Below are positions 1-64,000 of a stretch of DNA of 64,000 nucleotides, piece by piece. A program made the translations under genes and the position numbers. The stretch comes from Candidatus Spongiisociaceae bacterium (GTDB taxonomy: Bacteria > Actinomycetota > Acidimicrobiia > Spongiisociales > Spongiisociaceae). The notes under the pieces were generated by a model. It did not search any database and was not told the DNA's origin. It worked only from the letters and a program-made list of their open reading frames with translations. The stretch spans positions 1,184,001-1,248,000 of the forward strand of contig OZ241841.1 in the NCBI GenBank assembly GCA_965202665.1. Reading direction: 5' to 3'. The number at the start of each line of letters is the position of its first letter. Within the stretch, counting starts at the first letter, position 1.

Positions 1-1815
1 GGCCAACAACTCCGCCAATATCCCCCCCGCCCCCAAAGTGAGGGTGATTCCCAACGGACGCTCCCGGCGCGCCGCAACCAGCAACTCGGCCGCCCCGCCG
101 GTGATTTGCCGTTCCACCAGGGCCCGCCCCCCCTCCCCGGCCAGCCTGTCCAAAGCCCGCCGCAACTGTCCTTCGTCGGCGATGTCCAACTCCACCCCGC
201 CCCGCTCCGTTTTGTGGGCCGCCCCCACCTGCTTGACCACCAGCGGAAACCCCAACCGGGCCGCCGCCTCCGCCGCCCCGGCCGCCCCCCCCGCCGTCAT
301 GCCTTCCGGCACCGACATTCCCGCCTCCCGCAAAATCTGTTTCGCCTCCGGTTCGTCCAAAACCGAAACGGCGGACGGGGCCTCCCCGGCGGGCAGAGGA
401 AGGGGAGGGGGATCCTGCGCGAACCACCCGCCCACCCGGGCGGCCGCCGCCAAACCGAACAGGGCTTCGTCGATGGAGAAGGCGGCCGCCAAGCCTCGTT
501 CCGTCAGATGCTCCCGCACCCGAACGGGCAGGTTTTCGGCCAGGCCGGCCGCCACCGCCGCCGGGGTTCCGGTGGCGGCCGAAGCATCCGCCCAGGCGTT
601 CAAAGTGGGCCACCAGGCCGAATCGTCGTTGTTCTCATCCGGCCAGTCCAAAATGAGCATGCCGGCGTCCGCCGGCCCGTCGAGGACGGCGGTGAAACAG
701 CGGCGGAGGGCCGCCTCGTCCCCCCAGATAAACGTGTGGTAATCGAGCGGGTTGGTTATGGCCACCAAATCGGAGAGGGTGTCTTTGATGCGACGAGCGT
801 GCCCTTCGGCGAACGGCTCAAACGTCACGTCGTAGCGGGCGGCGCTGTCCGCCGCCAAAGCCGCCTCCCCACCGGAGCAGGACAGCGAAACCAGCCTGTT
901 GCCCGGCAACGGCCCCAGCCTTTCCAAAACGGCCAAAGCCGCCATCATCTCCGGCAAAGTGTCCGCCCGAACCGCCCCGAAGCGGTCGAAGAAGCCGTCG
1001 TAGGCGGCGGCGGGACCGGCCAGGGCGGCGGTGTGGGAGGCGGTTATCAACTCGGCGGCGGCGGTGCGCCCCGTTTTCAGGACCGCCACCGGAGTGCGGG
1101 ACTCCCGGCAGGCCAGCAGGGCGCGGGCAAACCGGGGCGGGTCGGCGATGGACTCCAAATGAACGCCCACCGCCGTCACCTCCGGGGCGGCGGCGAAATG
1201 CTCCAGCAAATGTTCGGCGGCGGCCGACGCCTGGTTGCCCAGCGAAGCCACATAGGAAAAATCCACCCCGCGGCGGTTCATGGTCAGGTTGAGGGCGATG
1301 TTGCCCGACTGGGCGATCAGGGCCGGGCCGCGCCGCACCCTCCGGCAACCGTGCACATCCGGCCACAGGGCCGCCCCGGACACGGCGTTTATCAGCCCGT
1401 AACAGTTGGGCCCGATGAGCGGCATGTCATGGCCGTCCGTCAACGCCGCCTGCAAGGCCGCCCCCTCCGCCCCGGCTTCGGCGAACCCGGAAGCGTACAG
1501 CACCGCCCCTCCGCATCCCAGCTCCGCCAACTCCCGCACCGCCCGCACCGTCTGAAAACGGTCCACCGCCACGAAAGCCGCATCCGGGGGGGACGGCAAA
1601 TCGGCCAGGGAGCGGAAAACGGCCCGGCCCGCCATCCGCTCCCGGGTGGGGTTGACCGGCCACGCCTCCCCCTCGTATCCCAAGCGGTCGCACATTTTGA
1701 TGGCCCGCTCCGCCGGGTCGCCCCCGATGAAAACGGCGGAACGGGGAGACAGCAAACGGCCCAGCCCGCCGGCCGCACCCTGCTCCCGGCCGGCTGGGCC
1801 GGTAGGGGCGCTCAC
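1..1815 (-). CDS. Acetate/acyl-CoA ligase (NDP-forming, CoA-binding domain), 3' end runs off the window
   Basis: Not in the ORF track because it is truncated. Hand translation from GTG at 1815 (overlaps the ACAD stop): MSAP...LLSPRSAVFIGG...AWPVNPTR...SLADLPSPPDAAFVAV...GAVLYASGFAEAG...MPLIGPNCYG, typical of the family. Confidence 0.85.
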   Translation of the reverse strand, partial: MSAPTGPAGREQGAAGGLGRLLSPRSAVFIGGDPAERAIKMCDRLGYEGEAWPVNPTRERMAGRAVFRSLADLPSPPDAAFVAVDRFQTVRAVRELAELGCGGAVLYASGFAEAGAEGAALQAALTDGHDMPLIGPNCYGLINAVSGAALWPDVHGCRRVRRGPALIAQSGNIALNLTMNRRGVDFSYVASLGNQASAAAEHLLEHFAAAPEVTAVGVHLESIADPPRFARALLACRESRTPVAVLKTGRTAAAELITASHTAALAGPAAAYDGFFDRFGAVRADTLPEMMAALAVLERLGPLPGNRLVSLSCSGGEAALAADSAARYDVTFEPFAEGHARRIKDTLSDLVAITNPLDYHTFIWGDEAALRRCFTAVLDGPADAGMLILDWPDENNDDSAWWPTLNAWADASAATGTPAAVAAGLAENLPVRVREHLTERGLAAAFSIDEALFGLAAAARVGGWFAQDPPPLPLPAGEAPSAVSVLDEPEAKQILREAGMSVPEGMTAGGAAGAAEAAARLGFPLVVKQVGAAHKTERGGVELDIADEGQLRRALDRLAGEGGRALVERQITGGAAELLVAARRERPLGITLTLGAGGILAELLA

Positions 1816-2972
1816 CCGCCGCGGGGGCGCAACATGGAGCGGGAAATAATGTGGCGCTGGATTTCCGATGTGCCGTCCCAGATGCGATCCACCCGGGTGT
1901 CGCGCCACATTCTTTCCAGCGGCAACTCGTCCATCAGCCCCATTCCGCCGAAAATTTGGATGGCCTCATCGGTCACGAACTGGCACATTTCGGTGGCGAA
2001 CACTTTGGCCATGGCCGCGTCGGCGTCGGTCAAAACCCCCTCCCCGTCCCGCCAGGCGGCGCGCAAAGTGAGAACCTCGGCCGCCTCATAGCGGGTTTGC
2101 ATGTCGGCCAATTTGAAAGAAACCCCCTGGAAACGGCCTATTTTTTGACCGAACTGGGTGCGGGTGGCGGCCCAGTCGGCCGCCAAAGCGATGGCCCGCC
2201 GGGCCCGGCCCAGGCAGATGGCCGCCACCTGCAGGCGGGTGGAACCCAGCCACTCCCCGGCCAGATCAAACCCTTTGTGCTCCTCCCCCAGCACGTTGGC
2301 GGCCGGCACCCGGCAGTCGTCGAACTCCAAAATGAAATTGTGGTAGCCCCGGTTGGACACCGCCCGGTAGCCGGGGCGCACCTCGAAACCGGGGGTTCCC
2401 CGATCCACCAGAAAACAGGTGATCAACTTGCGGGGGCCGCGCGGGCCCGGCTCCTCCCCGGTGGCGGCGAACAGGATCACGTAATCGGACATGTCCACGT
2501 GGCTGATGAAATGCTTCACCCCTTTGATCACGTAGTCGGAGCCGTCCCGCACCGCCCGGCACCGCATCCCCCGCAGGTCGGAGCCGGCGTCCGGTTCGCT
2601 CATCGCCAAACTGTCGTAACGCTCCCCCCGGATGGTGGGGACCAGAAAACGTTCGATCTGCTCCCCCCGGCAGGCCGCCAGGATGTTGGACGGGCGGGCC
2701 ACGATGAAATGAAGGGCGTAGGAGGAGGCCCCCAGTTCGCGTTCCACCAGGGCCATGGTCAGAGGATCCAAGCCGCCGCCGCCGTGTTCGGCGGGCATGT
2801 TGGCCGCGTAAATTCCCGCCTCCAACGCCTTCGCTTTAATCCGTGCGGCTGTTTCCGGGGGGACCCGGTCTTCCCGCTCCACCGTTTCCTCGTGGGGAAA
2901 CAGCTCGTTTTCGGTGAAAGCGCGGGCGGTTTCCACGATCAGGCGCTGCTCGTCGGTCAGGCTGAACTCCAT
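1812..2972 (-). CDS. Acyl-CoA dehydrogenase
   Basis: MEFSLTDEQR start; SLAMSEPDAGSD, G.KHFIS, RTQFGQKIGRFQGV and AIQIFGGMG motifs. Confidence 0.95.
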   Translation of the reverse strand: MEFSLTDEQRLIVETARAFTENELFPHEETVEREDRVPPETAARIKAKALEAGIYAANMPAEHGGGGLDPLTMALVERELGASSYALHFIVARPSNILAACRGEQIERFLVPTIRGERYDSLAMSEPDAGSDLRGMRCRAVRDGSDYVIKGVKHFISHVDMSDYVILFAATGEEPGPRGPRKLITCFLVDRGTPGFEVRPGYRAVSNRGYHNFILEFDDCRVPAANVLGEEHKGFDLAGEWLGSTRLQVAAICLGRARRAIALAADWAATRTQFGQKIGRFQGVSFKLADMQTRYEAAEVLTLRAAWRDGEGVLTDADAAMAKVFATEMCQFVTDEAIQIFGGMGLMDELPLERMWRDTRVDRIWDGTSEIQRHIISRSMLRPRGG

Positions 2973-4537
2973 CAGGACCTCCTGGTTTTCATCACCCGCC
3001 CCAAGAATTCGGGGGGTTCCATTTTGCGGTGCGCCTCCCAGACGGCGGCCAAGGCCCGGGCCGGGGTTTCGGCGATGGGGGCGGCCCGCCCGGCTTTGGT
3101 GTCCACATGCAACAGCATCTGCTCGGTCGCCGCCGCCAACTCGCCGGTTTCCTCGTTGAACATCTGATGGTAAAAATGAAGCCGTTTCTCATCCAAGCCG
3201 ACAATCTGGGTGGTGAAACGCAGCGAATCGCCCCCGTCCACTTCCCGCAGAAAGTTGATGTGGGTTTCCCGGGTGTAGAAGGAACGGCCCGCCGCCCGGT
3301 AGGATTCGTTGTCGCCGATGAACCGGAACAGGGCGTCGGACGCCCATCCGAAAGCTGTCAGATAGGCGGCTTCGGTCATATGGTTGTTGTAATCCACCCA
3401 ATCCGGCTCCACATCGCACCGGTAGAGTTGCAGGGGGGCGGCTATGGGAACGCCGGGCGACCAGACGGCGGCCGCCTCCCCGAAGCGGCGGGCCTCCCGG
3501 CGGGCCAAGATGCGCCCCGCTCCCATGTTGACGGAACGCAAAGCCCGCATCACCGCGATCAGGAAATCGTCCCGGCGCCGTTCCAACTCGGCGATGGAAC
3601 TCCCGCCCGCCTGCTCCTCCGTTCCCTCCACCATTTTTTCGACCAGGGCCGGGGTCAGCGGGGGGGCTTCCAGTTTGGTCCACGGGAGTTGCAGGGCCGG
3701 GCCGAACTGCCGCAGCATATGGCGCATCCCCCCCGCTCCGCCCGCCAGGTGGAAAGTCAAGTTGACGCCCATTCCCGCCCAGCGCAGGCCCGGCCCGTAG
3801 ATGATGGAATCGTCTAACTCGCCGGTGTCGGCTATCCCGTCGTTGACCAGATGCAGGGACTCCCGCCACAGGGCCTCCTGCAACCGGTCGGACAGGTAGC
3901 CTTCTATCTCCCGGCGCACCACCAGCGGATGCATGTCCAAAAAGTCGTAGACGTCCGCCGCCCGGCGGATGCTTTCCGGGGCGGTGCGCTCCCCGCCCAC
4001 GATTTCACACAACGGCAGCAGATAGACCGGGTTGAACGGGTGGCCGATCAGGATCCGTTGCGGATAGGCGCATCCGGCGGCCAAACGGGTGGGGAGCAGG
4101 CCGGAGGAGCTGGAAGCGATTATTTTGCCGGGGTGGGCGGCGGAATCCAGCCGGGCCAGCAACCCGGCTTTTATGTTTTCGTCTTCGGGGGCGGACTCTT
4201 GGATGAAATCGGCCGCCTCCCCCACCGCCTCCGGGCTGTCCAAGAAAGAAATACGGTCGGGGCTGGCGTCCGGATACAATCCCAGCCGCTGCAGGGACGG
4301 CCAGGCGGCGGCCACCGCCTCCCGCAACCGGGTTTCGGCCCCGGGGGCTGGGTCCCAGGCGGCCACTTCCAAGCCCCGGCCCAGGGCCCGGGCCGCCCAA
4401 CCGGCTCCGATCACCCCGCATCCCGCCACCCCGAACACCCGCGGCGGGCGGGCGGAATCCCCGGCTGGGGCTTGCCCGGCATGGGCCGCGTCCGCCGGGC
4501 GGGGGGCGGCGGAGCGGGCGGCGTCCCCTCCGTCCAC
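2972..4537 (-). CDS. L-carnitine 3-dehydrogenase fused to a C-terminal thioesterase (CdhA-CdhB-like fusion)
   Basis: GCGVIGAGWAAR Rossmann motif, QESAPE, GHPFNPVYLLPL, DRLQEALWRE, GPGLRW; C-terminal hot-dog domain WVDYNNHMTEAAY. Confidence 0.88.
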   Translation of the reverse strand: MDGGDAARSAAPRPADAAHAGQAPAGDSARPPRVFGVAGCGVIGAGWAARALGRGLEVAAWDPAPGAETRLREAVAAAWPSLQRLGLYPDASPDRISFLDSPEAVGEAADFIQESAPEDENIKAGLLARLDSAAHPGKIIASSSSGLLPTRLAAGCAYPQRILIGHPFNPVYLLPLCEIVGGERTAPESIRRAADVYDFLDMHPLVVRREIEGYLSDRLQEALWRESLHLVNDGIADTGELDDSIIYGPGLRWAGMGVNLTFHLAGGAGGMRHMLRQFGPALQLPWTKLEAPPLTPALVEKMVEGTEEQAGGSSIAELERRRDDFLIAVMRALRSVNMGAGRILARREARRFGEAAAVWSPGVPIAAPLQLYRCDVEPDWVDYNNHMTEAAYLTAFGWASDALFRFIGDNESYRAAGRSFYTRETHINFLREVDGGDSLRFTTQIVGLDEKRLHFYHQMFNEETGELAAATEQMLLHVDTKAGRAAPIAETPARALAAVWEAHRKMEPPEFLGRVMKTRRS

Positions 4538-4540
4538 TTT

Positions 4541-5470
4541 CTAGTACGCCACCTTGTCCAGGCCTTTCAAAGCCAGCCGCTCCCGGGTTTCGGCGGGGGA
4601 AGCGGGCTCCCGGGACAGCTCCCGCAGGATGCGCACGATCTTCGCCACCTGCTCGGCGTTGGACTCGGCCAGTTTCCCTTTGCGCAGGTACAGGCCGTCC
4701 TCCAAGCCGACCCGCACGTTGCCGCCCAAAGTGGCGCCGGCGGTGACCAGATCGAACTGATGCCGCCCGCCCCCCAGGATGGACCATTCCAGGTCGTGCC
4801 CGAACAGGCGGTTGGCGGCCGTTTTCATCGCCACCACGTTTTCCACATCCGGGCCGATGCCCCCGAAAGTTCCCATCACGAACTGCATGAAAATGGGGGG
4901 TTGTATCAGGCCCCGGTCCAGGAAATAGGCCAAGGTGTAAAGGTGGCCCACATCGTAGGCCTCGAACTCGAACCGGCATCCGGTTTCGGCGGCCAACTCG
5001 GAGAGCATGTATTCGATGTCGCCGAAAGTGTTGACGAACGGCTCCCATTTGGTGCTTTCCAGGAACGGCTCCTCCCAGTCGTATTTCCAGCGGCCCTCGT
5101 AGCGGGGAATCATTTGGAACAGGCCGTAGTTCATGGTGCCCAGGTTGCAGGTGGCCAACTCCGGTTGCAGGACTTTGATAACCCGCAGCCTTTCTTCGAT
5201 GGTCTGGCCGGTGGCCCCGCCGGTGGTGATGGAAACCACCGCGTCGCATCCGTCCCGAATGCCAGCGCAGTATTCCCCGAACAGGCCCGGGTCGGCCACC
5301 GGACGTCCGTCCTCCGGGTCGCGGGCGTGCAAATGAATGACGGCCGCCCCCTCCCGGGCGGCGTCCACCGACTGCCGGACATGCTCCTCGACGGTGATCG
5401 GGATGTCGCTGTTCATAGTGGGGGTGTGCGATCCGCCGGTAACCGCGCAGGTGACGATCACGCCGCTCAT
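4541..5470 (-). CDS. Beta-keto acid cleavage enzyme (Kce/DUF849), probably 3-dehydrocarnitine cleavage (CdhC-like)
   Basis: IVTCAVTG, GAAVIHLHARDP, FEFEAYDVGHL, GGNVRVGLED; adjacent to carnitine dehydrogenase. Confidence 0.9.
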   Translation of the reverse strand: MSGVIVTCAVTGGSHTPTMNSDIPITVEEHVRQSVDAAREGAAVIHLHARDPEDGRPVADPGLFGEYCAGIRDGCDAVVSITTGGATGQTIEERLRVIKVLQPELATCNLGTMNYGLFQMIPRYEGRWKYDWEEPFLESTKWEPFVNTFGDIEYMLSELAAETGCRFEFEAYDVGHLYTLAYFLDRGLIQPPIFMQFVMGTFGGIGPDVENVVAMKTAANRLFGHDLEWSILGGGRHQFDLVTAGATLGGNVRVGLEDGLYLRKGKLAESNAEQVAKIVRILRELSREPASPAETRERLALKGLDKVAY

Positions 5471-5627
5471 AGTCCCCTCCTTATAATTAGGGTCTTGGGG
5501 TCCGTCCCGTTGTTCGCGCCGCGCATTCTAAATACAAAACACCCGCGGCGGGAGCGCGGGGCGGATTTTATGAGTTTGATTCCGGGGGTTTTGATTCCGG
5601 GGTGCGGGGGCGGACTATCTTGGGGAT

Positions 5628-6743
5628 ATGGCTCCGCAGACCGGCCTGCCCCGTCCCGATTACGAGGGGGGTTCGCTCATCAACCTGGTGGCCGAACTGG
5701 AATGGCGGCTGACCGGGGAGGCGGTCGCCCCCCGTTTGCGCGGCCCGTTGGCGGAGGCCGTTCCCGAGGCCCGCGCCTATGTGCTGGTGGTGGCGGACGG
5801 GTTGGGGGCCGGGCAGTTGGACCATCCGGCGGCGGCGCCCCTGCGGGCGGCTTCGGCGGGGACTTTGGACGCCCCGTTTCCGACCACCACCTCCGTCAGT
5901 TTGTCCAGCCTGGCGACCGGACTGCCCCCCGCCCGGCACGGGGTGCTGGGTTACATGATCCTGTTGCCCGGCTATCCGCGGCCAGTCAACGCCCTGAAAT
6001 GGACGGACTCTTCCGGGCGGGCGGTGCATTTTGACACCGGCTCCCTTTTGCCCGCCCCCAATCTGTGGGAGCGGCTGGGGCGGGCGGGGGTGGAATGCTT
6101 CACCGTGCAACCCTCCGAATTCGCCGGGACTCCGCTCAGCCGGGCCCTGTACCGGGGCTGCGAATTTTGGGGGGTGCGCAATGCGGGGGAGGCGTGGTGG
6201 GCGGTGCGGCGGCTGTGTTCCGGCGGCCTGGGTCGGCGGCTGATAGTGGTCTATTTTCACGAAGTGGATGTGGCCGCCCACATGTTCGGGCAACACAGCC
6301 GGGAATACGAGCGGGCGATGCGGGGGGTCTGCTCGTGGTGGGAACGTATGGCGGACGGGTTGCCGGAGGGGGCGGCTTTGCTGGCCACCGCCGACCATGG
6401 GCACATTGACTACCGGATGGAGCGCAGGCATCTGATCAGCAGCCCCCAGGTCAAAGGTCTGCAGGTGTTCGGCGACACCCGCGCCCTCTATGTGAAAGGG
6501 CCCCGGGAATTGATCGCCGCGTTGGGGGAAGGGTTGCCCGCCGTCTGGCATCCGGTGGAAGACCTGATCCCCCTATGGGGGCCGAGCGACGGCCAAGCGC
6601 GGGGGGTCCGCCCGGACGGGGCGTTCCTAGCCGACCCCGGCTGGGTGATAGTCCCCGGCCATATGAACAAAAACCTGATCGGCAACCACGGCGGCCTGCA
6701 CCCCGCCGAACTCCGCGTCCCCCTGCTAACGGCGGGCGGCTGA
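5628..6743 (+). CDS. Alkaline phosphatase / nucleotide pyrophosphatase superfamily protein
   Basis: VVADGLG, FPTTT, ATG..PARHG, D..AH.FG, TADHGH and GNHGG metal-binding motifs. Confidence 0.85.
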   Translation: MAPQTGLPRPDYEGGSLINLVAELEWRLTGEAVAPRLRGPLAEAVPEARAYVLVVADGLGAGQLDHPAAAPLRAASAGTLDAPFPTTTSVSLSSLATGLPPARHGVLGYMILLPGYPRPVNALKWTDSSGRAVHFDTGSLLPAPNLWERLGRAGVECFTVQPSEFAGTPLSRALYRGCEFWGVRNAGEAWWAVRRLCSGGLGRRLIVVYFHEVDVAAHMFGQHSREYERAMRGVCSWWERMADGLPEGAALLATADHGHIDYRMERRHLISSPQVKGLQVFGDTRALYVKGPRELIAALGEGLPAVWHPVEDLIPLWGPSDGQARGVRPDGAFLADPGWVIVPGHMNKNLIGNHGGLHPAELRVPLLTAGG

Positions 6744-6997
6744 ACTTCAGGTCAGAGCAACCCCCGCAAACGCCGCAAACGCCATCGCCGTTTTTCTTCC
6801 GGTGCGTCCGTCTGAGCCGTTTCAGGCTCACTAACCGAAGGAGGCGGCGGCGGAGAGACAGGCTGAACCACCGGCGGAAGCGGGGCGATGGGCAAAGGGG
6901 ACGCCGGCGGAGGCACCGGCGCCGGTGGTGGAGAGATGGGCTGAGCAACCGGCGGAGGCGGCGATGGTGGAGAAACCGGCGGATCGACCGGCGGGGG

Positions 6998-7582
6998 CTA
7001 AGCGGCGGGGATGGTGGATATTCCCACCTGCCAGGGATGGGCGGCTTCCCCGGAGCTCAGCAGGTCGTGAAAGAATCTCCGACTCTCTCGTTCGTGGGCG
7101 GTGAGGTTGGCCGTGTACATCCTCCGGACGGGGCCGGGAGCTTTGGAGATGAGTGGCTTGGGGACGCCCATCTCTTTGCCTAGGAAAAAGGTTCTCCCCC
7201 CGTAGGGCCCGGTCAATTCCTGCTCCACCGCCATCTCCCCGCATTTCTCCATTACCGGGCATCGGGAACACCAACGGATGATCCCCTCCATCTGCTTGTG
7301 CAGGTAACGCTCCCACTCCTCTATCCCCGCTTTTCCGTTGTAAGGGGGAAAGAGATCCGCGTGCGCCTGGAGATTGTCGTGACAAGCGCCGTCCCCTTGC
7401 CAGTCGGGCAGGGGGCCAAAATTGTGGTTGAGGTCGCCCCTGACATCCCGAATGTCAGACCGGAGCGTCCGCAACAGGCCCAGAAAAAGGGCGACCGTCA
7501 CCGAAAGGGTTATCCCCTGGACGGACAGGATTGTGATGAGTCCCGCATCCATTGCGCTTTCCTCCTTGCCAAGTTGGAGCAT
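6998..7582 (-). CDS. Divergent WhiB-like (4-Cys) protein with an N-terminal hydrophobic helix; start may be the ATG at 7552
   Basis: W..DGAC...DLF...WCSRCPVMEKC...GPYGG fits the Wbl C-x(n)-C-x2-C-x5-C plus G.WGG-like pattern; paralog at 25954-26451. Confidence 0.6.
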   Translation of the reverse strand: MLQLGKEESAMDAGLITILSVQGITLSVTVALFLGLLRTLRSDIRDVRGDLNHNFGPLPDWQGDGACHDNLQAHADLFPPYNGKAGIEEWERYLHKQMEGIIRWCSRCPVMEKCGEMAVEQELTGPYGGRTFFLGKEMGVPKPLISKAPGPVRRMYTANLTAHERESRRFFHDLLSSGEAAHPWQVGISTIPAA

Positions 7583-7755
7583 ACCACTACCCCGGACTTA
7601 CCGAGCTCGTTTTGCTTTACTATTCTTATATAACCCAAAAAAGGGCTAAGTTCAACCCCCTTGTTTTGACTACCGCGTAATATAAGGGTTCGGTGAGACA
7701 AAAAATCTGCAAGTCTTCCTCCCCCCTCCCCCGCTTTTGCTAAGCTCACCGCCCG

Positions 7756-10700
7756 ATGGCTTCCTTTCGAGAGGTTCTAACCGAGATACGCCAGTCGGCT
7801 CTTTCGGCGGCGGAGAAGGGCGACCGGTTCGAGCGGCTGATTCTGCAACTGTTCCGGGAGGACCCCCTCTACCGGCAGGAATACCGACGGGTATGGCTGT
7901 GGGACGACTGGCCGGACCGCCCGCACGGCGACCTGGGGATCGATCTGGTGGCGGAACGGGCCGACGGCGACGGCTACGCCGCCATCCAATGCAAATGCTA
8001 CGAGGAGGGGGCTTCCGTCTCCAAAGAGGACGTCCGGGCGTTCCTCGCCGCCTCCGGCAACATAGAGTTCACCGCCCGGTTTTTCATCACCACCGGCGCT
8101 TTGGGCGGCGCGCCCCTCAAGCAACTGGAAACCGCCGACAACCCTTCGGTCTCCATCCTGTACTCCACCGACCTGTCGGAGCGGGATTTTCATTGGGCGA
8201 CTTTGGCGGAACGGGTGGAGGACACTCGCCACACCGGGGCCAAATTCGTTCCCCGCCCCGACCAGACCGAAGCCATCCGCCGCACCCTGGGCCGGCTGTA
8301 CGGCCAATGGCAGGTGCCCAAAGAATGGAAGGGGGCGGAGCAGGGCAACCGGAAGGATGTTTCAGAACTCAACGAAGGCGACGAGCGGGTTTACGACCGG
8401 GGCCAGGTGCTGATGCCGTGCGGCACCGGCAAAACTTTCACCGCCCTCAACATCGCGGAACAAGCCGCGCAATTGGGGGGGGGGGGGAAGGATCGAGCAT
8501 TCCGGGTCCTCTATCTGTTGCCCAGCATTTCGCTTCTCGGGCAGACAATGCGGGAATGGGCGGAGCAGAAAAGCCTCCGTCTGCGCTTCGTGGGGGTCTG
8601 CTCCGATGCCAGCGCCGGGCACTCCACAGACGAAATAGGTGATTTCACCGAACTGGAAATTCCGGTAACGACCGACCCGGAATGTATCGGGGAGGCCCTG
8701 TCCAAGTCCTACCAGGATGTGGATGTTCTGGTCGTTTTCTCCACCTACCACAGCATCCGGCTCATCTCCGACGCCCAGCGTTCGGCGGGGGCTCCGCCGT
8801 TCGACCTGATGTTCTGCGACGAGGCCCACCGCACCACCGGAGCCCAAATAATTTCCAACAAGGCGGGGGACAAACGCGGTACCTCCGTTTTTCTAATGGC
8901 CCACGACAACCGGCACGTGCAGGCTAAAAAGCGGGTGTACATGACGGCCACCCCCAAAATCTGGTCCACCAAATCCGACAACTCTTACCAAAACGCGGAA
9001 GTGTTTTCCATGGACGACGAAAACCAGTTCGGACCGGTTTTCTACCGGATGAAGTTTTCAGAGGCGATCGACAAAAGGTTGCTGTCCGACTACTACCTGG
9101 TAGGGCTAACTATCAATCCGGCCTGGAAAAACCAGGTTTCTCAGCTCGGTTTGGATCCTGACCTGCCCCCCAGCGAACAGGCCAAACTGTACGGGGCGGT
9201 GAAAGGGGTGGCCTTTGACGAAAACGATGTCCCCCATCTGCGCCGTAGCCTGTCGTTCACCAACACCATCAAACGTAGCAAAAAACACCAGCTGTCCATA
9301 GAAGTCGCCTCCGAACGGCTAAAGGAGATAGCACTCGACAAGAATGGAGACGCGATTCCTTTCCGAGTCCGCACTCAACATATCGACGGCAAAACCAAAG
9401 CCAACATCCGCCGCCAGTATTTGGACTGGCTGAAAGAACCGGAAGAAGACGAATGCCGGATTGTAACCAACGCCCGATGCCTGTCCGAAGGGGTGGATGT
9501 GCCCAACCTGGACGCCGCCCTGTTTATGAGCCCCAAACATTCGGCCATCGACATAGTGCAACAGGTAGGCAGGGTAATGCGCAAATCCCCCAACAAAACC
9601 CACGGCTACATTGTGGTCCCCATCCTGCTAGCCGAAGGAGAAACCGCTACAGACGCGTTGCAGAAGTCGGAGGACTACGCAACCATCATCAAAGTGGTAC
9701 GGGCCTTGCGCTCCCACGACGACAACATAGATGAACTAATCAACCAAAAACGCTTCGGCGAGAAACTACGGCTAGTTCCAGTACCCGAACCGTTCGGGGA
9801 ACGAGACAACGAGTTGACCTCTGAAGAAGAAGAGGAGGCTATTCAAGAAGCCATGTTCGCCCCCGATGACCTGATTGAAGCCCTAAACGTGCTGGTGTTC
9901 GAAGACTGCGGCGACCGCCAATACTGGGCCAAGTGGGCCAAAGATGTGGGCGAGCAGACAGTAGAGTTACAAAACAATATTCTCGTCCATTTGAAAACCA
10001 GCGAACATGCCCGAGAACGGTTCGACCAGTTTATGACCGGTATACACGAAACGATGTCCCCCAATATGACCGAGCAGGAAGCGGCGGGAATGCTAGCCCA
10101 ACATCTTGTAACCCAACCCGTGTTTGATGCCTTTTTCGAAAACTACGAGTTTTCCCGTCACAACCCAGTGTCCCAGATAATGAACGATGTAATAGAAGAA
10201 ATTATAGCTCAAGATTTACTTTCAGACTTGCAACATTCTTTGGCACCATTCTACGAATCCGTCCAAAAAAGAATCCGGGGTATAACTGACTCAACCACCC
10301 GCCACGAAGTGCTCAAAGAACTATACGAGACCTTCCTGAAGACGGCTTTCCCAGACCTAACGGATCTATTGGGGGTGGTTTATACTCCTGTGGAAATCGT
10401 GGATTGGCTCCTACATTCCGCCGATGACGCCCTGCGCCAAGAATTCGGCTTCGGTTTGGGAGATAAAGAGGTGGAAATCCTAGACCCGTTCTCCGGCACG
10501 GGAACCTTCCTGACCCGCCTAATAGAAAGCGACCTGATTCCAGACGGGAACTTAGATTACAAATATCAAAACGAACTATCAGCCATAGATATCCTACCCA
10601 CCGCTTATTACCTATCCGCCATAAACATAGAAGAAGCCTACCACGGCCGCAAAATGAAAATAGAGGACAAACCCGAATACAAACCCTTTCCCGGTATCGC

Positions 10701-12591
10701 ATTAAGTGATACTTTTACCTCATTGAATCATAATAAAGACTTACGGTTAGGACAATTCGGGATAGAAGAAAATAATACACCGACCATTAATGCGATTAAC
10801 CGTAAAGACATAAAAGTAATCGTAGGCAACCCGCCCTGGCGGACTGGTCAAAAAGATGCTACGTTTCAGAATCCTAACCCCACCTATGAATCCCTCGATA
10901 ACAGAATAACTAACACTTATGCCCTAAGGTCCTCAGCAACTCGTAAAGGTGCTTTATACGATATGTATCTGAAATCACTACGCTGGGCCTCGGATCGATT
11001 AAGTAGTAGAGGTGTTATTGCCCTCGTTACTAATGGAGGGTGGTTAGAGGGTAACGCCGCTAATGGAGTGAGGTACTGCCTTGCAGATGAATTTGCAAGT
11101 GTATATTGTTATAATCTTCGAGGTCGCATAATGACAACGCCTGAGGAAGGAAAAAATGTCTTTAATGTTAAGGTCCCAGTAACTCTATTAATTTTAGTCA
11201 AGAATGATATTGGAGATACTTCATCCATATATTATACTCACTCTAAAGATAATTTAACAAAGGAGGCAAAACTTGAAGTCTTGAAATCAGAGAAATCATT
11301 GACAAATGCTAATTGGGAACCTCTGATCCCCGATCGAAATTCTGATTGGATAAATCAGAGTAATGAAAATTATCAGAAATACCAACCCATTGGTAGCAAA
11401 GACACAAGAAAATATATTAGCAACGCTGGAATTTTTAGAGTATACTCTTCGGGTATTATAACGGGTCGCGATCCTTGGGCATATAACAGTAATCAAAAAT
11501 CCCTTGCGGAGCGAACTAAGAAAATGATAGATTTCTATAACCATCAGATTTCAGTAAATACAGAACGTCCTGAGCACGATAACACAATAATAAAGTGGCA
11601 TCGTGAGTCGTTAAAACATTTCCATAGTAGGCGCAAGGCTGAATATAGTGAGAAAGATTTTAGGGTAGTGATGCGGAGACCCTTTTTTCCGCAAACTCTT
11701 CATTATGATTTGACATTCAACAACACTCACTACCAAATGGACAAATTATTTCCTACTAACGAAACGCCAAACCTAGCCATAATGATATCGGGGACAGGTG
11801 TAACTGAATTCGATATATTCATGACAAATAGACCTACAGATCTTAACTTTGCTAGGGGAGGAGGACAAGCGATACCAAGAATATACTATCATTTTTCTAG
11901 AAAGAGCAATAATAAGACGGAACAAAAATTCTTCGATCATGCAGAAAGATATGTAGTGGAAGACAACGTCCTGGATGAAACGCTGATTTCCTACCAAGAG
12001 TATTACGGCGATGACCGAATTGAGAAAGACGACATCTTCTATTACGTTTACGGCATCCTCCACCATCCTACCTACACGAGCAAATATCGCAACGACCTTA
12101 GCAAAGGCCTGCCCCGCATACCGAAAGTCCCGGATACCCCGGATTTCTGGGCTTTCGCCAAAGCAGGGCGAAAGCTGGGCCATCTGCATGTGGGCTACTC
12201 GGAGTTGGATGGCTACCCTCTGGAACAACAACATTCTGTACTGTTCGACTTGGATAACGATGACCATTACCGGTTTGAGAAATTAAAAAAGACTGTTAAA
12301 GATGATGACACGGTGGAAATTAGGATTAACGAGCATCTCACTCTGACAGACATTCCGCGAAGGGTGCTGGATTACAAGGTGAACGGCAGAAGCGGTTTGG
12401 ACTGGATAGTTACCTGCTACCGCATACACGAGGACGCCAGATACGGCTCCGGTATCGTCAACGATGCCAACCAGTTGTTTGACGACCCTCGTGATTTTAT
12501 CAAACTGGTGGAACAGGTGGTTCAGGTTTCCGTGGAGTCGGTGGACATCATCGAATCGCTTCCCGAATTCGAGCTGCCCGAGGCCAGGTAG
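7756..12591 (+). CDS. Type ISP restriction-modification enzyme, intact single polypeptide (Mrr-like nuclease, SF2 helicase, N6-MTase, TRD, C-terminal domain)
   Basis: D.GIDLVA...AIQCK; MPCGTGKT; DEAHRTTG; YMTATP; SEGVDVP; DPFSGTG; GNPPW; C-terminal KDDIFYYVYGILH...NDLSKGLPRIP...VNGRSGLDW. Confidence 0.93.
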   Translation: MASFREVLTEIRQSALSAAEKGDRFERLILQLFREDPLYRQEYRRVWLWDDWPDRPHGDLGIDLVAERADGDGYAAIQCKCYEEGASVSKEDVRAFLAASGNIEFTARFFITTGALGGAPLKQLETADNPSVSILYSTDLSERDFHWATLAERVEDTRHTGAKFVPRPDQTEAIRRTLGRLYGQWQVPKEWKGAEQGNRKDVSELNEGDERVYDRGQVLMPCGTGKTFTALNIAEQAAQLGGGGKDRAFRVLYLLPSISLLGQTMREWAEQKSLRLRFVGVCSDASAGHSTDEIGDFTELEIPVTTDPECIGEALSKSYQDVDVLVVFSTYHSIRLISDAQRSAGAPPFDLMFCDEAHRTTGAQIISNKAGDKRGTSVFLMAHDNRHVQAKKRVYMTATPKIWSTKSDNSYQNAEVFSMDDENQFGPVFYRMKFSEAIDKRLLSDYYLVGLTINPAWKNQVSQLGLDPDLPPSEQAKLYGAVKGVAFDENDVPHLRRSLSFTNTIKRSKKHQLSIEVASERLKEIALDKNGDAIPFRVRTQHIDGKTKANIRRQYLDWLKEPEEDECRIVTNARCLSEGVDVPNLDAALFMSPKHSAIDIVQQVGRVMRKSPNKTHGYIVVPILLAEGETATDALQKSEDYATIIKVVRALRSHDDNIDELINQKRFGEKLRLVPVPEPFGERDNELTSEEEEEAIQEAMFAPDDLIEALNVLVFEDCGDRQYWAKWAKDVGEQTVELQNNILVHLKTSEHARERFDQFMTGIHETMSPNMTEQEAAGMLAQHLVTQPVFDAFFENYEFSRHNPVSQIMNDVIEEIIAQDLLSDLQHSLAPFYESVQKRIRGITDSTTRHEVLKELYETFLKTAFPDLTDLLGVVYTPVEIVDWLLHSADDALRQEFGFGLGDKEVEILDPFSGTGTFLTRLIESDLIPDGNLDYKYQNELSAIDILPTAYYLSAINIEEAYHGRKMKIEDKPEYKPFPGIALSDTFTSLNHNKDLRLGQFGIEENNTPTINAINRKDIKVIVGNPPWRTGQKDATFQNPNPTYESLDNRITNTYALRSSATRKGALYDMYLKSLRWASDRLSSRGVIALVTNGGWLEGNAANGVRYCLADEFASVYCYNLRGRIMTTPEEGKNVFNVKVPVTLLILVKNDIGDTSSIYYTHSKDNLTKEAKLEVLKSEKSLTNANWEPLIPDRNSDWINQSNENYQKYQPIGSKDTRKYISNAGIFRVYSSGIITGRDPWAYNSNQKSLAERTKKMIDFYNHQISVNTERPEHDNTIIKWHRESLKHFHSRRKAEYSEKDFRVVMRRPFFPQTLHYDLTFNNTHYQMDKLFPTNETPNLAIMISGTGVTEFDIFMTNRPTDLNFARGGGQAIPRIYYHFSRKSNNKTEQKFFDHAERYVVEDNVLDETLISYQEYYGDDRIEKDDIFYYVYGILHHPTYTSKYRNDLSKGLPRIPKVPDTPDFWAFAKAGRKLGHLHVGYSELDGYPLEQQHSVLFDLDNDDHYRFEKLKKTVKDDDTVEIRINEHLTLTDIPRRVLDYKVNGRSGLDWIVTCYRIHEDARYGSGIVNDANQLFDDPRDFIKLVEQVVQVSVESVDIIESLPEFELPEAR
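8475..8487 (+). repeat. G13 homopolymer inside the Type ISP helicase region (in frame as assembled)
   Basis: aattGGGGGGGGGGGGGaag, read as LGGGGK. Confidence 0.9.
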
Positions 12592-12731
12592 GGGGCTGGG
12601 GGGCGTTACGGGTGGGCTCCGCGTCTGGTCCGGGTGGGGCAGCGGCTGTCTGATTTGACAAAAATATTTAAATATCGTAGAATATGGGAATAATCTACTC
12701 AACCAAATAGTTATACCCTACACAAACAAAA

Positions 12732-14036
12732 ATGTCACACCCCTCTCCTAAGGTAAACATCATGCAACAGCACAACCACGCACCGACCGAAACGCTGGAA
12801 CGGGACTGCCAACGGGCCCTGGCCTCGCTGGACACCCTGGGCCAGCATTTGGGCAACGGGCCCTGCCGGGCGGAGTTGGACCGGTTGGCGGACACGTTGC
12901 GGCGGGCGGAGGCCAAGGTCGCTTCCCTGAAATGCGACCTGGCCGCCCAAGTAACCCGCACCTCGGGGGAGGCCGCTACCCGGGACGCGTTGCGGGATCA
13001 GTTGGGGATGACCAACCATCAAGCCAAGCACCTGACGCGGGTGGCGGACACTTTGCGGGAAATGCCCAACACCCGAGCCAAACTGCAAGCGGGGGAAATC
13101 ACCTTGGAAAACGCCACCGCCCTGACCGCGGCGGCGGGGGAAGTGGGGGCGGCGCAGGTGGATCAAAACCGGGGCCTGTTGGAAGACGCCGCGCAAGCTA
13201 ATCCGGATCATTTCCGCAAACAGGCCAAGCAGTGGGCCAACGCCCACTCTGCTGACCGGGGTGAGAAACTGTTGGAGCGGCAGCGGCGGATGCGGCATGT
13301 GAAACTGTTCACCGAACCCGGAACCGGCATGGGCATTTTGCATGCCGAGTTGGACCCCATCCGCTTCGGACAAATACGGCAAGCCCTGGACCTCCACGCC
13401 GAAAAGCTACGGCGGGCCGACTCCGGCGGAGAGGTACACCCCGACGATATTCGCACCCATATGCAACGACGGGCGGACGCCTTAGTGGAACTGCTGACCG
13501 GCCGCGACGCCGACACCCTGCATCCCCTTCCCGACAACAAGTCGGGTAATGTTACTCAGTTGGTGGTAGCCGACTTGGGACTGCTGGACGGAACCCGCCC
13601 CGACGGCGACTGCGAAATCCTGGGAACCGGACCAGTACCACCCTCCGTTCTGGGAAACCTTTCCCCCGATACCAACATATGCGGAATCATCTTCGGAGGC
13701 AAAGGCCGAACCCTGTGGCTGGGACGCAATCGACGCCTGGGCAACGACGCGCAACGGCTGGCGGCCGCGGTACGGGATCGGGGATGCGTCCGATGCGACC
13801 TCCCCACCCACTCCAACCAACTCCACCACATACAAGACTGGTACGACGGGGGACCCACCGACATCGACAACCTGGCCTCACTCTGCGGAACCCACCACCG
13901 AGAACTCCAAAAACACAACCTAAAACTGGAAAAAATTGGAAAAAACTGGCAAACCCGCCCCCGAACCGGACCGCCGCTACCGCCCCCGCCCCCACGGCCA
14001 ACCCAACCACCCGTCCGCGCCGGGCCCAGCCCGTAA
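12732..14036 (+). CDS. DUF222 / HNH endonuclease domain protein
   Basis: QRRADALVEL, LWLGRNRR, RDRGCVRC...HHIQDW..GGPTDIDNLASLCGTHH. Confidence 0.88.
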   Translation: MSHPSPKVNIMQQHNHAPTETLERDCQRALASLDTLGQHLGNGPCRAELDRLADTLRRAEAKVASLKCDLAAQVTRTSGEAATRDALRDQLGMTNHQAKHLTRVADTLREMPNTRAKLQAGEITLENATALTAAAGEVGAAQVDQNRGLLEDAAQANPDHFRKQAKQWANAHSADRGEKLLERQRRMRHVKLFTEPGTGMGILHAELDPIRFGQIRQALDLHAEKLRRADSGGEVHPDDIRTHMQRRADALVELLTGRDADTLHPLPDNKSGNVTQLVVADLGLLDGTRPDGDCEILGTGPVPPSVLGNLSPDTNICGIIFGGKGRTLWLGRNRRLGNDAQRLAAAVRDRGCVRCDLPTHSNQLHHIQDWYDGGPTDIDNLASLCGTHHRELQKHNLKLEKIGKNWQTRPRTGPPLPPPPPRPTQPPVRAGPSP

Positions 14037-14059
14037 ACCCAAACTGTACATAACCAGGA

Positions 14060-14461
14060 TGTTTGAGGATGGTGTTGCGGGTGATAGAAGAAAAGCGAGC
14101 CGGTGGCACAGTCGTCTCGGCGGATGAGCATGTCCCGGCGGCTCGCGCCCCAAGTGGGTGCACTGCTACCGGGAGGAAAGCGAAGCCGGTTTAGAAGACC
14201 GGTCATCGCGACCGCGCTGCTCCCCAACGCGCACCAGCCCAGCAATGGAAGAACGGTTATTACACGCGCGGCGGATGTTCCGGGCGGGCCGGGCCCGGTT
14301 GTCGGCGTTCACGGAGGTACCGCGTTCTCCTCCGTCATGGGATGTTGCGTCTGTGGGAACGCAACCTGCTGACCGGCGAACCGCTCAAACCCCTTCCGAG
14401 CGGGCGGTGCGGCATGAAACGCGGCGAGCCGGGGGAGTTTCTGCATATGGACGTTAGGAAA
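14060..14461 (+). pseudogene. IS481-family transposase fragment (frameshifted)
   Basis: KW..CYREESEAGLEDRSSRPRCSP and R..PGEFLHMDVRKL fall in different frames; truncated by the following ISL3 remnant. Confidence 0.65.
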
Positions 14462-14463
14462 CT

Positions 14464-15255
14464 AAGGTCTTCGCGATTTGTGGTGGGGGTGGGATTCTTG
14501 TTTATGGGCGAGGCCCTCGTTGGAAGTCCTCGTATGTTGAATTGTTAGTTTGCGGTGAGGGGGTGCGGGTATTGGGGATGGTGGAAGACTGCGGGGGAAT
14601 GTTGGTATTGCAGGTGGCGGCGGGGTTGGCCTTTGCGTCCGGTGCGCGGGGCGGGTTGCCAGCGGGTGCGGGATCTCCCGACCCGGGAGCGGGAGACGGC
14701 GCTGAATTGGGTGCGGCGGAGATTCGAGTGCGGGGGATGCAGTGGCACGCAATATGGGTTTGGTGAAGCGATGGCGGAACGGGAGGGGGCCCGGAGGCGG
14801 GGACGGGCGTGTCGGGTGTTGCTGGTGGACGAGACTTCCCTCCGCCGGGGTCATCGGATGTGACGGTTGTAGCAGACGGGGAGACAACCAGACGTTGGCT
14901 ATGCTCCCCGGACGCAGCAAAGCCGTCCTGGCCAGGTTCTTCCGAGACTAAGGCCCCGCCTGGAGACAAGGGGTGGAGGTAGTCGTCACCGACGGCGCCG
15001 CCCCTTACAAGGCCGCCATCTACCAATACCTGCCCCGGGCGCAACACGTGCTGGACCGCTTCCACGTCATCCGCTGGTTGTCATCCGCTGGTTCGGAACG
15101 TCGCTGATCCAACGCCGCCGCAACCTGCAACGCCGCCCCTCGGGCTGGGAGCCCAGCCTGCGCCGCTCCCGCTACCTACTCCTCAAACGACAAGACCGGC
15201 TTCACCCCCTCCGAACGGGAACGGCTACGGCAACTATTCGACCGCCACCCCCAGT
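14464..15255 (+). pseudogene. ISL3-family transposase remnant
   Basis: Fragments VRDLP, LVDETS, GVEVVVTD..APY, HVLDRFHVIRW with stops and frameshifts; 5' end GGTCTTCGCGATTTGTGG is shared with the copy at 20674. Confidence 0.7.
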
Positions 15256-15263
15256 GACCTCCT

Positions 15264-17099
15264 TTAGCGGAGGGGCGGGGCGGGTTGGGCGGTTCCCTGT
15301 TGCCACGCCTCGTACAACCGGCCGTAGTGGCCGCCTTCGGCCACCAGCTGGATGTGGGTTCCGTCTTGTACCAGGCGGGCGTGGTCGAACACCAGCACCC
15401 GGTCGGCCGCTTCGGCGGTGGACATTCGGTGGGCTACCGTCACCACCGTCCGTCCGGCGGACAGTTCCCGCAACGCTTTGGAAATGTGCACTTCGGTAGC
15501 CGGATCCACCGCCGAAGTGGCTTCGTCCAGCACCAGAATCTCCGGGTCGGCGATGGCCGCCCGCACCAGGGTGACCAACTGCCGCTCGCCCACCGACAGG
15601 GCCGAACCCCGCTCCCCCACCTGCGTTTCCAGCCCGGCCGTCAACTCCTCCAACCATTCCGCCAAATCCAACCGGACGAAAGTCCGCTCCACCTCCTCCA
15701 AAGAAGCGTCCGGTTTGCCCATTCTCACATTGTCCAAAATGGACCCCCGGAACATCGCCCCCTCCTGGGGCACCATCACCACCCGTTCCCGCAACGACTC
15801 GAACCGCACCCGGGACACATCGGTTCCGCCCAGCATCACCCGGCCCACGGCGGGGTCCATCAACCGGGTCAGCAGTTTGGCGAAAGTGGTTTTGCCGGAG
15901 CCGGTTTCCCCCACCACCGCCACGTTGCTGCGGGCCGCGATCTCCACATCCACTTCCAGCAGGGCGGCCGTCTGCCCCTCCCCCGGCTCCCCCGTCCCCG
16001 GATAGGCGAACGAAACCCGCTCAAACCGGATGTCCAAAGAACCATCGGGCAAGCCCACCCCCTCCGCCCCCGGGTCGGTCACATCCGGTTCCAAATCCAG
16101 CACATCCAGCACCCGCCTCCATCCGGCCACCGCCGTCTGCGCCTCGTTGACGGCCTCGCCGAACACTTGCACCGGCTGGATGAACAACTGCACCAGAAAC
16201 AGGAAAGCCACCACCGTTCCCACCGAAACCCGCCCGTCCGCCGCCAGCAACGACCCCGCCGCGATCACCGCCGTAGCCACCCCCACCGTCAGGACTTCCG
16301 TAACGCCGGACAGGGAAGAAGCAAGCCCGCCCGCCCGGACCGCCGCCGCCCGATGCTCCTCCACCGCCCGGTTGATTTTCAGCCGAATCCGCTGTTCGGT
16401 CCCGTAGGCCCTGATCACCGGAAACCCGGCCACCGCCTCCGCCAACGCGGCCAGCATCTCCCCCACTTTCACCCGCACCGCCAGGTAGGCGGAATGCAAG
16501 CGGGTTTGAAACATTCTGATAACCAGCAGAATCACGGGCAGGGAGGCGGCCACCACCGCGAACAGGGGAAGCGAGTAGGCGGCCATCACCGCCAGCGCCG
16601 CTATCGCCTGGCCGGTGTTGACGATGATCATCAGCCCCGCCCACTGCATGAAACGGCTGATCTGATCCACATCCGAGGTGACCCGGGCCACCAGCACCCC
16701 CCGTTGCTCGGCCGCCTGGTGCAACATGGACAGGTTGTGGATGTGGCGGAAAGCCCGGATGCGCAGCCCGGACAGGGCCGCCTCCGACACTTTGGCCAAA
16801 CGCACGTGCATCAGCCCGGTGGCGGCGGCGGTTACCAGAAGGGCCAAGAGGGCCAAGCCGAGCAGAAGGATCACCGCCCGCATGTCCGTCCCGGATCCGG
16901 TCAGGCTGCGGTCGACCACCTGCTGGATGGAAACCGGAATGATCACCCGTCCGGCGGTGGCCGCCAACGCCAGCGCCAACGTAACCGCCAGCCCCCGCCC
17001 CAGTTCGGGGGAAAGGGACAAACCGCGCCGCATGGTGCGCCACGCCCCGGCCCGTTCTGGGCCCGCCGGGGAAACCGCCGCCTCGTCGCCCGCCGTCAC
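15264..17099 (-). CDS. ABC exporter half, fused permease/ATPase
   Basis: TM domain, GETGSGKT, LSVGERQ, LVLDEATSAVD. Confidence 0.93.
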   Translation of the reverse strand: MTAGDEAAVSPAGPERAGAWRTMRRGLSLSPELGRGLAVTLALALAATAGRVIIPVSIQQVVDRSLTGSGTDMRAVILLLGLALLALLVTAAATGLMHVRLAKVSEAALSGLRIRAFRHIHNLSMLHQAAEQRGVLVARVTSDVDQISRFMQWAGLMIIVNTGQAIAALAVMAAYSLPLFAVVAASLPVILLVIRMFQTRLHSAYLAVRVKVGEMLAALAEAVAGFPVIRAYGTEQRIRLKINRAVEEHRAAAVRAGGLASSLSGVTEVLTVGVATAVIAAGSLLAADGRVSVGTVVAFLFLVQLFIQPVQVFGEAVNEAQTAVAGWRRVLDVLDLEPDVTDPGAEGVGLPDGSLDIRFERVSFAYPGTGEPGEGQTAALLEVDVEIAARSNVAVVGETGSGKTTFAKLLTRLMDPAVGRVMLGGTDVSRVRFESLRERVVMVPQEGAMFRGSILDNVRMGKPDASLEEVERTFVRLDLAEWLEELTAGLETQVGERGSALSVGERQLVTLVRAAIADPEILVLDEATSAVDPATEVHISKALRELSAGRTVVTVAHRMSTAEAADRVLVFDHARLVQDGTHIQLVAEGGHYGRLYEAWQQGTAQPAPPLR

Positions 17100-18970
17100 A
17101 ACCCGTTCCCGTCCGGGGGGCGGTCGGAGCGGTCGGGGTGGTCGGGGTGTTCTTCATAGGCGTCCACCAACTCCGCATAATGGGGCAAATCCGCATACAA
17201 CTGGTCGTGGGTTCCCCGCCCGGCCACCCGCCCTCCTTCCATGTACACCACCTGGTCGGCGCCCATGATGGAACCCCGGCGGTAGGCCGCGATCACCACT
17301 GTGGTGTCCAACCGGGACAGGCCGTCCAAGATGGTTCTTTCCACCGCCGGATCCACGGCCGAAGTGGCGTCGTCCAACACCAGCAACCGGGGGCGGCGGA
17401 TCAGGGCCCGGGCCAAAGCGATCCGCTGCCGCTGGCCGCCGGACAGGGCGGCCCCCCGCTCCCCCACCGTCGTTTCGTATCCGTCGGGCAACTCGGCGAT
17501 GAACTCTTCGGCGGCGGCCAGGCGGGCGGCCTCCTCCACCTGCGCCGCGTCGTAGTCGCCGCCCAAAGTGATGTTGTTGCGCACCGTGTCGTCGAACAGG
17601 AACGGCTCTTGGAACACCAGGGCGGCCGTCTCGGCCAAAGCGGCGCGTTCCAACTCGGGCAGGGGCGCGCCGTCCAACCGGATAGCGCCCGCATCCGGAT
17701 CGTAGAGGCGGGCCAGCAAGCCGGCCACGGTGGACTTGCCGGAACCGGTGGGGCCGACCAGGGCGACCGTGGACCCCGCCGCCGCCCGGAAAGAAACCTC
17801 CTCCACCCCCCGCCGCTCCTCCTCCGGGGCCTCCTCCTCCTCCGGACTGGGGGCGGGACGGTCGCCCAAATCGGACAGGTCGGTTTCGGGATGCAGGTAG
17901 GAAACGGCCCGCACCTCCACTTCCGCTCCCCCCTCCCCGGTCAGGCGGTCCTCCCCGTAGGAGGTACGTTCCCGCTCGGCCAGCACCGACTCCACCCGCC
18001 TCCACCCCGCCTCCGCCAAAGGCAACTGCCCCAGCAGCCAGGCGAAAATGCGCATGGGGACGGTTATCAGACGGAACAGATAGGCGAAAGCCACCAACGT
18101 GCCGGCGGTCATCAGGCCCTGATCCACCCGCCACGCCCCCACCCCCACCACCGCCAGCACCCCCAAAGTGGGCAGCGCCTCCATCACCGGGTCGAACACC
18201 GCCCGCAACCTGCCCACATCCACCATCCGGTTGCGCAGATCGTCCGACAGCACCCCGAACCGGGAAACTTCGGCGTTTTCCCGCCCCAGGGTTTTCACCA
18301 CCAGGGCGGCGTCGAACGACTCGTGGGCCACTTCCGCCACCTCCGCCCGCAAACGCTGGGCGCGGGCGGCCGCCACCGTCATCTTCCGTTGGTAAAACAG
18401 GTTGTTGGCCATAATCGCCGGGCCCACCGCCACCCCCACCAGGGCCAGAAACGGGTCGGTGATCAGCAACAGCACGGCGGTGACGGCCAGCATCACCGCC
18501 ACCCCCAGCGCCATCGGCAACGGGGCGGCGATGTGGGCGGCCGCTTCCACATCCGCCCCCACGTTGGAAATAAGCCGTCCGGTGGGATGGCGGCGGAACC
18601 ATTCCAAAGGCAGTTCCAAATAGCGGCCGGTGACTTCGGTGCGGTCCCGTTTCTCCAACTGGTACATCGCCAGGTAGGCCCCGTAGCGGCGGAACCCGAT
18701 GCCCACCCCCCGGATCACCCCCACCGCCATCAGCACCGCGACCGCCCCGACCAGGCTGGCCGTTGCGACGTCGCCCCGTTCGGCGGCGGGGATCAGCACC
18801 GCGTCGATCGCCCAACCTATGGCGTAGGAGGAAACTACGGTGGCGGCGGCGAAAACGAGGGTGGCGGTGAAACCGAGGGCGAACTGCGGTTTGGCCCGGC
18901 TCAGTTGGCGGCGGATCAGGGCCCAGTGGCGGGCGGCGCCGCCCGCCCCCGTTTTCGGCAGGTCGGTCAT
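17096..18970 (-). CDS. ABC exporter half, fused permease/ATPase (degenerate site)
   Basis: GPTGSGKS, LSGGQRQR, LVLDDATSAVD (D replaces the catalytic E); 4-bp overlap with its partner. Confidence 0.93.
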   Translation of the reverse strand: MTDLPKTGAGGAARHWALIRRQLSRAKPQFALGFTATLVFAAATVVSSYAIGWAIDAVLIPAAERGDVATASLVGAVAVLMAVGVIRGVGIGFRRYGAYLAMYQLEKRDRTEVTGRYLELPLEWFRRHPTGRLISNVGADVEAAAHIAAPLPMALGVAVMLAVTAVLLLITDPFLALVGVAVGPAIMANNLFYQRKMTVAAARAQRLRAEVAEVAHESFDAALVVKTLGRENAEVSRFGVLSDDLRNRMVDVGRLRAVFDPVMEALPTLGVLAVVGVGAWRVDQGLMTAGTLVAFAYLFRLITVPMRIFAWLLGQLPLAEAGWRRVESVLAERERTSYGEDRLTGEGGAEVEVRAVSYLHPETDLSDLGDRPAPSPEEEEAPEEERRGVEEVSFRAAAGSTVALVGPTGSGKSTVAGLLARLYDPDAGAIRLDGAPLPELERAALAETAALVFQEPFLFDDTVRNNITLGGDYDAAQVEEAARLAAAEEFIAELPDGYETTVGERGAALSGGQRQRIALARALIRRPRLLVLDDATSAVDPAVERTILDGLSRLDTTVVIAAYRRGSIMGADQVVYMEGGRVAGRGTHDQLYADLPHYAELVDAYEEHPDHPDRSDRPPDGNGL

Positions 18971-18979
18971 TCCGGTCGG

Positions 18980-20179
18980 TCAGCCGGCCAGGTGGGCCAA
19001 AGCCACCGCCGCGTGCAAAGCCACCCCGGCCGTCATCGCCTCTTCGTCGTACACCACCCGGTTGGAATGATTGGAGGGGGCTTCCCCCGGGGTGAGGCCG
19101 GGGGGGCAGGCACCCAGAAAAGCCATCGCCCCCGGCACTTCGGCCAAAACGTAGCTCCAGTCTTCGCCGCCCATCAGCGGGTCTTTCATCCGGCTCACCG
19201 CCTCCTCCCCCAGCAGTCTCCCGGCGACGGCGGTAACCAGTTCCGCGAAGTCCCGGTCGTTTATCGTGACCGGATAGCCGGGGATTATTTCAGCTTCCGC
19301 CCGCAGGCCGTGGGCGGCGGCGATGTTGGGAACCACCCGTTGCAGCAGGGCGTGCAGGTTGTCCCGGGTGGAGGCGGACAGGGCGCGGACGGTGCCTTTG
19401 ATTTCGGCGGTTTCGGGGATGATGTTGTGGGTGGTTCCGGCGTGTATGGAACCGAAAGTGATCACCCCCGGATCGAACACGTTGATGCGGCGGGTGACGG
19501 CCGTTTCCGCCGCCAACACGATTTCCGCCGCCACCGGCACCGGGTCCAGCGACACGGACGGCATGGAAGCGTGGCCGCCTTTGCCGATGACCGTGATCAT
19601 CACCTCGTCGGCGGAGGCCAGTTGCGGACCGGGGCGGAGATGGACGGTTCCGGACGGAAACCAGCCGGTGACGTGCAGGGCGAACGCCCCGGTGGGCCGC
19701 TCCCCCGCCGCCTCCAGCAAGCCTTCCTCCAGCATGCATCGGGCGCCGAAAAACCCTTCCTCACCGGGTTGGAACATGAAAATCACGGCGCCGGGGAGGT
19801 CGTCTTTCAGGTCGGAGAGCAGATGGGCGGCGCCGGCCAGCATGGCGGTATGCATGTCGTGTCCGCAGGCGTGCATCGCCTCCTCCCGCCGACTGGCGAA
19901 CGGCAACCCGGTTTCTTCGGTGAGGGGAAGGGCGTCCATGTCGCCCCGTAGAATGATGGCCGGGCCGGGTTTCCCGCCCCGCAGGACGGCGGCCACCCCG
20001 CTGGTGCTCTCGTGAAGGTTGATTTCCAGCGGCAACCCGTCCAAAGATTCCAGCACCCGGGCCCGGGTTTCGGGCAGAAAGTTGCCAATCTCCGGAAAAC
20101 GGTGCAGGTCGCGCCGCAAATCCACCACCAAAGGGGTCTTCTCCCGGGCTTTAGCCAGCAAGTCCAGCAAGTCGTTCAT
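18980..20179 (-). CDS. M20D-family amidohydrolase (hippurate hydrolase-like)
   Basis: RRDLHRFPE, LRGDMDALP, MHACGHD, FQPGEEG, GKGGHAS, MGGED, NHS. Confidence 0.93.
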   Translation of the reverse strand: MNDLLDLLAKAREKTPLVVDLRRDLHRFPEIGNFLPETRARVLESLDGLPLEINLHESTSGVAAVLRGGKPGPAIILRGDMDALPLTEETGLPFASRREEAMHACGHDMHTAMLAGAAHLLSDLKDDLPGAVIFMFQPGEEGFFGARCMLEEGLLEAAGERPTGAFALHVTGWFPSGTVHLRPGPQLASADEVMITVIGKGGHASMPSVSLDPVPVAAEIVLAAETAVTRRINVFDPGVITFGSIHAGTTHNIIPETAEIKGTVRALSASTRDNLHALLQRVVPNIAAAHGLRAEAEIIPGYPVTINDRDFAELVTAVAGRLLGEEAVSRMKDPLMGGEDWSYVLAEVPGAMAFLGACPPGLTPGEAPSNHSNRVVYDEEAMTAGVALHAAVALAHLAG

Positions 20180-20211
20180 ACCCCCAGCCTAACCGCCGCC
20201 CGCCCTTACCC

Positions 20212-20670
20212 GGCTCTTCGGATTTAAGGGGGTGTGCTGGGGGTTGGGGAGCGTTGAGACAGCGGGGGGTAAGGCTGGGGGGACGGCCGCGGTACGGGGA
20301 ATGCGGGGGCGGGCTGCTGAGCAAGGGCTGGAAGAGGGTACGGATGGTGGATCTGCCCAGTTTCGGACGGTGGGTGCGGCTGGTGCGACGGAAACGTCGT
20401 GGGAGGCGTCCCGATGCGGGGTGCGGGGTGGGATCGTTTACGAAAAAGACTGATTGAATAGGCGGCGGAGGAGCTGGGTTGCGCCTGGCGCACCGTGGCG
20501 AAAGAGGTGAACCGGGGGGGAAGCCATGTTGGAAGCTGACCAAGAACGGGTGGGGGGAGCGAAGGCTTTGGGGTTGGACGAGACCCTGTTCCTCCGGCTG
20601 GGCCTTCGCCGCTGGCGGATGTGGGCGGCCTCGACGGCGGACATCCGCAACCGCCGATTGATCGAGGTTT
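20212..20670 (+). pseudogene. ISL3-family transposase remnant (internally deleted)
   Basis: Begins with ISL3-type end GGCTCTTCG; fragments RPRYGECG, VDLPSFGR, CGVGSFT, ALGLDETLF. Confidence 0.7.
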
Positions 20671-20673
20671 TTG

Positions 20674-21810
20674 GGGTCATTCGCGATTTGTGGCGGAGGT
20701 GGGATGCTTTGTTTTTGAGGCGGGGCTCGCTGAAACAGGTGTTGTAAATGTCACCAATTCAAGGAGGCCTCGTATGTTGGATGTGGGTGTGCGGTTGAGG
20801 GAGGTGCGGGTTTTGGAGGTAGCGGAGGACGGAGCGGGGAGGCTGGCGTTGCGGGTGGCGGCGGTTGAGGGATGGTCGGTTCGCCCGGTGTGCGGGGCGG
20901 ATTGCCGGTGGGTGCGGGATCTCCCGACCCGGTGGGGTTGGTGGGTGTTGAGGTGGTGGGGATGCGGTTGGTGGGGAGGCCGCGGTGCGGGGGGTGCGGG
21001 GGCGGGGTGTTGAGTAAGGGTTGGAGGAGGGCGCGGTTGGTGGATCAGGCCTGTTTCGGCCGGGCGGCACTTCTGGAGTGGTCCAAACGCCGGTGGCGTT
21101 GTCCTGATACGGGGTGCGGGGTGGGGTCGTTTACGGAGCAGGACCCGCGGATAGCCCCGGTGCGGGCCCGGTTGACTTCTCGGGCGGCTCGGTGGGCGAC
21201 GCGGCGGGTGGGCCGGGGGCGGACGCTGTCGGAGGTGGCGGAGGAGCTGGGTTGCCCGCGGCATACGGTGTCCAAGGAGGTGAACCGGTGGGGGGAAGCC
21301 CTGCTGGAAGCCGGGACCGGGTGGGGATAGTGGAGAATTTGGGGCGGCGGAGATGTGGATTACCGCGGCGGTGGACATCCGCAACCGCCGGCTGATCGAC
21401 GTTTTCCCAGAAAAAAGACGCTAAAGGAGCCATCCGCTGGCTGCTTGCTCAGCCGGCCGGGTGGCGGAGAAAATACAATGGGCCCTCCCCGACCTGTCCG
21501 GAGCTTATCGGGCCGCCTACCGCCAGGCGCTGCCCCACGCCGTCCAGATCGCCGACCCGTTCCACGTCGTCCGACTAGCCAACCTGCGCCTGGACCGGGT
21601 GCGCCGCCGCGTGCAAAAAACCCTGGGACACCGCGGAAGAAAACACGACGACCTCTACCGTATACGCAAACCTGCTTACCCTGGCCCGCGAGCGACTCGA
21701 CCCCCGCAGCGAACAAAAACTGACCGGCCTCCTCCAAGCAGGAAACCCCCGCGGAGAAGTACGCGACGCTTGGCACGCTGAAGAAACCGTCCGGGGAATC
21801 TGTCCCCCTC
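20674..21810 (+). pseudogene. ISL3-family transposase remnant (frameshifted)
   Basis: RPRCGGCG, W.KRRWRCP..GCGVGSFTE, RLTSRA, DLSGAYRAAY...QIADPFHVVRLAN..LDRVRRR, GRKHDDLYR. Confidence 0.8.
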
Positions 21811-21877
21811 CCTAAAACCCGAAGGCGGGCCCCTTATGTTGCCGGTTGGTTCGCCTGCTGAAATCCCGCGACGGCCG

Positions 21878-22378
21878 CTACCGGCCGTGGGTTTCGGCGT
21901 GGGTCAGGTCGGCTAGCGGTTTGCGGCCGCCGAAACGGGCCGGGCGGGCTTCGGGGGACGGATAGCCCAAAGCCACCGCGTAGCGGCACCGGGAGCCGTC
22001 CGGCAGTTCCAGTGCCCGGGCCGCATCCTCCTCCCGATGCAAAGTGATGGGGCAGGAGGCGACTCCCACAGCGGCGGCGGCCAGCATGATGTTCTGCGCC
22101 AAACGGCCTGTGTCGAACTCGTAGCCTTCCGGTTCCCGCACCAAGGCCAGCGTGAGCGGGGCGGCCCGCACCGGGCCGGTGAAATCACCGCATTCGGCCA
22201 ATCGCTCAATCCGGGACGGATCCCGCACCACGATCACCGACCAGTTCTGCCGGTTTTTGGAACTCCCCGTCCAGCGGGCCGCCTCCAAAATCCGTTGCAG
22301 GTGGTCGTCCCGCACCGGACGCTTCTCAAACGAACGGATGGCCCGCAGGCCGAGCAGAAGGTTGTAAAGTTGTTCCAT
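21878..22378 (-). CDS. Nitroreductase family protein
   Basis: LRAIRSF, ILEAARWTGSSKNRQNW, DTGRLAQNIMLAA, VALGYP. Confidence 0.9.
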   Translation of the reverse strand: MEQLYNLLLGLRAIRSFEKRPVRDDHLQRILEAARWTGSSKNRQNWSVIVVRDPSRIERLAECGDFTGPVRAAPLTLALVREPEGYEFDTGRLAQNIMLAAAAVGVASCPITLHREEDAARALELPDGSRCRYAVALGYPSPEARPARFGGRKPLADLTHAETHGR

Positions 22379-22455
22379 AGGCTTGACGATAACCGCCCGG
22401 CGCCGCCTCTGCTAAACCGGCGCCCCCGGCGGCTGGGAGAACCGGGGAGGAGACG

Positions 22456-24168
22456 ATGATCCTGTTCTCTTTTGTGGTATTTCTTTTCCTGGCGCCCCTT
22501 TCCCTGCTCGGATTGGTGTTTTGGCTGGCGATACGGGGCCGGACGGGGGAGGGCCCGACCATCGCCCGCCGCTTTTTCCAATATCTGCTGCTGTATGCGC
22601 TGGTTGTCCTGACCGGGGAGGGAGTGGCCCTGTTGCTAGCCGAATGGTGGCCGGGCGCCTCCGGCCAGCAGGATCTGTTCTACCAGTTCGATTTGGCCGG
22701 GGCGGTAGCGCAGGCCGTAGTGGGCTTGCCCGCCCTAGCCGCGGTGATGGTGTGGGTGCGCCGGACTTTGCGTTCGCCGGAGGAACGTTCCGCCGCCGCG
22801 TGGCGCATTTACCTGGCGGGGGCGGCCCTGAGCGGCCTGGTCGCCGTCGCCTTCTACGGCTTTCTCCTGGCGGAATCATTAACCGGCCTAACCGAATTCC
22901 GACCCGAATACGCCGCCAACCTGGCGGTGTGGGGGACGGTGTGGCTGATCCATTTCCGCCTGTCCGCCCGGGCCCGGCACGCCGGGCCGTTGCGGGCGGG
23001 GGCGTTTATCGGGGCTCTGATCGGCCTGTGGGTGATGGGATGGGGGATCTGGCGGACGGGGGAGCAGTTGCTGGATTTGGCCTTTCGGGAAATCAGCGGG
23101 GCGGTCGGGGAAGAAAATTTCAGGGACAACATTCTGCGGGCGGCCTCCGGGGCGGTGATCGGGGGGCTCATCTGGGTCAGATATTGGGTGACGATTGTGT
23201 CCGGCATGGAACGGGACCGGGTGTGGCGGGGGTCGGTGTGGCTGGCGGGGGCGCTGTCCGGGCTGGCCGCCTGCCTGGCCGGGGCGTGGAGGTTGCTGGC
23301 TTTGGGTTTGGAATGGCTGTTCGGAGCGGCGGAAGGCGGGGCGGCGGGGCATTTTGCGGAAGCCCCGGGGATGGTTTCTTTAGCAGTGGTGGGGGCGGCG
23401 GTTTGGTTTTACACCCGGCGGGCGGTCCGCCTCCGACCCGGCGACCGGCGGGACGAGGCGGATCGGCTGTACGACTACGCCGGGGCGGGCCTGGCTTTGG
23501 CGGGGGCGGTCATCGGGGCGGCGGTGGGGCTGTCGGCCCTGACAGAGTGGGTTTTGCCCGCCGGGGCGGTCGAAGGGGAATACCGCGTGGGTTTGGCCGG
23601 GGGGCTGGGTTTGCTGGCGGCGTGGGGTCCGATGTGGGTCGTCTTCTGGAGGCGGGCGCAACGATACGGTTCCGTCAACCCCGACCGGGAACTGGTTTCC
23701 CCGGTGCGGCGGGTGTATCTGGTGATGCTGTTCGGGGTGGGCGGGTTGGCGGTTTTGGGAAGTTTGCTGTCCGCCGCCTATTTGGCCGCGGAGGATGTCC
23801 TGGCCGGGAATTGGGGGTGGCCCACTTTAGACCGCGTCCGCACCGCTTTGGTTTTTCTGCCGGTGGCGGGGACGGCGGCCCGTTATCACCAGGCGGTGCG
23901 CCGCTCCGACCGCCGCCGCGCCCCCGCCGAGGCGGACGAGTCGGACGAAGGGGTGATGATGGCGGTGCTGGTTTCCGCCGCGGGCGGCGCGGTGGCCGAA
24001 GAAGTGGAGAAGCAGACCGGGGTGCGGTTGTGGGTGTGGGACAGCCCGCAGGCCGGGGAAGTTTCGGCGGAGGAAGTGATCGCCGCCATCGACCGGGCGG
24101 AAGGCCGGCGCCTGCTGATTGTGGCCGCCGACCCCGAACCGCTCGTCATCCCTTTCACCACCGCCTGA
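22456..24168 (+). CDS. Multi-pass membrane protein (DUF5671-like repeats)
   Basis: Many TM helices; repeated RR.Y.Y-type motifs (RRFFQYLL, WRIYL, DRLYDY, RRVYL). Confidence 0.65.
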   Translation: MILFSFVVFLFLAPLSLLGLVFWLAIRGRTGEGPTIARRFFQYLLLYALVVLTGEGVALLLAEWWPGASGQQDLFYQFDLAGAVAQAVVGLPALAAVMVWVRRTLRSPEERSAAAWRIYLAGAALSGLVAVAFYGFLLAESLTGLTEFRPEYAANLAVWGTVWLIHFRLSARARHAGPLRAGAFIGALIGLWVMGWGIWRTGEQLLDLAFREISGAVGEENFRDNILRAASGAVIGGLIWVRYWVTIVSGMERDRVWRGSVWLAGALSGLAACLAGAWRLLALGLEWLFGAAEGGAAGHFAEAPGMVSLAVVGAAVWFYTRRAVRLRPGDRRDEADRLYDYAGAGLALAGAVIGAAVGLSALTEWVLPAGAVEGEYRVGLAGGLGLLAAWGPMWVVFWRRAQRYGSVNPDRELVSPVRRVYLVMLFGVGGLAVLGSLLSAAYLAAEDVLAGNWGWPTLDRVRTALVFLPVAGTAARYHQAVRRSDRRRAPAEADESDEGVMMAVLVSAAGGAVAEEVEKQTGVRLWVWDSPQAGEVSAEEVIAAIDRAEGRRLLIVAADPEPLVIPFTTA

Positions 24169-24194
24169 CCCGCCCCGTTCGCTATTTTTGGGGA

Positions 24195-24461
24195 ATGTGC
24201 AGAAACATCCGGCCTTTGAACAACTACCATCCGCCCGCCTCCGACGAGGAAGTGGTGGCGGCGGCTACGCAGTTCGTGCGCAAAGTGGCGGGAACCCGCC
24301 GCCCTTCGCTCCGCAACCGGGAGCCGTTCGAACGGGCGGTGGCCGACATCACCGCCGCCACCCGCCTGCTGATCGACTCGCTGGTCACCTCCGCCCCACC
24401 CAAAAACTGGGAGGAAGAGGCGGCCAAAGCGCAAGCCCGAGCCGCCGCCCGCCGCCGCTAG
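24195..24461 (+). CDS. DUF2277 family protein
   Basis: MCRNIRPLNNYHPPASDEEVVAAATQFVRKVAG...; true start at ATG 24195 inside the long shadow ORF. Confidence 0.85.
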   Translation: MCRNIRPLNNYHPPASDEEVVAAATQFVRKVAGTRRPSLRNREPFERAVADITAATRLLIDSLVTSAPPKNWEEEAAKAQARAAARRR

Positions 24462-24474
24462 CGACCCCCCCCCC

Positions 24475-25610
24475 CCCTACCTTTGTCTTATCGGCTTTGA
24501 GTTTATTCTTGGCCGGTCGCTCGGCATAGCGGGCAGGGCTGTCCCTCCCTTGTCATGCGGATGAGGCGATCGCGCCGGTGAGCGTACCAAGTAAGCGACT
24601 TCGGGAAGGAACCGGAGACGAAGGGCGATCGGCCGCAGATAGGAGTGTTGGCGGGTGTGGATGTGGGCAAGGAACGACATCGGGCGCAAGCCCTGACCGC
24701 GGACGGGGAGCCGCTGTTTGAGGGTTCGGTCGGCAACGACCCGGCCGCGGTGGAGGAACTGCTGGACCAGGTGGTGGCCGCCGCCGGGGAGGAACATACC
24801 CCGTTGGTGGTGGTGGATATGATCTCCGGCGGGGCGGTGTTGCTACTGGCGGCCACTGAACGGCGGGGGATACCGGTGGCTTATGTGACCGGGTTGCGGA
24901 TGCGCCGAGCCGCCCAACTATACGACGGCACGGCTAAAACGGATCCGAAAGACGCCTGGGTTCTAGCTGACTACGCCCGACGCAACCTCGACCGGCTCAA
25001 CGTCGTGCAGGCAACCGATCAGCAGTTGGCTCGTATGCGGGCGTTGAACGGACACGACGAAGACCTGGCCGCCGATCAAAAGGGGATCGTCAACCGTCTC
25101 CGGGAAGCGCTGCTCAGCACCCGCCCCGGCCTGGAACGGGTTATCGGCAACCGGTTGGCCAGTCCCGGAATCTTGGACGTTCTTCGTAAATATCCGACCA
25201 TCGGGCAACTGCGGCGAGCGGGCCGGGCCCGCTTTCCGCAACCTTATTCACAAACGGTCTCCCCGCCTGTCGGACAAAGCCGCCCCTCTTATCTGGGAAG
25301 CGGTGAAATCCCAACCCATGGAACTTCCCGCCGCGGAAGCCTGGGCCCAGATCATCCCCAACCTCGCCGACGCCCTCGACCGAACAGGCAACAAACGGCT
25401 CAAAAACGCCATGCACCAAGCCGCCTTCGTCGCCATCCGAAACGACCCCCACGCCCAACCCTGCCAAACCAAACGCGACCAAGGCAAAAACCACCGCACC
25501 GCCCCCCGCCGCCGTCACCCGCCGACACAGCACACATCATCCTCACCATGCTCAAAACCCAAACCCCCAACACCAACCCAACACAACTTGACAAACAGAC
25601 AGGAACACCC
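24475..25610 (+). mobile_element. IS110-family element, transposase frameshifted and internally deleted
   Basis: 24645 onward: GVDVGKERH...VVD...KTDPKDAWVLA (DEDD domain); remnant GNKRLKNAMHQAA; ~165-bp non-coding leader; TTGACA near the right end; poly-C on both flanks. Confidence 0.8.
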
Positions 25611-25688
25611 CCCAACCCCCGCAACCTCGGGGGCTTGTTTAGGTGTGCTTGGCCGGGACGTTGGTGACGGTTTGGTTGTTGCATAGGT

Positions 25689-25900
25689 GAAGACCTCCTG
25701 GTGTTATAGGAAATGAAAAGCACCCTGTAGCACGGCGGAGGTCTTCGGGATGCATGGTAACGCAAGGTCGTCGCCTTGGTACGTTTGGGGATGGCATTGC
25801 GGGCGGGACCGGTTCGGTTGTCGGCGTTCACGGGGCGCCGGAGTGGTCGATCAGCCGTATCCTCCGCCGCCATGACCGACAACCACTGCAGATACATCCG
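25689..25900 (+). pseudogene. IS481-family remnant
   Basis: Inverted repeat GAAGACCTCC...GGAGGTCTTC before ATG CAT GGT AAC GCA AGG (MHGNAR); segment GGTTGTCGGCGTTCACGG is shared with ~14297. Confidence 0.5.
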
Positions 25901-25953
25901 CAACCGCCGGGTCGCCGTCCTGCTCATCCAACACCACATCCGCCATATCACGA

Positions 25954-26451
25954 TCAAAGCCGTATCATTCCCAGCAAAACGGCAAAGTAGAACAATACAA
26001 CCAAAGCCCCAAACCAAACCCCCAACCACGATTCTTGTTCCCGCCATACGTGCTGAGAGACACCTTTCGCCAACAATTCGTGGCAGTGGTTGCGGTCGGC
26101 CTGCTCGTGTTTGGAAAGGTTCTCCGTGTACATCCGCCGGGAGGAGCCGGGCATCCGCCTGCTGTGTTTCTCGGCCATCCCCACCTCTTTCCCCTCCCAA
26201 AAAATCCTCCCCCCGAACGGCCCTGAATATCTCATCTCCGCCGCTTTCTCCCCGCATTGCACCATTATCGGACAAGCGCCGCACCAGGTTTGTATGCCAC
26301 GCGCCACGGCATCGTCGTGTTCGTCCAAAGACAACGCCCTCCCCCCCGCGTTACGGGAAGGATAAAGGTCGCGTTGGGCGTTGACGTTTTGGAAACAGGC
26401 GCCGCCTTGTTGGAACTCCGGCAAAGAACCCAAATCCACTAGGTCTTCCAT
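25954..26451 (-). CDS. Divergent WhiB-like (4-Cys) protein with a C-terminal TM helix
   Basis: GGAC...DLY...WCGACPIMVQC...GPFGG; ends WLGVWFGALVVLFYFAVLLGMIRL. Confidence 0.62.
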   Translation of the reverse strand: MEDLVDLGSLPEFQQGGACFQNVNAQRDLYPSRNAGGRALSLDEHDDAVARGIQTWCGACPIMVQCGEKAAEMRYSGPFGGRIFWEGKEVGMAEKHSRRMPGSSRRMYTENLSKHEQADRNHCHELLAKGVSQHVWREQESWLGVWFGALVVLFYFAVLLGMIRL

Positions 26452-26576
26452 ATCCCATCAGGTTACATAACGCGGTTTAGCAGATTGAGTGCTATGGCTG
26501 AATGGATGAAACTGGCGCCGGTTCTGGTCGCCGCCCGCCGCCGGTAGCGGAACCCAAACAGCCCCAGGGCCCTCGG

Positions 26577-27260
26577 TTAGGAGGAGCGGTGACTTCCTCT
26601 TAGGCGGCTCAGGTCTTCGGGGGTGTCGATGTCGGCGGGGGGCATGCTGGAAATGGGGACCTCCTCCACCCATCCCGGATGGGCGGCCAACAGGTTGCGG
26701 GCCCCCTGATCCCCTTTCAGGCCGACGATCAGGCGGGACCACAAGGTGCGGGCGACCAGCACCGGATGGCCCCGCACGTAGCGGTAGCGGGGAACGACCA
26801 CCGGTTTGCCGGAAGCGAACTGCGCGGCCAGCAACCGGGCCACCGCATCCGCATCAACCCGGGGTTGGTCGCCCAAAAAAATCAGGACCCGTTGCAAAAA
26901 ACGGTCGGCCAGCAAAGAATCCAATCCCGCCCGGATGGACGAAGCGATCCCCTCCCGCCAACCCAGATTTTCCACCACCGTCGTCCCCGACAGGTCCACC
27001 TGTTCCATGATTTGTTCGCAGCGGGCCCCCAGCACCGCCGTCACCGGGCCCACCCCGGCCAAGTCCCGCACCTGCTCCAACACGTACTGCAACAGGGGCC
27101 TCCCCTCCCAGTCCAACAACTGTTTGGGCTCCCCCAACCGGCGGGAGCGGCCGGCGGCCAGCACCAAGGCGGCCGTGCGGGACGGGTCGGGATCCGGGGG
27201 GGAACCGGCGTGGAAGCCCGTGGAACCATCAGGGGGCGGGCCGCCCGCGGGTTCGGTCAC
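26577..27260 (-). CDS. Molybdenum cofactor cytidylyltransferase (MocA-like NTP transferase)
   Basis: LVLAAGRSRRLGEPKQLL, GIASSIRAG, LGDQP, RGHPV, GDQGAR, DIDTPED; GTG at 27260 overlaps the xdhC stop. Confidence 0.85.
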   Translation of the reverse strand: MTEPAGGPPPDGSTGFHAGSPPDPDPSRTAALVLAAGRSRRLGEPKQLLDWEGRPLLQYVLEQVRDLAGVGPVTAVLGARCEQIMEQVDLSGTTVVENLGWREGIASSIRAGLDSLLADRFLQRVLIFLGDQPRVDADAVARLLAAQFASGKPVVVPRYRYVRGHPVLVARTLWSRLIVGLKGDQGARNLLAAHPGWVEEVPISSMPPADIDTPEDLSRLRGSHRSS

Positions 27261-28051
27261 ACGTCTCCCGCGTCTTCGGTGCGTTGCAGGTGAATGCGGC
27301 CGGGACGGCCCGTCAGCGACTCCCCGCTTCCCGACCCGTAGCGGACCTGGATCATTTCGGCCAGGATGGAAACCGCCACCTCCCCCGGCTGTTCGGCCCC
27401 GATGTCCAACCCGACCGGGCCGTGAATGCGGGCCACCTGTTCGGAGGTGAAACCGGCCGCGGTCAGCCTTTCCACCCGGCGGCGATGGGTGCGCCGGCTG
27501 CCCATCACCCCGATGTATTTGGCGGGCCCGTCCAGCACCAGCGGCAACACCGGGTCTTCGAAGCGGGCGTCGTGGCTGAGCAGCACCACGTAGGTGCGGG
27601 CGTCGATCATCAGTTGGCCGGCGATGTCCTCCGGCCATCCCACCGCCAAAGAATGGGCCTGCGGGAAACGGTCCCGGGTGATGAAAGCCGCCCGGGCGTC
27701 GCTGACCGTCACCCGGAAACCCAGGCTGTGGGCGAAAACGCATAACTCTTGGGCGATGTGCACCGCCCCGAAAATCAGCAGATGGGGCTGGGGGGCCACC
27801 GTTTCCACATACACATGCCGGTCGCCGTAAACCAAGGTGCGGTTCTGTTCGCCGTCCATCAGCTGGTTGGCGTCGGCGATCACCTCGTCGGCGACGGCGG
27901 CGGGCAACCAACCGGCGACCAAGCCCCCGGTGCGATCCAACACCGCCTTGCGGCCCGCGTCGGGCCCTTCCACCACGGTGACGACCGCCCCCAGGCGCTC
28001 GCCTTCTATCAGGGAACGAACCGCGTCCAGCGGGGCGGCCTCTTCTACCAT
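27257..28051 (-). CDS. XdhC/CoxF family protein, C-terminal (Rossmann) part
   Basis: [51 protein letters not shown]; start MVEEAA at 28051. Confidence 0.88.
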
Positions 28052-28353
28052 TTTTCTATGAAAACCCCGATAGTGCCGCCGCAGGCCAACCCCACTTCGA
28101 AGGCGTCCTCGTCGGCGATGCCGTAGGTGACCAGACGGGGCTCCCCGGTTTCCAGCACTTCCATGGCGTGCAGGAAAACATCGTTTTCCACGCACCCCCC
28201 GCTCACCGAACCTTCCATGTCGCCCGCCGAAGACACCATGAATTTGGCCCCTTCCGGGCGGGGGGCGGAACCGGCCACTTTCACCACCGTGGCCACCGCC
28301 GCCTGTTTTCCTTCGCCGACCCAACGGTCGTACACGGCCAGCGCATCCTTCAT
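28045..28353 (-). CDS. XdhC/CoxI family N-terminal domain protein
   Basis: [34 protein letters not shown]. Confidence 0.9.
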
Positions 28354-28433
28354 CGCGCCTCCTTTGCGTTTTTACCGCTTCTGCCGCTTTGGGGCTGATT
28401 GGGTTGATTGTACGGCGCCCGTTTCATACTGTT

Positions 28434-29636
28434 TTATACCGCCGCCCCGGCCGGGGCCGCCCCCCGGCGGACGCGGGCCGGAATTGTTTCCAGCAGGCGC
28501 ACCACCTCGGTCAGGTCGGACAGGGAAGCGGAAGCCAAAAAGTCGTCCACATAAGGAAGGGCGGCTTTCAAACCCCGCGTCTCCGGCGAGTAACCGGCCC
28601 GGCCGGCCAGCGGGTTCAGCCACACGGTGCGATGCACCGAACGGGCGAAACGGGCCATCTCCGCCTCCAGCAAACTCGGGTCGCCCCGGTCCCATCCGTC
28701 GCTGATGATAACCCCGATGGGGCCGCCCCGGGCGACCCGCCTGCTCCAAAAACGGTTGTAGGTTTCCAACGCTTCCCCGATGCGGGTGCCCCCCGACCAG
28801 TCGCGCACCCGGCCCGCAACCAGGCGCAGGGCGGCGGCCGGGTCGCGGCGGCGCAACTCATGGGTGATGCGGGTGAGGCGGGTGGAAAAAACGAAGGTCT
28901 CCACTTTTCCCATCCGTCCGGGGGCGGCGTGGGCGAAATACAGCAACATTTCGGCGTATTTTTCCATGGAACCGCTCACATCGGCCAGAATCACCAACGG
29001 GCGGCGGCGGGGCTTGGGGGAAGTGAACTTCATTTCGATCAGTTCGCTCCGTTGCCCGACCGCGTTGCGCAAGGTGCGGCGCATGTCCGGCCGGCGGCCT
29101 TTCGGGTCGGGCCGGAGGCGGCGGCTCAACGCTTCCGCCGGATGCCACGCCATGCGGGAAATCAGGCGGCGCACTTCGGCTATCTCGTCGGGGGTGAGAT
29201 CGCCGAAGTCGCGGGTTCGCAACTGTTCGCGGTAGGAGGCCCCCATCTGGTCCACCCCTTCGGAGGTTTCCCCCTGCTCCTCCCCGGTTTCCGGCATCAA
29301 CACCGGTACTTTGACCGGGGCGGCGTCGGCCGGCGAAGAGGAGGAGGAGCCGCCGCCGCGGCGGGCGCTCCCGAAAAACAGCTGGAAGGCCTCTTCGAAA
29401 ACGGGGATGTGCTCCGGCCTGGTTACCGCCAGCGCCCGGAACCCGGCGCAAACATCCCGATGCTTCGCCAAACCCAGCAGGCGGGCGGCGGCCAGCAGGT
29501 CAACGCCGGTGGCGGTGGTTACATCCAATCCGCGGGCTCGCAGGTAGCGGGCGAAATGCAACACGTTTCCCGCCAAAGCCTCGCCCATTGCCTTACACCT
29601 CCGCCTTGACATTTCTGGCTGGGGAAACAATACCAC
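28434..29636 (-). CDS. coxE: CoxE-like VWA domain protein (start possibly 29588)
   Basis: DVSGSMEKY, ETFVFSTRLTRIT, DWSGGTRIG, IISDGWD, WLNPL. Confidence 0.85.
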   Translation of the reverse strand: MVLFPQPEMSRRRCKAMGEALAGNVLHFARYLRARGLDVTTATGVDLLAAARLLGLAKHRDVCAGFRALAVTRPEHIPVFEEAFQLFFGSARRGGGSSSSSPADAAPVKVPVLMPETGEEQGETSEGVDQMGASYREQLRTRDFGDLTPDEIAEVRRLISRMAWHPAEALSRRLRPDPKGRRPDMRRTLRNAVGQRSELIEMKFTSPKPRRRPLVILADVSGSMEKYAEMLLYFAHAAPGRMGKVETFVFSTRLTRITHELRRRDPAAALRLVAGRVRDWSGGTRIGEALETYNRFWSRRVARGGPIGVIISDGWDRGDPSLLEAEMARFARSVHRTVWLNPLAGRAGYSPETRGLKAALPYVDDFLASASLSDLTEVVRLLETIPARVRRGAAPAGAAV

Positions 29637-29731
29637 GACCCAGGAGCGGGGGGCCTCCCCGTTTTTGTCACACCCGCCGGTTACCTTCCACCATCAGGCA
29701 AACGCACCCAATATAAAGGAGGGTTGTCACA

Positions 29732-30802
29732 ATGAACACTGTTGCTATTTTCGGCTTGGCCTTGGTGGTCCTGCTGGTTGCCCCCGCGGTCTGGTGGGCG
29801 GTGAGCGCCTTGCGGCGGCGGAACCGGGCCGCGGAGGCCGAAACCCCCGCACCCGACCCGCTGTCCGCTTTGACCGTCGGCCTGAACGAGGGCCTGGCGG
29901 GGATGCGCACCGAGATGGGCGAATCCTTGGAGAACGTACGGGGTCTGCTGAACAAACTGGCGGAGCAGGGAGGGCGCACCCAGGAACAGCTGGAAGGCGT
30001 GGCGAAAAGCAACACCGCCCTGACCGACACCACCAACCAGTTGCAAAATCTGCTCGCCGACAGCCGAAGCCGCGGCTTCTGGGGGGAGCGGATGGCGGAA
30101 GACGCGATCCGGGCGGCCGGGCTGGTGGAAGGGATCAACTACCGCAAGCAGGTTCGGATAGCCAACGGCGCGGCTCCCGATTTTACTTTCCTGTTGCCGG
30201 AGGGGAAGACGTTGCATATGGACGTCAAGTTCCCGCTGGACAATTACCGCCGCTACGCGGAGGCGCAGTCCGAAGCGGAGCGAACCCAGTTCCTCAAAAA
30301 GTTCATGTCAGATGTGGGCGGCCACATCAAGGCGTTGGCCGACCGAGGCTACGCGGAGACGGAGGACGGGGTGGGGTTCGTGTTGCTGTTCATCCCGGTG
30401 GAGTCAGTGTGGGGGGCCATCCTGCAACAGGATCAGCCCCTGTTGCCGCACACGGAAACCCGCCGAGTGGTCCTGTGTTCGCCCACCACCCTGTTCCCCA
30501 TTCTGATGATGATCCGCAACATCATGGACTCTTTCCAGATGGTGGCCAACGGCCGGGAAATCGTGAAAGCGGTGGCCGCCTTCGAGCGGGAATGGGAAAA
30601 ATACGGGGAGGCGGTGGACAAGGTGGAAAAACACCTGAACACCCTGGTCAATTCGTTCAACGCGCTGACCTCCACCCGCACCAACGTTTTGCAACGCGAG
30701 ATGACGAAAGTGTCCGATTTGCGGACCGATCCCCCATCTCCGCAGAAGTTGCCCCGCCCGGCCGACCGACAGGATCCACCGGTAGCCGCCGACGCCGCCT
30801 AG
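29732..30802 (+). CDS. rmuC: DNA recombination protein RmuC
   Basis: N-terminal TM plus coiled coil, RGFWGE, PDF...LP.GK.L.MDVKFPL.NY, LLFIPVE, SPTTL. Confidence 0.88.
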   Translation: MNTVAIFGLALVVLLVAPAVWWAVSALRRRNRAAEAETPAPDPLSALTVGLNEGLAGMRTEMGESLENVRGLLNKLAEQGGRTQEQLEGVAKSNTALTDTTNQLQNLLADSRSRGFWGERMAEDAIRAAGLVEGINYRKQVRIANGAAPDFTFLLPEGKTLHMDVKFPLDNYRRYAEAQSEAERTQFLKKFMSDVGGHIKALADRGYAETEDGVGFVLLFIPVESVWGAILQQDQPLLPHTETRRVVLCSPTTLFPILMMIRNIMDSFQMVANGREIVKAVAAFEREWEKYGEAVDKVEKHLNTLVNSFNALTSTRTNVLQREMTKVSDLRTDPPSPQKLPRPADRQDPPVAADAA

Positions 30803-30884
30803 AACGGCTTCCCGCCCGGTCCGGTTTCCCCGGGGCAAAGCAGTCCCCCCGGGGAAGATGGCAGGGGGATTCTGACCGTCCCGG

Positions 30885-31274
30885 TCAGACCTCTTTGGAT
30901 TTTTCCTCCATTTCCTGAATGAGGGCCTGTTCCCGGGCGCGCCGTTTGCGGCGGGTGTCGCCCCTGTTCGTCCACCACAGTGCCAAATATTCACGTATCA
31001 CCTGCGGGGTGCTCATCCCCGCCCACCGGACCAAATGCTCCGCCGTGACCGGGGCTTTGTCCTTGTACCAAACATTCGACAATTCGGACAGCGGGCGACC
31101 TTCCCGTTCGGCTCGGTCCCACACCCGTTTGGCTTCCTCGGCCCGCCGCACCCGCCTAAGAAGCTGCGAAGGTATCCCGGTGACATTCAAAAACCAGATC
31201 CAGGCGGTAAACAACACCATAGCGGCTATAAACGACCAGTACACCGCCAACACCCAAGCAGAAAATTGTTCCAT
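30885..31274 (-). CDS. Hypothetical protein with an N-terminal TM helix
   Basis: AAGGAGG RBS just before the ATG; hydrophobic N-terminus. Confidence 0.6.
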   Translation of the reverse strand: MEQFSAWVLAVYWSFIAAMVLFTAWIWFLNVTGIPSQLLRRVRRAEEAKRVWDRAEREGRPLSELSNVWYKDKAPVTAEHLVRWAGMSTPQVIREYLALWWTNRGDTRRKRRAREQALIQEMEEKSKEV

Positions 31275-31537
31275 TTATCCTCCTTAAGTCCTTAGAGTGA
31301 TGCGCGACCCAGCCCCCGGAAGCGGAGACCGGAACGGTTCGAAAGGGATTACCCCTAAACCGCGGGGGCGGAGTGGTTTCCGCCGCTGTCGCTCCTCCTT
31401 GTGACCTATGTTTACCCACGACGCAACCCGCGCCGTTGAACCTACATATGTCAATATAAGGAACTTTTCGAAAAAAAACAACCCCTTTTTCGCCAATTTC
31501 GCCGGAACGCGAAAAAAATCTTTAGCAAGCCGGTTAC

Positions 31538-32308
31538 TCAGCCGCCGCGGCGGGGAAGGGCGCGGGTGGCGGGGTCTATAACATGCAGGTCAGGCAAAGT
31601 GTCAGCGGCTAAAACAGCGGGGCGGGCCCGGTTGGAAGGAGTCACAATCAGAACAGCCTCCATCGAGGCGCAACACGAGTGGGACGGCCCGCCGCATGCA
31701 AATCGGAGAGAACCCGGGTCGCCATCACCGCGAACGGCAACTGCGGATCCTTCATCATCAACAACGCCGGGAGAGCCCCCGCGTCTGACGGCCGGTGGCG
31801 CACAAATCGAACAGAACCCCCACCGCGAGCGGCGCGAACGGTAACTGCTGGGTCTGATTGACCAGGATGAATTCCCTTCCCCCCCCCCCCGCTTCTACCT
31901 GCGACGCGGGATCACCCGCGTCTGCTGACCTGCCGCCATCGTATGCAAATCCGGAAGCCGCCCCGTCGCCAACACCCCCGCCCTCGCCATATTCGACGGA
32001 CCCGTCACCATCAACCCCATCGCCGCTGGGGAACGACCCGGCACGCCTGCTGGGTTCCCACCCCGCAGAGATCGCTGATGACCCCGGTTGCGAGAGTCCC
32101 GAAGACCGCCTTGTTGGAAGGACAGGTGACGAGAATTCCCCAACCCCCCCCCCCGTTACCTCCGGCGCGTCACCGCCCTCGTCGGTTGCGCCGGGCCCCT
32201 CGCGCACAGATCCGGCAACAGATCCGCCGCCAGCACCCCGAACACCGACATCCCCGACGGACTCGGAATCAGAATCGCCGTCTCGCGAAAACCCTTGCCC
32301 CCCCCCCC
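31538..32308 (-). repeat. Array C: six ~125-bp TRD-tip cassettes with three poly-G tracts (32298-32308 G11, 32144-32154 G11, 31879-31890 G12)
   Basis: Cassette peptides AILIPSPSGMSVFGVLAADLLPDLCARGPAQPTRAVTRRR*, GILVTCPSNKAVFGTLATGVISDLCGVGTQQACRVVPQRRWG*, GLMVTGPSNMARAGVLATGRLPDLHTMAAGQQTRVIPRRR*, FILVNQTQQLPFAPLAVGVLFDLCATGRQTRGLSRRC*, ALLMMKDPQLPFAVMATRVLSDLHAAGRPTRVAPRWRLF*, AVLIVTPSNRARPAVLAADTLPDLHVIDPATRALPRRGG*. Confidence 0.88.
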
Positions 32309-35300
32309 TAACGGAATTTAGGTCCGGCATTGCGTCGGACGCAAACGCAGTGTCAGATGTCCCCCTACCTGAACTGTTGGAAAAAGATATCGCCTCATCA
32401 ACTCTCTCCGCAGGAAACATCTTAGATATAGTTCGAACCGATGAAAGAATCAAGTCATCCTCATACAACCACAACTTTGTGAAAGGCCGATACAACACCT
32501 CCCGAATACGCCTCTCGTCAAACACAAGTCTCCTACCTTTCTTCAAAGTAGCCTTCAAAGCACCAGTCCATTTTATGGCACTCAGCGGAGAATCAAGCGT
32601 AGACTCTTCAGCAAAGGTTTCACCATAAATTTCCACACGAGCCAACACATCATTGTATTCTTCAATAAGACGTTGAACCTTTATCTCCAATCGTTCTCTG
32701 CTAAAAGAATATACGTAAGTATCAAGATTAGTGGCCAAACCCAACGCGTGAGAATGAACAGCGGCATTTCGATGTTTCTTAACACCGCATATTGGTAAAA
32801 GCTCCTCAAAGGTGCCATCAGACAGATTCACCCAATCATGCTTTGGGGTTACGGGTACTTCTTCTAAATCAGGATTAGTTATATCTTCCATTTCTTCTAG
32901 CCACTGCCATTTTTCCTCTCTGCTATAGTAATCTGGCACCTGAGCATAAAATAGTGAGGCGGGCACTCCTATTCTTTTAGTCGGATTTCTAACTAAAAAG
33001 GATATTTGAACACCGCTACGAGAGCCGCCTTTTCCACTTATTGCATCAAATAACACATCACCTTCCTTAGCTCGCTCTTCTCCTGATTTATAAGCATTAC
33101 CCCGTAAGTTAACAACATAGATAGATGTAAAATCGTCCCTTACTGCAGCCCTGGCTCCAGCCAAAGAAGGGCCGTCTGTCAAAGAATTAGGGTGCACCAA
33201 GCCAATAATAGAAGGGTGGTCTCCATGCAAAATTCTATCAGAGCACCAACGCAAAGCTTTGATATATAAATTTTGTCCAGCCTTGCCAATACCACGGCAG
33301 GTAATCTCCTTATGTTTAGCTCCGTACGTGTCAGAAACTCGATCACTGATAACAGGATATTCTAGCTTGGTAGTGTCGTCACCTGCTTGCTTAGCACCAG
33401 CCGACCAGGGGGGGTTAGCTAAAATTACAGTCATCGGAGTACTATCCTGTTCATATCGACCTTGGATATTTTCTCTGAAAGTATCAAGTTCCTCCTGCTT
33501 CGGGCTACTGAGGAAAGTATCAGTTAGTACTATTTTTGTATAAGGCTGATATATCACTTCTTTCTCAAGTCTTTCGGAGTCTCGGGAATGCTTTGCTTCC
33601 TCGATTTTGATAGCTGCTATATAGTAGGCCAATAGAATAAACTCGTTAGCATGTAGTTCATTTTCATACTTGCGGTCCAAATCTTCATAACTGATTAGAT
33701 AGTTATCATCCTCGTCCTTCATTTCAATTAGACGCGCTAGGTAAGTACCAGTACCAGCGAAAGGGTCTAAAATGTGTAGATTTTCGCTCCCAATGGACCT
33801 CCCGAACTCTTTCTGGCAAATGGCGGCTGCCGAACGGATCATGAAGTCCACTATCTGTACCGGTGTATACACAATCCCCACCCGTTTTACCGTTTCTTTC
33901 ATCGCTGACTGGAAGAATCCATCGTAGATTGCCCGTAGGATATCCACCTTTTCCGCGCTGGTTACCGCTCCGGCAAAAGCGGCCTCCATCTGCCGATAAG
34001 CGCGGGTCAGGGGTCGTAATTCCTCCTCAAATGACACCTTCAACGCCTGGAAGGTTTCAAGAAATCTTTCTATCTCTTGACTGACTGGATTCTGTTTGGC
34101 GAAGCCGCTACCAGCCAACATAACATCAAACACCGGGATGGTCACCACATGCTGGGCGATCATCTCCTGCGCTTGAGCGGAGGCGACATGATCACCAATA
34201 GAATCACGAATGCCCGCCAAAAACCTTTGAAAGGCATCCTTAGCAGGACCACCCTCAGCAATCAGGTTATTTATACGGGTCTGCACCTGACGGCAAATGT
34301 CCGCCGCCCGCTCACCCCAGCGGGGATACATATGCTTGTCGCCGACGATTTCCACCACCTTGGAGGCGATTTCTTGGTTGAGTTGGAACTGCAACTGTTG
34401 TTGCACCCTCTTGCCATTTCCTTCATCAACTCCCGGTCCAACCGGGAAGGAGCACACTCGCAACGGAGCGTTCTTCGCCCAGGCGGAGGCGTTGCTGACG
34501 TAATACTCCATCCGGGAATCATGGGAGCGCAAAGCCCGCACTACCTCCCACACAGTATGAAAGTCGGAAGCTTCCAACTTCTTCTTCGGGTCGGCGTCCT
34601 CCGGAACCACCACCGGAATGATGATGTAACCCTTGCGTTTGCCGGGGGCGGTGCGCATCGCCCGGCCCACCGCCTGAGTGATATCCACCGTGGAAGTACG
34701 ACTGTTCAGAAATATAACCGCGTCCAAGCTAGGAACATCCACTCCTTCGGTGAGCACCCTCGCGTTACTGAGAATCCGGCACACCGGCCTCCCATCCCCC
34801 TCCGCTCTCACATCCCTCAGTTGCTCTAAAAGGTCGGTGCGTTCCGCGGCCGGAGTGGAACCGTCAATATGATTTACATCCAACCTCAGGAATTCTGAAA
34901 AATCCTTCCCCCCCCCCCCATCTCCAACCATGTTGCCCTTTTGCCGGGTCAGGGCATCCACCACTTTCGGCCACACCATGGCCGCCGTCTGTGAAGTGCG
35001 CACCAAGTTGGTGAAAGCGATAGCCGAACGGGCTGGCTCTCCGCCGTCGGCAAAAATCTGGCCGGGAAACCGACCCGGTAAAACCTCGGTGGTGGCGGGC
35101 GTTGCCAGGGCATCCCAGCATCCGGCCAGCTTCACCGCATCATCCAAAGCTAGATTAGTAGTTTCATGCACCAAAACCTCATGGGACCACCCAGCGTTGG
35201 CTAGGGACTGCATATAGGCCTCTTCCGTAGCGGTTATTACCAGCACCTCGTAGTCGGACAGGTAGCCGTCTTCAACCGCCTCACTGAACTCCATCTCGTA

Positions 35301-36506
35301 AAACCGCTCCCCAAAAGTCGCCGTGTCGTCCATGCTGTAGGAATCCCCTTCGAAACCGGGGGCCTCTATCTTCTTCCTCTGCCTAGCCGTAAAAACACGC
35401 GGAGTGGCCGTCATATATAAACGTTTGCCGCCCCGGATGTGGGCGTCTTCGTGCACTATGCGGAACGGGGACACCCCCAAACCTTCTTTGGATTCTTCTA
35501 TGCCGGTGGTGCGGTGGGCTTCATCGCAGATGATCAAATCAAACCCCCACCCCTCCGCGGCCCGGTTTTGCGCTTCGGCAATTCTGGGGGAGGACTGATA
35601 CGTGGAAAACACCACCTGCATCGCATCCCCCGGCACCGGCTTCGCCAACTCTTTAGCCAACCGCGCCGGGTCGGTGGTTACCGGAATAGCCAACTCCGTT
35701 AAATCACCGGCCGTGTCCGCCTGCGCCGAGCCTTTCCGCCCCGCCGTGGTGTCAGAGCACACCCCCAGATAACGCAACGGCATCTCCCGTTGCCGTGACC
35801 ACTCCCGCATCGTCTGCCCAATCAACGCAATCGACGGCACCAAATACAACACCCGGCCACCCAAACCGGCCACCTTCTCCGCCGCCCGTAACGCCACCAA
35901 CGACTTACCCGTCCCACACGGCAAAATCAACTGCCCCCGATCCACATCCCGAAACTTCTCCGCAATATCCCGCACCGCGTCCTGCTGAAAACCATGCAAC
36001 CGATGCTTAGGAGCCGGTGCGATCTCCAGCAGGTCGGGGGTTTCCGCGAACTCCCGCCAGTCATCCACCCACCGGTCCATCTCACTGGTATGCAACACCT
36101 CGCACCGCGGCTCCGCCTTACGCAACTTCGCCAACCCCACCTGGGAAACCCTGGCCGTCGCCACCAACAGGCGAGAAGCGAAATCAGCCGTCCCCGACGC
36201 CCCCAGGAAACTGTCCACCCCGGCGGTGGAAACCTCCGTAGCCCAAAACTTGCACTGGATAGCGCACAACCCGCCCCCGTAAGCCGGAGTTTGCCGGGCC
36301 ACAATATCAACCCCAATGTCCCGCCCGTACCCCCGTTCTTCCCGCTCCGGCCACTCACCCCACAACCACACCTCCTCAAAACGCTCCCGACCATACTCAC
36401 CCGGATGAGCCCGCAACGCCCCCGCCACCAACCGCTCAAACCGCCGCCCCGCCCTCCACGGATCATCCCCCCCAAAACCCCCCAACACCCCATCCAAAAA
36501 CGGCAT
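31758..36506 (-). CDS. Split Type ISP R-M enzyme copy C; as assembled it reads through to cassette 4
   Basis: DIGVDIVA...AIQCK, LPCGTGKS, DEAHRTTG, TEGVDVP, DPFAGTG, ANPPW, YRPFTK; lacks the constant C-terminal domain; internal G12 at 34908-34919. Confidence 0.9.
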   Translation of the reverse strand: MPFLDGVLGGFGGDDPWRAGRRFERLVAGALRAHPGEYGRERFEEVWLWGEWPEREERGYGRDIGVDIVARQTPAYGGGLCAIQCKFWATEVSTAGVDSFLGASGTADFASRLLVATARVSQVGLAKLRKAEPRCEVLHTSEMDRWVDDWREFAETPDLLEIAPAPKHRLHGFQQDAVRDIAEKFRDVDRGQLILPCGTGKSLVALRAAEKVAGLGGRVLYLVPSIALIGQTMREWSRQREMPLRYLGVCSDTTAGRKGSAQADTAGDLTELAIPVTTDPARLAKELAKPVPGDAMQVVFSTYQSSPRIAEAQNRAAEGWGFDLIICDEAHRTTGIEESKEGLGVSPFRIVHEDAHIRGGKRLYMTATPRVFTARQRKKIEAPGFEGDSYSMDDTATFGERFYEMEFSEAVEDGYLSDYEVLVITATEEAYMQSLANAGWSHEVLVHETTNLALDDAVKLAGCWDALATPATTEVLPGRFPGQIFADGGEPARSAIAFTNLVRTSQTAAMVWPKVVDALTRQKGNMVGDGGGGKDFSEFLRLDVNHIDGSTPAAERTDLLEQLRDVRAEGDGRPVCRILSNARVLTEGVDVPSLDAVIFLNSRTSTVDITQAVGRAMRTAPGKRKGYIIIPVVVPEDADPKKKLEASDFHTVWEVVRALRSHDSRMEYYVSNASAWAKNAPLRVCSFPVGPGVDEGNGKRVQQQLQFQLNQEIASKVVEIVGDKHMYPRWGERAADICRQVQTRINNLIAEGGPAKDAFQRFLAGIRDSIGDHVASAQAQEMIAQHVVTIPVFDVMLAGSGFAKQNPVSQEIERFLETFQALKVSFEEELRPLTRAYRQMEAAFAGAVTSAEKVDILRAIYDGFFQSAMKETVKRVGIVYTPVQIVDFMIRSAAAICQKEFGRSIGSENLHILDPFAGTGTYLARLIEMKDEDDNYLISYEDLDRKYENELHANEFILLAYYIAAIKIEEAKHSRDSERLEKEVIYQPYTKIVLTDTFLSSPKQEELDTFRENIQGRYEQDSTPMTVILANPPWSAGAKQAGDDTTKLEYPVISDRVSDTYGAKHKEITCRGIGKAGQNLYIKALRWCSDRILHGDHPSIIGLVHPNSLTDGPSLAGARAAVRDDFTSIYVVNLRGNAYKSGEERAKEGDVLFDAISGKGGSRSGVQISFLVRNPTKRIGVPASLFYAQVPDYYSREEKWQWLEEMEDITNPDLEEVPVTPKHDWVNLSDGTFEELLPICGVKKHRNAAVHSHALGLATNLDTYVYSFSRERLEIKVQRLIEEYNDVLARVEIYGETFAEESTLDSPLSAIKWTGALKATLKKGRRLVFDERRIREVLYRPFTKLWLYEDDLILSSVRTISKMFPAERVDEAISFSNSSGRGTSDTAFASDAMPDLNSVRGGGQGFSRDGDSDSESVGDVGVRGAGGGSVAGSVREGPGATDEGGDAPEVTGGGVGEFSSPVLPTRRSSGLSQPGSSAISAGWEPSRRAGSFPSGDGVDGDGSVEYGEGGGVGDGAASGFAYDGGRSADAGDPASQVEAGGGGREFILVNQTQQLPFAPLAVGVLFDLCATGRQTRGLSRRC

Positions 36507-37207
36507 TACCGCTGATCTTCCAACGAGGGGGGCAGGCCGGCGATTATCTCCGCCGAACGGACGCTCACATAAACCAACCGCCGCAAATGGCGAATCAACT
36601 CATACGGATCCTTCTCCCACCGCCACCACCCATTCGGATCATCAGTGATGCCAGACGGCTTATCATGCTTATGCCGCAGACTGTCGATCGCCCAATCCAA
36701 CGGCGACCGGCCCGACACCGTATACTCCTGAGCCCGCTCCGGGATGCCGACCAACCGGCACCGCTCGTTGATATGCAACTCGGTGAGGTCTTTCTTCCAT
36801 TCACCGTCCTCGTCCTTGACTTTGTTCCACCGCATCTGTTTCTGAATCCGGTAGGCCTTCTGGTCAGCCCCCTGGTCGGGGAAACCGTCCACCAAAACAT
36901 CCACTCCCTCATACTCAGGACAGTTTTCGTATCCGATGTGCAAATCCATCAGTTCCCGCCCCGCCACCCGGAAGGCCTCAAAATCAGCGGCCAAAGGCAC
37001 ACGGGGCAGATTGCGTTGCAAATCGTTGCGGTAGCGTTTCCGCCAATCGGGGGCGTGCATCACCCCGTACAGATACTCCCAAATGTCGTCCTTGGTAATG
37101 GAAGGGTCCTCATAGCGGGTTTGGAACTCGCTCAGACACCAGTCGGTGATGTTGTCGGTGTCCTCCGTCATACCCTCCAAATCCAAGTCCAAACCCTGAT
37201 CCATCAT
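36506..37207 (-). CDS. Stand-alone Type ISP C-terminal domain (copy 2)
   Basis: DNITD...ITKDDIWEYLYGVMHAPDWRKRYRNDLQRNLPRVP...AGRELMDLHIGYE...VSGRSPLDW aligns with the last ~230 aa of 7756-12591; TAATG overlap with copy C; likely start MMDQ at 37207. Confidence 0.88.
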   Translation of the reverse strand: MMDQGLDLDLEGMTEDTDNITDWCLSEFQTRYEDPSITKDDIWEYLYGVMHAPDWRKRYRNDLQRNLPRVPLAADFEAFRVAGRELMDLHIGYENCPEYEGVDVLVDGFPDQGADQKAYRIQKQMRWNKVKDEDGEWKKDLTELHINERCRLVGIPERAQEYTVSGRSPLDWAIDSLRHKHDKPSGITDDPNGWWRWEKDPYELIRHLRRLVYVSVRSAEIIAGLPPSLEDQR

Positions 37208-37252
37208 TGCGGCGGCCTTCCCTTCTCCCAACCCCACAAAGGGGAGTACTCT

Positions 37253-37281
37253 ATTCTACCCGGCGTTTCCGCGCCCGCCAA
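37253..37281 (-). promoter_or_regulatory. Candidate sigma70-type promoter for the C-domain/large-gene operon
   Basis: TTGGCG-N17-TAGAAT on the minus strand; the counterpart upstream of 43595 is TTGGCG-N18-TAGGAT. A second candidate, TTGTTG-N17-TATATT, lies further upstream. Confidence 0.4.
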
Positions 37282-37559
37282 ATTTTTCGCCTTCTCTAGC
37301 CCACCCTCCCACCCCCCGCCCGCCCACCCGAAAATATAAAGGGTTTTTTCGGTTTCAACAAGGGGGTCGTTTTCGGGATATGACAAAATCCCTGGTAGAA
37401 GGGCTCTTTAGGGCTAAGAATATTTTTCGCGAGGCGGGTGCTGGGTCGGGACATTTTGCGCCTCGTAAAGGAGAAGGGCCTTTTTGGATTTGGAATATGT
37501 TTCGCGAGGTGGGATTCCGGAAGCAAACACCTCAGCCGGGGCGGAGCCAAACTTCTCCC

Positions 37560-37969
37560 CCGATCTCTGTCGCAGGCAAGAGGGGAGGACGCGGACAACG
37601 GAGTCGCGGGCATATAACCCGATTCTCGTTTCCGGCAATTTCTGTCACAAGCAAGGCAGGACAGGACGGCGGGGGGCGCAGGCATACCATCCAAATTCCC
37701 ATTCCTGATATTTCCTACCACAAACGGAAGGGAACACGAACAGCAGGGTCCGCAGGCATATCGTCCGGTTCTCGTTTCTGGTTTTTCCCCTCACAAGCGA
37801 GGGAGGACACGAACGGCGGGGGGCGCAGGCATACCATCCAAATTCCCATTCCTGATATTTCCTGTCACAAGCGAGGAAGGGCGCGGGCGGCGGGGGCGCG
37901 GGCATATCATCCGATTCTCGTTTCCGATATTTCCTACCAAGAGCGGGGGAGGGCGCGGGTGGCGGGGTC
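37560..37969. repeat. Degenerate tandem repeat, ~73-bp unit, 5-6 copies
   Basis: Units start CGC(A/G)GGCATA at about 37605, 37677, 37751, 37824 and 37897; units 2 and 4 share cgcaggcataccatccaaattcccattcctgatatttcct. Confidence 0.85.
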
Positions 37970-38700
37970 AATTACGTGCAGGTCGGGCAAGGCGTCAGTG
38001 GCTAAAACGGCCGGGCGGGAACGGTTGGAGGGAGCCACGATCAGAATCGCCTCCATCGAGGCGCAACACGGGTGGGGCGGCCCGCCGCATGCAAATCGGA
38101 GAGAATCCGGGTCGCCATCACCGCGAACGGCAACTGCGGATCCTTCATCATCAACAACGCCGGGGGAGCCCCCGCGTCTGGCGGCCGGTGGCGCACAAAT
38201 CGAACAGAACCCCCACCGCGAGCGGCGCGAACGGTAGCTGCTGGGTCTGATTGACCAAGATGAATTCCCTTCCCCCCCCCCCCGCTTCTACCTGCGACGC
38301 GGTATCACCCGCGTCTGCTGACCTGCCGCCATCGTATGCAAATCCGGAAGCCGCCCCGTCGCCAACACCCCCGCCCTCGCCATATTCGACGGACCCGTCA
38401 ACATCAACCCCGTCGTCGGGGAACGACCCGGCACGCCTGCTGGGTTCCCACCCCGCAGAGATCGCTGATGACCCCGGTTGCGAGAGTCCCGAAGACCGCC
38501 TTGTTGGAAGGACAGGTGACGAGAATTCCCCAACCCCCCCCCCCGTTACCTCCGGCGCGTCACCGCCCTCGTCGGTTGCGCCGGGCCCCTGGCGCACAGA
38601 TCCGGCAACAGATCCACTGCCAGCACCCCGAACACCGACATCCCCGACGGACTCGGAATCAGAATCGCCACCTCGTGAAAACCCTTGCCCCCCCCCCCCC
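37934..38700 (-). repeat. Array B: six TRD-tip cassettes with three poly-G tracts (38688-38700 G13, 38534-38544 G11, 38272-38283 G12)
   Basis: Same six cassettes in the same order as array C; cassette stops at 38546, 38404, 38288, 38151, 38041 and 37934. Confidence 0.88.
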
Positions 38701-41700
38701 TTGATTGAGGTCTGGCACCACCCCAGCGGCGGACAGATTATCAGACGCACCCCTCATAGAACCACTCGCCACATCAATCCCCTCAACCTCCGCCTCACGG
38801 GGGAACATCGCGGACACCGTTTTCACCGACGAAAGAATCAGGTCATCCTCATACAACCACAACTTCGTATAAGGCCTATACAACACCTGCCTAATACGAC
38901 CCTCATCAAACACAATACGCCTGCCCTTCCGCAAAGACCCCTTCAACGTATCCGTCCATTTAATCGCATCCAACCTAGTATTTGCAGTAACTTCCCCAAT
39001 GTCCTCCCCATGTATCTCTACTAAATCCAATGTCCTGTCATAAATATCGATCAGCCGCTTAACCTTTTGAATAAGCATTTCACGGCTGAACGAATAAACA
39101 TATGTGTCACAAGTAGTTGTTACACCACGAGCATGCTTAGCGACAGCTACTTGCCCATTTTCCTTTTGAATATCACAAACCGCAAGCAGATTATCAAATG
39201 TTCCATCCGACAGATTTACCCAATCGTGGCGGGGATTTACCGGAACTTCCTCTAGCTGTGAGCTCGTCACATCCCAAATTTTTTCCAACCATTCCCACTT
39301 ATCATCCAAACTCATATAATCAGGAACTTGCGCATAATGAAGGTTGGCAGGCTGGCTGATGTCTTTAGATGGATTTCTTACCAGAAAAGTAATTTGAACA
39401 CCGTTGCGTGTTCCTTCGCCAAAAACGGTGTCTCCTTCTCGTTGCCTTTCATCACCCTGTTTAAAGGCGTTGCCTCGCAGATTAATCACATAGATGTCAG
39501 TGAACTCATCCCGTAACGTTCCCCGAACACCGGCCAACGAAGTGCCGTCGGCCAAAGAGTTAGGATGGACAAGCCCGACAATAGCGGGGTGGTCGCCGCG
39601 TTGCGTATTCGGTAAAATCCGATCCGTGCACCAACGCAAGGCCTTCACATACAGATTACCCATAGCGTTGCCTCCGGGCGACTGTCCTACCACTTCTTTA
39701 TGTTTGGCTCCGTAGGTTTTCTCCACCCGTAGGCCAACATCGTGATATTCAAGATTAGGGTTGTCATCGCCCGCCAACTTCTGACCGGATGACCAAGGCG
39801 GATTGGATATTATCACAGTCATCGGAGTAGCATCCTGTTCAAGACGAACTCGTATATTGTCGCCTAAAACATCAAACCCTTCCTGCTCAGGACTAGCCAA
39901 CAACGTATCAGTAAACACTATTTTTTTGAAAGGGTCGTATTTGACTTTACTATCAGACTTTTCTCCATCCCGAAAATGCTTAGATTCTTCTATTTTGAGA
40001 GCGGCGATGTAGTAGGGTAACAGGATAAACTCGTTGACATGCAGTTCTTGTTGATATTTGCGGTCCAGATCTTCAGTGCTTATAAGGTAGTTGCCATCTT
40101 CATCTTTCATCTCTATCAGACGAGAAATGAAAGTCCCGGTGCCAGCGAAAGCATCTAAGATATGTATATTTTCACTACCTATGGATCTCCTGAACTCTTT
40201 TTGACAGATAGCAGCCGCTGAGCGTATCATAAAGTCCACTATCTGCACCGGAGTGTATACTATCCCAACCCGCTTCACCGTTTTTTTCATAGCCGCCTGG
40301 AAAAACCCCTCATAGATTTCTCGCAGAATATCCACCTTTTCGACACTAGATACCGCCCCGGCGAATGCGGCCTCCATTTGTCTGTAGGCGCGGGTTAGAG
40401 GTCTTAGCTCCTCCTCGAACGATACATTCAACTTACGGAATTTTTTGAGTAGCCTTTCTATTTCTTTGCTTACTGGATTCTGCTCGGAGAAACCGCTTTC
40501 AGCCAGCATTACATTGAACACCGGGATGGTGACCACATGCTGAGCGATCATCTCCTGAGCTTGCTCTAAAGTAACGTGATTCCCAACCGACTGACGGATG
40601 CCTTTCAAGAAACGTTGGAAGGCATTCTCGGCAGGGCCGCCTTCGGCTATCAGGTGGTTGATACGGGTTTGCACCTGGCGGCAGATGTCAGCCGCGTGCA
40701 CTCCCCAGCGGGGATACATTTGCTTGTCGCCGATGATTTCCACCACTTTGGATGCAATTTCTTGGCTGAGTTGGAACTGCAACTGATGTTGCACCCGCTC
40801 GTCGTAACCTTCTTCTTCAACATCCCGGCCCAACCGGCAAGTGACCACCCGTAGCGGAGCGTTTTTCTTCCAGGCGGAGGCGTTGCTGACGTAATGTTCC
40901 ATCCGGGAGTCGTGGGAACGCAAAGCCCGCACCACCTCCCACACAGTCTGAAAGTCGGAGGCTTCCAGCATCTTCTGCGGGTCGGCGTCCTCCGGGACTA
41001 CTACAGGAATAATGATGTAGCCTTTGCGTTTGCCGGGGGCGGTGCGCATCGCCCGGCCCACCGCTTGGGTTATATCCACCGTGGAAGTGCGGCTGTTCAG
41101 AAAAAGCACCGCATCCAAGCTGGGAACATCCACCCCTTCGGTTAGCACCCGGGCGTTGCTGAGAATCCGGCACACCGGCCTCCCGGATTCACCCCCGCCC
41201 CCTGCCCTCCCCCTCAGTTGCTCTAGCAGATCAGTCCGTTCCGCGGCCGGAGTGGAACCGTCAATATGATTTACATCCAACCGCAAAAATCTATTTTCGC
41301 CACCCCCCCCCCCGTTCCCTACCAAGTCTCCCCTTTGCCGAGTCAGGGCGCCTACCACTTTCGGCCACACCATGGCAGCCGTCTGCGAGGTGCGCACCCG
41401 GTTGGTGAAAGCGATGGCCGAACGGGCAGGCTCGCCGCCCTCGGGGAAAATCTGGCCGGGAAACCGACCCGGCAAAACCCCGGTGGTGGCGGGAGTGGCC
41501 AGGGCATCCCAGCATCCAGCCAGTTTCACCGTATCGTCCAAAGCCAAATTGGTGTCCTCGCGCACTATCATCTCGTGAGCGAAATCGGCGTTGGCCAAAG
41601 ACTGCAAATAAGCCTCGGCGGAGGCGGTGATAACCAGCACCTCGTAGTCGGACAGATAACCGCCTTCCACCGCCTCGCTGAACTCCATTTCATAAAACCG

Positions 41701-42906
41701 TTCCCCGAAAGTCGCCGCGTCGTCCATGCTGTAGGAGTCCCCTTCGAAACCGGGGGCCTCTATCTTCTTCCTCTGCCGAGCGGTGAACACACGAGGGGTG
41801 GCCGTCATATACAAACGCTTGCTACCCCGGATGTGGGCGTCTTCGTGCACTATGCGGAACGGGGACACCCCCAGCCCTTCTTTGGATTCTTCGATGCCGG
41901 TGGTGCGGTGCGCCTCATCGCAGATAATCAAATCAAACCCCCACCCCTCCGCGGCCCGCTGTTGCGCCTCGGCAATTTTGGGGGAGGACTGATACGTGGA
42001 AAACACCACCTGCATCGAATCCCCCGACACCGGCTTAGACAACTCTTTAGCCAGCCGCGCCGGGTCGGTGGTTACCGGAATAGCCAACTCAGTTAAATCA
42101 CCGGCTATGTCCGCCTGCGCCGAGCCCTTCCGCCCCGCCGTGGTATCCGAGCACACCCCCAGATAACGTAGCGGCATTTCCCGTTGCCGGGACCATTCCC
42201 TCATCGTCTGCCCAATCAACGCAATCGACGGCACCAAATACAACACCCGGCCACCCAACCCCGCCACCTTCTCCGCCGCCCGCAACGCCACCAACGACTT
42301 ACCCGTCCCACACGGCAAAATCAACTGCCCCCGATCCACATCCCGAAACTTCTTCGCAATATCCCGCACCGCGTCCTTCTGAAACCCATACAACCGATGC
42401 TTAGGAGCCGGTGCGATCTCCAGCAGGTCGGGGGTTTCCGCGAACTCCCGCCAGTCATCCACCCACCGGTCCATCTCACTGGTATGCAACACCTCGCACC
42501 GCGGCTCCGCCTTACGCAACTTCGCCAACCCTGTCCGGGAAACCCGCGCCGTCGCCACTAACAGGCGCGATGCAAAATCAACCGTGCCCGACGCGCCCAA
42601 GAAACTGTCCACACCGGCGGTGGAAACCTCCTTTTCCCGGAACTTGCATTGAATGGCGCACAACCCGCCCCCGTAAGCCGGGGTCTGGCGGGCCACAATA
42701 TCAACCCCGATATCCCGCCCGTATCCCCGTTCTTCCCGTTCCGGCCACTCACTCCACAACCACACCTCCTCAAACCGCTCCCGCCCGTACTCACCCGGAT
42801 GAGCGCGCAACGCACCCGCCACCAACCGCTCAAACCGCCTCCCCTGAACCACCGACTTCGGATCATCCGCCACCAAACCTCGCAACACCTCCTGCAAATA
42901 CGGCAT
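38659..42906 (-). CDS. Split Type ISP R-M enzyme copy B; as assembled it ends in its own tip (PDLNQGGGGARVFTRWRF*)
   Basis: Same motif set (AIQCK, LPCGTGKS, DEAHRTTG, DAFAGTG, SNPPW); close paralog of copy C; internal G11 at 41303-41313. Confidence 0.9.
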   Translation of the reverse strand: MPYLQEVLRGLVADDPKSVVQGRRFERLVAGALRAHPGEYGRERFEEVWLWSEWPEREERGYGRDIGVDIVARQTPAYGGGLCAIQCKFREKEVSTAGVDSFLGASGTVDFASRLLVATARVSRTGLAKLRKAEPRCEVLHTSEMDRWVDDWREFAETPDLLEIAPAPKHRLYGFQKDAVRDIAKKFRDVDRGQLILPCGTGKSLVALRAAEKVAGLGGRVLYLVPSIALIGQTMREWSRQREMPLRYLGVCSDTTAGRKGSAQADIAGDLTELAIPVTTDPARLAKELSKPVSGDSMQVVFSTYQSSPKIAEAQQRAAEGWGFDLIICDEAHRTTGIEESKEGLGVSPFRIVHEDAHIRGSKRLYMTATPRVFTARQRKKIEAPGFEGDSYSMDDAATFGERFYEMEFSEAVEGGYLSDYEVLVITASAEAYLQSLANADFAHEMIVREDTNLALDDTVKLAGCWDALATPATTGVLPGRFPGQIFPEGGEPARSAIAFTNRVRTSQTAAMVWPKVVGALTRQRGDLVGNGGGGGENRFLRLDVNHIDGSTPAAERTDLLEQLRGRAGGGGESGRPVCRILSNARVLTEGVDVPSLDAVLFLNSRTSTVDITQAVGRAMRTAPGKRKGYIIIPVVVPEDADPQKMLEASDFQTVWEVVRALRSHDSRMEHYVSNASAWKKNAPLRVVTCRLGRDVEEEGYDERVQHQLQFQLSQEIASKVVEIIGDKQMYPRWGVHAADICRQVQTRINHLIAEGGPAENAFQRFLKGIRQSVGNHVTLEQAQEMIAQHVVTIPVFNVMLAESGFSEQNPVSKEIERLLKKFRKLNVSFEEELRPLTRAYRQMEAAFAGAVSSVEKVDILREIYEGFFQAAMKKTVKRVGIVYTPVQIVDFMIRSAAAICQKEFRRSIGSENIHILDAFAGTGTFISRLIEMKDEDGNYLISTEDLDRKYQQELHVNEFILLPYYIAALKIEESKHFRDGEKSDSKVKYDPFKKIVFTDTLLASPEQEGFDVLGDNIRVRLEQDATPMTVIISNPPWSSGQKLAGDDNPNLEYHDVGLRVEKTYGAKHKEVVGQSPGGNAMGNLYVKALRWCTDRILPNTQRGDHPAIVGLVHPNSLADGTSLAGVRGTLRDEFTDIYVINLRGNAFKQGDERQREGDTVFGEGTRNGVQITFLVRNPSKDISQPANLHYAQVPDYMSLDDKWEWLEKIWDVTSSQLEEVPVNPRHDWVNLSDGTFDNLLAVCDIQKENGQVAVAKHARGVTTTCDTYVYSFSREMLIQKVKRLIDIYDRTLDLVEIHGEDIGEVTANTRLDAIKWTDTLKGSLRKGRRIVFDEGRIRQVLYRPYTKLWLYEDDLILSSVKTVSAMFPREAEVEGIDVASGSMRGASDNLSAAGVVPDLNQGGGGARVFTRWRF

Positions 42907-43595
42907 TACCGCTGGCCTTCCAACGAGGGGGGCAGGCCGGCGATTATCTCCGCCGAACGGACGCTCACATAAACCAACCGCCGCAAATGGCGAATCAACT
43001 CATACGGATCCTTCTCCCACCGCCACCACCCATTCGGATCATCAGTGATGCCAGACGGCTTATCATGCTTATGCCGTAGGCTGTCGATGGCCCAATCCAA
43101 CGGCGACCGGCCCGACACCGTATACTCCTGAGCCCGCTCCGGGATGCCAACCAACCGGCACCGGTCGTTGATATGCAACACGGTGCGGTCAACCTTCCCC
43201 TTGCCGTCCTCGCCTTTGGCCCGCTCCCACCGCATCTTCTTCTTAATCCGGTAGTCCTCCGGGTCGGGGGAACCGTCCACCACAACTTCCACCCCTTCAT
43301 ATTCGGGACAGGTCTCGTATCCGATGTGCAAATCCATCAGTTCCCGCCCCGCCGCCCGGAAGGCCTCAAAGTCGGCGGCCAAAGGCACCCGGGGCAAATT
43401 GCGTTGCAAATCGTTGCGGTAGCGTTTCCGCCAGTCGGGGGCGTGCATCACCCCGTACAGATACTCCCAAATGTCATCTTTGGTAATGGAAGGGTCCTCA
43501 TAGCGGGTTTGGAACTCGTTCAGACACCAGTCAGTGATGTTGTCGGTGTCCTCCGTCATACCCTCCAAGCCCAAACCCTGGTCCTGGCCCATCAT
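42906..43595 (-). CDS. Stand-alone Type ISP C-terminal domain (copy 1)
   Basis: Near-identical to 36506-37207; AGGAGG RBS; TAATG overlap with copy B. Confidence 0.88.
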   Translation of the reverse strand: MMGQDQGLGLEGMTEDTDNITDWCLNEFQTRYEDPSITKDDIWEYLYGVMHAPDWRKRYRNDLQRNLPRVPLAADFEAFRAAGRELMDLHIGYETCPEYEGVEVVVDGSPDPEDYRIKKKMRWERAKGEDGKGKVDRTVLHINDRCRLVGIPERAQEYTVSGRSPLDWAIDSLRHKHDKPSGITDDPNGWWRWEKDPYELIRHLRRLVYVSVRSAEIIAGLPPSLEGQR

Positions 43596-43889
43596 TCCGG
43601 CAAACCCTCCCTCCTCCTACGCCCCCCGCCCGGGGGAACGCCCTATCCTACCCCGGCGTTTCCGCACCCGCCAAATTTTTTTCAAACCTGCTCGAGCCCA
43701 CCCTCCCACCCCCCGCCCACCCACCCGAAAATATAAAGCACTTTTTCGGTTTCAACAAGGGGGTCGTTTCCGGAGGATGGCAAAAGCCCTGCTAGAAGGG
43801 CTTTTTTGGCTAAGAATATTTTTCGCGAGGCGGGATTCTAAAACAAACACACCATTCAGGGCTAGAACAATCTACTCCTCCGACCTCGT

Positions 43890-44506
43890 TCAAAAACGGG
43901 GAAGGGCGCGGGTGGCAGGGTCTATCACGTGCAGGTCGGGCAAAGTGTCTGTTGCTAAAACGGCCGGGCGAGCCCGGTTGGAAGGAGCCACAATCAGAAT
44001 CGCCTCCACCGAGGCAGAACCCGGGTGGGGCGGCCCGACGCGAGCACCGCGAACGGCAACCGCTGGGGCTGATTGGCCAAGACCGATCCCACCCGCTACC
44101 TCCAGCGCAGTATCACCCGCGTCTGCTGACCGGCCGCCATCGTATGCAAATCCGGAAGCCACCCCGTCGCCAACACCCCCGCCCTCGCCATATTCGACGG
44201 ACCCGTAAACATCAGCCCCGTCGCCGGGGAACGACCCGGCAGGCCTGCTGAGTTCCCACCGCGCAGAGATCGCTGATGACCTGGGCTGCGAGAGTCCCGA
44301 AGACTGCCTTGTTCGACGGACAGGTGATGAGAATTCTTGGCTCCCCCCCCCCCCGCTACCTCTAGCGCGGTATCACCCTCGTCTGTTGCGAACCCTTGAT
44401 CGCCGCCAGGTCCGTCAGCCATGCCGCCGCCAGGGCCTGGAAAATCATATTGTTGCCGTTGCTGATCAGAATCACCTTCGCGTGACGACCCTTGCCCCCC
44501 CCCCCC
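43890..44506 (-). repeat. Array A: four intact TRD-tip cassettes plus one deleted remnant, two poly-G tracts (44495-44506 G12, 44343-44354 G12)
   Basis: VILISNGNNMIFQALAAAWLTDLAAIKGSQQTRVIPR*, ILITCPSNKAVFGTLAAQVISDLCAVGTQQACRVVPRRRG*, LMFTGPSNMARAGVLATGWLPDLHTMAAGQQTRVILRWR*, a cassette 4/5 chimeric remnant, AILIVAPSNRARPAVLATDTLPDLHVIDPATRALPRF*. Confidence 0.85.
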
Positions 44507-47500
44507 TAACTGAGTTAAGATCTGGTTGCACATCGTGCGCGATGGGGGTATCGACTGTACCTCGACCGGATCCGCTGGTGAAAGAAACCGCTTCAGTGAT
44601 TTCGCTATGGGGGAACAGTCGGGATGCGCTTCTCACCGATGATAAAATACGGTCATCCTCGTACAACCATAGTTTAGTAAACGGCCGATACAGTACTTGG
44701 CGGATACGAGCAGGGTCAAATACTATTTTTCTGCCTCTTCGCAGTGAATCTTGGATACGGGCAATGCTCCGTAGATATAGTGAATCCTCCACCAACTTCT
44801 CAATCCATTGTTTAGTTGGATGAGTATGGTTTCTTACTTGCAGAAGATACGCATCGTATTCGTCTAATAAATCTCTTATTTTATCTTCCAGGGCTTGCCG
44901 ATTGTATGAGTAGGCCATGAAATCACAGGCGGTAGCTATTCCCAGCGCACTCTTTTGAGAAACTGCTGGTTCTTGATTTGCACCTACAGTGCATATAGGC
45001 ACCATTTTTTCATATGTTCCATCAGACAGGTTTACCCAATCATGTTTTGAGGTCACCGGTACTTCTTTCAATTGATCACTGGTTATATCGCCTAGAAACT
45101 CTAGCCAGTCCCACTTTTGATTTAGTTTTAGGTAATCCGGCACTTGAGCGTAACGGAGAATGGCAGGCCCTTTCAAGTCCTTGCGAGGATTTCGAACCAA
45201 AAATGTTATCTGTGTCCCAAGCATGGCACCAGCTCCGAACACTTTGTCTCCTTCTTTTTGCCATTCTTCACCCGCTTTTTTGGCATTACCTCGTAGGTTA
45301 ACTACATAGATATCAGTAAATTCATCACGAAGAGATGCTCTCATTCCAGCTAAACTGGTCGCATCAGTTAAAGAATTGGGGTGAACAAAACCAATCATTT
45401 TCCCTCGGTTAGCAGGTTCTTTATCTAGTTGATCGGTTGCCCATCTTATAGCCTGTACAAATAAGTTTCCAGCGGCATTTCCACCAAGTCTTAGACCAAG
45501 AGCTTTATGAGATTTATTATAAGTTTCCCTAACTCGCTCTGCTACTTTAGGGAACTGTAATTTGCCAACTTGTCCAGTTCTATTGGCCCCAGAACCCCAA
45601 GGTGGGTTACTAAAAATAATATCCACAGGAGTCTGATCCAAACGGGCCGCTCTTCCAACATTACCCTCAGCATCATCTAATTCGCGTTGTTGACCCCGTC
45701 CACCCCCCAAATTGCCGGAAAGGAAAGTATTCTGCAAAACCAGCCCCTCCCAGGGTTGGTAGTCAGGATCCTGTTCATCACGCCGGTTAATTCTCTTTCG
45801 GTAAGTTTCCTCCACTTGGAGGGCGGAAACATAGTATGCGAGCATAACGATTTCTGATCCATGCATATTTTTCCATACATTCTCTAGCGCGTTGTCGGGT
45901 ACAATAGGTTTTCCATCCCTGCCAAAGGCATCTAGTAAACGCGTGGGGAAGGTACCGGTTCCACAGAACGGATCATAGAACTGAACATATTGATCAGAAA
46001 TATGAACACCAAATTCTTTTTCACAGATAGCGGCAGCCGATTTAATAATAAAATCAACTATTTGAATAGGTGTGTAGACTATACCAAGTTGTTTTATCGC
46101 GTTAGGCATAGCTTCCTTAAAGAATCCATCATATATTTCCCGAAGGACATCTACCTTTTTATCGGCATCTCCAGCTGCATCAAACACCTCTTTCATGCGA
46201 TCATAAGCTCGTTGCAGAGGTGCACAATCACCTTGAAAATTTATTCCCTGCATTTCCAGCGTTTTGCGAAGAGTGTCAATACGTCGACTAATAGGATTCA
46301 CCTGTGCAAAATGCCCGTGGAACATTGCATCGAAAACGGGAATAGTTACAATATGTTGAGCGACCATTTCTTCGGTACTATCGGGATCAACCTGACCACC
46401 CATTACCTTCCCTAACTCATAAACTAACTCTTCAAATGCTTGTTGACACACCGGATCGGTAAGAGAAGATTTTAGTCGCGAGCGAACGTCGGCGCAAACC
46501 TTTGCCGCCTGCTGACCCCATCGAGGCCACATTTTCTTGTCTCCAACTTTATCTACTATTACCGATGCCAACTGCTGGGTGAGTTGAAATCGCAACTGTT
46601 CCACTTCCCGTTGGGTTCGTTTGGTTTTTTTCCCATTGCCAATAACCCTTACATTGAACTTGCCTTTTAGCTGGCATATATCGGGGTCGGACACCCAATA
46701 GTCAACGCGGTCATCGTGCGATCGTAAAGCGCGAACAACGTTGGCTACGTTGGCGAATTCGCTTTGTGCAAGTTTCCGGTTAGGATCTTCTTCTTGCTCA
46801 TCTATCACAACGGGAATAACTATGTGCCCTTTAGTTTTGTGATCAGTGGTACGCATCGCCCGCCCTACCGCTTGAGTAATGTCTACTTCCGATGTTTTAG
46901 GATCTAAGAAAATAACCGCATCTAGGCCGGGAACGTCTACCCCTTCAGTTAGAACTTTCACATTTGTCAAAATCTCACAAATGGGCGATTCCGCATCCTC
47001 ATCTGTTGTCGGTGGTGCATTAGTAACAGTTCGCAACCGGCTTATACGTTTAGTGCGTTCCGCAGCGGGAGTATTGCCATCCACATGATTGACTTTTAAC
47101 TGAAGATAACGGTTAGGTTCTTCGTCAATAGCCGATTGGCGGGAAGCCAGCTCCGCCCATACCATGGCTACTTCTCGGCTTCGGGGAATTTTGTTAGCGT
47201 AAAGCAGGGCGGTACGGGTGGGCCACCCTAATTTTATATCTGTTTTTCCGGCAGGGCGGTGAGGGTCCACCTTTTCAGAATATGGTGTGGACAGGGCATC
47301 CCAAGCACCAGCTAATCGTACTCCATCGCTTAATGACAAGGCTGGCTCTCGCTCTCCAGTTTCAGGGTTTTTCTTACCTTGAGGTTCGTAACCCGGTATG
47401 TCCGCCCATTCCATACCTATATGATCGGAATGGGCCGCCTGCCATCGAAAGCCACGACTAGCTGCTACTACATGTATCTGATAGTCAGACAGAACCGGGC

Positions 47501-48767
47501 GACCATCCGTACGTAGGTTGATCTTCTCTGAAGTTTTACTATCAATCCTTTTACCATCCACAGCCTCCGCGAAAGACAGCTTATAGAAGACCGGCCCGAA
47601 CACACCTTCATCATCCATAGAATAAGATTGCCCATCATAATGCTTATTTTCTATACGACTCTTTTGATGTTCAGTAAAAACCCGGGGGGTAGCGGTCATA
47701 AAAAGCCTTTTGCGACAAGGGATTTGATCATTGCTCAAACCAGTCTGAAATAAGCTACCTTCAGTTTTGTTAATGCCGGTAGTTCGATGCGCCTCATCAA
47801 AAAATGCTAAATCGAACATAAACCCTGGAATAGATTTGATAGATTCTGCGACCATCGGTGACGACTGATATGTACAGAATACGGCTCGCGTCGTTCTCTT
47901 CGCAATGGGCTTTTTAAGAGCGATCGTTAGATGATTGGGATCAGTAGTTACAGGAGCAAATAGTTCGGTGAGCCGACGACGGTCTTCACGACCAACAGAA
48001 CTATCGGAACACACCGCCAAAAACTCTAGCGGCAGAGTTTTGTTGGCGGACCATTCTTTCATACTTTGATCCATCAATGCTAAAGAAGGTACTAGAAATA
48101 ATACAGTTGCTCCCCCCCCCCCCCGTTCCGTCGCCCATAACGAGACTAGCGTCTTTCCGGTACCACATGGCAAAATTAGCTGTCCTCGATCAAAGTCTCT
48201 AAACCCATTATATATTTTATCGATAGCGTCCCGTTGAAATGGATGCGGAGTTTTTGGATGGCTTCGGATAACTAACTTGTTAGGCTCGTCGATAAGAGTA
48301 CGCCAGTCTTCCACCCACCCGTCCATTTCAACAGTGTGCAGAACCTTCCCATCTCGATGGCGGTGTAATGCTTCCTCCCCTTTTCGAGAAACCGGAGCGG
48401 TGGCCACCAACAAAATAGACCGGAACAGATCCGATGAAGGGCGGGAATGTGTGATAAAACGGTCCACCGCTCTGGTAGATATCTCGTTGCGATGAAACTT
48501 GCACTGAACAGCGCACAGGCCGCCACCGTACGCATCGGTTTGCTCCGCCACCAAATCTATACCATCGTCGCCAGCCGCGTACCCGTGCCTCTCCCGATCC
48601 GGCCACTCCCCCCACAACCAAACGTCCCGGAACCGATCCTTGCCCCATTCTCCCGGGTGGGCTAGAAAGGCGGCTTTAACTAATTCCTCAAAGTCACGAC
48701 CTTTTTCCACGGCGGTTGCCGTACGGTCTTCTATCATCTCCAATGCCTCAGTCAAATAACCCATCAT
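44472..48767 (-). CDS. Split Type ISP R-M enzyme copy A (divergent); ends PDLNSVRGGGARVVTRR*
   Basis: AAGGAGG RBS before MMGY; DDGIDLVA...AVQCK, LPCGTGKT, DEAHRTTG, DPFCGTG, SNPPW; internal G13 at 48112-48124. Confidence 0.9.
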   Translation of the reverse strand: MMGYLTEALEMIEDRTATAVEKGRDFEELVKAAFLAHPGEWGKDRFRDVWLWGEWPDRERHGYAAGDDGIDLVAEQTDAYGGGLCAVQCKFHRNEISTRAVDRFITHSRPSSDLFRSILLVATAPVSRKGEEALHRHRDGKVLHTVEMDGWVEDWRTLIDEPNKLVIRSHPKTPHPFQRDAIDKIYNGFRDFDRGQLILPCGTGKTLVSLWATERGGGGATVLFLVPSLALMDQSMKEWSANKTLPLEFLAVCSDSSVGREDRRRLTELFAPVTTDPNHLTIALKKPIAKRTTRAVFCTYQSSPMVAESIKSIPGFMFDLAFFDEAHRTTGINKTEGSLFQTGLSNDQIPCRKRLFMTATPRVFTEHQKSRIENKHYDGQSYSMDDEGVFGPVFYKLSFAEAVDGKRIDSKTSEKINLRTDGRPVLSDYQIHVVAASRGFRWQAAHSDHIGMEWADIPGYEPQGKKNPETGEREPALSLSDGVRLAGAWDALSTPYSEKVDPHRPAGKTDIKLGWPTRTALLYANKIPRSREVAMVWAELASRQSAIDEEPNRYLQLKVNHVDGNTPAAERTKRISRLRTVTNAPPTTDEDAESPICEILTNVKVLTEGVDVPGLDAVIFLDPKTSEVDITQAVGRAMRTTDHKTKGHIVIPVVIDEQEEDPNRKLAQSEFANVANVVRALRSHDDRVDYWVSDPDICQLKGKFNVRVIGNGKKTKRTQREVEQLRFQLTQQLASVIVDKVGDKKMWPRWGQQAAKVCADVRSRLKSSLTDPVCQQAFEELVYELGKVMGGQVDPDSTEEMVAQHIVTIPVFDAMFHGHFAQVNPISRRIDTLRKTLEMQGINFQGDCAPLQRAYDRMKEVFDAAGDADKKVDVLREIYDGFFKEAMPNAIKQLGIVYTPIQIVDFIIKSAAAICEKEFGVHISDQYVQFYDPFCGTGTFPTRLLDAFGRDGKPIVPDNALENVWKNMHGSEIVMLAYYVSALQVEETYRKRINRRDEQDPDYQPWEGLVLQNTFLSGNLGGGRGQQRELDDAEGNVGRAARLDQTPVDIIFSNPPWGSGANRTGQVGKLQFPKVAERVRETYNKSHKALGLRLGGNAAGNLFVQAIRWATDQLDKEPANRGKMIGFVHPNSLTDATSLAGMRASLRDEFTDIYVVNLRGNAKKAGEEWQKEGDKVFGAGAMLGTQITFLVRNPRKDLKGPAILRYAQVPDYLKLNQKWDWLEFLGDITSDQLKEVPVTSKHDWVNLSDGTYEKMVPICTVGANQEPAVSQKSALGIATACDFMAYSYNRQALEDKIRDLLDEYDAYLLQVRNHTHPTKQWIEKLVEDSLYLRSIARIQDSLRRGRKIVFDPARIRQVLYRPFTKLWLYEDDRILSSVRSASRLFPHSEITEAVSFTSGSGRGTVDTPIAHDVQPDLNSVRGGGARVVTRR

Positions 48768-48925
48768 CGCTCCTCCTTGTCCTCCTGTTCCTAATGTCCC
48801 TTGGCAATAGCAGTGCTTCCACGACGGACGCGGATCTCGCCAAAAAACCAACCGGTGGCATTGTGTTCCCCGTCAATCCCTCCAGCCACAGCCTAGTAAT
48901 ATTCATTATACCATCTCTTCTTAAT

Positions 48926-50599
48926 TCAACCCAGACCGCAGACGGTTTCCTCGGTTGCTTGGTCTATTTTTTTTAGGTCTGAGTCGTCGTTTAGCAGCTC
49001 CCAGCGTAGGAGGGAGAGTGGGAGGTTGCCGTTTTGCCATAGGAAATCGTGGAATGAACGCAACGAGAAGTTTTTCCCCTGCGCTTGTTTGGCGTCGTGC
49101 AGCAGGCGTATTATTTCCAGTTTGCCCACCATGTAGCTCATCGCCAGGCCGGGGCAGGCTACGTAGAGGGCGGTTTCCTCCAAGGCGGTTTGTTCGTCGA
49201 TGGGGATCATCTTCATAAACGTCTCGACGCCTTCGGCGGGGGAGATTTCGCCGGTCACCAAACCCACGTCCACGATGGTGCGCAGGCACCGCAGGCGGTT
49301 CATGTTGTGGACGGCCTGTTGTGACCAGGGGGCGTCGTCGAACAGGCCCGCCTGCAGCATCATCTCCTCGTTGTAAAAAGCGATGCCCTCGTTGGGAACG
49401 GAATCGTAGTAGCGGCGGCGGAGCGGGTTGGGGTGCGCCCAGGAGGTGGTCAGTTGTTTGAAATGGGCTCCCTCGTGCACGATTCCCAGCCGGGGATCAT
49501 GCGCGTTGGCGTAGGCGAAATACTGCAGTTCCCCCGCCGGGGAGATGGTGTAGGACACCCCGTCCTGGTGCAAGCGCAGGTCGGAGGTCAGGTCGTTGAA
49601 CACCCCCAGCCAGCGCAACCGCTCCACATAGGGGGGCATCACCGCCGTGTGATAACGGCGCAACGCGTCCGGTTGCGACAGCAGGTCGTGCCGCTCGTAG
49701 AATTCCCGCACCTCCTGTTCGTTCCGTATCTGGGTTTCCACCTGTTCTTCGGCGGAGGCGGCCCGCGTCGGGCCCGACCGGGTCCGGTTGCGGTTGGCGG
49801 CCATCTCCTCCCAGACCGAAGCCCGTTCCAGTTCCCGCCGGGCGTTTAGGAGCAGGACTTCCGGTTGATGGGGCAACAGCGCCACATTGCGCAGATACCA
49901 CAGGAAAGCCTCCCGCCCCACCGGTTCGGCGGAGGGCATCTGCGGCAGAAAACCGGCCAGCCACTCCCGGAAGCCGACCAGGGCCCGAGCGGCGACCTCC
50001 CCCCGGGCCGCCAATTCGGAGCGGGCGGCGCCGTCGAAAAGGGGGGACAGCGCCTCCAGGGCCTGCGGCAGGTCGGAGTCTATGTTGCGCAGCAGTTTCA
50101 AAGCCAACTCGGCCAGTTGCCGGGTTCCCGCCCGGGACAGGTTTTCCCGGGCGGTCTCCAACTGCCCGCCCACGTAGTCCAGTCGGAACAGGACGCCCTC
50201 CTGCCGTTCCCGGTCGAAAGGCGGCAACGGCAACATCAGGTCGTAGGCCGGCCCCAGGGCCTGATGCAGTTGCATGACCGCGTCCCGCTCCCAGCCCGCC
50301 AGCCTCCCCACCTCCCATTCCACCCGGCGGATGGCGGAACCCACCAGCCGGTAATCCACTTGCGTTCCCACCGGGGCGCCCGCCGCGTCCAAACTCCGCC
50401 AGCGTTCCAGAAACTCCCCGGCCCGGGCCAGCCGTTCCCGCGCCGAAGCCCGGTCGAAGCGGGGCCGCCAGTCCGGGGGATGATCCACGCGGGGGATGTC
50501 GTCGGCGCTGCGGAAAGAAGAGGCGATCCGCCACTCCCAAAACTCTTCCCCCAGTTCCCGCACCGCCTGATGCGGATCGGGCGCCGGACCCCCGTTCAC
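48926..50599 (-). CDS. DUF885 family protein (HExxH-like)
   Basis: VHEGAHF.Q, NEGIAFYNEE, R.IVDVGL, PG.A.SY.VGKLEI, FSLRSFHD.L...G.LP; GTG start overlaps the hydantoinase B stop. Confidence 0.82.
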   Translation of the reverse strand: MNGGPAPDPHQAVRELGEEFWEWRIASSFRSADDIPRVDHPPDWRPRFDRASARERLARAGEFLERWRSLDAAGAPVGTQVDYRLVGSAIRRVEWEVGRLAGWERDAVMQLHQALGPAYDLMLPLPPFDRERQEGVLFRLDYVGGQLETARENLSRAGTRQLAELALKLLRNIDSDLPQALEALSPLFDGAARSELAARGEVAARALVGFREWLAGFLPQMPSAEPVGREAFLWYLRNVALLPHQPEVLLLNARRELERASVWEEMAANRNRTRSGPTRAASAEEQVETQIRNEQEVREFYERHDLLSQPDALRRYHTAVMPPYVERLRWLGVFNDLTSDLRLHQDGVSYTISPAGELQYFAYANAHDPRLGIVHEGAHFKQLTTSWAHPNPLRRRYYDSVPNEGIAFYNEEMMLQAGLFDDAPWSQQAVHNMNRLRCLRTIVDVGLVTGEISPAEGVETFMKMIPIDEQTALEETALYVACPGLAMSYMVGKLEIIRLLHDAKQAQGKNFSLRSFHDFLWQNGNLPLSLLRWELLNDDSDLKKIDQATEETVCGLG

Positions 50600-52227
50600 C
50601 CGGCCAGTTCCAAACGGCGGTCCCGGGCCCGGTCTGCTTCGGAACGCAAAGCGGGATCCCCCCAGCCGCCCCCGCCGCCGGTTTTGACCAGGATTTTGGT
50701 TCCGGTTTCCACCCGCAGGCCGTTGGCTTTCAAAATTTTCTCCGGGGGGCGGCCCGGCCGGTTCACCCACACCTCCGGGGGGGCGCCGTCCCGCCCGCCG
50801 AACAAGCCCCAGGAGGGTTGCTCCGACCGCTCGAACCACAACTGCACCGTGCACGGGGCCAGCACCTCGTATTCCCGCACGATGCCCAAGCCGCCCCGCC
50901 AGCGGCCCTCCCCCCCGGAGCCGTTGCGCAGGCTGTGGGAGAGAAGCCGCAGGGGATAGCGGTGCTCCATGGTCTCAATCGGGAAGTTTTTGAAATCCCC
51001 CGCCGCCGAATGTATCAGGGCCGACTCCCCGTCCCCGCCCTCGTAGGCCCCCCATCCTCCGGTCAGCGACTCCCCGGACAGGAACATTCCGTTTTGGCCC
51101 TCCCCCACGAAAATGACGTTCCAGGAGTCCCCCACGTGCCCGGCGGCGCACCGTTCCGGGACGGCTTCGCTCAAAGCCCGGATCATCAGGTCCATGGCCA
51201 GCATCAGGTGCGGGCCGTAGTGCAGGCAGGGGGCGGTTTCGGACGGGTTGAAGCAGGTGCCCGCCGGGGCTATCACCTCCAAATTCCGGAAGTTGCCGCC
51301 CGACACCGGGGAATGGGGGTTGGTTAAAAATTTGAAAGCCTGTTCGACGGCGGAGCGGGTTTGGACGATGCCGCTGTTGGTGCTGCCCACGCACTGCGGG
51401 TTGGAGCCGGTCAGGTCCACCGTCATCCGATCGCCGGCGATGGAAACCGCCACTTGCACCCGCACCGGGCCTTCGGTCACCCCGTCGTTGTCCAACCGCC
51501 CGGCGGCGGTGTAGGTTCCGTCCGGAATGTCCGACACCGCTTGCCGATCCTCCCGTTCCGCCTGGGCGAAGACGGCTTCCACCGACTGCCTGACCTGCTC
51601 CCATCCAAACCGCTCCACTATGGACTGAAACCTTTCCACCCCGGTGCGGCAGGCGGAAATCTCGGCCATCAGATCCCCCACCAGGGCGGTGGGCAGCCGG
51701 GAGTTGAGGGCGATCAAGTCCAGAATCTGCTGGTCCAAAACGCCCGCCCGGATCAGGCAGGTGGGGCCGATGCGCAACCCTTCCTGGAAAATGTCCACCG
51801 TGTCCCCCACGTAGCCCGCTTCTTTCGCCCCGATGTCGTTCCAGTGGGCTTTGGCGGCTGAAAACCCCCGCAGGGCGCCGGCGGCGTGGATGGGGGCGAA
51901 CACGGTCACATCGTTCAAATGGCTGCCGCAGATGGTGGAATCGTTGACGATCCACACATCCCCCTCCTGGAAGGCCTCCCTCCCTTTGATGGCTATCACC
52001 GCCCGCAGGGTGCCGCCCAAACTGCCCAGGAAAAACGGCAAGCCGGGGGCCTGCCCCAGCAAACGGCCCTGCGCGTCGTAGATGCCCACCGAGCAGTCTT
52101 TCATTTCGTAGATGACCGGGCTGTGGGCGCTCCGGTAAAGGTTGCGGCGCATCTGTTCCGCCCCGGAAATGAAAGCGTGGCGCACCACTTCCACGGTGGC
52201 GGGCGACGGGGCGGCGGCCTCGGTCAT
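50596..52227 (-). CDS. Hydantoinase B / oxoprolinase family
   Basis: RSAHSPVIYEMKDCS, GSHLND, AHWNDIG, IFQEGLRI, GGEGRWRGG, TGGGGGWGDP. Confidence 0.93.
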   Translation of the reverse strand: MTEAAAPSPATVEVVRHAFISGAEQMRRNLYRSAHSPVIYEMKDCSVGIYDAQGRLLGQAPGLPFFLGSLGGTLRAVIAIKGREAFQEGDVWIVNDSTICGSHLNDVTVFAPIHAAGALRGFSAAKAHWNDIGAKEAGYVGDTVDIFQEGLRIGPTCLIRAGVLDQQILDLIALNSRLPTALVGDLMAEISACRTGVERFQSIVERFGWEQVRQSVEAVFAQAEREDRQAVSDIPDGTYTAAGRLDNDGVTEGPVRVQVAVSIAGDRMTVDLTGSNPQCVGSTNSGIVQTRSAVEQAFKFLTNPHSPVSGGNFRNLEVIAPAGTCFNPSETAPCLHYGPHLMLAMDLMIRALSEAVPERCAAGHVGDSWNVIFVGEGQNGMFLSGESLTGGWGAYEGGDGESALIHSAAGDFKNFPIETMEHRYPLRLLSHSLRNGSGGEGRWRGGLGIVREYEVLAPCTVQLWFERSEQPSWGLFGGRDGAPPEVWVNRPGRPPEKILKANGLRVETGTKILVKTGGGGGWGDPALRSEADRARDRRLELAG

Positions 52228-52230
52228 CGT

Positions 52231-54225
52231 TTACCCCGTTTTTTCCAAGATCATATGGCCGCCCCGGTCGGAGGCCCGCCAGCCGGGGGGTATGACGGTG
52301 GTGGTGGAAGGTTCTACCGCGATGGCCGGGCCGGGCAGGGAATCCCCCACCAGGGCCCGGGGAACCACCGGGGTGTCCATCGCTTGGCCGGCGAACGTCA
52401 CCCGCTCCCGGGTGATTTCCCCTTCTTCGACCCCTCCGGCCGGGCCGTCTTCCGCCCCCCGGTCGAATTCCATTACCGCCGTCAGCCGGATGGCCACCAG
52501 TTCGATGGGGGCCTGCGGGTTGGAATGGCCGTAGCGTTGCTGATAGCGGTCGTGGAAAGCGGCCCGCAGGGCGTCGTCGGCCGCCGAACCGGGCAGGGGG
52601 ACCGGCAGGGAATACTCCTGGCCGACGTAACGCAGTTCCACGTTGACTTCGAACCGCATCCGTTTTTGCGCCTCTTCGTCCGCCCGCATTTCCCGGCAGG
52701 CCCTGTCCCGCAACAAGGCGATCGGCTCGGACAGGTCCAGTTGCGGGGCGTCCAACCGGCGGTAGAAGGTGAGCACCACATCGTGGCGGATGTCGCCCTG
52801 CAACATGCCCCAGGCGGAAAAAACCCCCGGGTCGGCGGGCACGATCACCCGCTCCACTTCCAACTCTTCGGCCAGAAAAGCGGCGTGCAACGGCCCCGCT
52901 CCCCCGAAGGCGGCGATGGTGAAATCTTTCGGATGCAGGCCCCGCTCCACCGTCAACTCCCGGATGGCTTCCGCCATGACGAAATGGGTGACATCCAAAG
53001 CCTGTTCGGCCAGTTCCTCCGCTGAAATGCGGAAAGCGGAGGCCACCGACTGCAGGGCCCGCCGGGCGGCCTCCAAATCCAGGGCCAGCGACCCGGCCAG
53101 TTTGCGGGAAGCGGGCAACCGCCCCAACACCGCGTTGGCGTCGGAGACGGTGGGCCGGGTTCCCCCCCGGCCGTAGCAGGCCGGGCCCGGAACCGACCCG
53201 GCCGAAGACGGCCCCACCCGCAAGCCGCCGTTCCGCTCGTAGATGAGGCTGCCGCCCCCCGCCCCGATGCTGACCAGTTCCACCGCCGGGGCCAGCACCG
53301 GCAAACCCTGCAGTTCAAATTCGGACTGCATGCCGACCCGCCCGTCCCGCACCAGGCTCACATCGAAGGAGGTGCCGCCCATGTCGATGCAAATCAGGTT
53401 GGGATGGCCGGCCCGCCGTCCCGCCTCCCGGCTGCCGATCACCCCGCCCACCGGCCCCGAATACATGGTGAGGATGGCCCGGTCAGCGGCCCGGTCGGCG
53501 GTCATCGCCCCCCCGTTGGAGCCGGTGATGAGCAGAGGCGAAGACAGGCCCCGTTCGGCCAGGGAAGCCGACAACCGTTGCAGGTAGTGGCGCACTTTGG
53601 GGGTGATGTAGACGGAGGTGACGGTGGTGGAAGTCCGCTCGTATTCCCGCCATTCGGGGGCGATTTCGTGGCTGAGGGCGATGGGAACGCCGGGGAGCAT
53701 TTCCCGCAGGCGGTCCCGCACTTCCAGTTCGTGCAACGGGTCCACGTAGGAGTGGATGAGGCATACCGCCACCGCCTCGTAATCCCCTTCGGCGATGGCT
53801 TTGCCGGCCATTTCCACCGAATTCGGATCCAGGGGGCTGATCACCTCCCCGGAGGCGGAAAGCCGCTCGTCCACCTCGAAGATGGCGTCCCGTTCCAAAA
53901 GGGGGACGGGTTTGCGGTAGCGCAGGTCGTACATTTCCGCCCGGTGCCCCCGGCCGATCAGATAGGCGTCCCGGTAGCCGCGGGTGGTGACCAGGGCCAC
54001 CCGTCCCCCGGAACGTTCCAGGAAAGCGTTGAGGCCGACGGTGGTGCCGTGAATGAACACGTCCACTTCCGGCAGGGACACCTCCGCCCGCTTCAAAACG
54101 TCTAACACGCCCCGCACCAAATCGTCGGGGGTGGACAGGGCTTTGGCGATAACCGAGCCCCGCCCGGTTTCCAAAACCAGATCCGTGAAAGTTCCACCGA
54201 TGTCGATGGCGACCCGAGCGCCCAT
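52231..54225 (-). CDS. Hydantoinase A / oxoprolinase family
   Basis: IDIGGTFTD, HGTTV, EYERTST, SGPVGG, DMGGTSFD, IGAGGGS, PGPACYGRGG. Confidence 0.93.
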   Translation of the reverse strand: MGARVAIDIGGTFTDLVLETGRGSVIAKALSTPDDLVRGVLDVLKRAEVSLPEVDVFIHGTTVGLNAFLERSGGRVALVTTRGYRDAYLIGRGHRAEMYDLRYRKPVPLLERDAIFEVDERLSASGEVISPLDPNSVEMAGKAIAEGDYEAVAVCLIHSYVDPLHELEVRDRLREMLPGVPIALSHEIAPEWREYERTSTTVTSVYITPKVRHYLQRLSASLAERGLSSPLLITGSNGGAMTADRAADRAILTMYSGPVGGVIGSREAGRRAGHPNLICIDMGGTSFDVSLVRDGRVGMQSEFELQGLPVLAPAVELVSIGAGGGSLIYERNGGLRVGPSSAGSVPGPACYGRGGTRPTVSDANAVLGRLPASRKLAGSLALDLEAARRALQSVASAFRISAEELAEQALDVTHFVMAEAIRELTVERGLHPKDFTIAAFGGAGPLHAAFLAEELEVERVIVPADPGVFSAWGMLQGDIRHDVVLTFYRRLDAPQLDLSEPIALLRDRACREMRADEEAQKRMRFEVNVELRYVGQEYSLPVPLPGSAADDALRAAFHDRYQQRYGHSNPQAPIELVAIRLTAVMEFDRGAEDGPAGGVEEGEITRERVTFAGQAMDTPVVPRALVGDSLPGPAIAVEPSTTTVIPPGWRASDRGGHMILEKTG

Positions 54226-54383
54226 GCCCGTCCTTTGCTCCCGTTTTCTTCCCGTCGGTTGCGCGTAGTAGCGTAAATCCTAGCCGGACGGCAGGCGCCG
54301 GGGCGGGCAACCCGGTTTGTGCGTCCGCGCCCGCAAAGCCCAACCAGCGGATTGGCAACGGCCCCCTTAAATTGTTGACCTGA

Positions 54384-54767
54384 TCAGTCCAAACCAATTA
54401 GCGTGGCTTCCATAGATTCGTACGCTTTGTCCCGTTCGGTCAGCACCTCTCGATCCGTAGGCGGCACGCCCTTTTCCAACAGACCGCGGATCACTTGCCG
54501 CTTGTTCCGGATGATGCCGGTAATAGTCGAGTCGCAATGGCGGAAATACGTCCGAGCTTGCGGATAGTCGGAGGCCAGACGATGAACGAACCGGGTACCC
54601 CGTCGCTCCCAAACGATGGGTGCTCCAGATGCCCGGGCCCGGCGGAACCAGCCGTTCAAAGTACCTCGCGATACCTGGAAGCGCTTCCTCAGATCCTGCT
54701 TGGTTGCCTCCGCGCCTCCCAACATAAAGTCCAGGAAGCGAACATAACCGCTACTGTCATTTCTCAT
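54384..54767 (-). CDS. Hypothetical protein, possible winged HTH
   Basis: TKQDLRKRFQVSRGTLNGWFRRAR followed by a beta-hairpin-like segment; 2 bp from the upstream gene. Confidence 0.55.
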   Translation of the reverse strand: MRNDSSGYVRFLDFMLGGAEATKQDLRKRFQVSRGTLNGWFRRARASGAPIVWERRGTRFVHRLASDYPQARTYFRHCDSTITGIIRNKRQVIRGLLEKGVPPTDREVLTERDKAYESMEATLIGLD

Positions 54768-54769
54768 AT

Positions 54770-55528
54770 TCAGTTCCCTTCTGTAAGAGAACCGATAAGA
54801 GCGTCCACATCAGTAGAAACTCCCTCAATTGCCATATCCAGCGCATCCATCGCTTGACGCAAGCCAGACTGGAACTCCCGCAGCTTCTCCAACTGCTCAT
54901 CCGTAAACCGGTGGTCTTTATTCAAGTCCGCCACCGCGTCCCGGATAATCTTCGCCGCGACATACAAATCTCCGATAGCCGCCGGGAACTCCAACCCAGT
55001 CGGCTCATCATCAGGTATCGAACCCCGCCGTATGACCCTCTCGACCGCCTTGCGCCGCTCAGCCGCCTTCAAAGCCACAGCCGCCGCGTCGAAGGTTTCA
55101 GCAGGCTCGCCGGCCTGGAGATGCGTTTCACGCTCCAACTCAATCTCGGCTTTGATGTCGTCAGCGGCCATCCGCCAACCTGAGTCCTGCGACATCGACC
55201 CCAATGCCCGGTTCTCGATCTTCGCCAAAGCCTGAAAAGCTTCACCCCGGTCAGCGCTCATATGCGCCAACCGACGAGCATCCGTGAGACTTATTTCGAT
55301 GGACCGGTCCATCAAAATTTCCCAAGCGCGGGCATCAGACCTAATCGTGCTTCCGTCCACACCCGTCTGCCGGCCGTACTCAGCGTAGGACAGACGCTGG
55401 GGGTTGTCCTCATTCCGAGTCCAGTGCCAGCGCAACTCGGCCAAGCTCTTACCTGCCTGGGCTTCCGCCCCTCGCAGGTTCCTGTCTTCTTCCACCACCC
55501 TGCGGGGCAGAGACTGGCTAGTAGACAT
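54770..55528 (-). CDS. Hypothetical helical protein with a possible HTH
   Basis: AAGGAG RBS; SYAEYGRQTGVDGSTIRSDARAW; lower GC than the flanks. Confidence 0.6.
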   Translation of the reverse strand: MSTSQSLPRRVVEEDRNLRGAEAQAGKSLAELRWHWTRNEDNPQRLSYAEYGRQTGVDGSTIRSDARAWEILMDRSIEISLTDARRLAHMSADRGEAFQALAKIENRALGSMSQDSGWRMAADDIKAEIELERETHLQAGEPAETFDAAAVALKAAERRKAVERVIRRGSIPDDEPTGLEFPAAIGDLYVAAKIIRDAVADLNKDHRFTDEQLEKLREFQSGLRQAMDALDMAIEGVSTDVDALIGSLTEGN

Positions 55529-55869
55529 AGCATTGGCTCCTTTCGGTTCGTTTGATGCCCATTAGGCGGCCGGTATGCCTGTTGCCGCCCGCGGGGCCGT
55601 AGCCCGGTGCGGGCAAGTCGGGTTCGCAACGGGTATCTTACCAAGGAATCTAGTAAACATATTGGCCGAGGTGCTTGCGCTGCTCCAGAGGAGCGGTTGC
55701 CAGCCATCTTTGCGTGTACGGCGACAGGCCGCAGGAACCTCCGGGAGGGTGCTTTTGCCTCACGACTGTCCCGTCCGACTCCGAAACGGCCCTGCGGGCG
55801 GGCGGCGGCCGGGGGCGCTGTCCTGGGCTGGAAGCCGAACAAGAGCCGGGAACCCAACACGAAGAGCCT

Positions 55870-57012
55870 TTAGAAACGGTGGGGGCTGAAAGGTTCCAGG
55901 TCCCGGTCGGGGGGGAGATCCAGGGCCAGGCGGGCCAGGGTGCGTCCCAACAGGGGGCCGGCGGTTAGGCCCATGTGGGGGTAGGTTCCCACCAACAATC
56001 CGGGGGGGCCGGGGGTTCCTATTATCGGGCGCAGGTCGGGGGTGGTCAGGCCCACTCCCGCCCAGGACCGGTAGACGCGCGCTCCGGCCAGGGAAGGGAC
56101 TGCTTGCAGGGCGGCCCGGGTGTTGGAAATCAGGGAAGCGGGATTCACTTTGGGGAGGCCGGTGGCCGGGTCCACGTCGGCACGCCACCCGCCTCCTATC
56201 AGGATGGAGCCGGCGGCGGCCTGTTTCAAGGTCAACTTGTCGTCGGCGAAGTAGATCAAATGTTTGATTAGCGGGGCCAGCGGTTCGGTGGCGGCCAGCT
56301 GGGCCGGTTCGTCGGCTATGGGCAGTTCCCTCCCCCACAGGTGGGAGAAGCGGTTCAGTTGGTTGCCGCAGGCCAGGATAACTTTGCGGGCGGCGGTTCG
56401 CCCGCGGGCGGTGCGGACTTGAAAAACCCCGGCGGATTCTTCGATGCCCAAAACCGGGGCGTTGGTTTTCACCACCGCTCCCCGGCGGCGGGCGGCCCGG
56501 GCGAAAGCGGGGGCGGCCAGCAACGAGTTGGCTTTGCCTTCCACCCGGCACAGCTGCCCCCCCGCCAGCGACGGGGACAGGCAGGGGGCCAGCCGGCGCA
56601 GATCGTCCCCGGACAGCATCTCCGACTCCACCCCGGCGCTCCTTTCCAACTCCGTTTTGCGTTCGATCAGGGGCAAATGCCGGGGGTCGTCGGCCACCAG
56701 CAGGCCGCCGTTCAAAGACACTTCCAAGTCGGCCTGCAACTCTTCATCCAGCGTTTTCCACATGGGCAGGGAGTCGGACAGGAAACGGAGGGCGGGCAGG
56801 AAACTCTTCCCCCACTCTTCGCCCAGTTCCTGAAAAGAAGGGTATTGGATCTGGCCGTGCAGGCTGCCCGCGTTGCGGCCCGAAGCCAGCGTGTTCAGGT
56901 CGTGTTCTTCCAGCAGGAGCGCCTGCGCCCCCAGCCCGGCCAGGTGCCAGGCGGCCGCGCAACCGGTGATCCCCCCTCCCACCACCAGCACATCGCAGTC
57001 GGCGGATCCCAT
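55870..57012 (-). CDS. FAD-dependent oxidoreductase (DAO / glycine-sarcosine oxidase family)
   Basis: VVGGGITG, ASGRNAG, RSWAG...TPD.RPIIG, GLTAGP..G. Confidence 0.9.
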   Translation of the reverse strand: MGSADCDVLVVGGGITGCAAAWHLAGLGAQALLLEEHDLNTLASGRNAGSLHGQIQYPSFQELGEEWGKSFLPALRFLSDSLPMWKTLDEELQADLEVSLNGGLLVADDPRHLPLIERKTELERSAGVESEMLSGDDLRRLAPCLSPSLAGGQLCRVEGKANSLLAAPAFARAARRRGAVVKTNAPVLGIEESAGVFQVRTARGRTAARKVILACGNQLNRFSHLWGRELPIADEPAQLAATEPLAPLIKHLIYFADDKLTLKQAAAGSILIGGGWRADVDPATGLPKVNPASLISNTRAALQAVPSLAGARVYRSWAGVGLTTPDLRPIIGTPGPPGLLVGTYPHMGLTAGPLLGRTLARLALDLPPDRDLEPFSPHRF

Positions 57013-57019
57013 CCGGCCG

Positions 57020-57775
57020 TCAAGCCTCCCCCAGGGAACGGAAGGCGGACAGCTCCTGCGCGGTGGGCGGCTCCAGTTCGACCAGGCGGGGGGAAACCCG
57101 CAACGGCCACCGGGTACGCTCCCGCGCCTGCGCCGCCGTCGCCCCCGGATGGACGGCGGTCAAAGTCAACTCCCGCTCCTCCCCCGTCCCGGTCGGTTGC
57201 AGAATCCCCAGGTCGGTGATGACCGTCTGCGGTCCGGCGCCGGTCAGGCCCAGTTCGGCCCGCTCCCCGGGGGTGCGTCCGAAACCCACCGAAGTTACGA
57301 AATCCACTTCGGGGACGAAAGCCCGGGGTTGATGGCGCATAATCACCGTGATTTCCCGGCAGAAACCGGCGATTTCGGGAGCTCCCCCCGCTCCGGGCAA
57401 CCGCACCGTCGGGGAATGGTAGTCGCCGATGACGGTGGTGTTCAGGTTGCCCCATCGGTCAATCTGGGCGGCGGCCAAGTATCCGACGTCGATGCGGCCC
57501 CCCTGCACCCAGTAGTTGAACATTTCCGGAACCGGCACCACCGCCGCCGCCGTCTCCGCCAACTCGCCGTCGCCGATGGACAGGGGCAGCCGGTCGGGAC
57601 GGGAGCCGATGGTTCCCGACTCGTAAACCAGCGTCAGGCCGGGGGCGTGGGTGAGGCGGGCCAGGTTCACCACCCGCCCTGGCCGCCCGATGCCCACGAA
57701 ACAGGACATCCCGTCTCGCAAGCGCCGGGCTCCGGCCACGGCCATCATCTCCTCCGGCGTCCAGTCCCGGCTCAC
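57020..57775 (-). CDS. CoA-transferase subunit B (glutaconate / 3-oxoadipate type)
   Basis: CFVGIG.P, LVYESG, AQIDRWGNLNTT, RLPGAGGAPEI; GTG start at 57775. Confidence 0.88.
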   Translation of the reverse strand: MSRDWTPEEMMAVAGARRLRDGMSCFVGIGRPGRVVNLARLTHAPGLTLVYESGTIGSRPDRLPLSIGDGELAETAAAVVPVPEMFNYWVQGGRIDVGYLAAAQIDRWGNLNTTVIGDYHSPTVRLPGAGGAPEIAGFCREITVIMRHQPRAFVPEVDFVTSVGFGRTPGERAELGLTGAGPQTVITDLGILQPTGTGEERELTLTAVHPGATAAQARERTRWPLRVSPRLVELEPPTAQELSAFRSLGEA

Positions 57776-58581
57776 GCCGCCTCCAGCACGTTCTCCTCCA
57801 ACCAGCGGGTGAAAGTTTCCCGCTCCCGGCTTATTTCCGCCCATCGCCGATAGGCGGCGTTGTCCCGCTGGTAGAAACCGTGGGCGTAGGAGGGACGGGC
57901 CCCGCCAGGAACCAGGCACACCGCGCTGACCGCCATAGCGGGCAGGTAAACGTCGCCGGGGCGGCAGTCGAACTCGTCCACCACCTCCTCCACGGTCACG
58001 ATGGAACGGCGGGAAGCCAAAACCGCTTCTTTCTGAACCCCGGAAATGCCCCACAGCTGGATGTTGCCCTCCCGGTCGGCCCGCTGGGCGTGCACAATTC
58101 CCACATCCGGGTTGAGGGCCGCCACCGCCGCCACCGCCGTTCCGGTGAACGGGCAGTCCAGCAGAGCCACGTTTTCGGTCACAGCGGGGAGGGAAGTGCC
58201 CGCATAGCCTTTCATCACCGCAAAAGGGAGGCGGGAGGCCCCCGCCGCGTAGCGGTTGGCCATCCCGGCGTGGCTGTGCTCCTCCAGCTGCAAAGGGCGG
58301 GGCCAGCCGTTTTCCACCGCGTCCCGCAAACGCAACAGCGGCCCCACGCCCGGGTTGCCTCCCCAGGAGAACACCAGTTTGCGGGCGCACCCGGCCCCGA
58401 TCAGCTGGTCGTAGATCAGGTCGGGGGTCATGCGGGCCAAAGTCAGATCCCGGCGGCCTTGGCGGATGATCTCGTGGCCGGCCGCGAAAGGAATCAGGTG
58501 GGTGAAGCCTTCCGCGGCCACCAAATCCCCGTCCCGTACATAGCGGGCCACCGCCTCGGACAGGCTCAGATGTTCGGCCAA
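57772..58581 (-). CDS. CoA-transferase subunit A (glutaconate / 3-oxoadipate type)
   Basis: EGFTHLIPFAAGHEIIRQ, RMTPDLIYDQLIG, FSWGGNPGVG, HAQRADREGN. Confidence 0.9.
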   Translation of the reverse strand: MAEHLSLSEAVARYVRDGDLVAAEGFTHLIPFAAGHEIIRQGRRDLTLARMTPDLIYDQLIGAGCARKLVFSWGGNPGVGPLLRLRDAVENGWPRPLQLEEHSHAGMANRYAAGASRLPFAVMKGYAGTSLPAVTENVALLDCPFTGTAVAAVAALNPDVGIVHAQRADREGNIQLWGISGVQKEAVLASRRSIVTVEEVVDEFDCRPGDVYLPAMAVSAVCLVPGGARPSYAHGFYQRDNAAYRRWAEISRERETFTRWLEENVLEAA

Positions 58582-58628
58582 ACTTCCCCTTTCGCAACTC
58601 TCAGATTACCCGCCGGGAAGGATCGGGT

Positions 58629-59399
<771 letters not shown>

Positions 59400-59445
59400 G
59401 TCGGCGCTCCTTGGTCGCGGGCGGAAAGGGACGGGCGGGGGGAAA

Positions 59446-61551
59446 TCATCGTTCCCCCAGCCCCACGTTGCGTTCGTAACGCCTGCTCATCTTGGAGAAG
59501 GCGTAGGTGAAAATCCAGTAGAAGAGGGCCATGAAAAACATCATCTGCGTGATGGTGCCCTGGAAACTGGGGTTGCTCTGCTGGGGGATGGCGGAGCGGG
59601 CGATGAGCAACACGTCGGTCAGGCCGATGATGGCCACCAGGGAAGTGTCTTTGAAAGACACGATGATGTGGCTGACCAGGGCGGGGATGACGGTGCGGAT
59701 GGCCTGCGGCAAGATGACCAGCGAAGTGGACTGGACGGTGGACAAACCCACCGCCTGCGCCGCCTCGTACTGGCCTTTGCCCACCGCCTGCAACCCTCCT
59801 TGGATGTTTACCGCCACATAGGCCGAGCTGAAAATGGCCAAAGCCCCGATCACCCCCACCAACTCGTCGAACTCCACCCCTTGGGGGAGGAAAGCCACCA
59901 GCATGGACGCCCCGAAGAACAGCCAGGTGATGAGGGGGACGCTGCGCACCAGTTCGATGTAGCCGGTGCAAACCAACCGGAAAATGGACAGGGAAGAGTT
60001 GCGGCCCAAAGCCAGCAACACCCCGAGGGGGAAAGACAGGGCGATGCCGGTGATGGTGAGCAAAATGGTCAGGTTGAACCCGCCCAGGAAAGTGGTGCTC
60101 TGATACTCCAAACCGGTTTCGGCCACCCCCAGCCGGAAGGAGACCACCAGCAGGGCGGCCACTATCGCCCATCCGACCGTCAGGTTGCGCCGCCCGGCCG
60201 GGGTTCCCCCGAAGGTGGGGGCCCCCAAGACCAGCAGGGCGAAGGCGGTCACCAGCGCCCGGTAGAGGAAAGGCATGGGCAGGGCCCACACCGCGGCCGC
60301 CGCCAAAGCCAGGCAGGTTCCGACCACCCGCACCGCCTCCACCCGGTCGGCCACCCGCCACACCCCCAGCATCATCACCGTCGTCAGCGCCGCCGCCAAC
60401 AGCACATCGGTGAGACCCCCCAGGGGCAGAAGGGCCGCCAGCCAAGCGGGAGGGTCGCCGATGAGCAAAGCCCCGCCCACCAGGCAAAACCCGATCCCCC
60501 AGGCCGCCGCCCCCACTTCCTTTTTGGAGCGGGGAAGGGACACGATCCACAGGGCCGCCCCGCCCAGGAGGCCGAAGACGAGCAACGTCCCCAGGTCGGA
60601 GGCGAAGAAAGAAACCTGCCCGAAACCCAAAATGTCCGCCCACTCCAACACCGGCTTGCGCTGGATGACCATCACGATCACCGGGTAGGAGAAAATCCAG
60701 GCGATGCGCAGAAAGCGCCGCATGCCTACCGGAAAACGGTTCTGCAAGGGGACGGCCAAAAGGTAGGCGGCGATGGTCACCGCGAACAGGATGGTCCATG
60801 GGCGGGCGGTGGTGGCGGCGATGCGGGCGGTGGTTTCGTCGAACTGGCCGTCCACCACCGGCAGGCGGGCGGTCCACAACACAATGGCGATGACGGCCAT
60901 GGCCGCCGCGGGCAGGAGCAGGACGGGAAAGGCGGGCTCGGATTCCCCGCCGCTCAGCCGGGAAGCCTCCCGCACCCGGCGCCCCCACAGATGGGCCGCG
61001 GCCGCCGCGGCGGCCGCCGCCAGGAAAATCCACAGCCGGGCCCCGCCCCAGTCGGCCGGGTTGTCCACCTGCAACAGGGGCGGCCCCCACACCCGGGCCT
61101 CGGCCCCGTGATGCATGACGGCCATCACCGCCAAGATGGCCCCGGCGGAGCGGAGCATGGACAGCAACCTGCCCAAAGGCATGCTCCCCCCCACCTCCCA
61201 GGAACGGAGCGACCAGGCGGCCAGCACGGCCACGATGCCGATGGAAGTCCAAATGCGGATCATGTCGTCCCCGGGGAAAGCCTGCACCATCAGCAACTTC
61301 ATGTTGTAGGTGACCGCCGACCATTTGCGGGCCGGGTCGAAGGTGTAGGTGGTGACGAACCGAAGCAGGTTCAGCCCGATGAGCAGAAAAGCAAGGGTCA
61401 GTAAGCCGTTGCCGGCGATCTTGGGCCAAGTTTCCCCGGAAAACAGGTTCTCCCGCATCCACCGCCACGGCCCGGCGGGCGGCGGCTCCGGGGGCGGGGC
61501 CGAAGAAGGCGGCTCTAAGAACACCCGGCCGGGGCGGCGTTCCTCGTCCAT
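59446..61551 (-). CDS. Amino-acid ABC permease (AapM-like, extended N-terminus)
   Basis: [42 protein letters not shown]. Confidence 0.9.
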
Positions 61552-61552
61552 C

Positions 61553-63118
61553 TCAGCGCTCCACCAGTTTCATCTTGCGGTTGTAATAGTTGACCACCGA
61601 GGCCAGGCTGAGGCTGACGGCGGAGAAAAAGGTCATCCAGATGATGAACACCGCCAGGGCCTGGCCGGTCTGGTTGAAGATGGTCTGCCCCACCTGCACG
61701 ATTTCGGCGTAGGCCACCGCGATTCCCAGGGAAGTGTTTTTGGCCAGGTTCAGATACTGGGAACCGAGCGGCGGGAGGATAATGCGGGAAGCCTGCGGCA
61801 GCACCACCAGCCGCAAAGCCCGTCCCCGGTGCATCCCCAACGCGGCCGCCGCCTCCCCCTGTCCTTTGGGCACTCCCATAATCCCGGCCCGCACGATCTC
61901 GCCTATGAAAGCGGCCGTGTACAAGGTGACTCCCAGCCAGATGGCCAAAAAGCCAGGGGTGAGGGAATGGCCCGCCTCCTGCGAATACTGGGGGAAGCGG
62001 GTGGGAACCACCACCTCCGGGCGGGTGAAACGGAAAGGGTTGCCGGTGGAAAAATCGAATTTGGATGCCAGGAAATCAAAGGTGGGTTCCAACCCCCAGT
62101 TCATTTTGAAAAAGTCGCTACGCCCCAGCAGGCGATCCACGATGACCGCGCCCCATCCGGTCATGAAAAATACAGCTACCGCCAAGCCGATCACGCCCAC
62201 TAAGGCCATGCGGAAATAGTCCTCGTCGGTCAGTTTTGCCAACCCGGCCGGGGTGCGGCGGCTGGCCAGAAAGCGGCGGATGTACCAGAAGGCCAGCCAC
62301 AGGGCCAGCAGGGCCAGGACTATTTGCGCAACCAGCGCCGGTACCGCCCCCCACACCCAGGCCAAGGCGGAAAACACCCATCCCAGAATCCCCATGACCG
62401 GATGGGCGAACCATCCCGCCACCAGGAAGGCGACCACCACCGCGGCCGCCCAAGTGAAGGCGTAGGTTTCCCGGCCCTGTTCCTCCAACAGCGCCACCCG
62501 CCGTTTGTAAACCCAACGGGCGGCGAACAGGCCCGCCAGGACCAGGGCCAAATACTGCCATCGTCCGGCCAGGGGGGTGAGCCAGGGAAAAGCCACCCCT
62601 TTCGGACTGGCGAAAAACCATCCGGTTCCCTCCTGGTCGACTGTGAGGTCGGGGAAGGTGCTGATAACCAGGGCCAGCCAGAAAAAAACCTGCACCAAAA
62701 GCGGGATGTTGCGGAAAAACTCGATGTAGGCGTTGGCGATGCGGGACACGATCCAGTTGGAGGAAAGGCGGGCGATGCCGATGAGTGCCCCCAGCAGGGT
62801 GGCGACGATAATCCCGCTCCAGGTGACGCGCAACATGTTCACCATCCCCACCGTCATAGCCTCCAAAGAGGTGGCCGGGTCGGTGTTGAACCCCTCCCCC
62901 AGTTTGATTCCCACCGGCTCCCCCAGGAAATCCCAGGAGAAGGAGATGCCGGTGGCCCGCAGGTTGGCGGTGGCCTGGGTGATCAGAACCCACAGCATCC
63001 AGGCGAAGCCGAACAGGAAAACGATCTGCGCCACCCATTTCAAGATGAGGGCGTTGCGCCAGAAAGGGGGGCGGGCGTGTTCGGAGGCCCGGGAAGGAGG
63101 GCGGACCGGGGCGGTCAT
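61553..63118 (-). CDS. Amino-acid ABC permease (AapQ-like)
   Basis: IGIARLSSNW, YIEFFRNIPLL, YTAAFIGEIVRAGI, YLNLAKNTSL. Confidence 0.9.
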   Translation of the reverse strand: MTAPVRPPSRASEHARPPFWRNALILKWVAQIVFLFGFAWMLWVLITQATANLRATGISFSWDFLGEPVGIKLGEGFNTDPATSLEAMTVGMVNMLRVTWSGIIVATLLGALIGIARLSSNWIVSRIANAYIEFFRNIPLLVQVFFWLALVISTFPDLTVDQEGTGWFFASPKGVAFPWLTPLAGRWQYLALVLAGLFAARWVYKRRVALLEEQGRETYAFTWAAAVVVAFLVAGWFAHPVMGILGWVFSALAWVWGAVPALVAQIVLALLALWLAFWYIRRFLASRRTPAGLAKLTDEDYFRMALVGVIGLAVAVFFMTGWGAVIVDRLLGRSDFFKMNWGLEPTFDFLASKFDFSTGNPFRFTRPEVVVPTRFPQYSQEAGHSLTPGFLAIWLGVTLYTAAFIGEIVRAGIMGVPKGQGEAAAALGMHRGRALRLVVLPQASRIILPPLGSQYLNLAKNTSLGIAVAYAEIVQVGQTIFNQTGQALAVFIIWMTFFSAVSLSLASVVNYYNRKMKLVER

Positions 63119-63298
63119 CGGAGGCCGGCCCCGCCGGGGAGTTCCCGCTTGCTACGCATAGGGAAACATTAGCAATCCGCAGTAAGCCGGGGCGGCGTCG
63201 GCATCATCCCGCAACCGGCCGCCCTCTCCGCCGTCCGAGTCATTTCGGTGACGGGAAAGAGGGGGATGCGAGAAGGGGCGCGGGGGATAGCGGCCACC

Positions 63299-64000
63299 CT
63301 ATCGGCGTTTGTCGCTTATCAGAGCAACACCGGTCCTGGAGGCCGCCACCGCTTGCTTGGCTATGGAGGGAATCTCCACGGCCATTTCTTCGGGGCTGAA
63401 CTTCCCGGCCCAGTTGGCCAGATAACTGACTGCGTTGCCCTCTGTGCCACAAGTTACGTCATCGCTCGGCGCGCGGCCGAGCGACAAACCCATTAACCAG
63501 TTGGCGCTGTCGGCAATCAGCTCCTCCCTCGCGTAAGGGAGGGAACCGAATTCCGTCGATGTCTCTCTTTCCGTTCCCGGCAAGACCGATGTGGCGTGCG
63601 CCAGCTCGTGGCAGAGGGTAGATTCCGCGGCTGCAGCGTTTTCGAAACGCTCCAGGATGGGGAGGGTTATCAGCTTCTCCTTTGGTTGGAAACTACCGCT
63701 GGGAGCTTGTGGATCGAACTCAACCTCAATAGGCGAGCGGTCGTGGATCCTGTCGATCCATTCTCTAACTCTTTCAGTTCTCCCCGATACCTTCATTCTG
63801 GGCGGGTCCCATCCGTCAACCTGGTCGGCGTTGAAAACCGGCGCCATTCCAAACGACATGCGCAAGTTGGAAAAGGTTTGACATTTGTTGCATTTTGATT
63901 TGGTAAGTCCATGATCCTCGCAAACGCGGTACAGACGCGGCACGAAAATGTGCGTTGGCTTCTCGCCTTTGCGAACTTGGGCCTCCAAACCCTCCCATTG
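63299..64000 (-). CDS. ArdC-like protein (ssDNA-binding plus zincin-like domain), 5' end outside the window
   Basis: QVRKGEK, VFNADQVDG, ITLP...F, TLCHELAHAT, FGS..YAREELIAD, SYLANW. Confidence 0.8.
   Translation of the reverse strand, partial: QWEGLEAQVRKGEKPTHIFVPRLYRVCEDHGLTKSKCNKCQTFSNLRMSFGMAPVFNADQVDGWDPPRMKVSGRTERVREWIDRIHDRSPIEVEFDPQAPSGSFQPKEKLITLPILERFENAAAAESTLCHELAHATSVLPGTERETSTEFGSLPYAREELIADSANWLMGLSLGRAPSDDVTCGTEGNAVSYLANWAGKFSPEEMAVEIPSIAKQAVAASRTGVALISDKRR

What the first reader, a model, noticed from the sequence alone, without database searches (positions are those of the whole stretch)
34908..48124. Every Type ISP gene also has an internal G11-G13 tract (candidate ON/OFF master switch)
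SEEN: G13 at 8475-8487 (intact copy), G12 at 34908-34919 (C), G11 at 41303-41313 (B) and G13 at 48112-48124 (A). All are in frame in the helicase region, at two different loop positions: after Walker A in the intact copy and A, and mid-helicase in B and C. I saw no comparable tracts in the metabolic genes of this window. KNOWN: such tracts drive phase variation of R-M genes (phasevarions). INFERENCE: each enzyme has an OFF state plus 5-7 ON states, giving a very large combinatorial methylome and defence space. An OFF state might also limit self-cleavage during tip switching.
Basis: partly seen in the sequence, partly recalled or inferred. Interest (0 to 1): 0.7.

Follow-up and report, generated by a model that had tools for sequence, protein, structure and literature searches.

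The report
Seven-way frameshift dial with off switch
All four DNA-cutting defence genes of this type in a sponge-dwelling bacterium carry a run of 11-13 G's whose length differs between samples and likely turns the gene on or off, and three of them also end in a row of spare copies of a DNA-reading loop, each reachable by a different reading-frame shift at further G runs, which would let one gene switch among five to seven predicted target sequences.

Summary
The four tracts are real, at the stated coordinates and in frame. They behave like slipped-strand ON/OFF switches: lengths differ between samples (G12 vs G13 in A, G14 vs G13 in the intact copy), 14 of 25 related genes with an internal tract are frameshifted at it, and it recurs at about eight sites and as a (GA)n repeat. 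That part is ordinary: 20 more tracts sit in other defence genes of this genome and 24 in promoter spacers. The unusual part is the second tier. In A, B and C, two or three 3' tracts form a ternary tree in which every frame ends in a different copy of the base-reading hairpin and Loop VI (7, 7, 5 ends). The tree is conserved in sponge symbionts of two phyla, and its linker frames stay open far more often than chance. Corrections: the intact copy has one ON state only; protection from self-cleavage is unsupported. Closest known: H. pylori JHP1272 (ON/OFF plus two specificities). Specificities are untested. The scan saw simpler versions on other DNA (e1-6369695, e1-6803216, e1-5821394).

The parts
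7756..12591 (+). Intact single-polypeptide Type ISP gene (1611 aa: Mrr nuclease, SF2 helicase, coupler, N6 methylase, full TRD); no tip array
8475..8487 (+). G13 ON/OFF tract, codon 240, loop after Walker A; +/-1 truncates at 293-295 aa
   Evidence: G13, G13, G14 and three fewer in four runs
31758..36506 (-). Split Type ISP body C as assembled (1582 aa; reads through three tip tracts into cassette 5)
34908..34919 (-). G12 ON/OFF tract of C, codon 530, loop in second RecA domain; +/-1 truncates at 539-547 aa
31538..32308 (-). Tip array of C: tracts 32298-32308 (G11), 32144-32154 (G11), 31879-31890 (G12); own end 32269-32295 and cassettes 32156-32281, 32011-32142, 31895-32020, 31758-31877, 31648-31773, 31538-31660
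36506..37207 (-). [quoted passage not shown]
38659..42906 (-). Split Type ISP body B (1415 aa; assembled state ends in its own Loop VI)
41303..41313 (-). G11 ON/OFF tract of B, codon 532; +/-1 truncates at 538-544 aa
37934..38700 (-). Tip array of B: tracts 38688-38700 (G13), 38534-38544 (G11), 38272-38283 (G12); own end plus six cassettes
42906..43595 (-). Second separate TRD C-terminal (guide) gene, 87% identical to the first; its stop overlaps the start of B
44472..48767 (-). Split Type ISP body A (1431 aa from the ATG); no guide gene upstream of it
48112..48124 (-). G13 ON/OFF tract of A, codon 215, loop after Walker A; +/-1 truncates at 224-255 aa
   Evidence: one base shorter in run X3, contigs of X4 break at it
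43890..44506 (-). Tip array of A: tracts 44495-44506 and 44343-44354 (G12 each in the assembly); own end plus four cassettes; third tract lost, and behind it (about 43994-44095) a collapsed hybrid of two cassettes without Loop VI that no frame path reaches

Best explanation
The internal G11-13 runs, which vary in length between samples and relatives, are likely slipped-strand ON/OFF switches forming the first tier of a two-tier Type ISP system whose 3' G runs would choose, by reading frame, which of five to seven copies of a base-reading loop ends the enzyme. Shown: a one-base change truncates each protein within 4-51 codons, before the methylase. Shown: each 3' tract opens three frames (first tract: own end, cassette 2, or pass; second: cassette 3, 4, or pass; third: cassette 5, 6 or 7), the out-of-frame readings of skipped cassettes serving as stop-free linkers. 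Shown by alignment: a cassette equals LlaGI 1344-1384, the beta-hairpin and Loop VI that reads base pair +3. Shown: the rest of the TRD is a separate gene. Inferred: moving that piece out freed the C-terminus for the array; the terminal cassette folds into the TRD core in place of the resident segment, as proposed for H. pylori JHP1272; body and guide piece reassemble; tracts slip fast because this lineage has NucS but no detectable MutS/MutL. The four genes alone would give 2 x 8 x 8 x 6 = 768 states. I put ON/OFF switching at about 0.88 and heritable specificity choice by the tips at about 0.7.
For: Length differences in public short-read contigs: 48112 one shorter in X3; 8475 G13 in X2 and X3, G14 in X4, three fewer in X6. 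Orthologues in both states: B/C-type G11 in frame in G009, G10 out of frame in G013, no tract in G001 and G004; A-type G12 out of frame in G001; intact-type G12 in frame in G001, G11 out in G009, and a (GA)19 repeat out of frame at the same loop in G004. Of 48 related loci, 39 carry a repeat outside the tips (25 in the body, 4 in the guide gene, 10 at the 5' end), 7 none, 2 not assessable; 14 of the 25 body tracts are out of frame, and 14 of 15 frame-changing breaks lie at a G9-12 run. Sites are scattered over the protein tree (read by eye). Tips: 94 of 96 frame paths in 16 loci end in a cassette or the own end; 299 of 322 in the 48 loci, 220 of 228 after dropping 6 loci with gaps or contig ends. 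Synonymous resampling keeps the whole tree in at most 1.4% of trials for 14 of 15 loci. Cassettes fall into conserved classes, almost one of each per locus: 5 duplicates against 57 expected, minimum 41 in 2000 shuffles. Nodes are poly-G, poly-C, (GA)n, (CA)n or 4-base repeats. Loop mapping checks on H1368, G1372, Q1373 and LlaBIII N1360. NucS present, MutS_I and MutL domain not found; NucS does not correct indels (PMC8228993 passages).
Against: No raw reads were available, so mixed lengths within one population were not seen directly; the contig break of X4 at 48112 is only a hint. One-base differences at long G runs can be sequencing or consensus errors; the assembly itself differs by one base from short-read contigs at A's tip tracts. 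No methylome or expression data. 7 of 46 assessable loci lack an ON/OFF repeat, so the first tier is not obligatory. At a looser cut (0.55) cassette classes merge and duplicates rise to 68. Loop VI reads only +3 in the two solved enzymes, so seven distinct targets need degenerate or wider reading. Three bodies share two guide genes. The cassette profile was built from loci that overlap the test set, and related genomes are not independent. One locus (G011) is weak in the resampling test (2-5.5%), and one path in G023 ends in a truncated cassette.
Confidence: 0.75

Rival explanations
1. Only the ON/OFF tier works as read. The tip cassettes are silent donors for recombination or gene conversion, and the tip tracts merely inactivate.
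For: Cassette order is permuted between loci, so recombination has acted on the arrays. B and C share near-identical arrays.
Against: Donors would not need stop-free linker frames, yet these are kept. Nearly every frame path ends in a complete cassette. The cassette remnant that lost its tract in A has decayed. The 42 assembled states listed end in many different cassettes. Several relatives have their first node before the resident segment, so any active form must use a frame-selected cassette.
Confidence: 0.1
2. The tracts act mainly by transcriptional or ribosomal slippage, so each cell makes a mixture of ends and OFF is leaky; the enzyme is multi-specific rather than phase-variable.
For: It would ease self-restriction after a switch (inference). 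Contig data cannot exclude leakiness.
Against: DNA-level lengths differ between samples and genomes. The same G11-13 runs sit in 24 promoter spacers, where only DNA length can matter.
Confidence: 0.08
3. The internal tracts are neutral microsatellite expansions in glycine-tolerant loops of dispensable genes, and the frameshifts in relatives are assembly errors or early decay.
For: They lie in variable loops; the lineage seems to lack indel repair; homopolymer errors are likely in some assemblies.
Against: The length gap at 9-10 with a peak at 11-13; confinement to defence genes and promoter spacers; repeated gain at different sites and with different repeat units; 13 of the 14 out-of-frame bodies have no other break.
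Confidence: 0.05
4. One reading: the OFF state shields the cell from self-cleavage while tips switch.
For: Cleavage needs two unmethylated head-to-head sites, so a new specificity is risky; 39 of 46 assessable tip loci do carry a second switch. A methylase-TRD fragment of an H. pylori Type ISP is active alone.
Against: Switching back ON meets the same unmethylated genome. No SD-led restart near the tract in A, B, C (one weak candidate at codon 779 in the intact copy). Intact genes without tips carry the same switch. In relatives the tract can cut the methylase itself.
Confidence: 0.07

Closest known systems
H. pylori JHP1272 / HP1353-HP1354 (Hpy99XIV, HpyAXVI), two-switch Type IIG enzymes (PMC3936762; passages and section 25 read)
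   Same: [quoted passage not shown]
   Different: There: Type IIG, one extra module, two specificities. Here: helicase-bearing Type ISP, up to three or four nested 3-way nodes, 5-7 ends, linkers made of other cassettes' alternative frames, and the TRD C-terminal half on a separate gene.
Type ISP enzymes LlaGI and LlaBIII (PDB 5FFJ, 4XQK; PMC4872093 parts 2-4 of 7 and passages read; PMC3553950 passages)
   Same: Domain order and motifs; the intact copy aligns to LlaBIII from residue 18 to 1609 (E 4e-261); the cassette equals their hairpin 1347-1358 and Loop VI 1365-1374.
   Different: They are single polypeptides with one Loop VI; the aligned post-Walker A loop has no glycine run. A, B and C are split and carry arrays.
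C. jejuni Cj0031, phase-variable Type IIG (PMC4889913; abstract and outline only)
   Same: ON/OFF phase variation of a fused restriction-methylation gene that alters methylation and phage restriction.
   Different: One specificity, no cassette array described in the abstract.
C-terminal phase variation in Helicobacter canadensis (PMC2823697; passages)
   Same: Late poly-G tracts give alternative C-termini in three frames.
   Different: Mostly a few residues of unknown function; not homologous modules, not nested.
Type I hsdS shufflons and Type III mod phasevarions (search listings only; otherwise recalled)
   Same: Multi-state specificity and ON/OFF states in R-M systems.
   Different: Multi-state choice there is by recombination or inversion; here no DNA rearrangement would be needed.

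Membership tests
Type ISP R-M enzyme | Mrr nuclease, SF2 helicase, coupler, gamma N6 methylase and TRD in that order | tested here: met
   Pfam on all four bodies; nuclease, Walker A, DEAH and NPPW motifs intact; match to 4XQK/5FFJ
Type ISP R-M enzyme | All domains on a single polypeptide | tested here: not met
   Met by the gene at 7756-12591; not by A, B, C, where PF18135 positions 165-339 are on separate genes, as in relatives. They work like Type ISP but are a split form.
Type ISP R-M enzyme | One-strand methylation; ATP-driven cleavage between head-to-head sites | not testable with these tools
   Needs biochemistry
SSR phase-variable (contingency) R-M gene | Long simple repeat in the coding sequence whose length change truncates the protein | tested here: met
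SSR phase-variable (contingency) R-M gene | Repeat length varies, giving ON and OFF alleles | tested here: met
   Between samples and genomes; one-base error not fully excluded
SSR phase-variable (contingency) R-M gene | High-frequency reversible switching within a clone | not testable with these tools
   All 15 runs listed are kept as contigs
Phasevarion | Switching changes expression of other genes | not testable with these tools
   No RNA holder listed; no methylome
H. pylori-type frameshift specificity switch | Upstream ON/OFF tract plus downstream tract that appends a duplicate of the base-reading TRD segment | tested here: met
H. pylori-type frameshift specificity switch | Appended module changes the methylated motif | not testable with these tools
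   Indirect only: conserved cassette classes with different residues at the +3-reading position
H. pylori-type frameshift specificity switch | Type IIG enzyme without helicase, two ON states | tested here: not met
   Helicase present; 5-7 ends

The most novel reading that the evidence does not exclude
A widespread family of split Type ISP enzymes in sponge symbionts uses nested simple repeats as base-3 digits that address a triple-coded array of base-reading loops, so one gene dials among up to seven (in one relative, eight) target specificities plus OFF without any DNA rearrangement; the roughly ten conserved cassette classes are a natural plug-in code for one position of the recognition site.
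Probability: 0.62. Interest if true: 0.87.

Novelty: new variant of a known kind. Interest (0 to 1): 0.72.

Why it matters
The ON/OFF tract alone is a known trick, here extended to Type ISP genes and to an uncultured sponge symbiont whose long G/C runs sit mostly in defence genes and surface-gene promoters. The two-tier system matters more. It would extend frameshift specificity switching from two states (H. pylori) to seven, through DNA that must stay open in up to three frames, kept across dozens of species and rebuilt with different repeat units. It also makes an old engineering question directly testable: PMC4872093 found no simple code for Type ISP target recognition, and here interchangeable Loop VI modules sit on one constant enzyme, so locking seven frames of one gene would read the code for that position. 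It also poses a sharp question about how a cell survives switching on a restriction specificity its chromosome is not yet methylated for.

Tried and rejected
Read-level histograms: not possible; all 15 runs are contigs, and no RNA holder was listed. Structure: single-sequence fold of C's C-terminal part was uninformative (pLDDT 32); with a 43-sequence alignment the resident segment and linker stayed under 50 and the cassette near 45-52, so no verdict on which segment fills the core. No body-guide complex was predicted, so reassembly is untested. My codon-model gene caller missed AT-richer genes, including three of the four ISP bodies; tracts were therefore classed by open frames on either side plus Pfam/PADLOC, and the motif census of methylases was too insensitive to give a denominator. 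Pairing each guide gene with the upstream body was considered; the closest relatives have it upstream of and abutting the body, so I pair 36506-37207 with C and 42906-43595 with B; relatives also show downstream and divergent placements. Cassettes as separately translated peptides: rejected as the general rule, since cassettes 2, 3 and 5 of C have no start codon. The apparent joints between C, B and the intact gene come from short or paralogous matches and were not used. Node detection missed 4-base repeats in L102, L104, L132, so their paths are undercounted; G002 was left out of the path count and G002 and G012 out of the resampling. Seven metagenome loci were only checked for tracts (6 of 7 have one). 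Literature searches that found no description of such an array or of SSR-switched Type ISP genes; subscription journals and REBASE were not searchable, and I did not open the supplements of PMC4872093 (552-enzyme alignment), which may bear on novelty.
Full report
Observation. These are the only Type ISP bodies found in the 2.77 Mb, one-contig genome. The runs lie in two variable loops, after Walker A (intact copy, A) and in the second RecA domain (B, C). A one-base change ends the protein 4 to 51 codons later, before the methylase.

Genome context. G/C runs number 96 at length 8, 1 at 9, none at 10 and 75 at 11 or more. Of the 75, 24 fill the spacer of one conserved TTGACA...TAGCGT-like promoter, many in front of large or S-layer-homology surface genes; 12 are in the four ISP genes; 20 are in or at the start of other defence genes (Type III and Type II methylases, hsdM, hsdS twice, Type IIG, three DUF1156/HmaB methylases, HmaA-like and other SNF2 helicases, SspB, two PDC-M33A); 19 are elsewhere, nearly all between genes. 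At least 5 of the 20 split a gene whose halves match the same model. I found none inside a gene with a housekeeping family match; one G33 lies in a called frame without a Pfam match. NucS is present and MutS_I and the MutL domain were not found in this 94% complete genome; NucS does not correct indels (PMC8228993, passages). The ISP tracts are thus part of a genome-wide contingency set.

Variation. Public runs holding this DNA are sponge and marine metagenomes, all kept as contigs. At 48112 run X3 has one base fewer and X4's contigs break at the run; X1 agrees with the assembly at 34908, 41303 and 48112 but has one more base at both tip tracts of A, and X3, X4 and X5 share the extra base at 44494. 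At 8475, X2 and X3 have G13, X4 G14, and X6 a three-base deletion with two substitutions, in frame. One-base differences could be errors, so this is support, not proof. Among 60 relatives, 17 have a match. Orthologues are found in frame, out of frame at the tract, and without a tract; in G004 the intact-type gene has a (GA)19 repeat, out of frame, at the same loop. A scan of species genomes gave 48 loci in 46 records: Acidimicrobiia of several families, many named as sponge symbionts (closest named: Candidatus Spongiisociaceae), plus Caldilineaceae and Dehalococcoidia; they overlap the first set. 39 of 48 carry a repeat outside the tips: 25 in the body (near B residues 215, 440, 530, 950, 1097, 1290), 4 in the guide gene, 10 at the 5' end; 7 have none and 2 could not be assessed. 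14 of the 25 are out of frame; of 17 breaks in all bodies, 14 are at a G9-12 run and 3 are insertions. The sites are scattered over the protein tree, which by eye implies many separate gains (not tested formally; L098, L108 and L138 left out).

Second tier. Behind Loop VI of A, B and C lie short repeats of one TRD segment, with two or three more G runs. Following all three frames at each run gives a tree: in C and B, first run to own end, cassette 2 or pass; second to cassette 3, 4 or pass; third to cassette 5, 6 or 7; in A five ends, with a collapsed, unreachable remnant where the third run was lost. Through the intact copy the segment aligns to LlaGI 1344-1384 (chain numbering plus 164) and LlaBIII 1334-1374. 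The cassettes carry N, H, C, A or K at the H1368 position. The remainder of the TRD is a separate gene, upstream and abutting the body in the closest relatives.

Tests of the tree. In 16 loci, 94 of 96 paths end in a cassette or the own end; in the 48 loci 299 of 322, or 220 of 228 without six loci that have gaps or contig ends (the profile came from the overlapping first set). With cassette proteins fixed and codons resampled under three usage tables, the full tree survives in at most 1.4% of 1000 trials for 14 of 15 loci and 2-5.5% for G011. 274 cassette hits in 53 loci fall into 18 classes at 50% distance, 10 of them with 8 or more members; identity is 65% within a class across loci and 39% within a locus; same-locus duplicates number 5 against 57 expected; order is permuted; at 55% distance the classes merge. 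Nodes are poly-G, poly-C, (GA)n, (CA)n or 4-base repeats. The 42 assembled states listed end in many different cassettes.

Mechanism. Shown: tracts, truncation, frame tree, homology to Loop VI, conservation, variation between samples. Inferred: reversible slippage in clones; the terminal cassette replacing the resident segment; different motifs; reassembly with the guide piece. Structure prediction gave no verdict. The intact copy has two states, so the four genes would give 768 states, not 6-8 each. The self-cleavage idea fails on logic and anatomy: cleavage needs two unmethylated head-to-head sites (PMC3553950, passages), and turning ON creates them as surely as a tip switch; no methylase-only restart is evident in A, B, C.

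Comparison and verdict. H. pylori JHP1272 and HP1353-HP1354 have the same two-switch logic with two specificities (PMC3936762, passages and section 25); the Type ISP genes described there have frameshifts not due to repeats, or one authentic frameshift. Cj0031 (abstract) and H. canadensis C-terminal switching (passages) are more distant; a 2025 review names only slippage ON/OFF and recombination in the passages seen (PMC12707154). Searches found no nested array. Earlier notes of this scan describe simpler cases on other DNA and the promoter runs in this genome. The finding as worded is a sound but ordinary ON/OFF switch; the system it belongs to is a new variant of a known kind. Interest 0.72.

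Noticed in passing
L045:3408-4585 (genome 1870408 and 1871045): Type I hsdS with two C runs, one just after the start (out of frame as assembled) and one between the two TRDs: another ON/OFF plus specificity-type pair.
   Followed up: partly
L031:4301,4568 and L055:3138,4737: Two Type III mod-like genes each carry two runs, one near the start and one internal.
   Followed up: partly
24 sites genome-wide, e.g. L062, L063, L064, L066: One promoter design with G11-13 in the -35/-10 spacer, often before large or SLH-bearing genes; no short-tract copy found with the pattern used.
   Followed up: partly
window 24465-24477: C13 three bases behind the stop codon of a DUF2277 gene; role unknown.
   Followed up: no
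window 37600-37967: Four diverged copies of a 72-76 nt unit starting at the end of B's last cassette; perhaps decayed duplications of a cassette end.
   Followed up: no
window 12732-14036 and L055:5041-6315: DUF222-HNH genes, one right behind the intact ISP gene and a similar one beside a tract-bearing mod gene.
   Followed up: no
L075:9906 and L087:6993: Intact (unsplit) Type ISP relatives with a run in or near Loop VI whose other frames only truncate; a possible starting point for the arrays.
   Followed up: partly
L095, L097, L098: Tandem split-ISP loci, each body with its own tip array, as in this window.
   Followed up: no
L093: Four nodes and nine paths, eight ending in a cassette or own end: the largest clean tree seen.
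   Followed up: partly
L123:2087-4342: A 2.2 kb insertion at the site where sister loci have their ON/OFF tract.
   Followed up: no
genome 459313, 699889, 464909, 640404: (GT)12, (GA)28, (TGTTG)12 and G33 repeats, not classified.
   Followed up: no
window 44472-48767: Body A is 47% G+C against 64% for the genome, the other bodies 51-54%, while C's tip array is 66%.
   Followed up: no

Follow-up and report, generated by a model that had tools for sequence, protein, structure and literature searches.

A putative two-gene Type ISP enzyme with frame-selectable recognition tips in Candidatus Spongiisociaceae

Genes, tips and the point of the split

The window analysed, a 64,000-nucleotide stretch of contig OZ241841.1 from a Candidatus Spongiisociaceae bacterium, contained three large genes (A, B and C) and two small genes (small1 and small2), with an array of tips behind each large gene. 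The features are as follows, by window position.

44472..48767, minus strand: large gene A, 1431 aa from the ATG at 48767, ending in tip 0
48112..48124, minus strand: G13 tract at codon 215 of A, with one extra base in the X1 contig
43890..44594, minus strand: tip array of A, five end states, each tip ending in a stop
44475-44594 (tip 0), 44365-44478, 44218-44340, 44099-44221 and 43893-44006, minus strand: tips of the A array
44495-44506 (G12) and 44343-44354 (G12), minus strand: selector tracts of A
43596..43834, minus strand: small1 leader, with a promoter-like TTGAAA-16-TATTTT (43755-43728) and a GGAGG site
42906..43595, minus strand: small1, 229 aa, core helices and guide subdomain of a Type ISP TRD
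38659..42906, minus strand: large gene B, 1415 aa in its assembled state, ending in tip 0
41303-41313, minus strand: internal G11 tract of B
37934..38790, minus strand: tip array of B, tip 0 and six tips, seven end states
38549-38671, 38410-38532, 38291-38413, 38154-38267, 38050-38163 and 37940-38053, minus strand: tips of the B array
38688-38700 (G13), 38534-38544 (G11) and 38272-38283 (G12), minus strand: selector tracts of B
37208..37438, minus strand: small2 leader, with a promoter-like TTGAAA-16-TATTTT (37358-37331)
36506..37207, minus strand: small2, 233 aa, ATG at 37207
31758..36506, minus strand: large gene C, 1582 aa in its assembled state
34908-34919, minus strand: internal G12 tract of C
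31538..32400, minus strand: tip array of C, tip 0 and six tips, seven end states
32159-32281, 32020-32142, 31898-32020, 31761-31874, 31657-31770 and 31544-31660, minus strand: tips of the C array
32298-32308 (G11), 32144-32154 (G11) and 31879-31890 (G12), minus strand: selector tracts of C

Large gene A encodes an Mrr nuclease, an SF2 helicase, a coupler, an N6-adenine MTase and the first half of a TRD ending in tip 0; the domain order at the locus is that of Type ISP enzymes (Mrr nuclease, SF2 helicase, coupler, gamma N6A MTase, TRD), with the TRD spread over two genes. The catalytic motifs, namely nuclease D..QxK, Walker A, DEAH and MTase motifs I and IV (IV being NPPW), were found in A, B and C alike. 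C was 78% identical to B, with A 44-46% identical to both, and B matched LlaBIII 33-1369 in a PDB comparison (E 1e-193). The assembled state of C runs through an incomplete tip 0 and a ~130-aa Gly/Ser-rich read-through before ending in tip 4. The G13 tract at codon 215 of A is likely an on/off switch.

The two small ORFs had been read in the initial annotation as encoding the C-terminal ~230 aa of a Type ISP enzyme, and both were found to match PF18135 (Type_ISP_C) at model positions 165-339 only, complementing A, B and C, which matched positions ~5-152. They were 87% identical to each other, and small1 matched LlaGI ~1394-1565 in the PDB comparison (E 2e-35). What was called a constant C-terminal domain is indeed the C-terminal part, but it is not one domain: both small genes hold core helices plus the guide subdomain, with the recognition loop absent, so that the small protein is likely interchangeable. 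PF18135 was matched six times in the genome, by one intact enzyme, three N-parts and two C-parts, which agrees with the original count of two small against three large genes. Each small gene has its own RBS (a clear GGAGG 9-10 nt before the ATG of small1, and a weaker GGAAGG for small2) and is coupled to the next large gene by TAATG, its stop overlapping by 1 nt the start of B (ATG at 42906) or of C (ATG at 36506), both as described before. Their leaders, reported as common and AT-rich, do have ~190 bp in common, including the promoter-like TTGAAA-16-TATTTT, and are AT-rich in a relative sense only (45-47% over 110 nt, against 36% for the genome). small1 lies upstream of B and at the same time downstream of the array of A; A has no small gene upstream.

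The split lies directly after the cassette segment, where it had first been placed: A, B and C end directly after the segment with LlaGI Loop VI, at about LlaGI 1379, and the small-gene match starts at LlaGI 1394 (LlaGI numbering is the 5FFJ index +164, verified against residues named in PMC4872093). An assembly artefact had been raised as a concern; contigs from the probable source sample (X1 and X2) and from another study (X4 and X5) bridge the end of A, the start of small1 and the TAATG junction, and the same boundary recurs in dozens of genomes, which shows the split to be real. In none of the frame states is a large gene continuous with a small one, and the locus was therefore not filed as a canonical member of Type ISP, a class of single polypeptides. 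The two-gene enzyme nevertheless likely works like a canonical one, for which one-strand methylation and collision cleavage after ATP-driven translocation are characteristic.

Behind A, B and C the poly-G tracts form a three-way frame tree, in which a tract has three exits, each opening into a further tract or into a stop-terminated tip of ~40 aa. The tips are versions of the TRD segment containing the LlaGI 1347-1358 hairpin and Loop VI, and they are variable at the positions of LlaGI H1368, G1372 and Q1373, which read +3. With a profile of the tips as query, the sole PDB match at E<=10 was LlaGI 1345-1379, a weak one (E 0.2); a single tip as PDB query gave no relevant match, and PF18135 was matched weakly by 4 of 60 tips. 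Tip 0 of A, B and C is divergent and was mostly missed by the profile.

When 68 arrays were followed in a frame walk, from which repeat units divisible by 3 were excluded, 310 of 341 end states finished in a profile-detected tip; after shuffling, the longest path would be expected to be open in ~7 of the 68. Repeat units of 1, 2, 4, 5 and 7 bases accounted for 101, 24, 12, 3 and 1 cases, respectively, and arrays had between 3 and 9 states. Altogether 355 tips were scored. The assembled large genes ended in a tip in 58 of 63 cases (with three more in a tip-0-like end). The tips lay 31-338 aa beyond the anchor, and both short and long states thus exist. An invertible TRD shufflon was rejected as a candidate, self-matches within 30000-50000 being all direct and none inverted. 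Tract lengths differed between runs, compared as assembled contigs, and these differences may stem from library slippage.

Small genes in related loci

Related loci were fetched by likeness to small1, providing the survey, suggested at the outset, of whether stand-alone Type_ISP_C-like genes co-occur with cassette arrays. A stand-alone small gene was present in 76 of 78 loci and a tip array (at least two tips in the locus) in 72 of these 76, a proportion that does not represent independent events since the loci belong to one clade and were fetched by small1 likeness; both intact loci of the survey had no tips. A further 498 short relatives were not counted as evidence of standing alone. The small gene lay after the array in 43 loci, upstream in 18, in divergent orientation in 10 and in a mixed layout in 2. 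Its move upstream, described initially as part of the arrangement, is thus one of three layouts and not a general rule, nor is it needed for the switch; as a requirement, the upstream position was rejected on account of the 10 divergent and 43 after-array loci.

The small genes are under purifying selection (dN/dS 0.12-0.26 over 21 pairs of seven small genes), and an on/off repeat was found inside the small gene in four relatives, out of frame in two (L114, L115) and in frame in two (L038, L039). The suggestion that a small gene may be shared among large genes gained support from three other genomes (G231, G232 and G233), in which one small gene accompanies two large genes at the locus, all of them intact, with a decayed second copy in one case. 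Two small genes of one contig (L042, L044) differed little (dN 0.029) even though one has a B-like and the other an A-like partner. In a wider search PF18135 was present in 5 of 200 genomes of the class and 31 of 300 of the phylum (own excluded), where the eight odd cases inspected (L132, L139-L145) proved to be gene fragments, genes at contig ends, a frameshifted gene or an intact one, with no array among them. A plasmid search returned 227 records, all with <60% identity.

Predicted complex, proposed mechanism and alternatives

Multimer structure prediction, one of the checks proposed with the first reading, gave a complex of A 885-1459 with small1 at a score of 0.85 (best control 0.02); the mark for this score was reached by 51 of 78 solved pairs and 2 of 108 mismatched pairs, and the score is blind to which family member binds. 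Its pass probably rests on likeness to the solved LlaGI and LlaBIII. Contacts agreed between runs to at least 89%, with a partner pLDDT of at least 84, and in the predicted complex A tip residues 1420-1459 lie in the interface, the tip strand packing on the core helices of small1. The last 447 aa of C, folded without an alignment, had a mean pLDDT of 35; with a 60-row alignment, and without the small subunit, the tips reached 39-65 and the linker was unfolded, the alignment favouring the distal tip.

We propose, with a probability of about 0.8, that this is a two-gene Type ISP enzyme in which tract-selected tips switch specificity and the small protein supplies the rest of the TRD in trans. 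Tract length, altered by replication slippage, would pick the tip, and the skipped cassettes, read in other frames, would make up a flexible linker that can reach ~300 aa. On folding back, the picked tip would insert into the TRD core, in place of the incomplete tip 0 where one exists, and would set the base read at +3, perhaps also at +2, for methylation and cleavage together, so that each large gene is predicted to switch among up to 5-7 target sequences. Whichever tip is chosen, it ends at a stop, so that the core helices and guide that would follow cannot be joined to it, and the small protein would supply them in trans, packing on the tip. That stop-ended tips require the constant part to be made separately, as originally argued, is supported by the arrays in 72 of 76 loci, by a halfway clade (below), by the predicted interface that includes the tip, and by the small-gene repeats of four relatives. 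A lacks an upstream small gene and would rely on small1 or small2. Where a small gene lies upstream behind a promoter-like leader, this placement likely makes it independent of the variable untranslated stretch that follows the chosen tip, but it is an optional feature.

It appears unlikely that the small protein is an accessory, with the large subunit alone binding and methylating and the small one serving DNA steering, translocation and cleavage and thereby toggling restriction. The guide has no role in recognising the target and directs DNA towards the ATPase (PMC4872093), and an on/off repeat within the small gene would be compatible with a restriction toggle as well, but besides the guide the small protein contains the conserved helices corresponding to LlaGI 1395-1428, which are stacked against the core's central sheet, and it is on these helices that the tip strand packs in the predicted complex. 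Two-tip loci from other Type ISP clades in these genomes (L120, L121, L123-L125), which likewise favour an accessory, have a stop-ended tip with no evident C-part restart; such states could be functional truncations, complemented in trans, or off. We regard as improbable a real split whose tips are chosen by cassette recombination, or by transcriptional or ribosomal slippage giving a mixture of tips per cell. Transcription can slip on long runs of G or C, the cassettes have sequence in common, and array sizes differ between loci, so that recombination shapes the arrays; however, units of 2, 4, 5 and 7 bases at equivalent places point to DNA slippage, the read-through frames are open far above chance, the assembled genes occupy many different states, and self-comparison gave direct copies only. 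Hardly any weight can be given to the small ORFs being fragments of decaying genes or assembly errors, even though C-half-only matches elsewhere in Actinomycetota were fragments or contig ends and four survey loci (L086, L106, L116, L118) were broken, because the boundary is conserved in dozens of genomes, with own starts and in three gene orders, the junctions are bridged by contigs of two studies, and the small genes are under purifying selection; a pseudogene reading was accordingly rejected.

A further alternative concerns history only and is compatible with the proposed switching mechanism: the split may be the older event, caused by a nonsense mutation or serving to put the small gene under separate control, with arrays added later as the free C-terminus permitted, making the split a precondition and not an adaptation to the switch. 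We consider this conceivable though rather doubtful. One split locus (L078) has just one tip and lacks a repeat, so a split can persist without an array, and the tree leaves the order unfixed. The careful tree comprised 48 chosen rows of 124 (25 split, 4 halfway and 19 fused) plus two added, and three fused proteins nested inside the split clade, making re-fusion possible. A first one-clade test for split plus halfway rows (p 0.0001) was confounded by these nested proteins; with them included, a single origin was not rejected (p 0.375), and the best tree separates split from halfway. The corresponding tests gave p 0.165 for the upstream layout and p 0.086 for split rows alone, all groups having been named after a quick first tree was seen. 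Against the split coming first stands the halfway clade (L012, L020, L033, L127, P0125). Its C-part is continuous with the large gene in a single frame, and for the remaining frames it has a separate RBS and an ATGA start at the stop of the tip. As these loci bear arrays although one frame is still fused, an array can predate complete splitting; moreover, the L078 tip is of the array type and L078 nests beside the array-bearing L047 (support 100/99), which fits array loss.

Known systems with related features

LlaGI (5FFJ) and LlaBIII (4XQK) have the same domains in the same order within one chain, whereas here two genes are cut between Loop VI, the last recognition element given for LlaGI (PMC4872093), and the core helices, and 5-7 alternative Loop VI segments are present. 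Type ISP is defined as one chain; a conserved two-gene form would imply that a TRD can form in trans and would mark a site at which it tolerates division.

In the H. pylori Type IIG enzymes Hpy99XIV (JHP1272) and HpyAXVI (HP1353-1354) one homopolymer tract acts as an on/off switch, and a second, of poly-C, shifts the frame so that an additional copy of a short recognition module is read at the C-terminus; this copy displaces the regular one, a part of the TRD, and changes two bases beside the methylated A (PMC3936762). The module of this H. pylori switch is the MmeI-type four-strand motif. The present locus likewise combines a likely on/off tract with a module-adding tract, its repeat tracts being followed by extra copies of the TRD recognition module. 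Those enzymes are single chains without a helicase and with two specificities, whereas here there are a helicase, two genes and 5-7 states, all three frames being used and the tracts nested into a tree of 3-9 states; the module here is internal to the TRD, and a second subunit would therefore be needed. In phase-variable hsdS genes (NgoAV; the extended three-TRD hsdS of Mannheimia and Fusobacterium) repeat length sets the frame and hence the specificity, not an off state (PMC7383803), as is predicted here, but these are Type I systems with whole TRDs and two states per gene. The separate subunit in Type I hsdS systems is the specificity subunit; its counterpart here is the constant part, as small1 begins beyond Loop VI and has no base-reading elements, unlike the separate specificity subunit of Type I and IIB systems. 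Invertible hsdS shufflons such as SpnD39III obtain several specificities per locus, as predicted here, by means of a recombinase and inverted repeats; the cassettes here are direct, and would be fixed in place and chosen by frame.

We consider it rather probable that the locus is a ternary decision tree in overlapping frames in which every repeat state is productive, yielding 3-9 specificities per gene without a recombinase, the enzyme having been divided to this end into a variable large and a common constant small subunit, with up to 5x7x7 methylation states at the locus with its on/off tracts, and a spread among sponge symbionts of two phyla. The published repeat-driven specificity switches compared here have two states, and this one would have up to nine in three frames. 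No report of a split or multi-tip Type ISP enzyme was found in the literature searched, subscription journals, REBASE and supplements lying outside that search. Recognition of the +2 position by Type ISP enzymes is an unsolved problem (PMC4872093), and the several hundred natural tips vary only in one ~40-aa module on a fixed scaffold, so that locked alleles would give an amino acid-to-base code for +2/+3. The arrays also suggest that defence is strongly phase-variable in uncultured symbionts of sponges, in systems that have probably been missed because automatic annotation shows only a truncated gene and a hypothetical protein. A frameshifted Type ISP enzyme in several ORFs is described for H. 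pylori HP0667-0669 (HpyAXVIII; PMC3936762), where, unlike here, the breaks are N-terminal and not at repeats, and the MTase-TRD lies in one ORF.

The divided enzyme and its locus

On the minus strand of the window, the genes between 31.5 and 48.8 kb lie in the order A, small1, B, small2, C, where A, B and C are large Type ISP genes with Mrr nuclease, helicase, coupler and methyltransferase domains (Pfam) and small1 and small2 encode the C-terminal part (C-part) separately.

44472-48767, minus strand, large gene A
42906-43595, minus strand, small1 (229 aa)
38659-42906, minus strand, large gene B
36506-37207, minus strand, small2 (233 aa)
31758-36506, minus strand, large gene C
7756-12591, plus strand, intact Type ISP gene (1611 aa), spanning the whole PF18135 model

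The 342-position PF18135 model was matched by A, B and C only over about 5-152 and by small1 and small2 over 165-339, and it is these complementary halves, with junctions bridged in two studies, that bear out the initial annotation's claim of a Type ISP enzyme split into separate genes. Contigs from sequencing runs X1 and X2, both of one sample that may be the source, and from X4 and X5 of a second study span the junctions, which removes the assembly artefact named as a possible refutation. The count of two C-part genes to three large genes also held, as PF18135 has six matches in the whole genome, one of them the intact enzyme, and no copy beyond those in the window. Over the common part the intact enzyme shares only ~40% identity with the small genes; codon 240 of its gene carries a G13 tract (8475), likely an on/off switch.

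Aligned to the LlaGI structure 5FFJ, B reaches residue 1215 and small1 begins at 1230. Adding 164 to the 5FFJ index reproduces H1368, G1372, Q1373, N1327 and R1329 as named in the accessible text of PMC4872093, and with this offset the last elements of the large genes are the 1347-1358 hairpin and Loop VI (LlaGI numbering), so that the split point does fall right after the cassette segment, as first described. The small protein comprises the guide, which in LlaGI contacts the DNA backbone only (PMC4872093, accessible text), and the conserved helices stacking on the sheet of the core; judged against 5FFJ, it lacks a base-reading loop.

Each small gene's end overlaps the next large gene's start (TAATG), and small1 and small2 have in common a leader with a promoter-like site. 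Self-comparison revealed a duplicated unit (33403-37438 and 39791-43834) of leader, small gene and start of the next large gene, and in the five nearest relatives (L041-L045) the small gene also sits upstream of the large gene; the unit here is thus leader-small-large-array, with A lacking a small gene of its own. GC content is 45-47% in the methyltransferase-TRD halves at 44500-46000 and 38700-40000, compared with 59-66% in the array, the small gene and the beginning of B; these halves are probably swapped-in modules. Runs X7 and X4 show a contig joint with short sides (42891-48954) that places a B-like large gene directly after the upstream neighbour, weakly suggesting a strain without A and small1. 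An RmuC-family gene (29732-30802, plus strand; Pfam) faces the end of C.

Tip arrays behind the large genes

Two or three G11-G13 tracts follow each large gene, and each frame exit leads either to a tip, a ~40-aa version of the segment with the hairpin and Loop VI that ends in a stop, or to an open run to the next tract. A frame walk gave 5, 7 and 7 end states for A, B and C, with protein lengths of 1411-1656 aa; A has fewer because its third tract has decayed, leaving a worn tip between tips 3 and 5 (44007-44125). As assembled, tip 0 ends A and B and tip 4 ends C. A 60-tip profile searched against the PDB had LlaGI 1345-1379 as its sole match at E<=10, a weak one (E 0.2), and tip variation was greatest past an invariant D, where LlaGI makes its +3 contacts; Loop VI of LlaGI reads base pair +3 (PMC4872093, accessible text). 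Degenerate direct repeats of ~75-150 bp behind B's array (37570-37970), some frames of which end tip-like, are possibly relics.

A further tract in the helicase part of A, B and C is likely an on/off switch. Tract lengths varied among runs, with one added base at both A tracts in X2, at the first in X4 and, relative to the window, at A's internal tract in X1, and one base fewer at 38688 in X7, though these differences may instead come from library slippage. The whole genome (G000) holds 75 G or C tracts of at least 11, of which 23 lie within a TTGACA-polyG-TAGCGT-like promoter spacer.

In mechanism the nearest counterpart is the Type IIG switch of H. pylori: according to the accessible text of PMC3936762, a module added by a second poly-C tract takes the place of part of the TRD and alters two bases. 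Repeat-driven hsdS variants (PMC7383803, accessible text) are also close, and both have two states. We found no report of split or multi-tip Type ISP enzymes in the literature searched, nor anything on them in the accessible text of a 2025 review (PMC12707154). The two-gene enzyme falls outside a Type ISP class defined by a single chain, yet likely functions like a member of it.

Probable requirement for, and sharing of, the small protein

The small genes are under purifying selection (dN/dS 0.12-0.26, 21 pairs). In the multimer prediction proposed as a check in the initial annotation, the score for A 885-1459 paired with small1 was 0.85, compared with 0.02 for the best control; contacts agreed to at least 89%, partner pLDDT was at least 84 and tip residues 1420-1459 lay within the predicted interface. 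Among solved pairs 51 of 78 passed the complex-score mark, as did 2 of 108 mismatched ones; the part of A and small1 together make up a fold that is already solved, so the high score probably stems from resemblance to it and cannot name which partner binds. Structure prediction singled out no docking tip for C. A repeat (G18 or AG) lies inside the small gene out of frame in loci L114 and L115 and in frame in L038 and L039; no tract of this kind turned up inside the large genes of L114 and L115 in the tract scan, so their small gene looks like the on/off switch. Poly-C or poly-G immediately precedes the small gene in L062, L063, L077, L086 and L108.

The initial annotation had proposed that the small protein may be shared, which we consider probable (about 0.7). 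Genomes G231, G232 and G233 each have one locus with two intact large genes, an array on each, and one intact small gene, and G231 retains a decayed small-gene remnant ahead of the second large gene. Small1 and small2 are each other's closest relatives (pairwise dN/dS; tree), and one contig carries both L042 and L044, whose small genes are at dN 0.029 and whose partners are B-like (78%) in one and A-like (69-77%) in the other. Small genes track the genome and not the partner, a pattern that gene conversion could also produce.

Related loci and halfway forms

The survey comprised 78 loci from species genomes, retrieved by likeness to small1, mostly from Acidimicrobiia (including Spongiisociaceae, Poriferisodalis, Poriferisocius and Aldehydirespiratoraceae), with six from Chloroflexota; runs holding the window's stretch include sponge metagenomes. 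The C-part was unfused in 76 of 78 loci, and 72 of these 76 had two or more tips, which together with the halfway forms below upholds the proposed link between the split and stop-terminated tips; the loci are kin, so these counts show conservation and not independent origins. Three other unfused loci had no visible partner, and L078, a single-tip split gene without an array, counts against the link. The two intact loci had no tips at the profile cut-off, and outside the survey set no such locus was found among the inspected cases drawn from 200 class and 300 phylum genomes. The upstream position of the small gene, stressed at first, is real here but a local layout only: it lies after the array in 43 loci, in upstream tandem in 18, divergently in 10 and mixed in 2.

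The frame walk covered 68 arrays, three of them in the window, and a profile-detected tip closes 310 of their 341 end states. States per array number 3 (23 arrays), 5 (22), 6 (1), 7 (21) or 9 (1); with shuffled sequence the longest path would stay open in about 7 of 68. Repeat units were of 1, 2, 4, 5 or 7 bases, and the first repeat preceded all tips in 53 arrays and lay within tip 0 in 15, as in the window. Assembled large genes (63) ended in a tip (58), a tip-0-like end (3) or neither (2). Split loci with arrays from Dehalococcoidia and Caldilineaceae (L088, L103, L107) nest among Acidimicrobiia loci, likely through transfer between phyla. In L021 a strongly diverged small-like ORF stands alone (6599-7285, minus strand; 228 aa, 40% identity to small1); it has a leader of its own and lies 7 kb from a split locus.

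In the halfway forms (L012, L020, L033, L127 and protein P0125), a repeat with units CCGA, AGAGGGGC or CT follows tip 0; one frame runs uninterrupted through the array and on into the C-part, giving a single chain (1714-1744 aa in P0125 and L020), and in the remaining frames the protein stops at one or two alternative tips. For the four loci known from DNA, the stop codon of the final tip and an ATG overlap (ATGA, with AAGGAG ahead), and from this ATG the C-part begins with an N-terminus resembling that of free small proteins, a layout expected if truncated states require the C-part as a separate product. In the tree, split genes formed one clade (100/99) and halfway forms clustered with intact enzymes (97/93); a single origin of both was not rejected (p 0.375). 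Halfway forms, intermediate or convergent, support the logic of the split and not an order of events. Three fused proteins fell inside the split clade beside after-array loci (99/98), and one, P0123, is likely a re-fusion because the start once used by the small protein and a tip of the array type are both still present in it. The same genomes also contain Type ISP genes of other clades (L120, L121, L123, L124, L125) with a two-tip switch: one tip leads on into the C-part and the other ends in a stop after which no C-part restart is evident, which counts against a need for the separate C-part. In L119, L122 and L126 the tip is preceded or followed by a poly-C on/off tract.

Follow-up and report, generated by a model that had tools for sequence, protein, structure and literature searches.

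Serial repeats and overlapping C-terminal cassettes in split Type ISP restriction-modification genes: a candidate multi-level switch of DNA specificity

Repeat-driven phase variation is usually seen as ON/OFF or two-state, and multi-allele switching of specificity is credited to recombinases. Type I hsdS shufflons, for instance, work by DNA inversion of whole TRDs. In the hsdS gene of N. gonorrhoeae NgoAV a simple repeat is said to alter both protein length and specificity, with two states, truncated and full length. The closest precedent for the locus described here is the two-state frameshift switch of the H. pylori Type IIG enzymes Hpy99XIV (JHP1272) and HpyAXVI (HP1353-HP1354), where the part of the account of Krebes et al. 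that treats these genes describes an ON/OFF run together with a second run (PMC3936762). Through this second run, according to the same account, a TRD-like C-terminal domain is appended and the recognised motif altered (PMC3936762).

Judged by its sequence our locus appears to work in the same way, with an upstream homopolymer placed as the predicted ON/OFF switch and a downstream repeat adding a C-terminal paralogue of the base-reading part of the TRD, yet its helicase, its split TRD and its multi-level tree set it outside that group. The H. pylori enzymes are Type IIG with two specificities and one switch, whereas here helicase-bearing Type ISP genes carry 3-7 cassettes, three frames are used per node, cassettes overlap, a stop-free bypass exists and the rest of the TRD lies in a separate gene. 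Several specificities from one locus recall the SpnD39III/cod hsdS shufflon of S. pneumoniae, for which up to six alleles are reported; shufflons invert whole TRDs but in our locus the DNA order need not change. The change of protein length by a simple repeat, and by inference of specificity too, is shared with repeat-truncated hsdS genes of the NgoAV type, which differ in having neither alternative copies nor overlapping frames. LlaGI and LlaBIII (PDB 5FFJ, 4XQK; Kulkarni et al.) resemble our genes in domain order and Pfam content, and the cassette corresponds to the LlaGI hairpin 1347-1358 plus Loop VI 1365-1374, but both enzymes are single polypeptides with one Loop VI and the available text on them describes no repeats or cassettes (PMC4872093). 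No multi-level, overlapping-frame version was found in full-text searches of the literature or in the available text of a 2025 review (PMC12707154), subscription papers and supplements aside.

Split Type ISP genes and the frame tree of their cassettes

Within the 64,000-nt stretch that we analysed (the window) three Type ISP genes lie in tandem on the minus strand, named here A (31.5-36.5 kb), B (37.9-42.9 kb) and C (43.9-48.9 kb), and the cassettes under study sit behind B, the middle one (Table 1). An earlier, sequence-only reading of this DNA lettered the copies in the opposite direction, in transcription order, so that its "B versus C" is B versus A in our labels. Pfam matches place Mrr nuclease, SF2 helicase, coupler, N6-adenine MTase and ISP TRD in this order in all three genes, the N-part of B running through the TRD to Loop VI, and the catalytic motifs, which we take to be D...QxK, Walker A, DEAH and NPPW, are intact in the translations. 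The PF18135 match ends at model position 147-152 in each N-part, and positions 165-339 form separate upstream ORFs for A and B and are absent next to C. None of the three is thus the single polypeptide that defines Type ISP and the locus is not a strict member of that class; only a paralogue at 7756-12591 is unsplit.

That paralogue codes for 1611 aa and has LlaBIII and LlaGI as its best PDB sequence matches; a DUF222-HNH gene (12732-14036) comes after it. These four were the only ISP genes found in the 2.77-Mb genome. The titles of the records with the nearest related loci name Ca. Spongiisociaceae and other Acidimicrobiia, and where metagenome runs containing much of the window carry a label, it is sponge or marine; from these the host is probably a sponge-associated actinobacterium.

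In relatives the order of C-terminal-domain ORF and then gene B is kept. Gene C has no such ORF directly upstream (48851-48926), although a C-like gene in the relative L035 has one, and C may borrow the partner-gene product of A or B. By lineage the C-terminal-domain gene is found upstream of the N-part, divergent from it or downstream of it (L037, L039, L040, L042, L065, L079), a variable placement that fits action in trans. Long GA repeats were seen within the separate C-terminal-domain gene in four relatives (L063:1059, L066:1143, L091:1838, L117:2100) and are possibly a second ON/OFF switch.

Table 1. Genes, cassettes and homopolymer runs of the locus (positions in the window)
Feature	Position	Strand	Remarks
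Type ISP gene A, N-part	31758..36506	-	read-through via bypass frame as assembled; 1582 aa, ends in cassette 4
Type ISP gene B, N-part	38659..42906	-	1415 aa; as assembled ends in cassette 0
Type ISP gene C, N-part	44472..48851	-	~44% identical to B
C-terminal-domain ORF coupled to gene A	36506..37237	-	separate ORF
C-terminal-domain ORF of gene B	42906..43595	-	PF18135 model 165-339; stop overlaps gene B start
Cassette 0 of B	38659..38781	-	native hairpin + Loop VI + last strand; switch 1 inside tail
Switch 1 of B, G13	38688..38700	-	finish cassette 0 / cassette 1 / bypass
Cassette 1 of B	38546..38677	-	
Switch 2 of B, G11	38534..38544	-	cassette 2 / cassette 3 / bypass
Cassette 2 of B	38404..38529	-	both other frames without stops
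Cassette 3 of B	38288..38407	-	one other frame without stops
Switch 3 of B, G12	38272..38283	-	cassette 4 / 5 / 6
Cassette 4 of B	38151..38267	-	both other frames without stops
Cassette 5 of B	38041..38160	-	one other frame without stops
Cassette 6 of B, terminal	37934..38053	-	stops in both other frames
Cassette array of A, 7 cassettes	31538..32400	-	switches G11 32298-32308, G11 32144-32154, G12 31879-31890
Cassette array of C, 5 reachable cassettes	43890..44600	-	switches G12 44495-44506, G12 44343-44354
Cassette 4/5 hybrid of C, unreachable	44006..44089	-	deletion remnant; only linker into cassette 6 now
G12, helicase part of A	34908..34919	-	likely ON/OFF switch
G11, helicase part of B	41303..41313	-	likely ON/OFF switch; in the shifted frames a stop follows after 3 and 9 codons
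G13, helicase part of C	48112..48124	-	likely ON/OFF switch
G13, helicase part of unsplit paralogue	8475		likely ON/OFF switch

The cassettes, of about 40 codons each, follow a TRD helix that ends in "FP" and are arranged in blocks split by runs of G11-13; each starts within the last part of its predecessor, shifted to the -1 frame. We enumerated the run lengths of A, B and C modulo 3. Every G-run has three exits, one per frame: one opens the following cassette, another the cassette beyond that, and the third is a bypass free of stops that runs on to the next G-run, such that n runs address 2n+1 cassettes, and a complete cassette followed by a stop was reached by 7/7 length classes in A, 7/7 in B and 5/5 in C. 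The cassettes need neither a start nor an RBS of their own because each is an alternative C-terminus that is in frame from the upstream gene for one poly-G class. Gene A as assembled passes cassettes 1-3 as a linker rich in Gly, Asp and Ser. Array C is without run 3 and most of cassettes 4-5, and its bypass frame still lands in register on cassette 6.

Across eight arrays the frames were stop-free wherever the tree requires it (53/53) and carried stops in 34 of the 39 unneeded frames, counts that are not independent since the arrays are kin, from a tree that was first seen in the window itself, and with many of the stops in unneeded frames dictated by the encoded protein (an open frame then has null P = 0). 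By synonymous recoding, as a per-cassette product, the probability that all required frames of B's five cassettes are open by chance is about 0.002-0.01. Compared with synonymous recodings that are free of stops, 7/8 required bypass frames had a lower hydrophobicity, one of them marginally, a hint that the bypass linkers are polar. After array B, at 37623-37968, lie five direct repeats of 72-74 nt in two alternating types; at the end of several of them one frame looks like the final strand of cassette 6, and blastn of array B gave no other copies in the genome.

Purifying selection and conservation of the arrays

The sequence-only reading had held that purifying selection acts on each cassette in that cassette's reading frame. 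Its statement that cassette 6 differs among the copies mainly at third positions, with few replacements, is borne out by variable columns of 5/0/16 by codon position (P = 7e-5) and by 18 variable codons, 13 of them synonymous and 5 replacement (V/I, T/A, A/S, A/T, T/A); all the codon pairs that it listed are present. Between A and B cassettes 4-5 carry exactly the changes it gave, CTG/TTG, TTA/CTA, CGT/CGC twice and ACT/ACC plus S/P and V/I, 5/7 of them synonymous (P = 0.018). At the cassette 2/3 junction the indel was confirmed, with a length of 3 nt, and the preservation of all three frames that had been read from it turned out to be central, the frames other than that of the cassette serving as stop-free bypass linkers.

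A dN/dS comparison in each frame had been proposed as the check on this view, and selection was found in the cassette frame only, with neither a value near 1 there nor equal constraint in all frames. Pooled Nei-Gojobori estimates for the cassette frame were 0.23 for A versus B (P = 7e-5; other frames 0.96/3.4) and 0.16 for B versus C (P = 4e-6; other frames 1.24/2.1). Taken alone and within the window, cassette 1 (2 synonymous and 3 replacement codons) and cassettes 2+3 (9 synonymous, 8 replacement; P = 0.09) gave non-significant results. With five arrays from four related genomes added, dN/dS was 0.14-0.27 per cassette family, each with P < 0.004, and two sets of disjoint pairs that included other genomes gave 0.17 and 0.19 (P ~1e-25 and 2e-28). 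Most likely the cassettes are translated part of the time, as had been suggested; each is in frame for one poly-G class, and copy A as assembled ends in cassette 4. The unreachable 4/5 hybrid of C had 2 synonymous and 8 replacement codons, where the reachable cassettes had 19 synonymous and 9 replacement (Fisher P = 0.023), small numbers in which one of the eight replacements, A/L, matches two related arrays and is possibly not decay in C; by this count the hybrid appears to be decaying in its old frame.

To place the arrays in a wider set we scanned by cassette-3 alignment, which gave 14 metagenome and 47 genome loci, 50/61 with an upstream anchor (the 11 without were dropped); 53 arrays plus the three of the window, minus L085 with its N gaps, made up the 55 arrays tallied, mostly from sponge-associated Acidimicrobiia. 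In these, 295/305 outcomes end in a cassette and 277/285 detected cassettes are reachable. Exact 2n+1 trees were present in 42/55 arrays, where 1, 2 or 3 repeats go with 3, 5 or 7 cassettes (8, 19 and 15 arrays), and the other 13 have extra repeats, missed cassettes or insertions. The switch units are of 1, 2, 4 or 5 nt (G, C, GA/AG, CA/AC, 4-mers, 5-mers), and a search of the 55 arrays for units of 3 or 6 nt gave none. On a quick tree of 56 rows the type of the first-switch repeat changed 26 times (minimum 6; shuffled mean 33), differing even between well-supported sister rows, while a repeat stays at the first node. In many loci this first repeat precedes the first cassette, so that no cassette is the default. 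The assembled end states of the 55 arrays were a distal cassette in 34, the first in 18 and none in 3, a spread that is soft because many of the genomes may be long-read assemblies with miscalled run lengths. Cassette order and number vary between loci.

When a profile of 72 cassettes, tuned to this clade, was run against 400 evenly drawn Actinomycetota genomes it gave, besides this genome, one match in a long open frame and no arrays. A two-switch array lies at L116:6547-7120 on a 450-kb contig titled Thermodesulfobacteriota, which points either to transfer between phyla or to an error of binning. Remnants of cassettes, detached or interrupted, lie next to insertions or truncated partner genes at L103:8002-8198, L109:1358-1635 and L120:5400-6880.

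Loop VI as the exchanged part and the proposed switch

By sequence match the cassette consists of an LlaGI-type hairpin, Loop VI and the strand that follows, and over the same segment LlaBIII and LlaGI can be aligned with the unsplit paralogue. In the alignment of the paralogue with the cassette-ending rows the Asp of a D-L motif is invariant, and the residue after D-L aligns with LlaBIII N1360 (there the residue after D-V) and LlaGI H1368. As described in the available text on these structures, LlaBIII N1360 and LlaGI H1368, with Loop VI G1372 and Q1373, read target position +3, and the LlaGI hairpin 1347-1358 packs on Loop VI (PMC4872093). The first Loop VI residue in 278 cassettes was His (122), Cys (70), Ala (36), Asn (19), Ser (16) or Lys (15); these families recur in shuffled order between loci, and the three base-contacting positions of Loop VI are conserved in each cassette family and change from one family to the next. 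Of the window cassettes, three carry His at the +3-reading position and three carry Cys. Since the exchanged piece matches Loop VI, which reads +3, homology makes a change of specificity the likely output. The Asn loop of cassette 0 would be expected to read A, like that of LlaBIII, and the His..Gly-Gln loop of cassette 3 to read G, like that of LlaGI. Seven loops for one base position are not obviously usable, and one possibility is degenerate or +2 recognition.

Structure prediction was of weak value and the models add little. In the AlphaFold2 model of the A read-through (mean pLDDT 55.6) cassette 4 showed a three-strand pattern at pLDDT 46-58, from an alignment biased by already pairing cassette 4 with the cassettes of homologues, while the unfinished cassette 0 and the linker came out as coil. 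In a control model of B the cassette 0, complete there, was likewise given as three strands, with pLDDT 61-67. Foldseek and VIA matched the A read-through to DrdV, LlaGI and LlaBIII over residues 82-188 only, short of the cassettes, and a complex prediction of TRD core, C-terminal-domain protein and cassette 4 scored 0.02, which permits no verdict.

Runs of G or C in the genome number 96 of 8 nt, one of 9, none of 10 and 75 of at least 11, and 12/13 long runs in the window are within the four ISP genes. A C13 run at 24465, outside these genes, is a candidate for a further contingency locus. No MutS domain was found in the 94%-complete genome and NucS was found. Run lengths do vary between samples. 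In the best-matching sample the Logan contigs (X1, X2) span run 1 of B without difference from the assembly, which supports the latter, and only the assembled allele was seen at this switch, in contigs that drop rare variants. Contigs of other samples differ at run 1: X3 has a B-type run one base shorter, and from loose ends the A-type run of X3 and the C-type run of X7 are shorter too. All four ISP genes (4/4) also have a run of G11-13 in the helicase part, where shifted frames stop within 3-50 codons, and some relatives are frameshifted at the matching runs; this placement points to a likely ON/OFF control.

Going beyond what we observed, namely the architecture and its frame logic, the selection and conservation, and run lengths that differ from sample to sample, we propose with good confidence that the cassettes are alternative C-termini of a split Type ISP enzyme and that slippage of the repeats likely switches the ending, and thereby likely the DNA target. 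It also seems likely to us that the arrays amount to a recombinase-free multiplexer, in which serial repeats and triple-overlapping frames act as a ternary address for 2n+1 interchangeable DNA-reading loops, and to a natural library of Type ISP specificities that experiments could address. Under this proposal replication slippage would change the run lengths heritably, and skipped cassettes would be translated as a polar, unstructured loop that is looped out. The terminal cassette would then dock in the slot for the TRD hairpin and Loop VI, displacing the unfinished cassette 0; displacement by an added C-terminal copy has a precedent in the H. pylori enzymes, in the relevant part of their description (PMC3936762). 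The separate C-terminal domain would complete the TRD in trans and so leave the C-end free to vary, and a new Loop VI would alter recognition at about target position +3, for methylation and cutting alike.

Competing explanations and implications

The arrays might instead be read per molecule, by slippage of RNA polymerase or ribosomal frameshifting, giving each cell a mixture of specificities and no heritable switching. This requires identical open frames and selection and agrees with the single allele in the contigs of the best-matching sample, but run lengths vary between samples and genomes, and repeat units of 4 and 5 nt, which occur among the switches, are better suited to replication slippage. 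We think such reading unlikely as the whole explanation, and it may co-occur with heritable switching. Rather unlikely, too, is that the cassettes are translated and leave the DNA target unchanged, tuning activity or stability or evading a phage inhibitor while the rest of the TRD does the recognising. Several cassettes do have the same residue at the +3-reading position, and the hairpin is proposed as structural in LlaGI in the available text on that enzyme (PMC4872093); against this, the swapped piece includes Loop VI, the base-contacting positions are family-specific and the H. pylori precedent alters specificity.

A role of the cassettes as silent donors, recombined or gene-converted into the expressed position as in an hsdS shufflon and under selection only then, has a low probability in our view. 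It would suit the locus-dependent order and number of cassettes, the loss of cassettes 4/5 from C by deletion at shared sequence and the arrays of A and B being ~95% identical versus ~58-66% for the MTase-TRD upstream (fixed 400-nt blocks). Not predicted by it, however, are the stop-free bypass frames, the constant step of -1, the presence of a repeat at each node, the 2n+1 rule and the decay of the lone unreachable cassette. No inverted repeats flanking the arrays were present among the 25 longest of 190, and no recombinase-family match among the 15 window ORFs scanned. Recombination evidently reshuffles and homogenises the arrays over evolutionary time, which leaves their frame design unexplained. 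Very improbable is a set of separate small peptides made by reinitiation and bound in trans, an idea that draws on the enzyme being split already and on an ATG near the start of cassettes 5 and 6 in A and B, but the cassette-6 ATG is not conserved in C or the relatives, and the repeats and bypass frames would be left without a role. Decayed duplication debris, to which the missing RBS and start codons might point, is refuted, as the sequence-only reading had argued, by constraint in the cassettes' own frame (dN/dS 0.14-0.27 in every family), by open required frames and by a design intact in dozens of genomes.

If our proposal of heritable switching by repeat slippage were correct, a gene could select among up to seven outputs by its repeats alone, with all three frames serving as coding sequence or linker. 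Annotation pipelines would label such genes truncated or assign them nonsense tails. The Type ISP recognition code could not be reduced to simple rules in the available text on LlaGI and LlaBIII (PMC4872093), and with about 280 natural Loop VI cassettes, carried by near-identical scaffolds, it becomes directly testable. For the organism, the three tandem genes would offer 7 x 7 x 5 combinations of loops, ON/OFF control aside, which would be a strong form of bet-hedging for a cell that meets phage and incoming DNA in the dense microbiome of a sponge. The multiplexer would have persisted in several families of sponge-associated Acidimicrobiia even as the chemistry of its switch repeats was replaced many times.

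Follow-up and report, generated by a model that had tools for sequence, protein, structure and literature searches.

The window analyzed here, a stretch of 64,000 nt from a genome of Candidatus Spongiisociaceae (contig OZ241841.1), contains three tandem minus-strand genes, A, B, and C, each followed by an array of cassettes of approximately 110 nt and G tracts (Table 1). A Pfam scan recovers the Type ISP domain order (Mrr-like nuclease, SF2 helicase, coupler, and N6-adenine methyltransferase [MTase]) in all three, and NPPW, DEAH, and Walker A motifs are found in the translations of the core genes. In gene A, these parts (PF13156, PF04851, PF00271, PF22240, and PF02384) are followed by the first half of a specificity domain, matching positions 6 to 147 of the 342 positions of PF18135. 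The rest of this domain, with the core helices and the guide, is encoded elsewhere: PF18135 is divided between the cores (approximately positions 6 to 150) and separate second-subunit genes (165 to 339), two of which are shared by the three cores within the window. The stop of one of these genes, 42906-43595, overlaps the ATG of gene B. A fourth Type ISP gene, 7756-12591, is unsplit and aligns to LlaBIII, LlaGI, and DrdV; it has its own ON/OFF tract (G13 at 8475-8487) and was used as an in-genome reference. Such an ON/OFF tract lies in the helicase part of all four Type ISP genes of the window.

Table 1 Features of the window (positions in nucleotides of the 64,000-nt window)
Feature	Position	Strand	Basis or remark
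Type ISP core gene A	44472..48851	-	Likely start ATG 48767 (start context)
ON/OFF tract of A, G13, helicase part	48112..48124	-	Gain or loss of one base truncates A at residue 252 or 283
Own tip of A (Loop VI segment, DL-N)	44472..44594	-	Frame simulation, alignment
Array A tract 1, G12	44495..44506	-	G13 in contigs of runs X3 and X4
Cassette 1' of A (DL-A), widespread class	44362..44472	-	Class, 44/303 cassettes
Array A tract 2, G12	44343..44354	-	
Cassette 2 of A (DL-C)	44212..44334	-	
Cassette 3 of A (DL-H)	44096..44215	-	
Tract 3 scar in A	44088..44096	-	14 nt shorter than in B (alignment)
Remnant of cassettes 4 and 5 in A, unreachable	43994..44083	-	131 nt deleted, 104 + 27
Cassette 6 of A (DL-H)	43890..44000	-	Via double pass-through
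Promoter-like site before second-subunit gene	43728..43755	-	Consensus match only; 1 found, 0.3 expected
Second-subunit gene (core helices, guide; rest of specificity domain)	42906..43595	-	PF18135 positions 165-339
Type ISP core gene B	38659..42906	-	ON/OFF tract G11 at 41303-41313
Array B: tracts G13, G11, G12; seven tips	37934..38700	-	Simulation
Second-subunit gene, second copy	36506..37237	-	Stop overlaps ATG of C
Type ISP core gene C	31758..36506	-	ON/OFF tract G12 at 34908-34919
Array C: tracts G11, G11, G12; seven tips	31538..32308	-	Simulation
Type ISP gene, unsplit, with a single Loop VI segment and lacking an array	7756..12591	+	PF18135 positions 2-341

Canonical Type ISP enzymes share their domain set and MTase-TRD fold with the genes of the window, as judged from sequence and from a structural model; the top Foldseek matches of the MTase-TRD model of C are 5FFJ (E = 9.5e-35) and 4XQK (E = 1.1e-33). 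One-strand m6A methylation and ATP-driven cleavage also characterize Type ISP enzymes and are putative activities here. The canonical enzymes, however, are single chains with one fixed Loop VI, whereas the genes of the window encode a split chain with a Loop VI that appears exchangeable. On sequence grounds, A, B, and C are a split derivative of Type ISP, departing from its single-polypeptide organization.

The separation of the second subunit extends to relatives, where it is a distinct open reading frame in all 24 testable loci in which it follows the array. Among 49 loci, the second-subunit gene is positioned downstream in 32, upstream in 9, and divergently in 8; an invariably upstream position, suggested by 14/14 loci of the family, was refuted by this wider set. 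In three loci (L047, L048, and L049, from G014, G018, and G020), the second-subunit gene itself contains a (GA)17-26 repeat, which is out of frame in L047; a C13 tract immediately precedes the second half in L060, and a poly-C tract separates the divergent genes in L050, L051, L054, and L055. A second Type ISP subfamily (L056:6664-7900, L057, L058, and L059, from G019, G015, G011, and G008, respectively) carries a single four-base repeat that chooses the gene's own segment or one or two cassettes and that has decayed in L058; the second half lies downstream, and one of the frames continues into it in L057 and L059, yielding a fusion.

Homopolymer tracts and repeats also occur elsewhere in this genome. 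Five copies of a unit of approximately 73 nt, starting with the end of cassette 6, follow array B (37583-37968), and a C13 tract (24465-24477) lies near the end of an open reading frame with a DUF2277 match (22521-24461). Genome-wide, there are 23 promoter-like sites of the form TTGACA - poly-G - TAGCGT with spacers of 15 to 17 nt (e.g., G000:C1 1013917, 1460524, 1583553, and 486774). All but one of these (22/23) precede large proteins of approximately 1,200 to 3,000 or more residues, which have signal-peptide-like starts and fall into three paralogous groups, and the sites likely mark a phase-variable repertoire of surface proteins.

Reading frames of array A and the loss of its third tract

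We varied the length of each G tract by ±1 base in simulation, which yielded five distinct ends for gene A and seven apiece for arrays B and C. At tract 1 of array A, G12 leads to the gene's own tip (stop at 44472), G13 leads to cassette 1' (44362), and G11 passes through to tract 2; there, G11 leads to cassette 2 (44212), G12 to cassette 3 (44096), and G13 to cassette 6 (43890). Every frame and stop given for this array in the preliminary description, made from the sequence alone, was reproduced, as was its count of two tracts and five tips, which fits a rule of 2n + 1 tips for n tracts. The pass-through frame does reach cassette 6 as had been described, but the open reading frame that had been cited for it, 43890-44162, merely reflects a mechanical GTG start. 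Tract 1 sits within Loop VI of A's own tip, so the last strand of that tip is available only from the G12 frame. The residue that follows the DL motif in the five tips is N, A, C, H, and H, with DL-H common to cassettes 3 and 6. Within the arrays, all cassettes lie on the same strand, and gene C as assembled reads through two tracts into cassette 4. The tracts themselves are not due to chance, as genome-wide counts of G/C runs comprise 1 run of length 9, none of length 10, and then 24, 28, and 14 runs of lengths 11, 12, and 13, respectively.

Alignment with array B showed the two sites at which array A is shorter, one at tract 3 and one in cassettes 4 and 5. Where B and C have tract 3, A contains the interrupted GCGGGTGGG, and the remnant of cassettes 4 and 5 lacks a DL motif, both as originally described. 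Tract 3 had been said to be lost together with the two cassettes that it addressed; the loss stands, but tract 3 of B and C addresses three tips (4, 5, and 6), of which two were lost. Array B has two LPFA motifs 104 nt apart, so the 131 nt missing from A can be divided into 104 nt, which would fuse cassette 4 with 5, and 27 nt, an in-frame loss of the DL loop. The simplest history suggested by the alignment would therefore combine these two deletions with the loss of the tract. The remnant is in the frame of cassette 3 and behind the stop of that cassette and is thus unreachable. The direction of change is indicated by the sister of A's core in our tree (L043 from G001, support 1.00), whose array comprises three tracts and seven tips; together with the remnant visible in A, this marks the change in A as a loss. 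A second case of repeat loss is seen in L089, in which the second repeat has decayed, the pass-through is in frame with the third cassette, and the orphaned fourth cassette is decaying, its DL changed to DV.

Homopolymers and near-identical paralogues assemble poorly, and the assembly may derive from the sample of run X1, which raised the question of whether the short form of array A, or even the arrays themselves, could be assembly errors. The remnant is spanned by gap-free contigs in runs X3 and X4, two sponge metagenomes of another study (P2), with 5 and 7 other letters, while run X7 barely covers it. The short form of A is no assembly artifact, and with a further 61 + 15 arrays present in other assemblies, such errors are so improbable an explanation as to be almost negligible.

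Cassette 1' had been described as a replacement, differing from cassette 1 of B and C. The two do differ, but cassette 1' fills the corresponding slot in L042, L044, L045, and L046, whereas the B/C form occurs, among loci L042 to L060, in L043 only. Since relatives commonly carry the 1' type, the replacement is more likely to have occurred on the B/C side; the view of cassette 1' as a newcomer in A was rejected on these counts and on the size of its class.

Depending on the order of A's deletions, array A by itself represents one or two events that each had a 1-in-3 chance of keeping the register, and it is weak evidence for a maintained frame architecture.

Frame register in related arrays

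We therefore turn to the comparative data, on which the claim that selection maintains this architecture has come to rest. A DNA query found matches in 8/28 genomes of the family and in 0/32 genomes from other families of the order; a protein query found matches in 15/28 genomes of the family. A search with the second subunit retrieved 65 loci from Candidatus Spongiisociaceae, Poriferisocius, Poriferisodalis, Aldehydirespirator, and other Acidimicrobiia, together with two Dehalococcoidia and one Caldilineaceae. There were 78 core ends, 70 of them distinct, and the array set comprises 64 arrays, three of which are from the window; L051 (which has a gap of N), the four loci of the second subfamily, and L098 (one cassette) were left out.

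In these 64 arrays, the frame steps by -1 between adjacent cassettes without an intervening repeat in 172/173 pairs. Cassette frames are thus anything but random relative to the tracts; random frames would have spoken against a maintained architecture. Across a repeat there is no fixed step, and the three frame offsets occur 27, 23, and 17 times. The -1 step recurs in all 33 pairs from further metagenomes (34 loci with 17 arrays, 15 of them new). Although cassettes are separated by 18 different spacings, all of these are 2 mod 3 (161/161), and the register is kept across 44 shuffled cassette orders. Blocks usually consist of two cassettes per repeat (or the gene's own tip plus one), with three after the last repeat.

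We next consider the 2n + 1 rule, which had been proposed as a prediction for homologous arrays. An automatic count gave agreement in 52/64 arrays, but included two false passes (both arrays of L107) and six false misses (L055, L092, L096, L100, L113, and L125). After a check by hand, and with L077 dropped as it ends at a contig end, exactly 2n + 1 tips were found in 56 of the 63 complete arrays, with n ranging from 1 to 4. The seven exceptions comprise a nonsense codon (L052), a frameshift cutting off three cassettes (L078), and, in five arrays, a dead frame (L066, L093, L107 twice, and L120). The value 2n + 1 is a logical ceiling, below which these 7/63 arrays fall. Only 5/304 cassettes are unreachable. 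A single in-frame cassette without a repeat follows a split Type ISP gene at L098:6762-7200 and constitutes the n = 0 case. At L100:11676-12700, an own-type tip with a tract inside Loop VI lies in the middle of an array and acts as a third switch, which indicates that tips and tracts move as units.

The alternative frames are also kept open. Among unique cassette cores, taken from regular blocks with L051, L077, and L078 excluded, stops occur in 0/304 of the frames that must stay open, versus approximately 112 expected under synonymous recoding; in frames free of any reading need, stops occur in 126/206, versus approximately 106 expected. The stop of one cassette lies within the start of the next in 148/164 pairs, an overlap that partly builds in the -1 step but leaves the open frames unexplained. 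Because the arrays are kin, all of these counts overstate independence, and we give no P value.

The slot occupied by G tracts in the window is filled in relatives by G, C, GA/AG, TC, or units of 4, 5, or 7 nt. Across the arrays, the units are thus of 1, 2, 4, 5, and 7 nt, and no triplet repeat is found in the switch slot. In many relatives (e.g., L042 and L048), no Loop VI segment precedes the first repeat, and only a distal cassette can therefore supply one. As a control, we considered PF18135 across the phylum, where 46/401 genomes carry it (a tally that includes the unpublished G372); none of 29 loci retrieved from other genomes contains such a repeat. No relative of the second subunit was found among 18 candidate stretches in viral contigs. 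Plasmid matches to the second subunit numbered 228 records, all at <60% identity; of these, the 30 listed are annotated as Type ISP or helicase or are unannotated.

An alternative role for the cassettes would be that of a silent store for recombination or gene conversion, with repeats that are incidental or act only as ON/OFF switches. The shuffled cassette orders are consistent with such a store, as is the 104-nt deletion in A, which runs between homologous motifs. The arrays are, moreover, far more alike than their cores (95% versus 63% between B and C; 90% versus 53% between A and B), from which we infer that conversion spreads arrays between paralogues. Yet a silent store needs neither the frame law nor open alternative frames, both of which are near perfect, and a Pfam scan of 22 open reading frames of the window found no recombinase. 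Recombination accounts for how arrays evolve rather than for how a tip is chosen, and we consider a silent store improbable.

Differences in tract length bear on how a tip would be chosen. Tract 1 of A, G12 in the window, is one base longer (G13) in the X3 and X4 contigs, where it selects cassette 1', and a single G that changes the tip is the sole difference over 7,725 nt between L170 and L171, two of the further metagenome loci; these differences were seen between contigs of different runs or assemblies and could be assembly choices. They are consistent with slippage that would switch tract length within a population. Slippage could instead be transcriptional or ribosomal, so that each cell holds a mix of tips and has several specificities at once, and this predicts the frame law and the open frames equally well. 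Polymerase slippage favors A/T runs. Long runs of 2- to 7-nt units point to replication slippage instead, as do length differences between strains at the DNA level, and a transcriptional or ribosomal origin seems very unlikely.

Exchange of Loop VI and comparison with known switches

To relate the cassettes to a known structure, we aligned them with characterized enzymes. Each cassette corresponds to LlaBIII residues 1334 to 1372 (our own count on the alignment of the reference gene), and LlaBIII residues D1318, R1319, and Y1321 land where they are placed in PMC4872093. According to the cited part of that work, base +3 is read by N1360 in LlaBIII and H1368 in LlaGI; for position +2 of Type ISP targets, no reader is known (PMC4872093). 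Loop VI lies in the cassette segment, and the residue after DL aligns with N1360 of LlaBIII or H1368 of LlaGI. The base-contacting residue D803 of DrdV, as given in the portion cited (10.1101/2021.01.06.425610), falls on the same DL+1 position by our own count. Cassette classes are seldom repeated within an array, with 29 duplicates versus a mean of 83 and a minimum of 63 after shuffling.

Based on these observations, we propose that nested slippery repeats route the reading frame of gene A into one of five copies of Loop VI, likely switching the target sequence, a reading to which we assign a probability of about 0.8. Replication slippage at a tract would pick a branch, such that one tip is translated. 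Skipped cassettes, read out of frame, would form a linker rich in glycine and serine, approximately 160 residues long for cassette 6 of A; the linker of C as assembled has 144 residues, including 42 glycines and 21 serines. The chosen tip may then fold back between the core and the second subunit, displacing the truncated own tip, which in arrays of the type found in the window would lose its last strand once the frame leaves its own course at tract 1. The residue after DL (N, A, C, or H) and nearby loops would set the base at +3 and perhaps +2, and this choice would serve methylation and cutting together. Moving the end of the domain to a second gene may have freed the C terminus for tip switching. 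Gene A, which has no second-subunit gene ahead of it, would use the one after its array.

A structural model is compatible with this placement. A three-chain model combining cassette 3 with the second subunit and the C core (cut before its own tip) reached a score of 0.86, whereas the best of three controls scored 0.00; the cassette touches both the core and the second subunit, with a contact agreement between runs of at least 92% and a partner pLDDT of at least 81. The mark used was passed by 116/157 solved complexes and 2/215 mismatched pairs, counts that are only roughly valid here. As the modeled chains are pieces of a solved fold, the pass shows likeness and not binding, and it is likely owed to resemblance to the solved LlaGI, LlaBIII, and DrdV structures. 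AlphaFold2 models of the read-through products of C and L048 have pLDDT values mostly below 50 after the core, with tips and cassettes unplaced; these models, built from alignments ending before the tip and with the second subunit absent, are uninformative.

The closest precedent is in Helicobacter pylori. In the sections cited of PMC3936762, one homopolymer turns Hpy99XIV (JHP1272) and HpyAXVI (HP1353-HP1354) ON or OFF, and a second appends a duplicate of a four-strand TRD segment; the duplicate is proposed to displace the resident segment and changes the bases at -1 and -2 from the methylated A, and one of the two enzymes, when overexpressed, retained part of its old specificity. As far as those sections go, the H. 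pylori switch shares the upstream ON/OFF homopolymer with all four Type ISP genes of the window. It also shares a repeat-dependent duplicate of the base-reading segment, which we mapped via LlaBIII and LlaGI and not via the H. pylori sequences; by our own conversion, position +3 of Loop VI here corresponds to -2 in H. pylori numbering. The H. pylori enzymes, in contrast, are described there as single-chain Type IIG proteins with one extra domain and two states, whereas the arrays described here belong to Type ISP genes with a helicase and have one to four nested repeats, three to eight tips, three frames that are read, a domain end on a separate gene, and many repeat units. The arrays work like the H. 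pylori switch yet lie outside its Type IIG group, and by analogy with this two-way precedent the choice of a tip would change Type ISP specificity.

We also considered whether the tips could be translated without any change in specificity, acting as an OFF state, as a switch between methylation only and restriction, or in tuning stability. The dead frame of some arrays would act as OFF, and cassettes 3 and 6 of A share the same DL-H. A separate ON/OFF tract is already present in all four genes, however; the duplication covers precisely the Loop VI segment that reads the bases, and distinct classes are retained within arrays. An unchanged specificity is thus unlikely.

Other known systems resemble these arrays in part. 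In the cited parts of PMC7383803, repeat length in Type I hsdS genes such as NgoAV alters the frame and thus the specificity, as we propose here, but the HsdS products are full-length, truncated, or extended forms with whole TRDs, and no tree of terminal cassettes appears there. In Streptococcus pneumoniae and Mycoplasma pulmonis, inverting hsdS loci offer several alternative specificities per locus (PMC7383803; see also PMC4948785 and PMC7557576). These loci switch by DNA inversion (PMC7383803, same portion), whereas here the cassettes stay in place and the frame selects among them; no inverted repeat of at least 30 nt is found within the arrays of the window. A 2025 review covers slippage and recombinases in general terms in the part cited (PMC12707154). 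In a search of the open-licence literature, largely at the level of titles and abstracts, we found no description of a multi-way, three-frame nested cassette array or of a split Type ISP enzyme. To our knowledge, known repeat-driven switches are ON/OFF or two-way, and multi-way specificity switching arises from DNA inversion. We think it probable that the arrays constitute a diversifier free of recombinases, in which n repeats form a ternary tree over DNA read in three frames and supply 2n + 1 modules to a two-subunit enzyme.

If this is true, up to seven outcomes would arise from slippage alone, at the cost of DNA that is open in three frames, a cost that is visibly paid given the absence of stops from all needed frames. 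A population could switch its target sequence in many ways without recombination, and the three genes with their ON/OFF tracts would give 5 x 7 x 7 tip combinations per genome. In sponge microbiomes, the module classes extend through Acidimicrobiia and reach Chloroflexota, and they would serve as a natural code book for positions +2 and +3 of Type ISP targets. In our tree, the cores of the arrays from the two Dehalococcoidia genomes and one Caldilineaceae genome (L092, L113, and L117) nest among those of Acidimicrobiia, and transfer between phyla is possible. The arrangement suggests that a piece of a DNA-binding domain may be swappable in the form of a tethered plug-in, a point of relevance to the persistent problem of changing the specificity of restriction enzymes. 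It also points to rapid bet-hedging, whether anti-phage or epigenetic, in uncultured bacteria associated with sponges.
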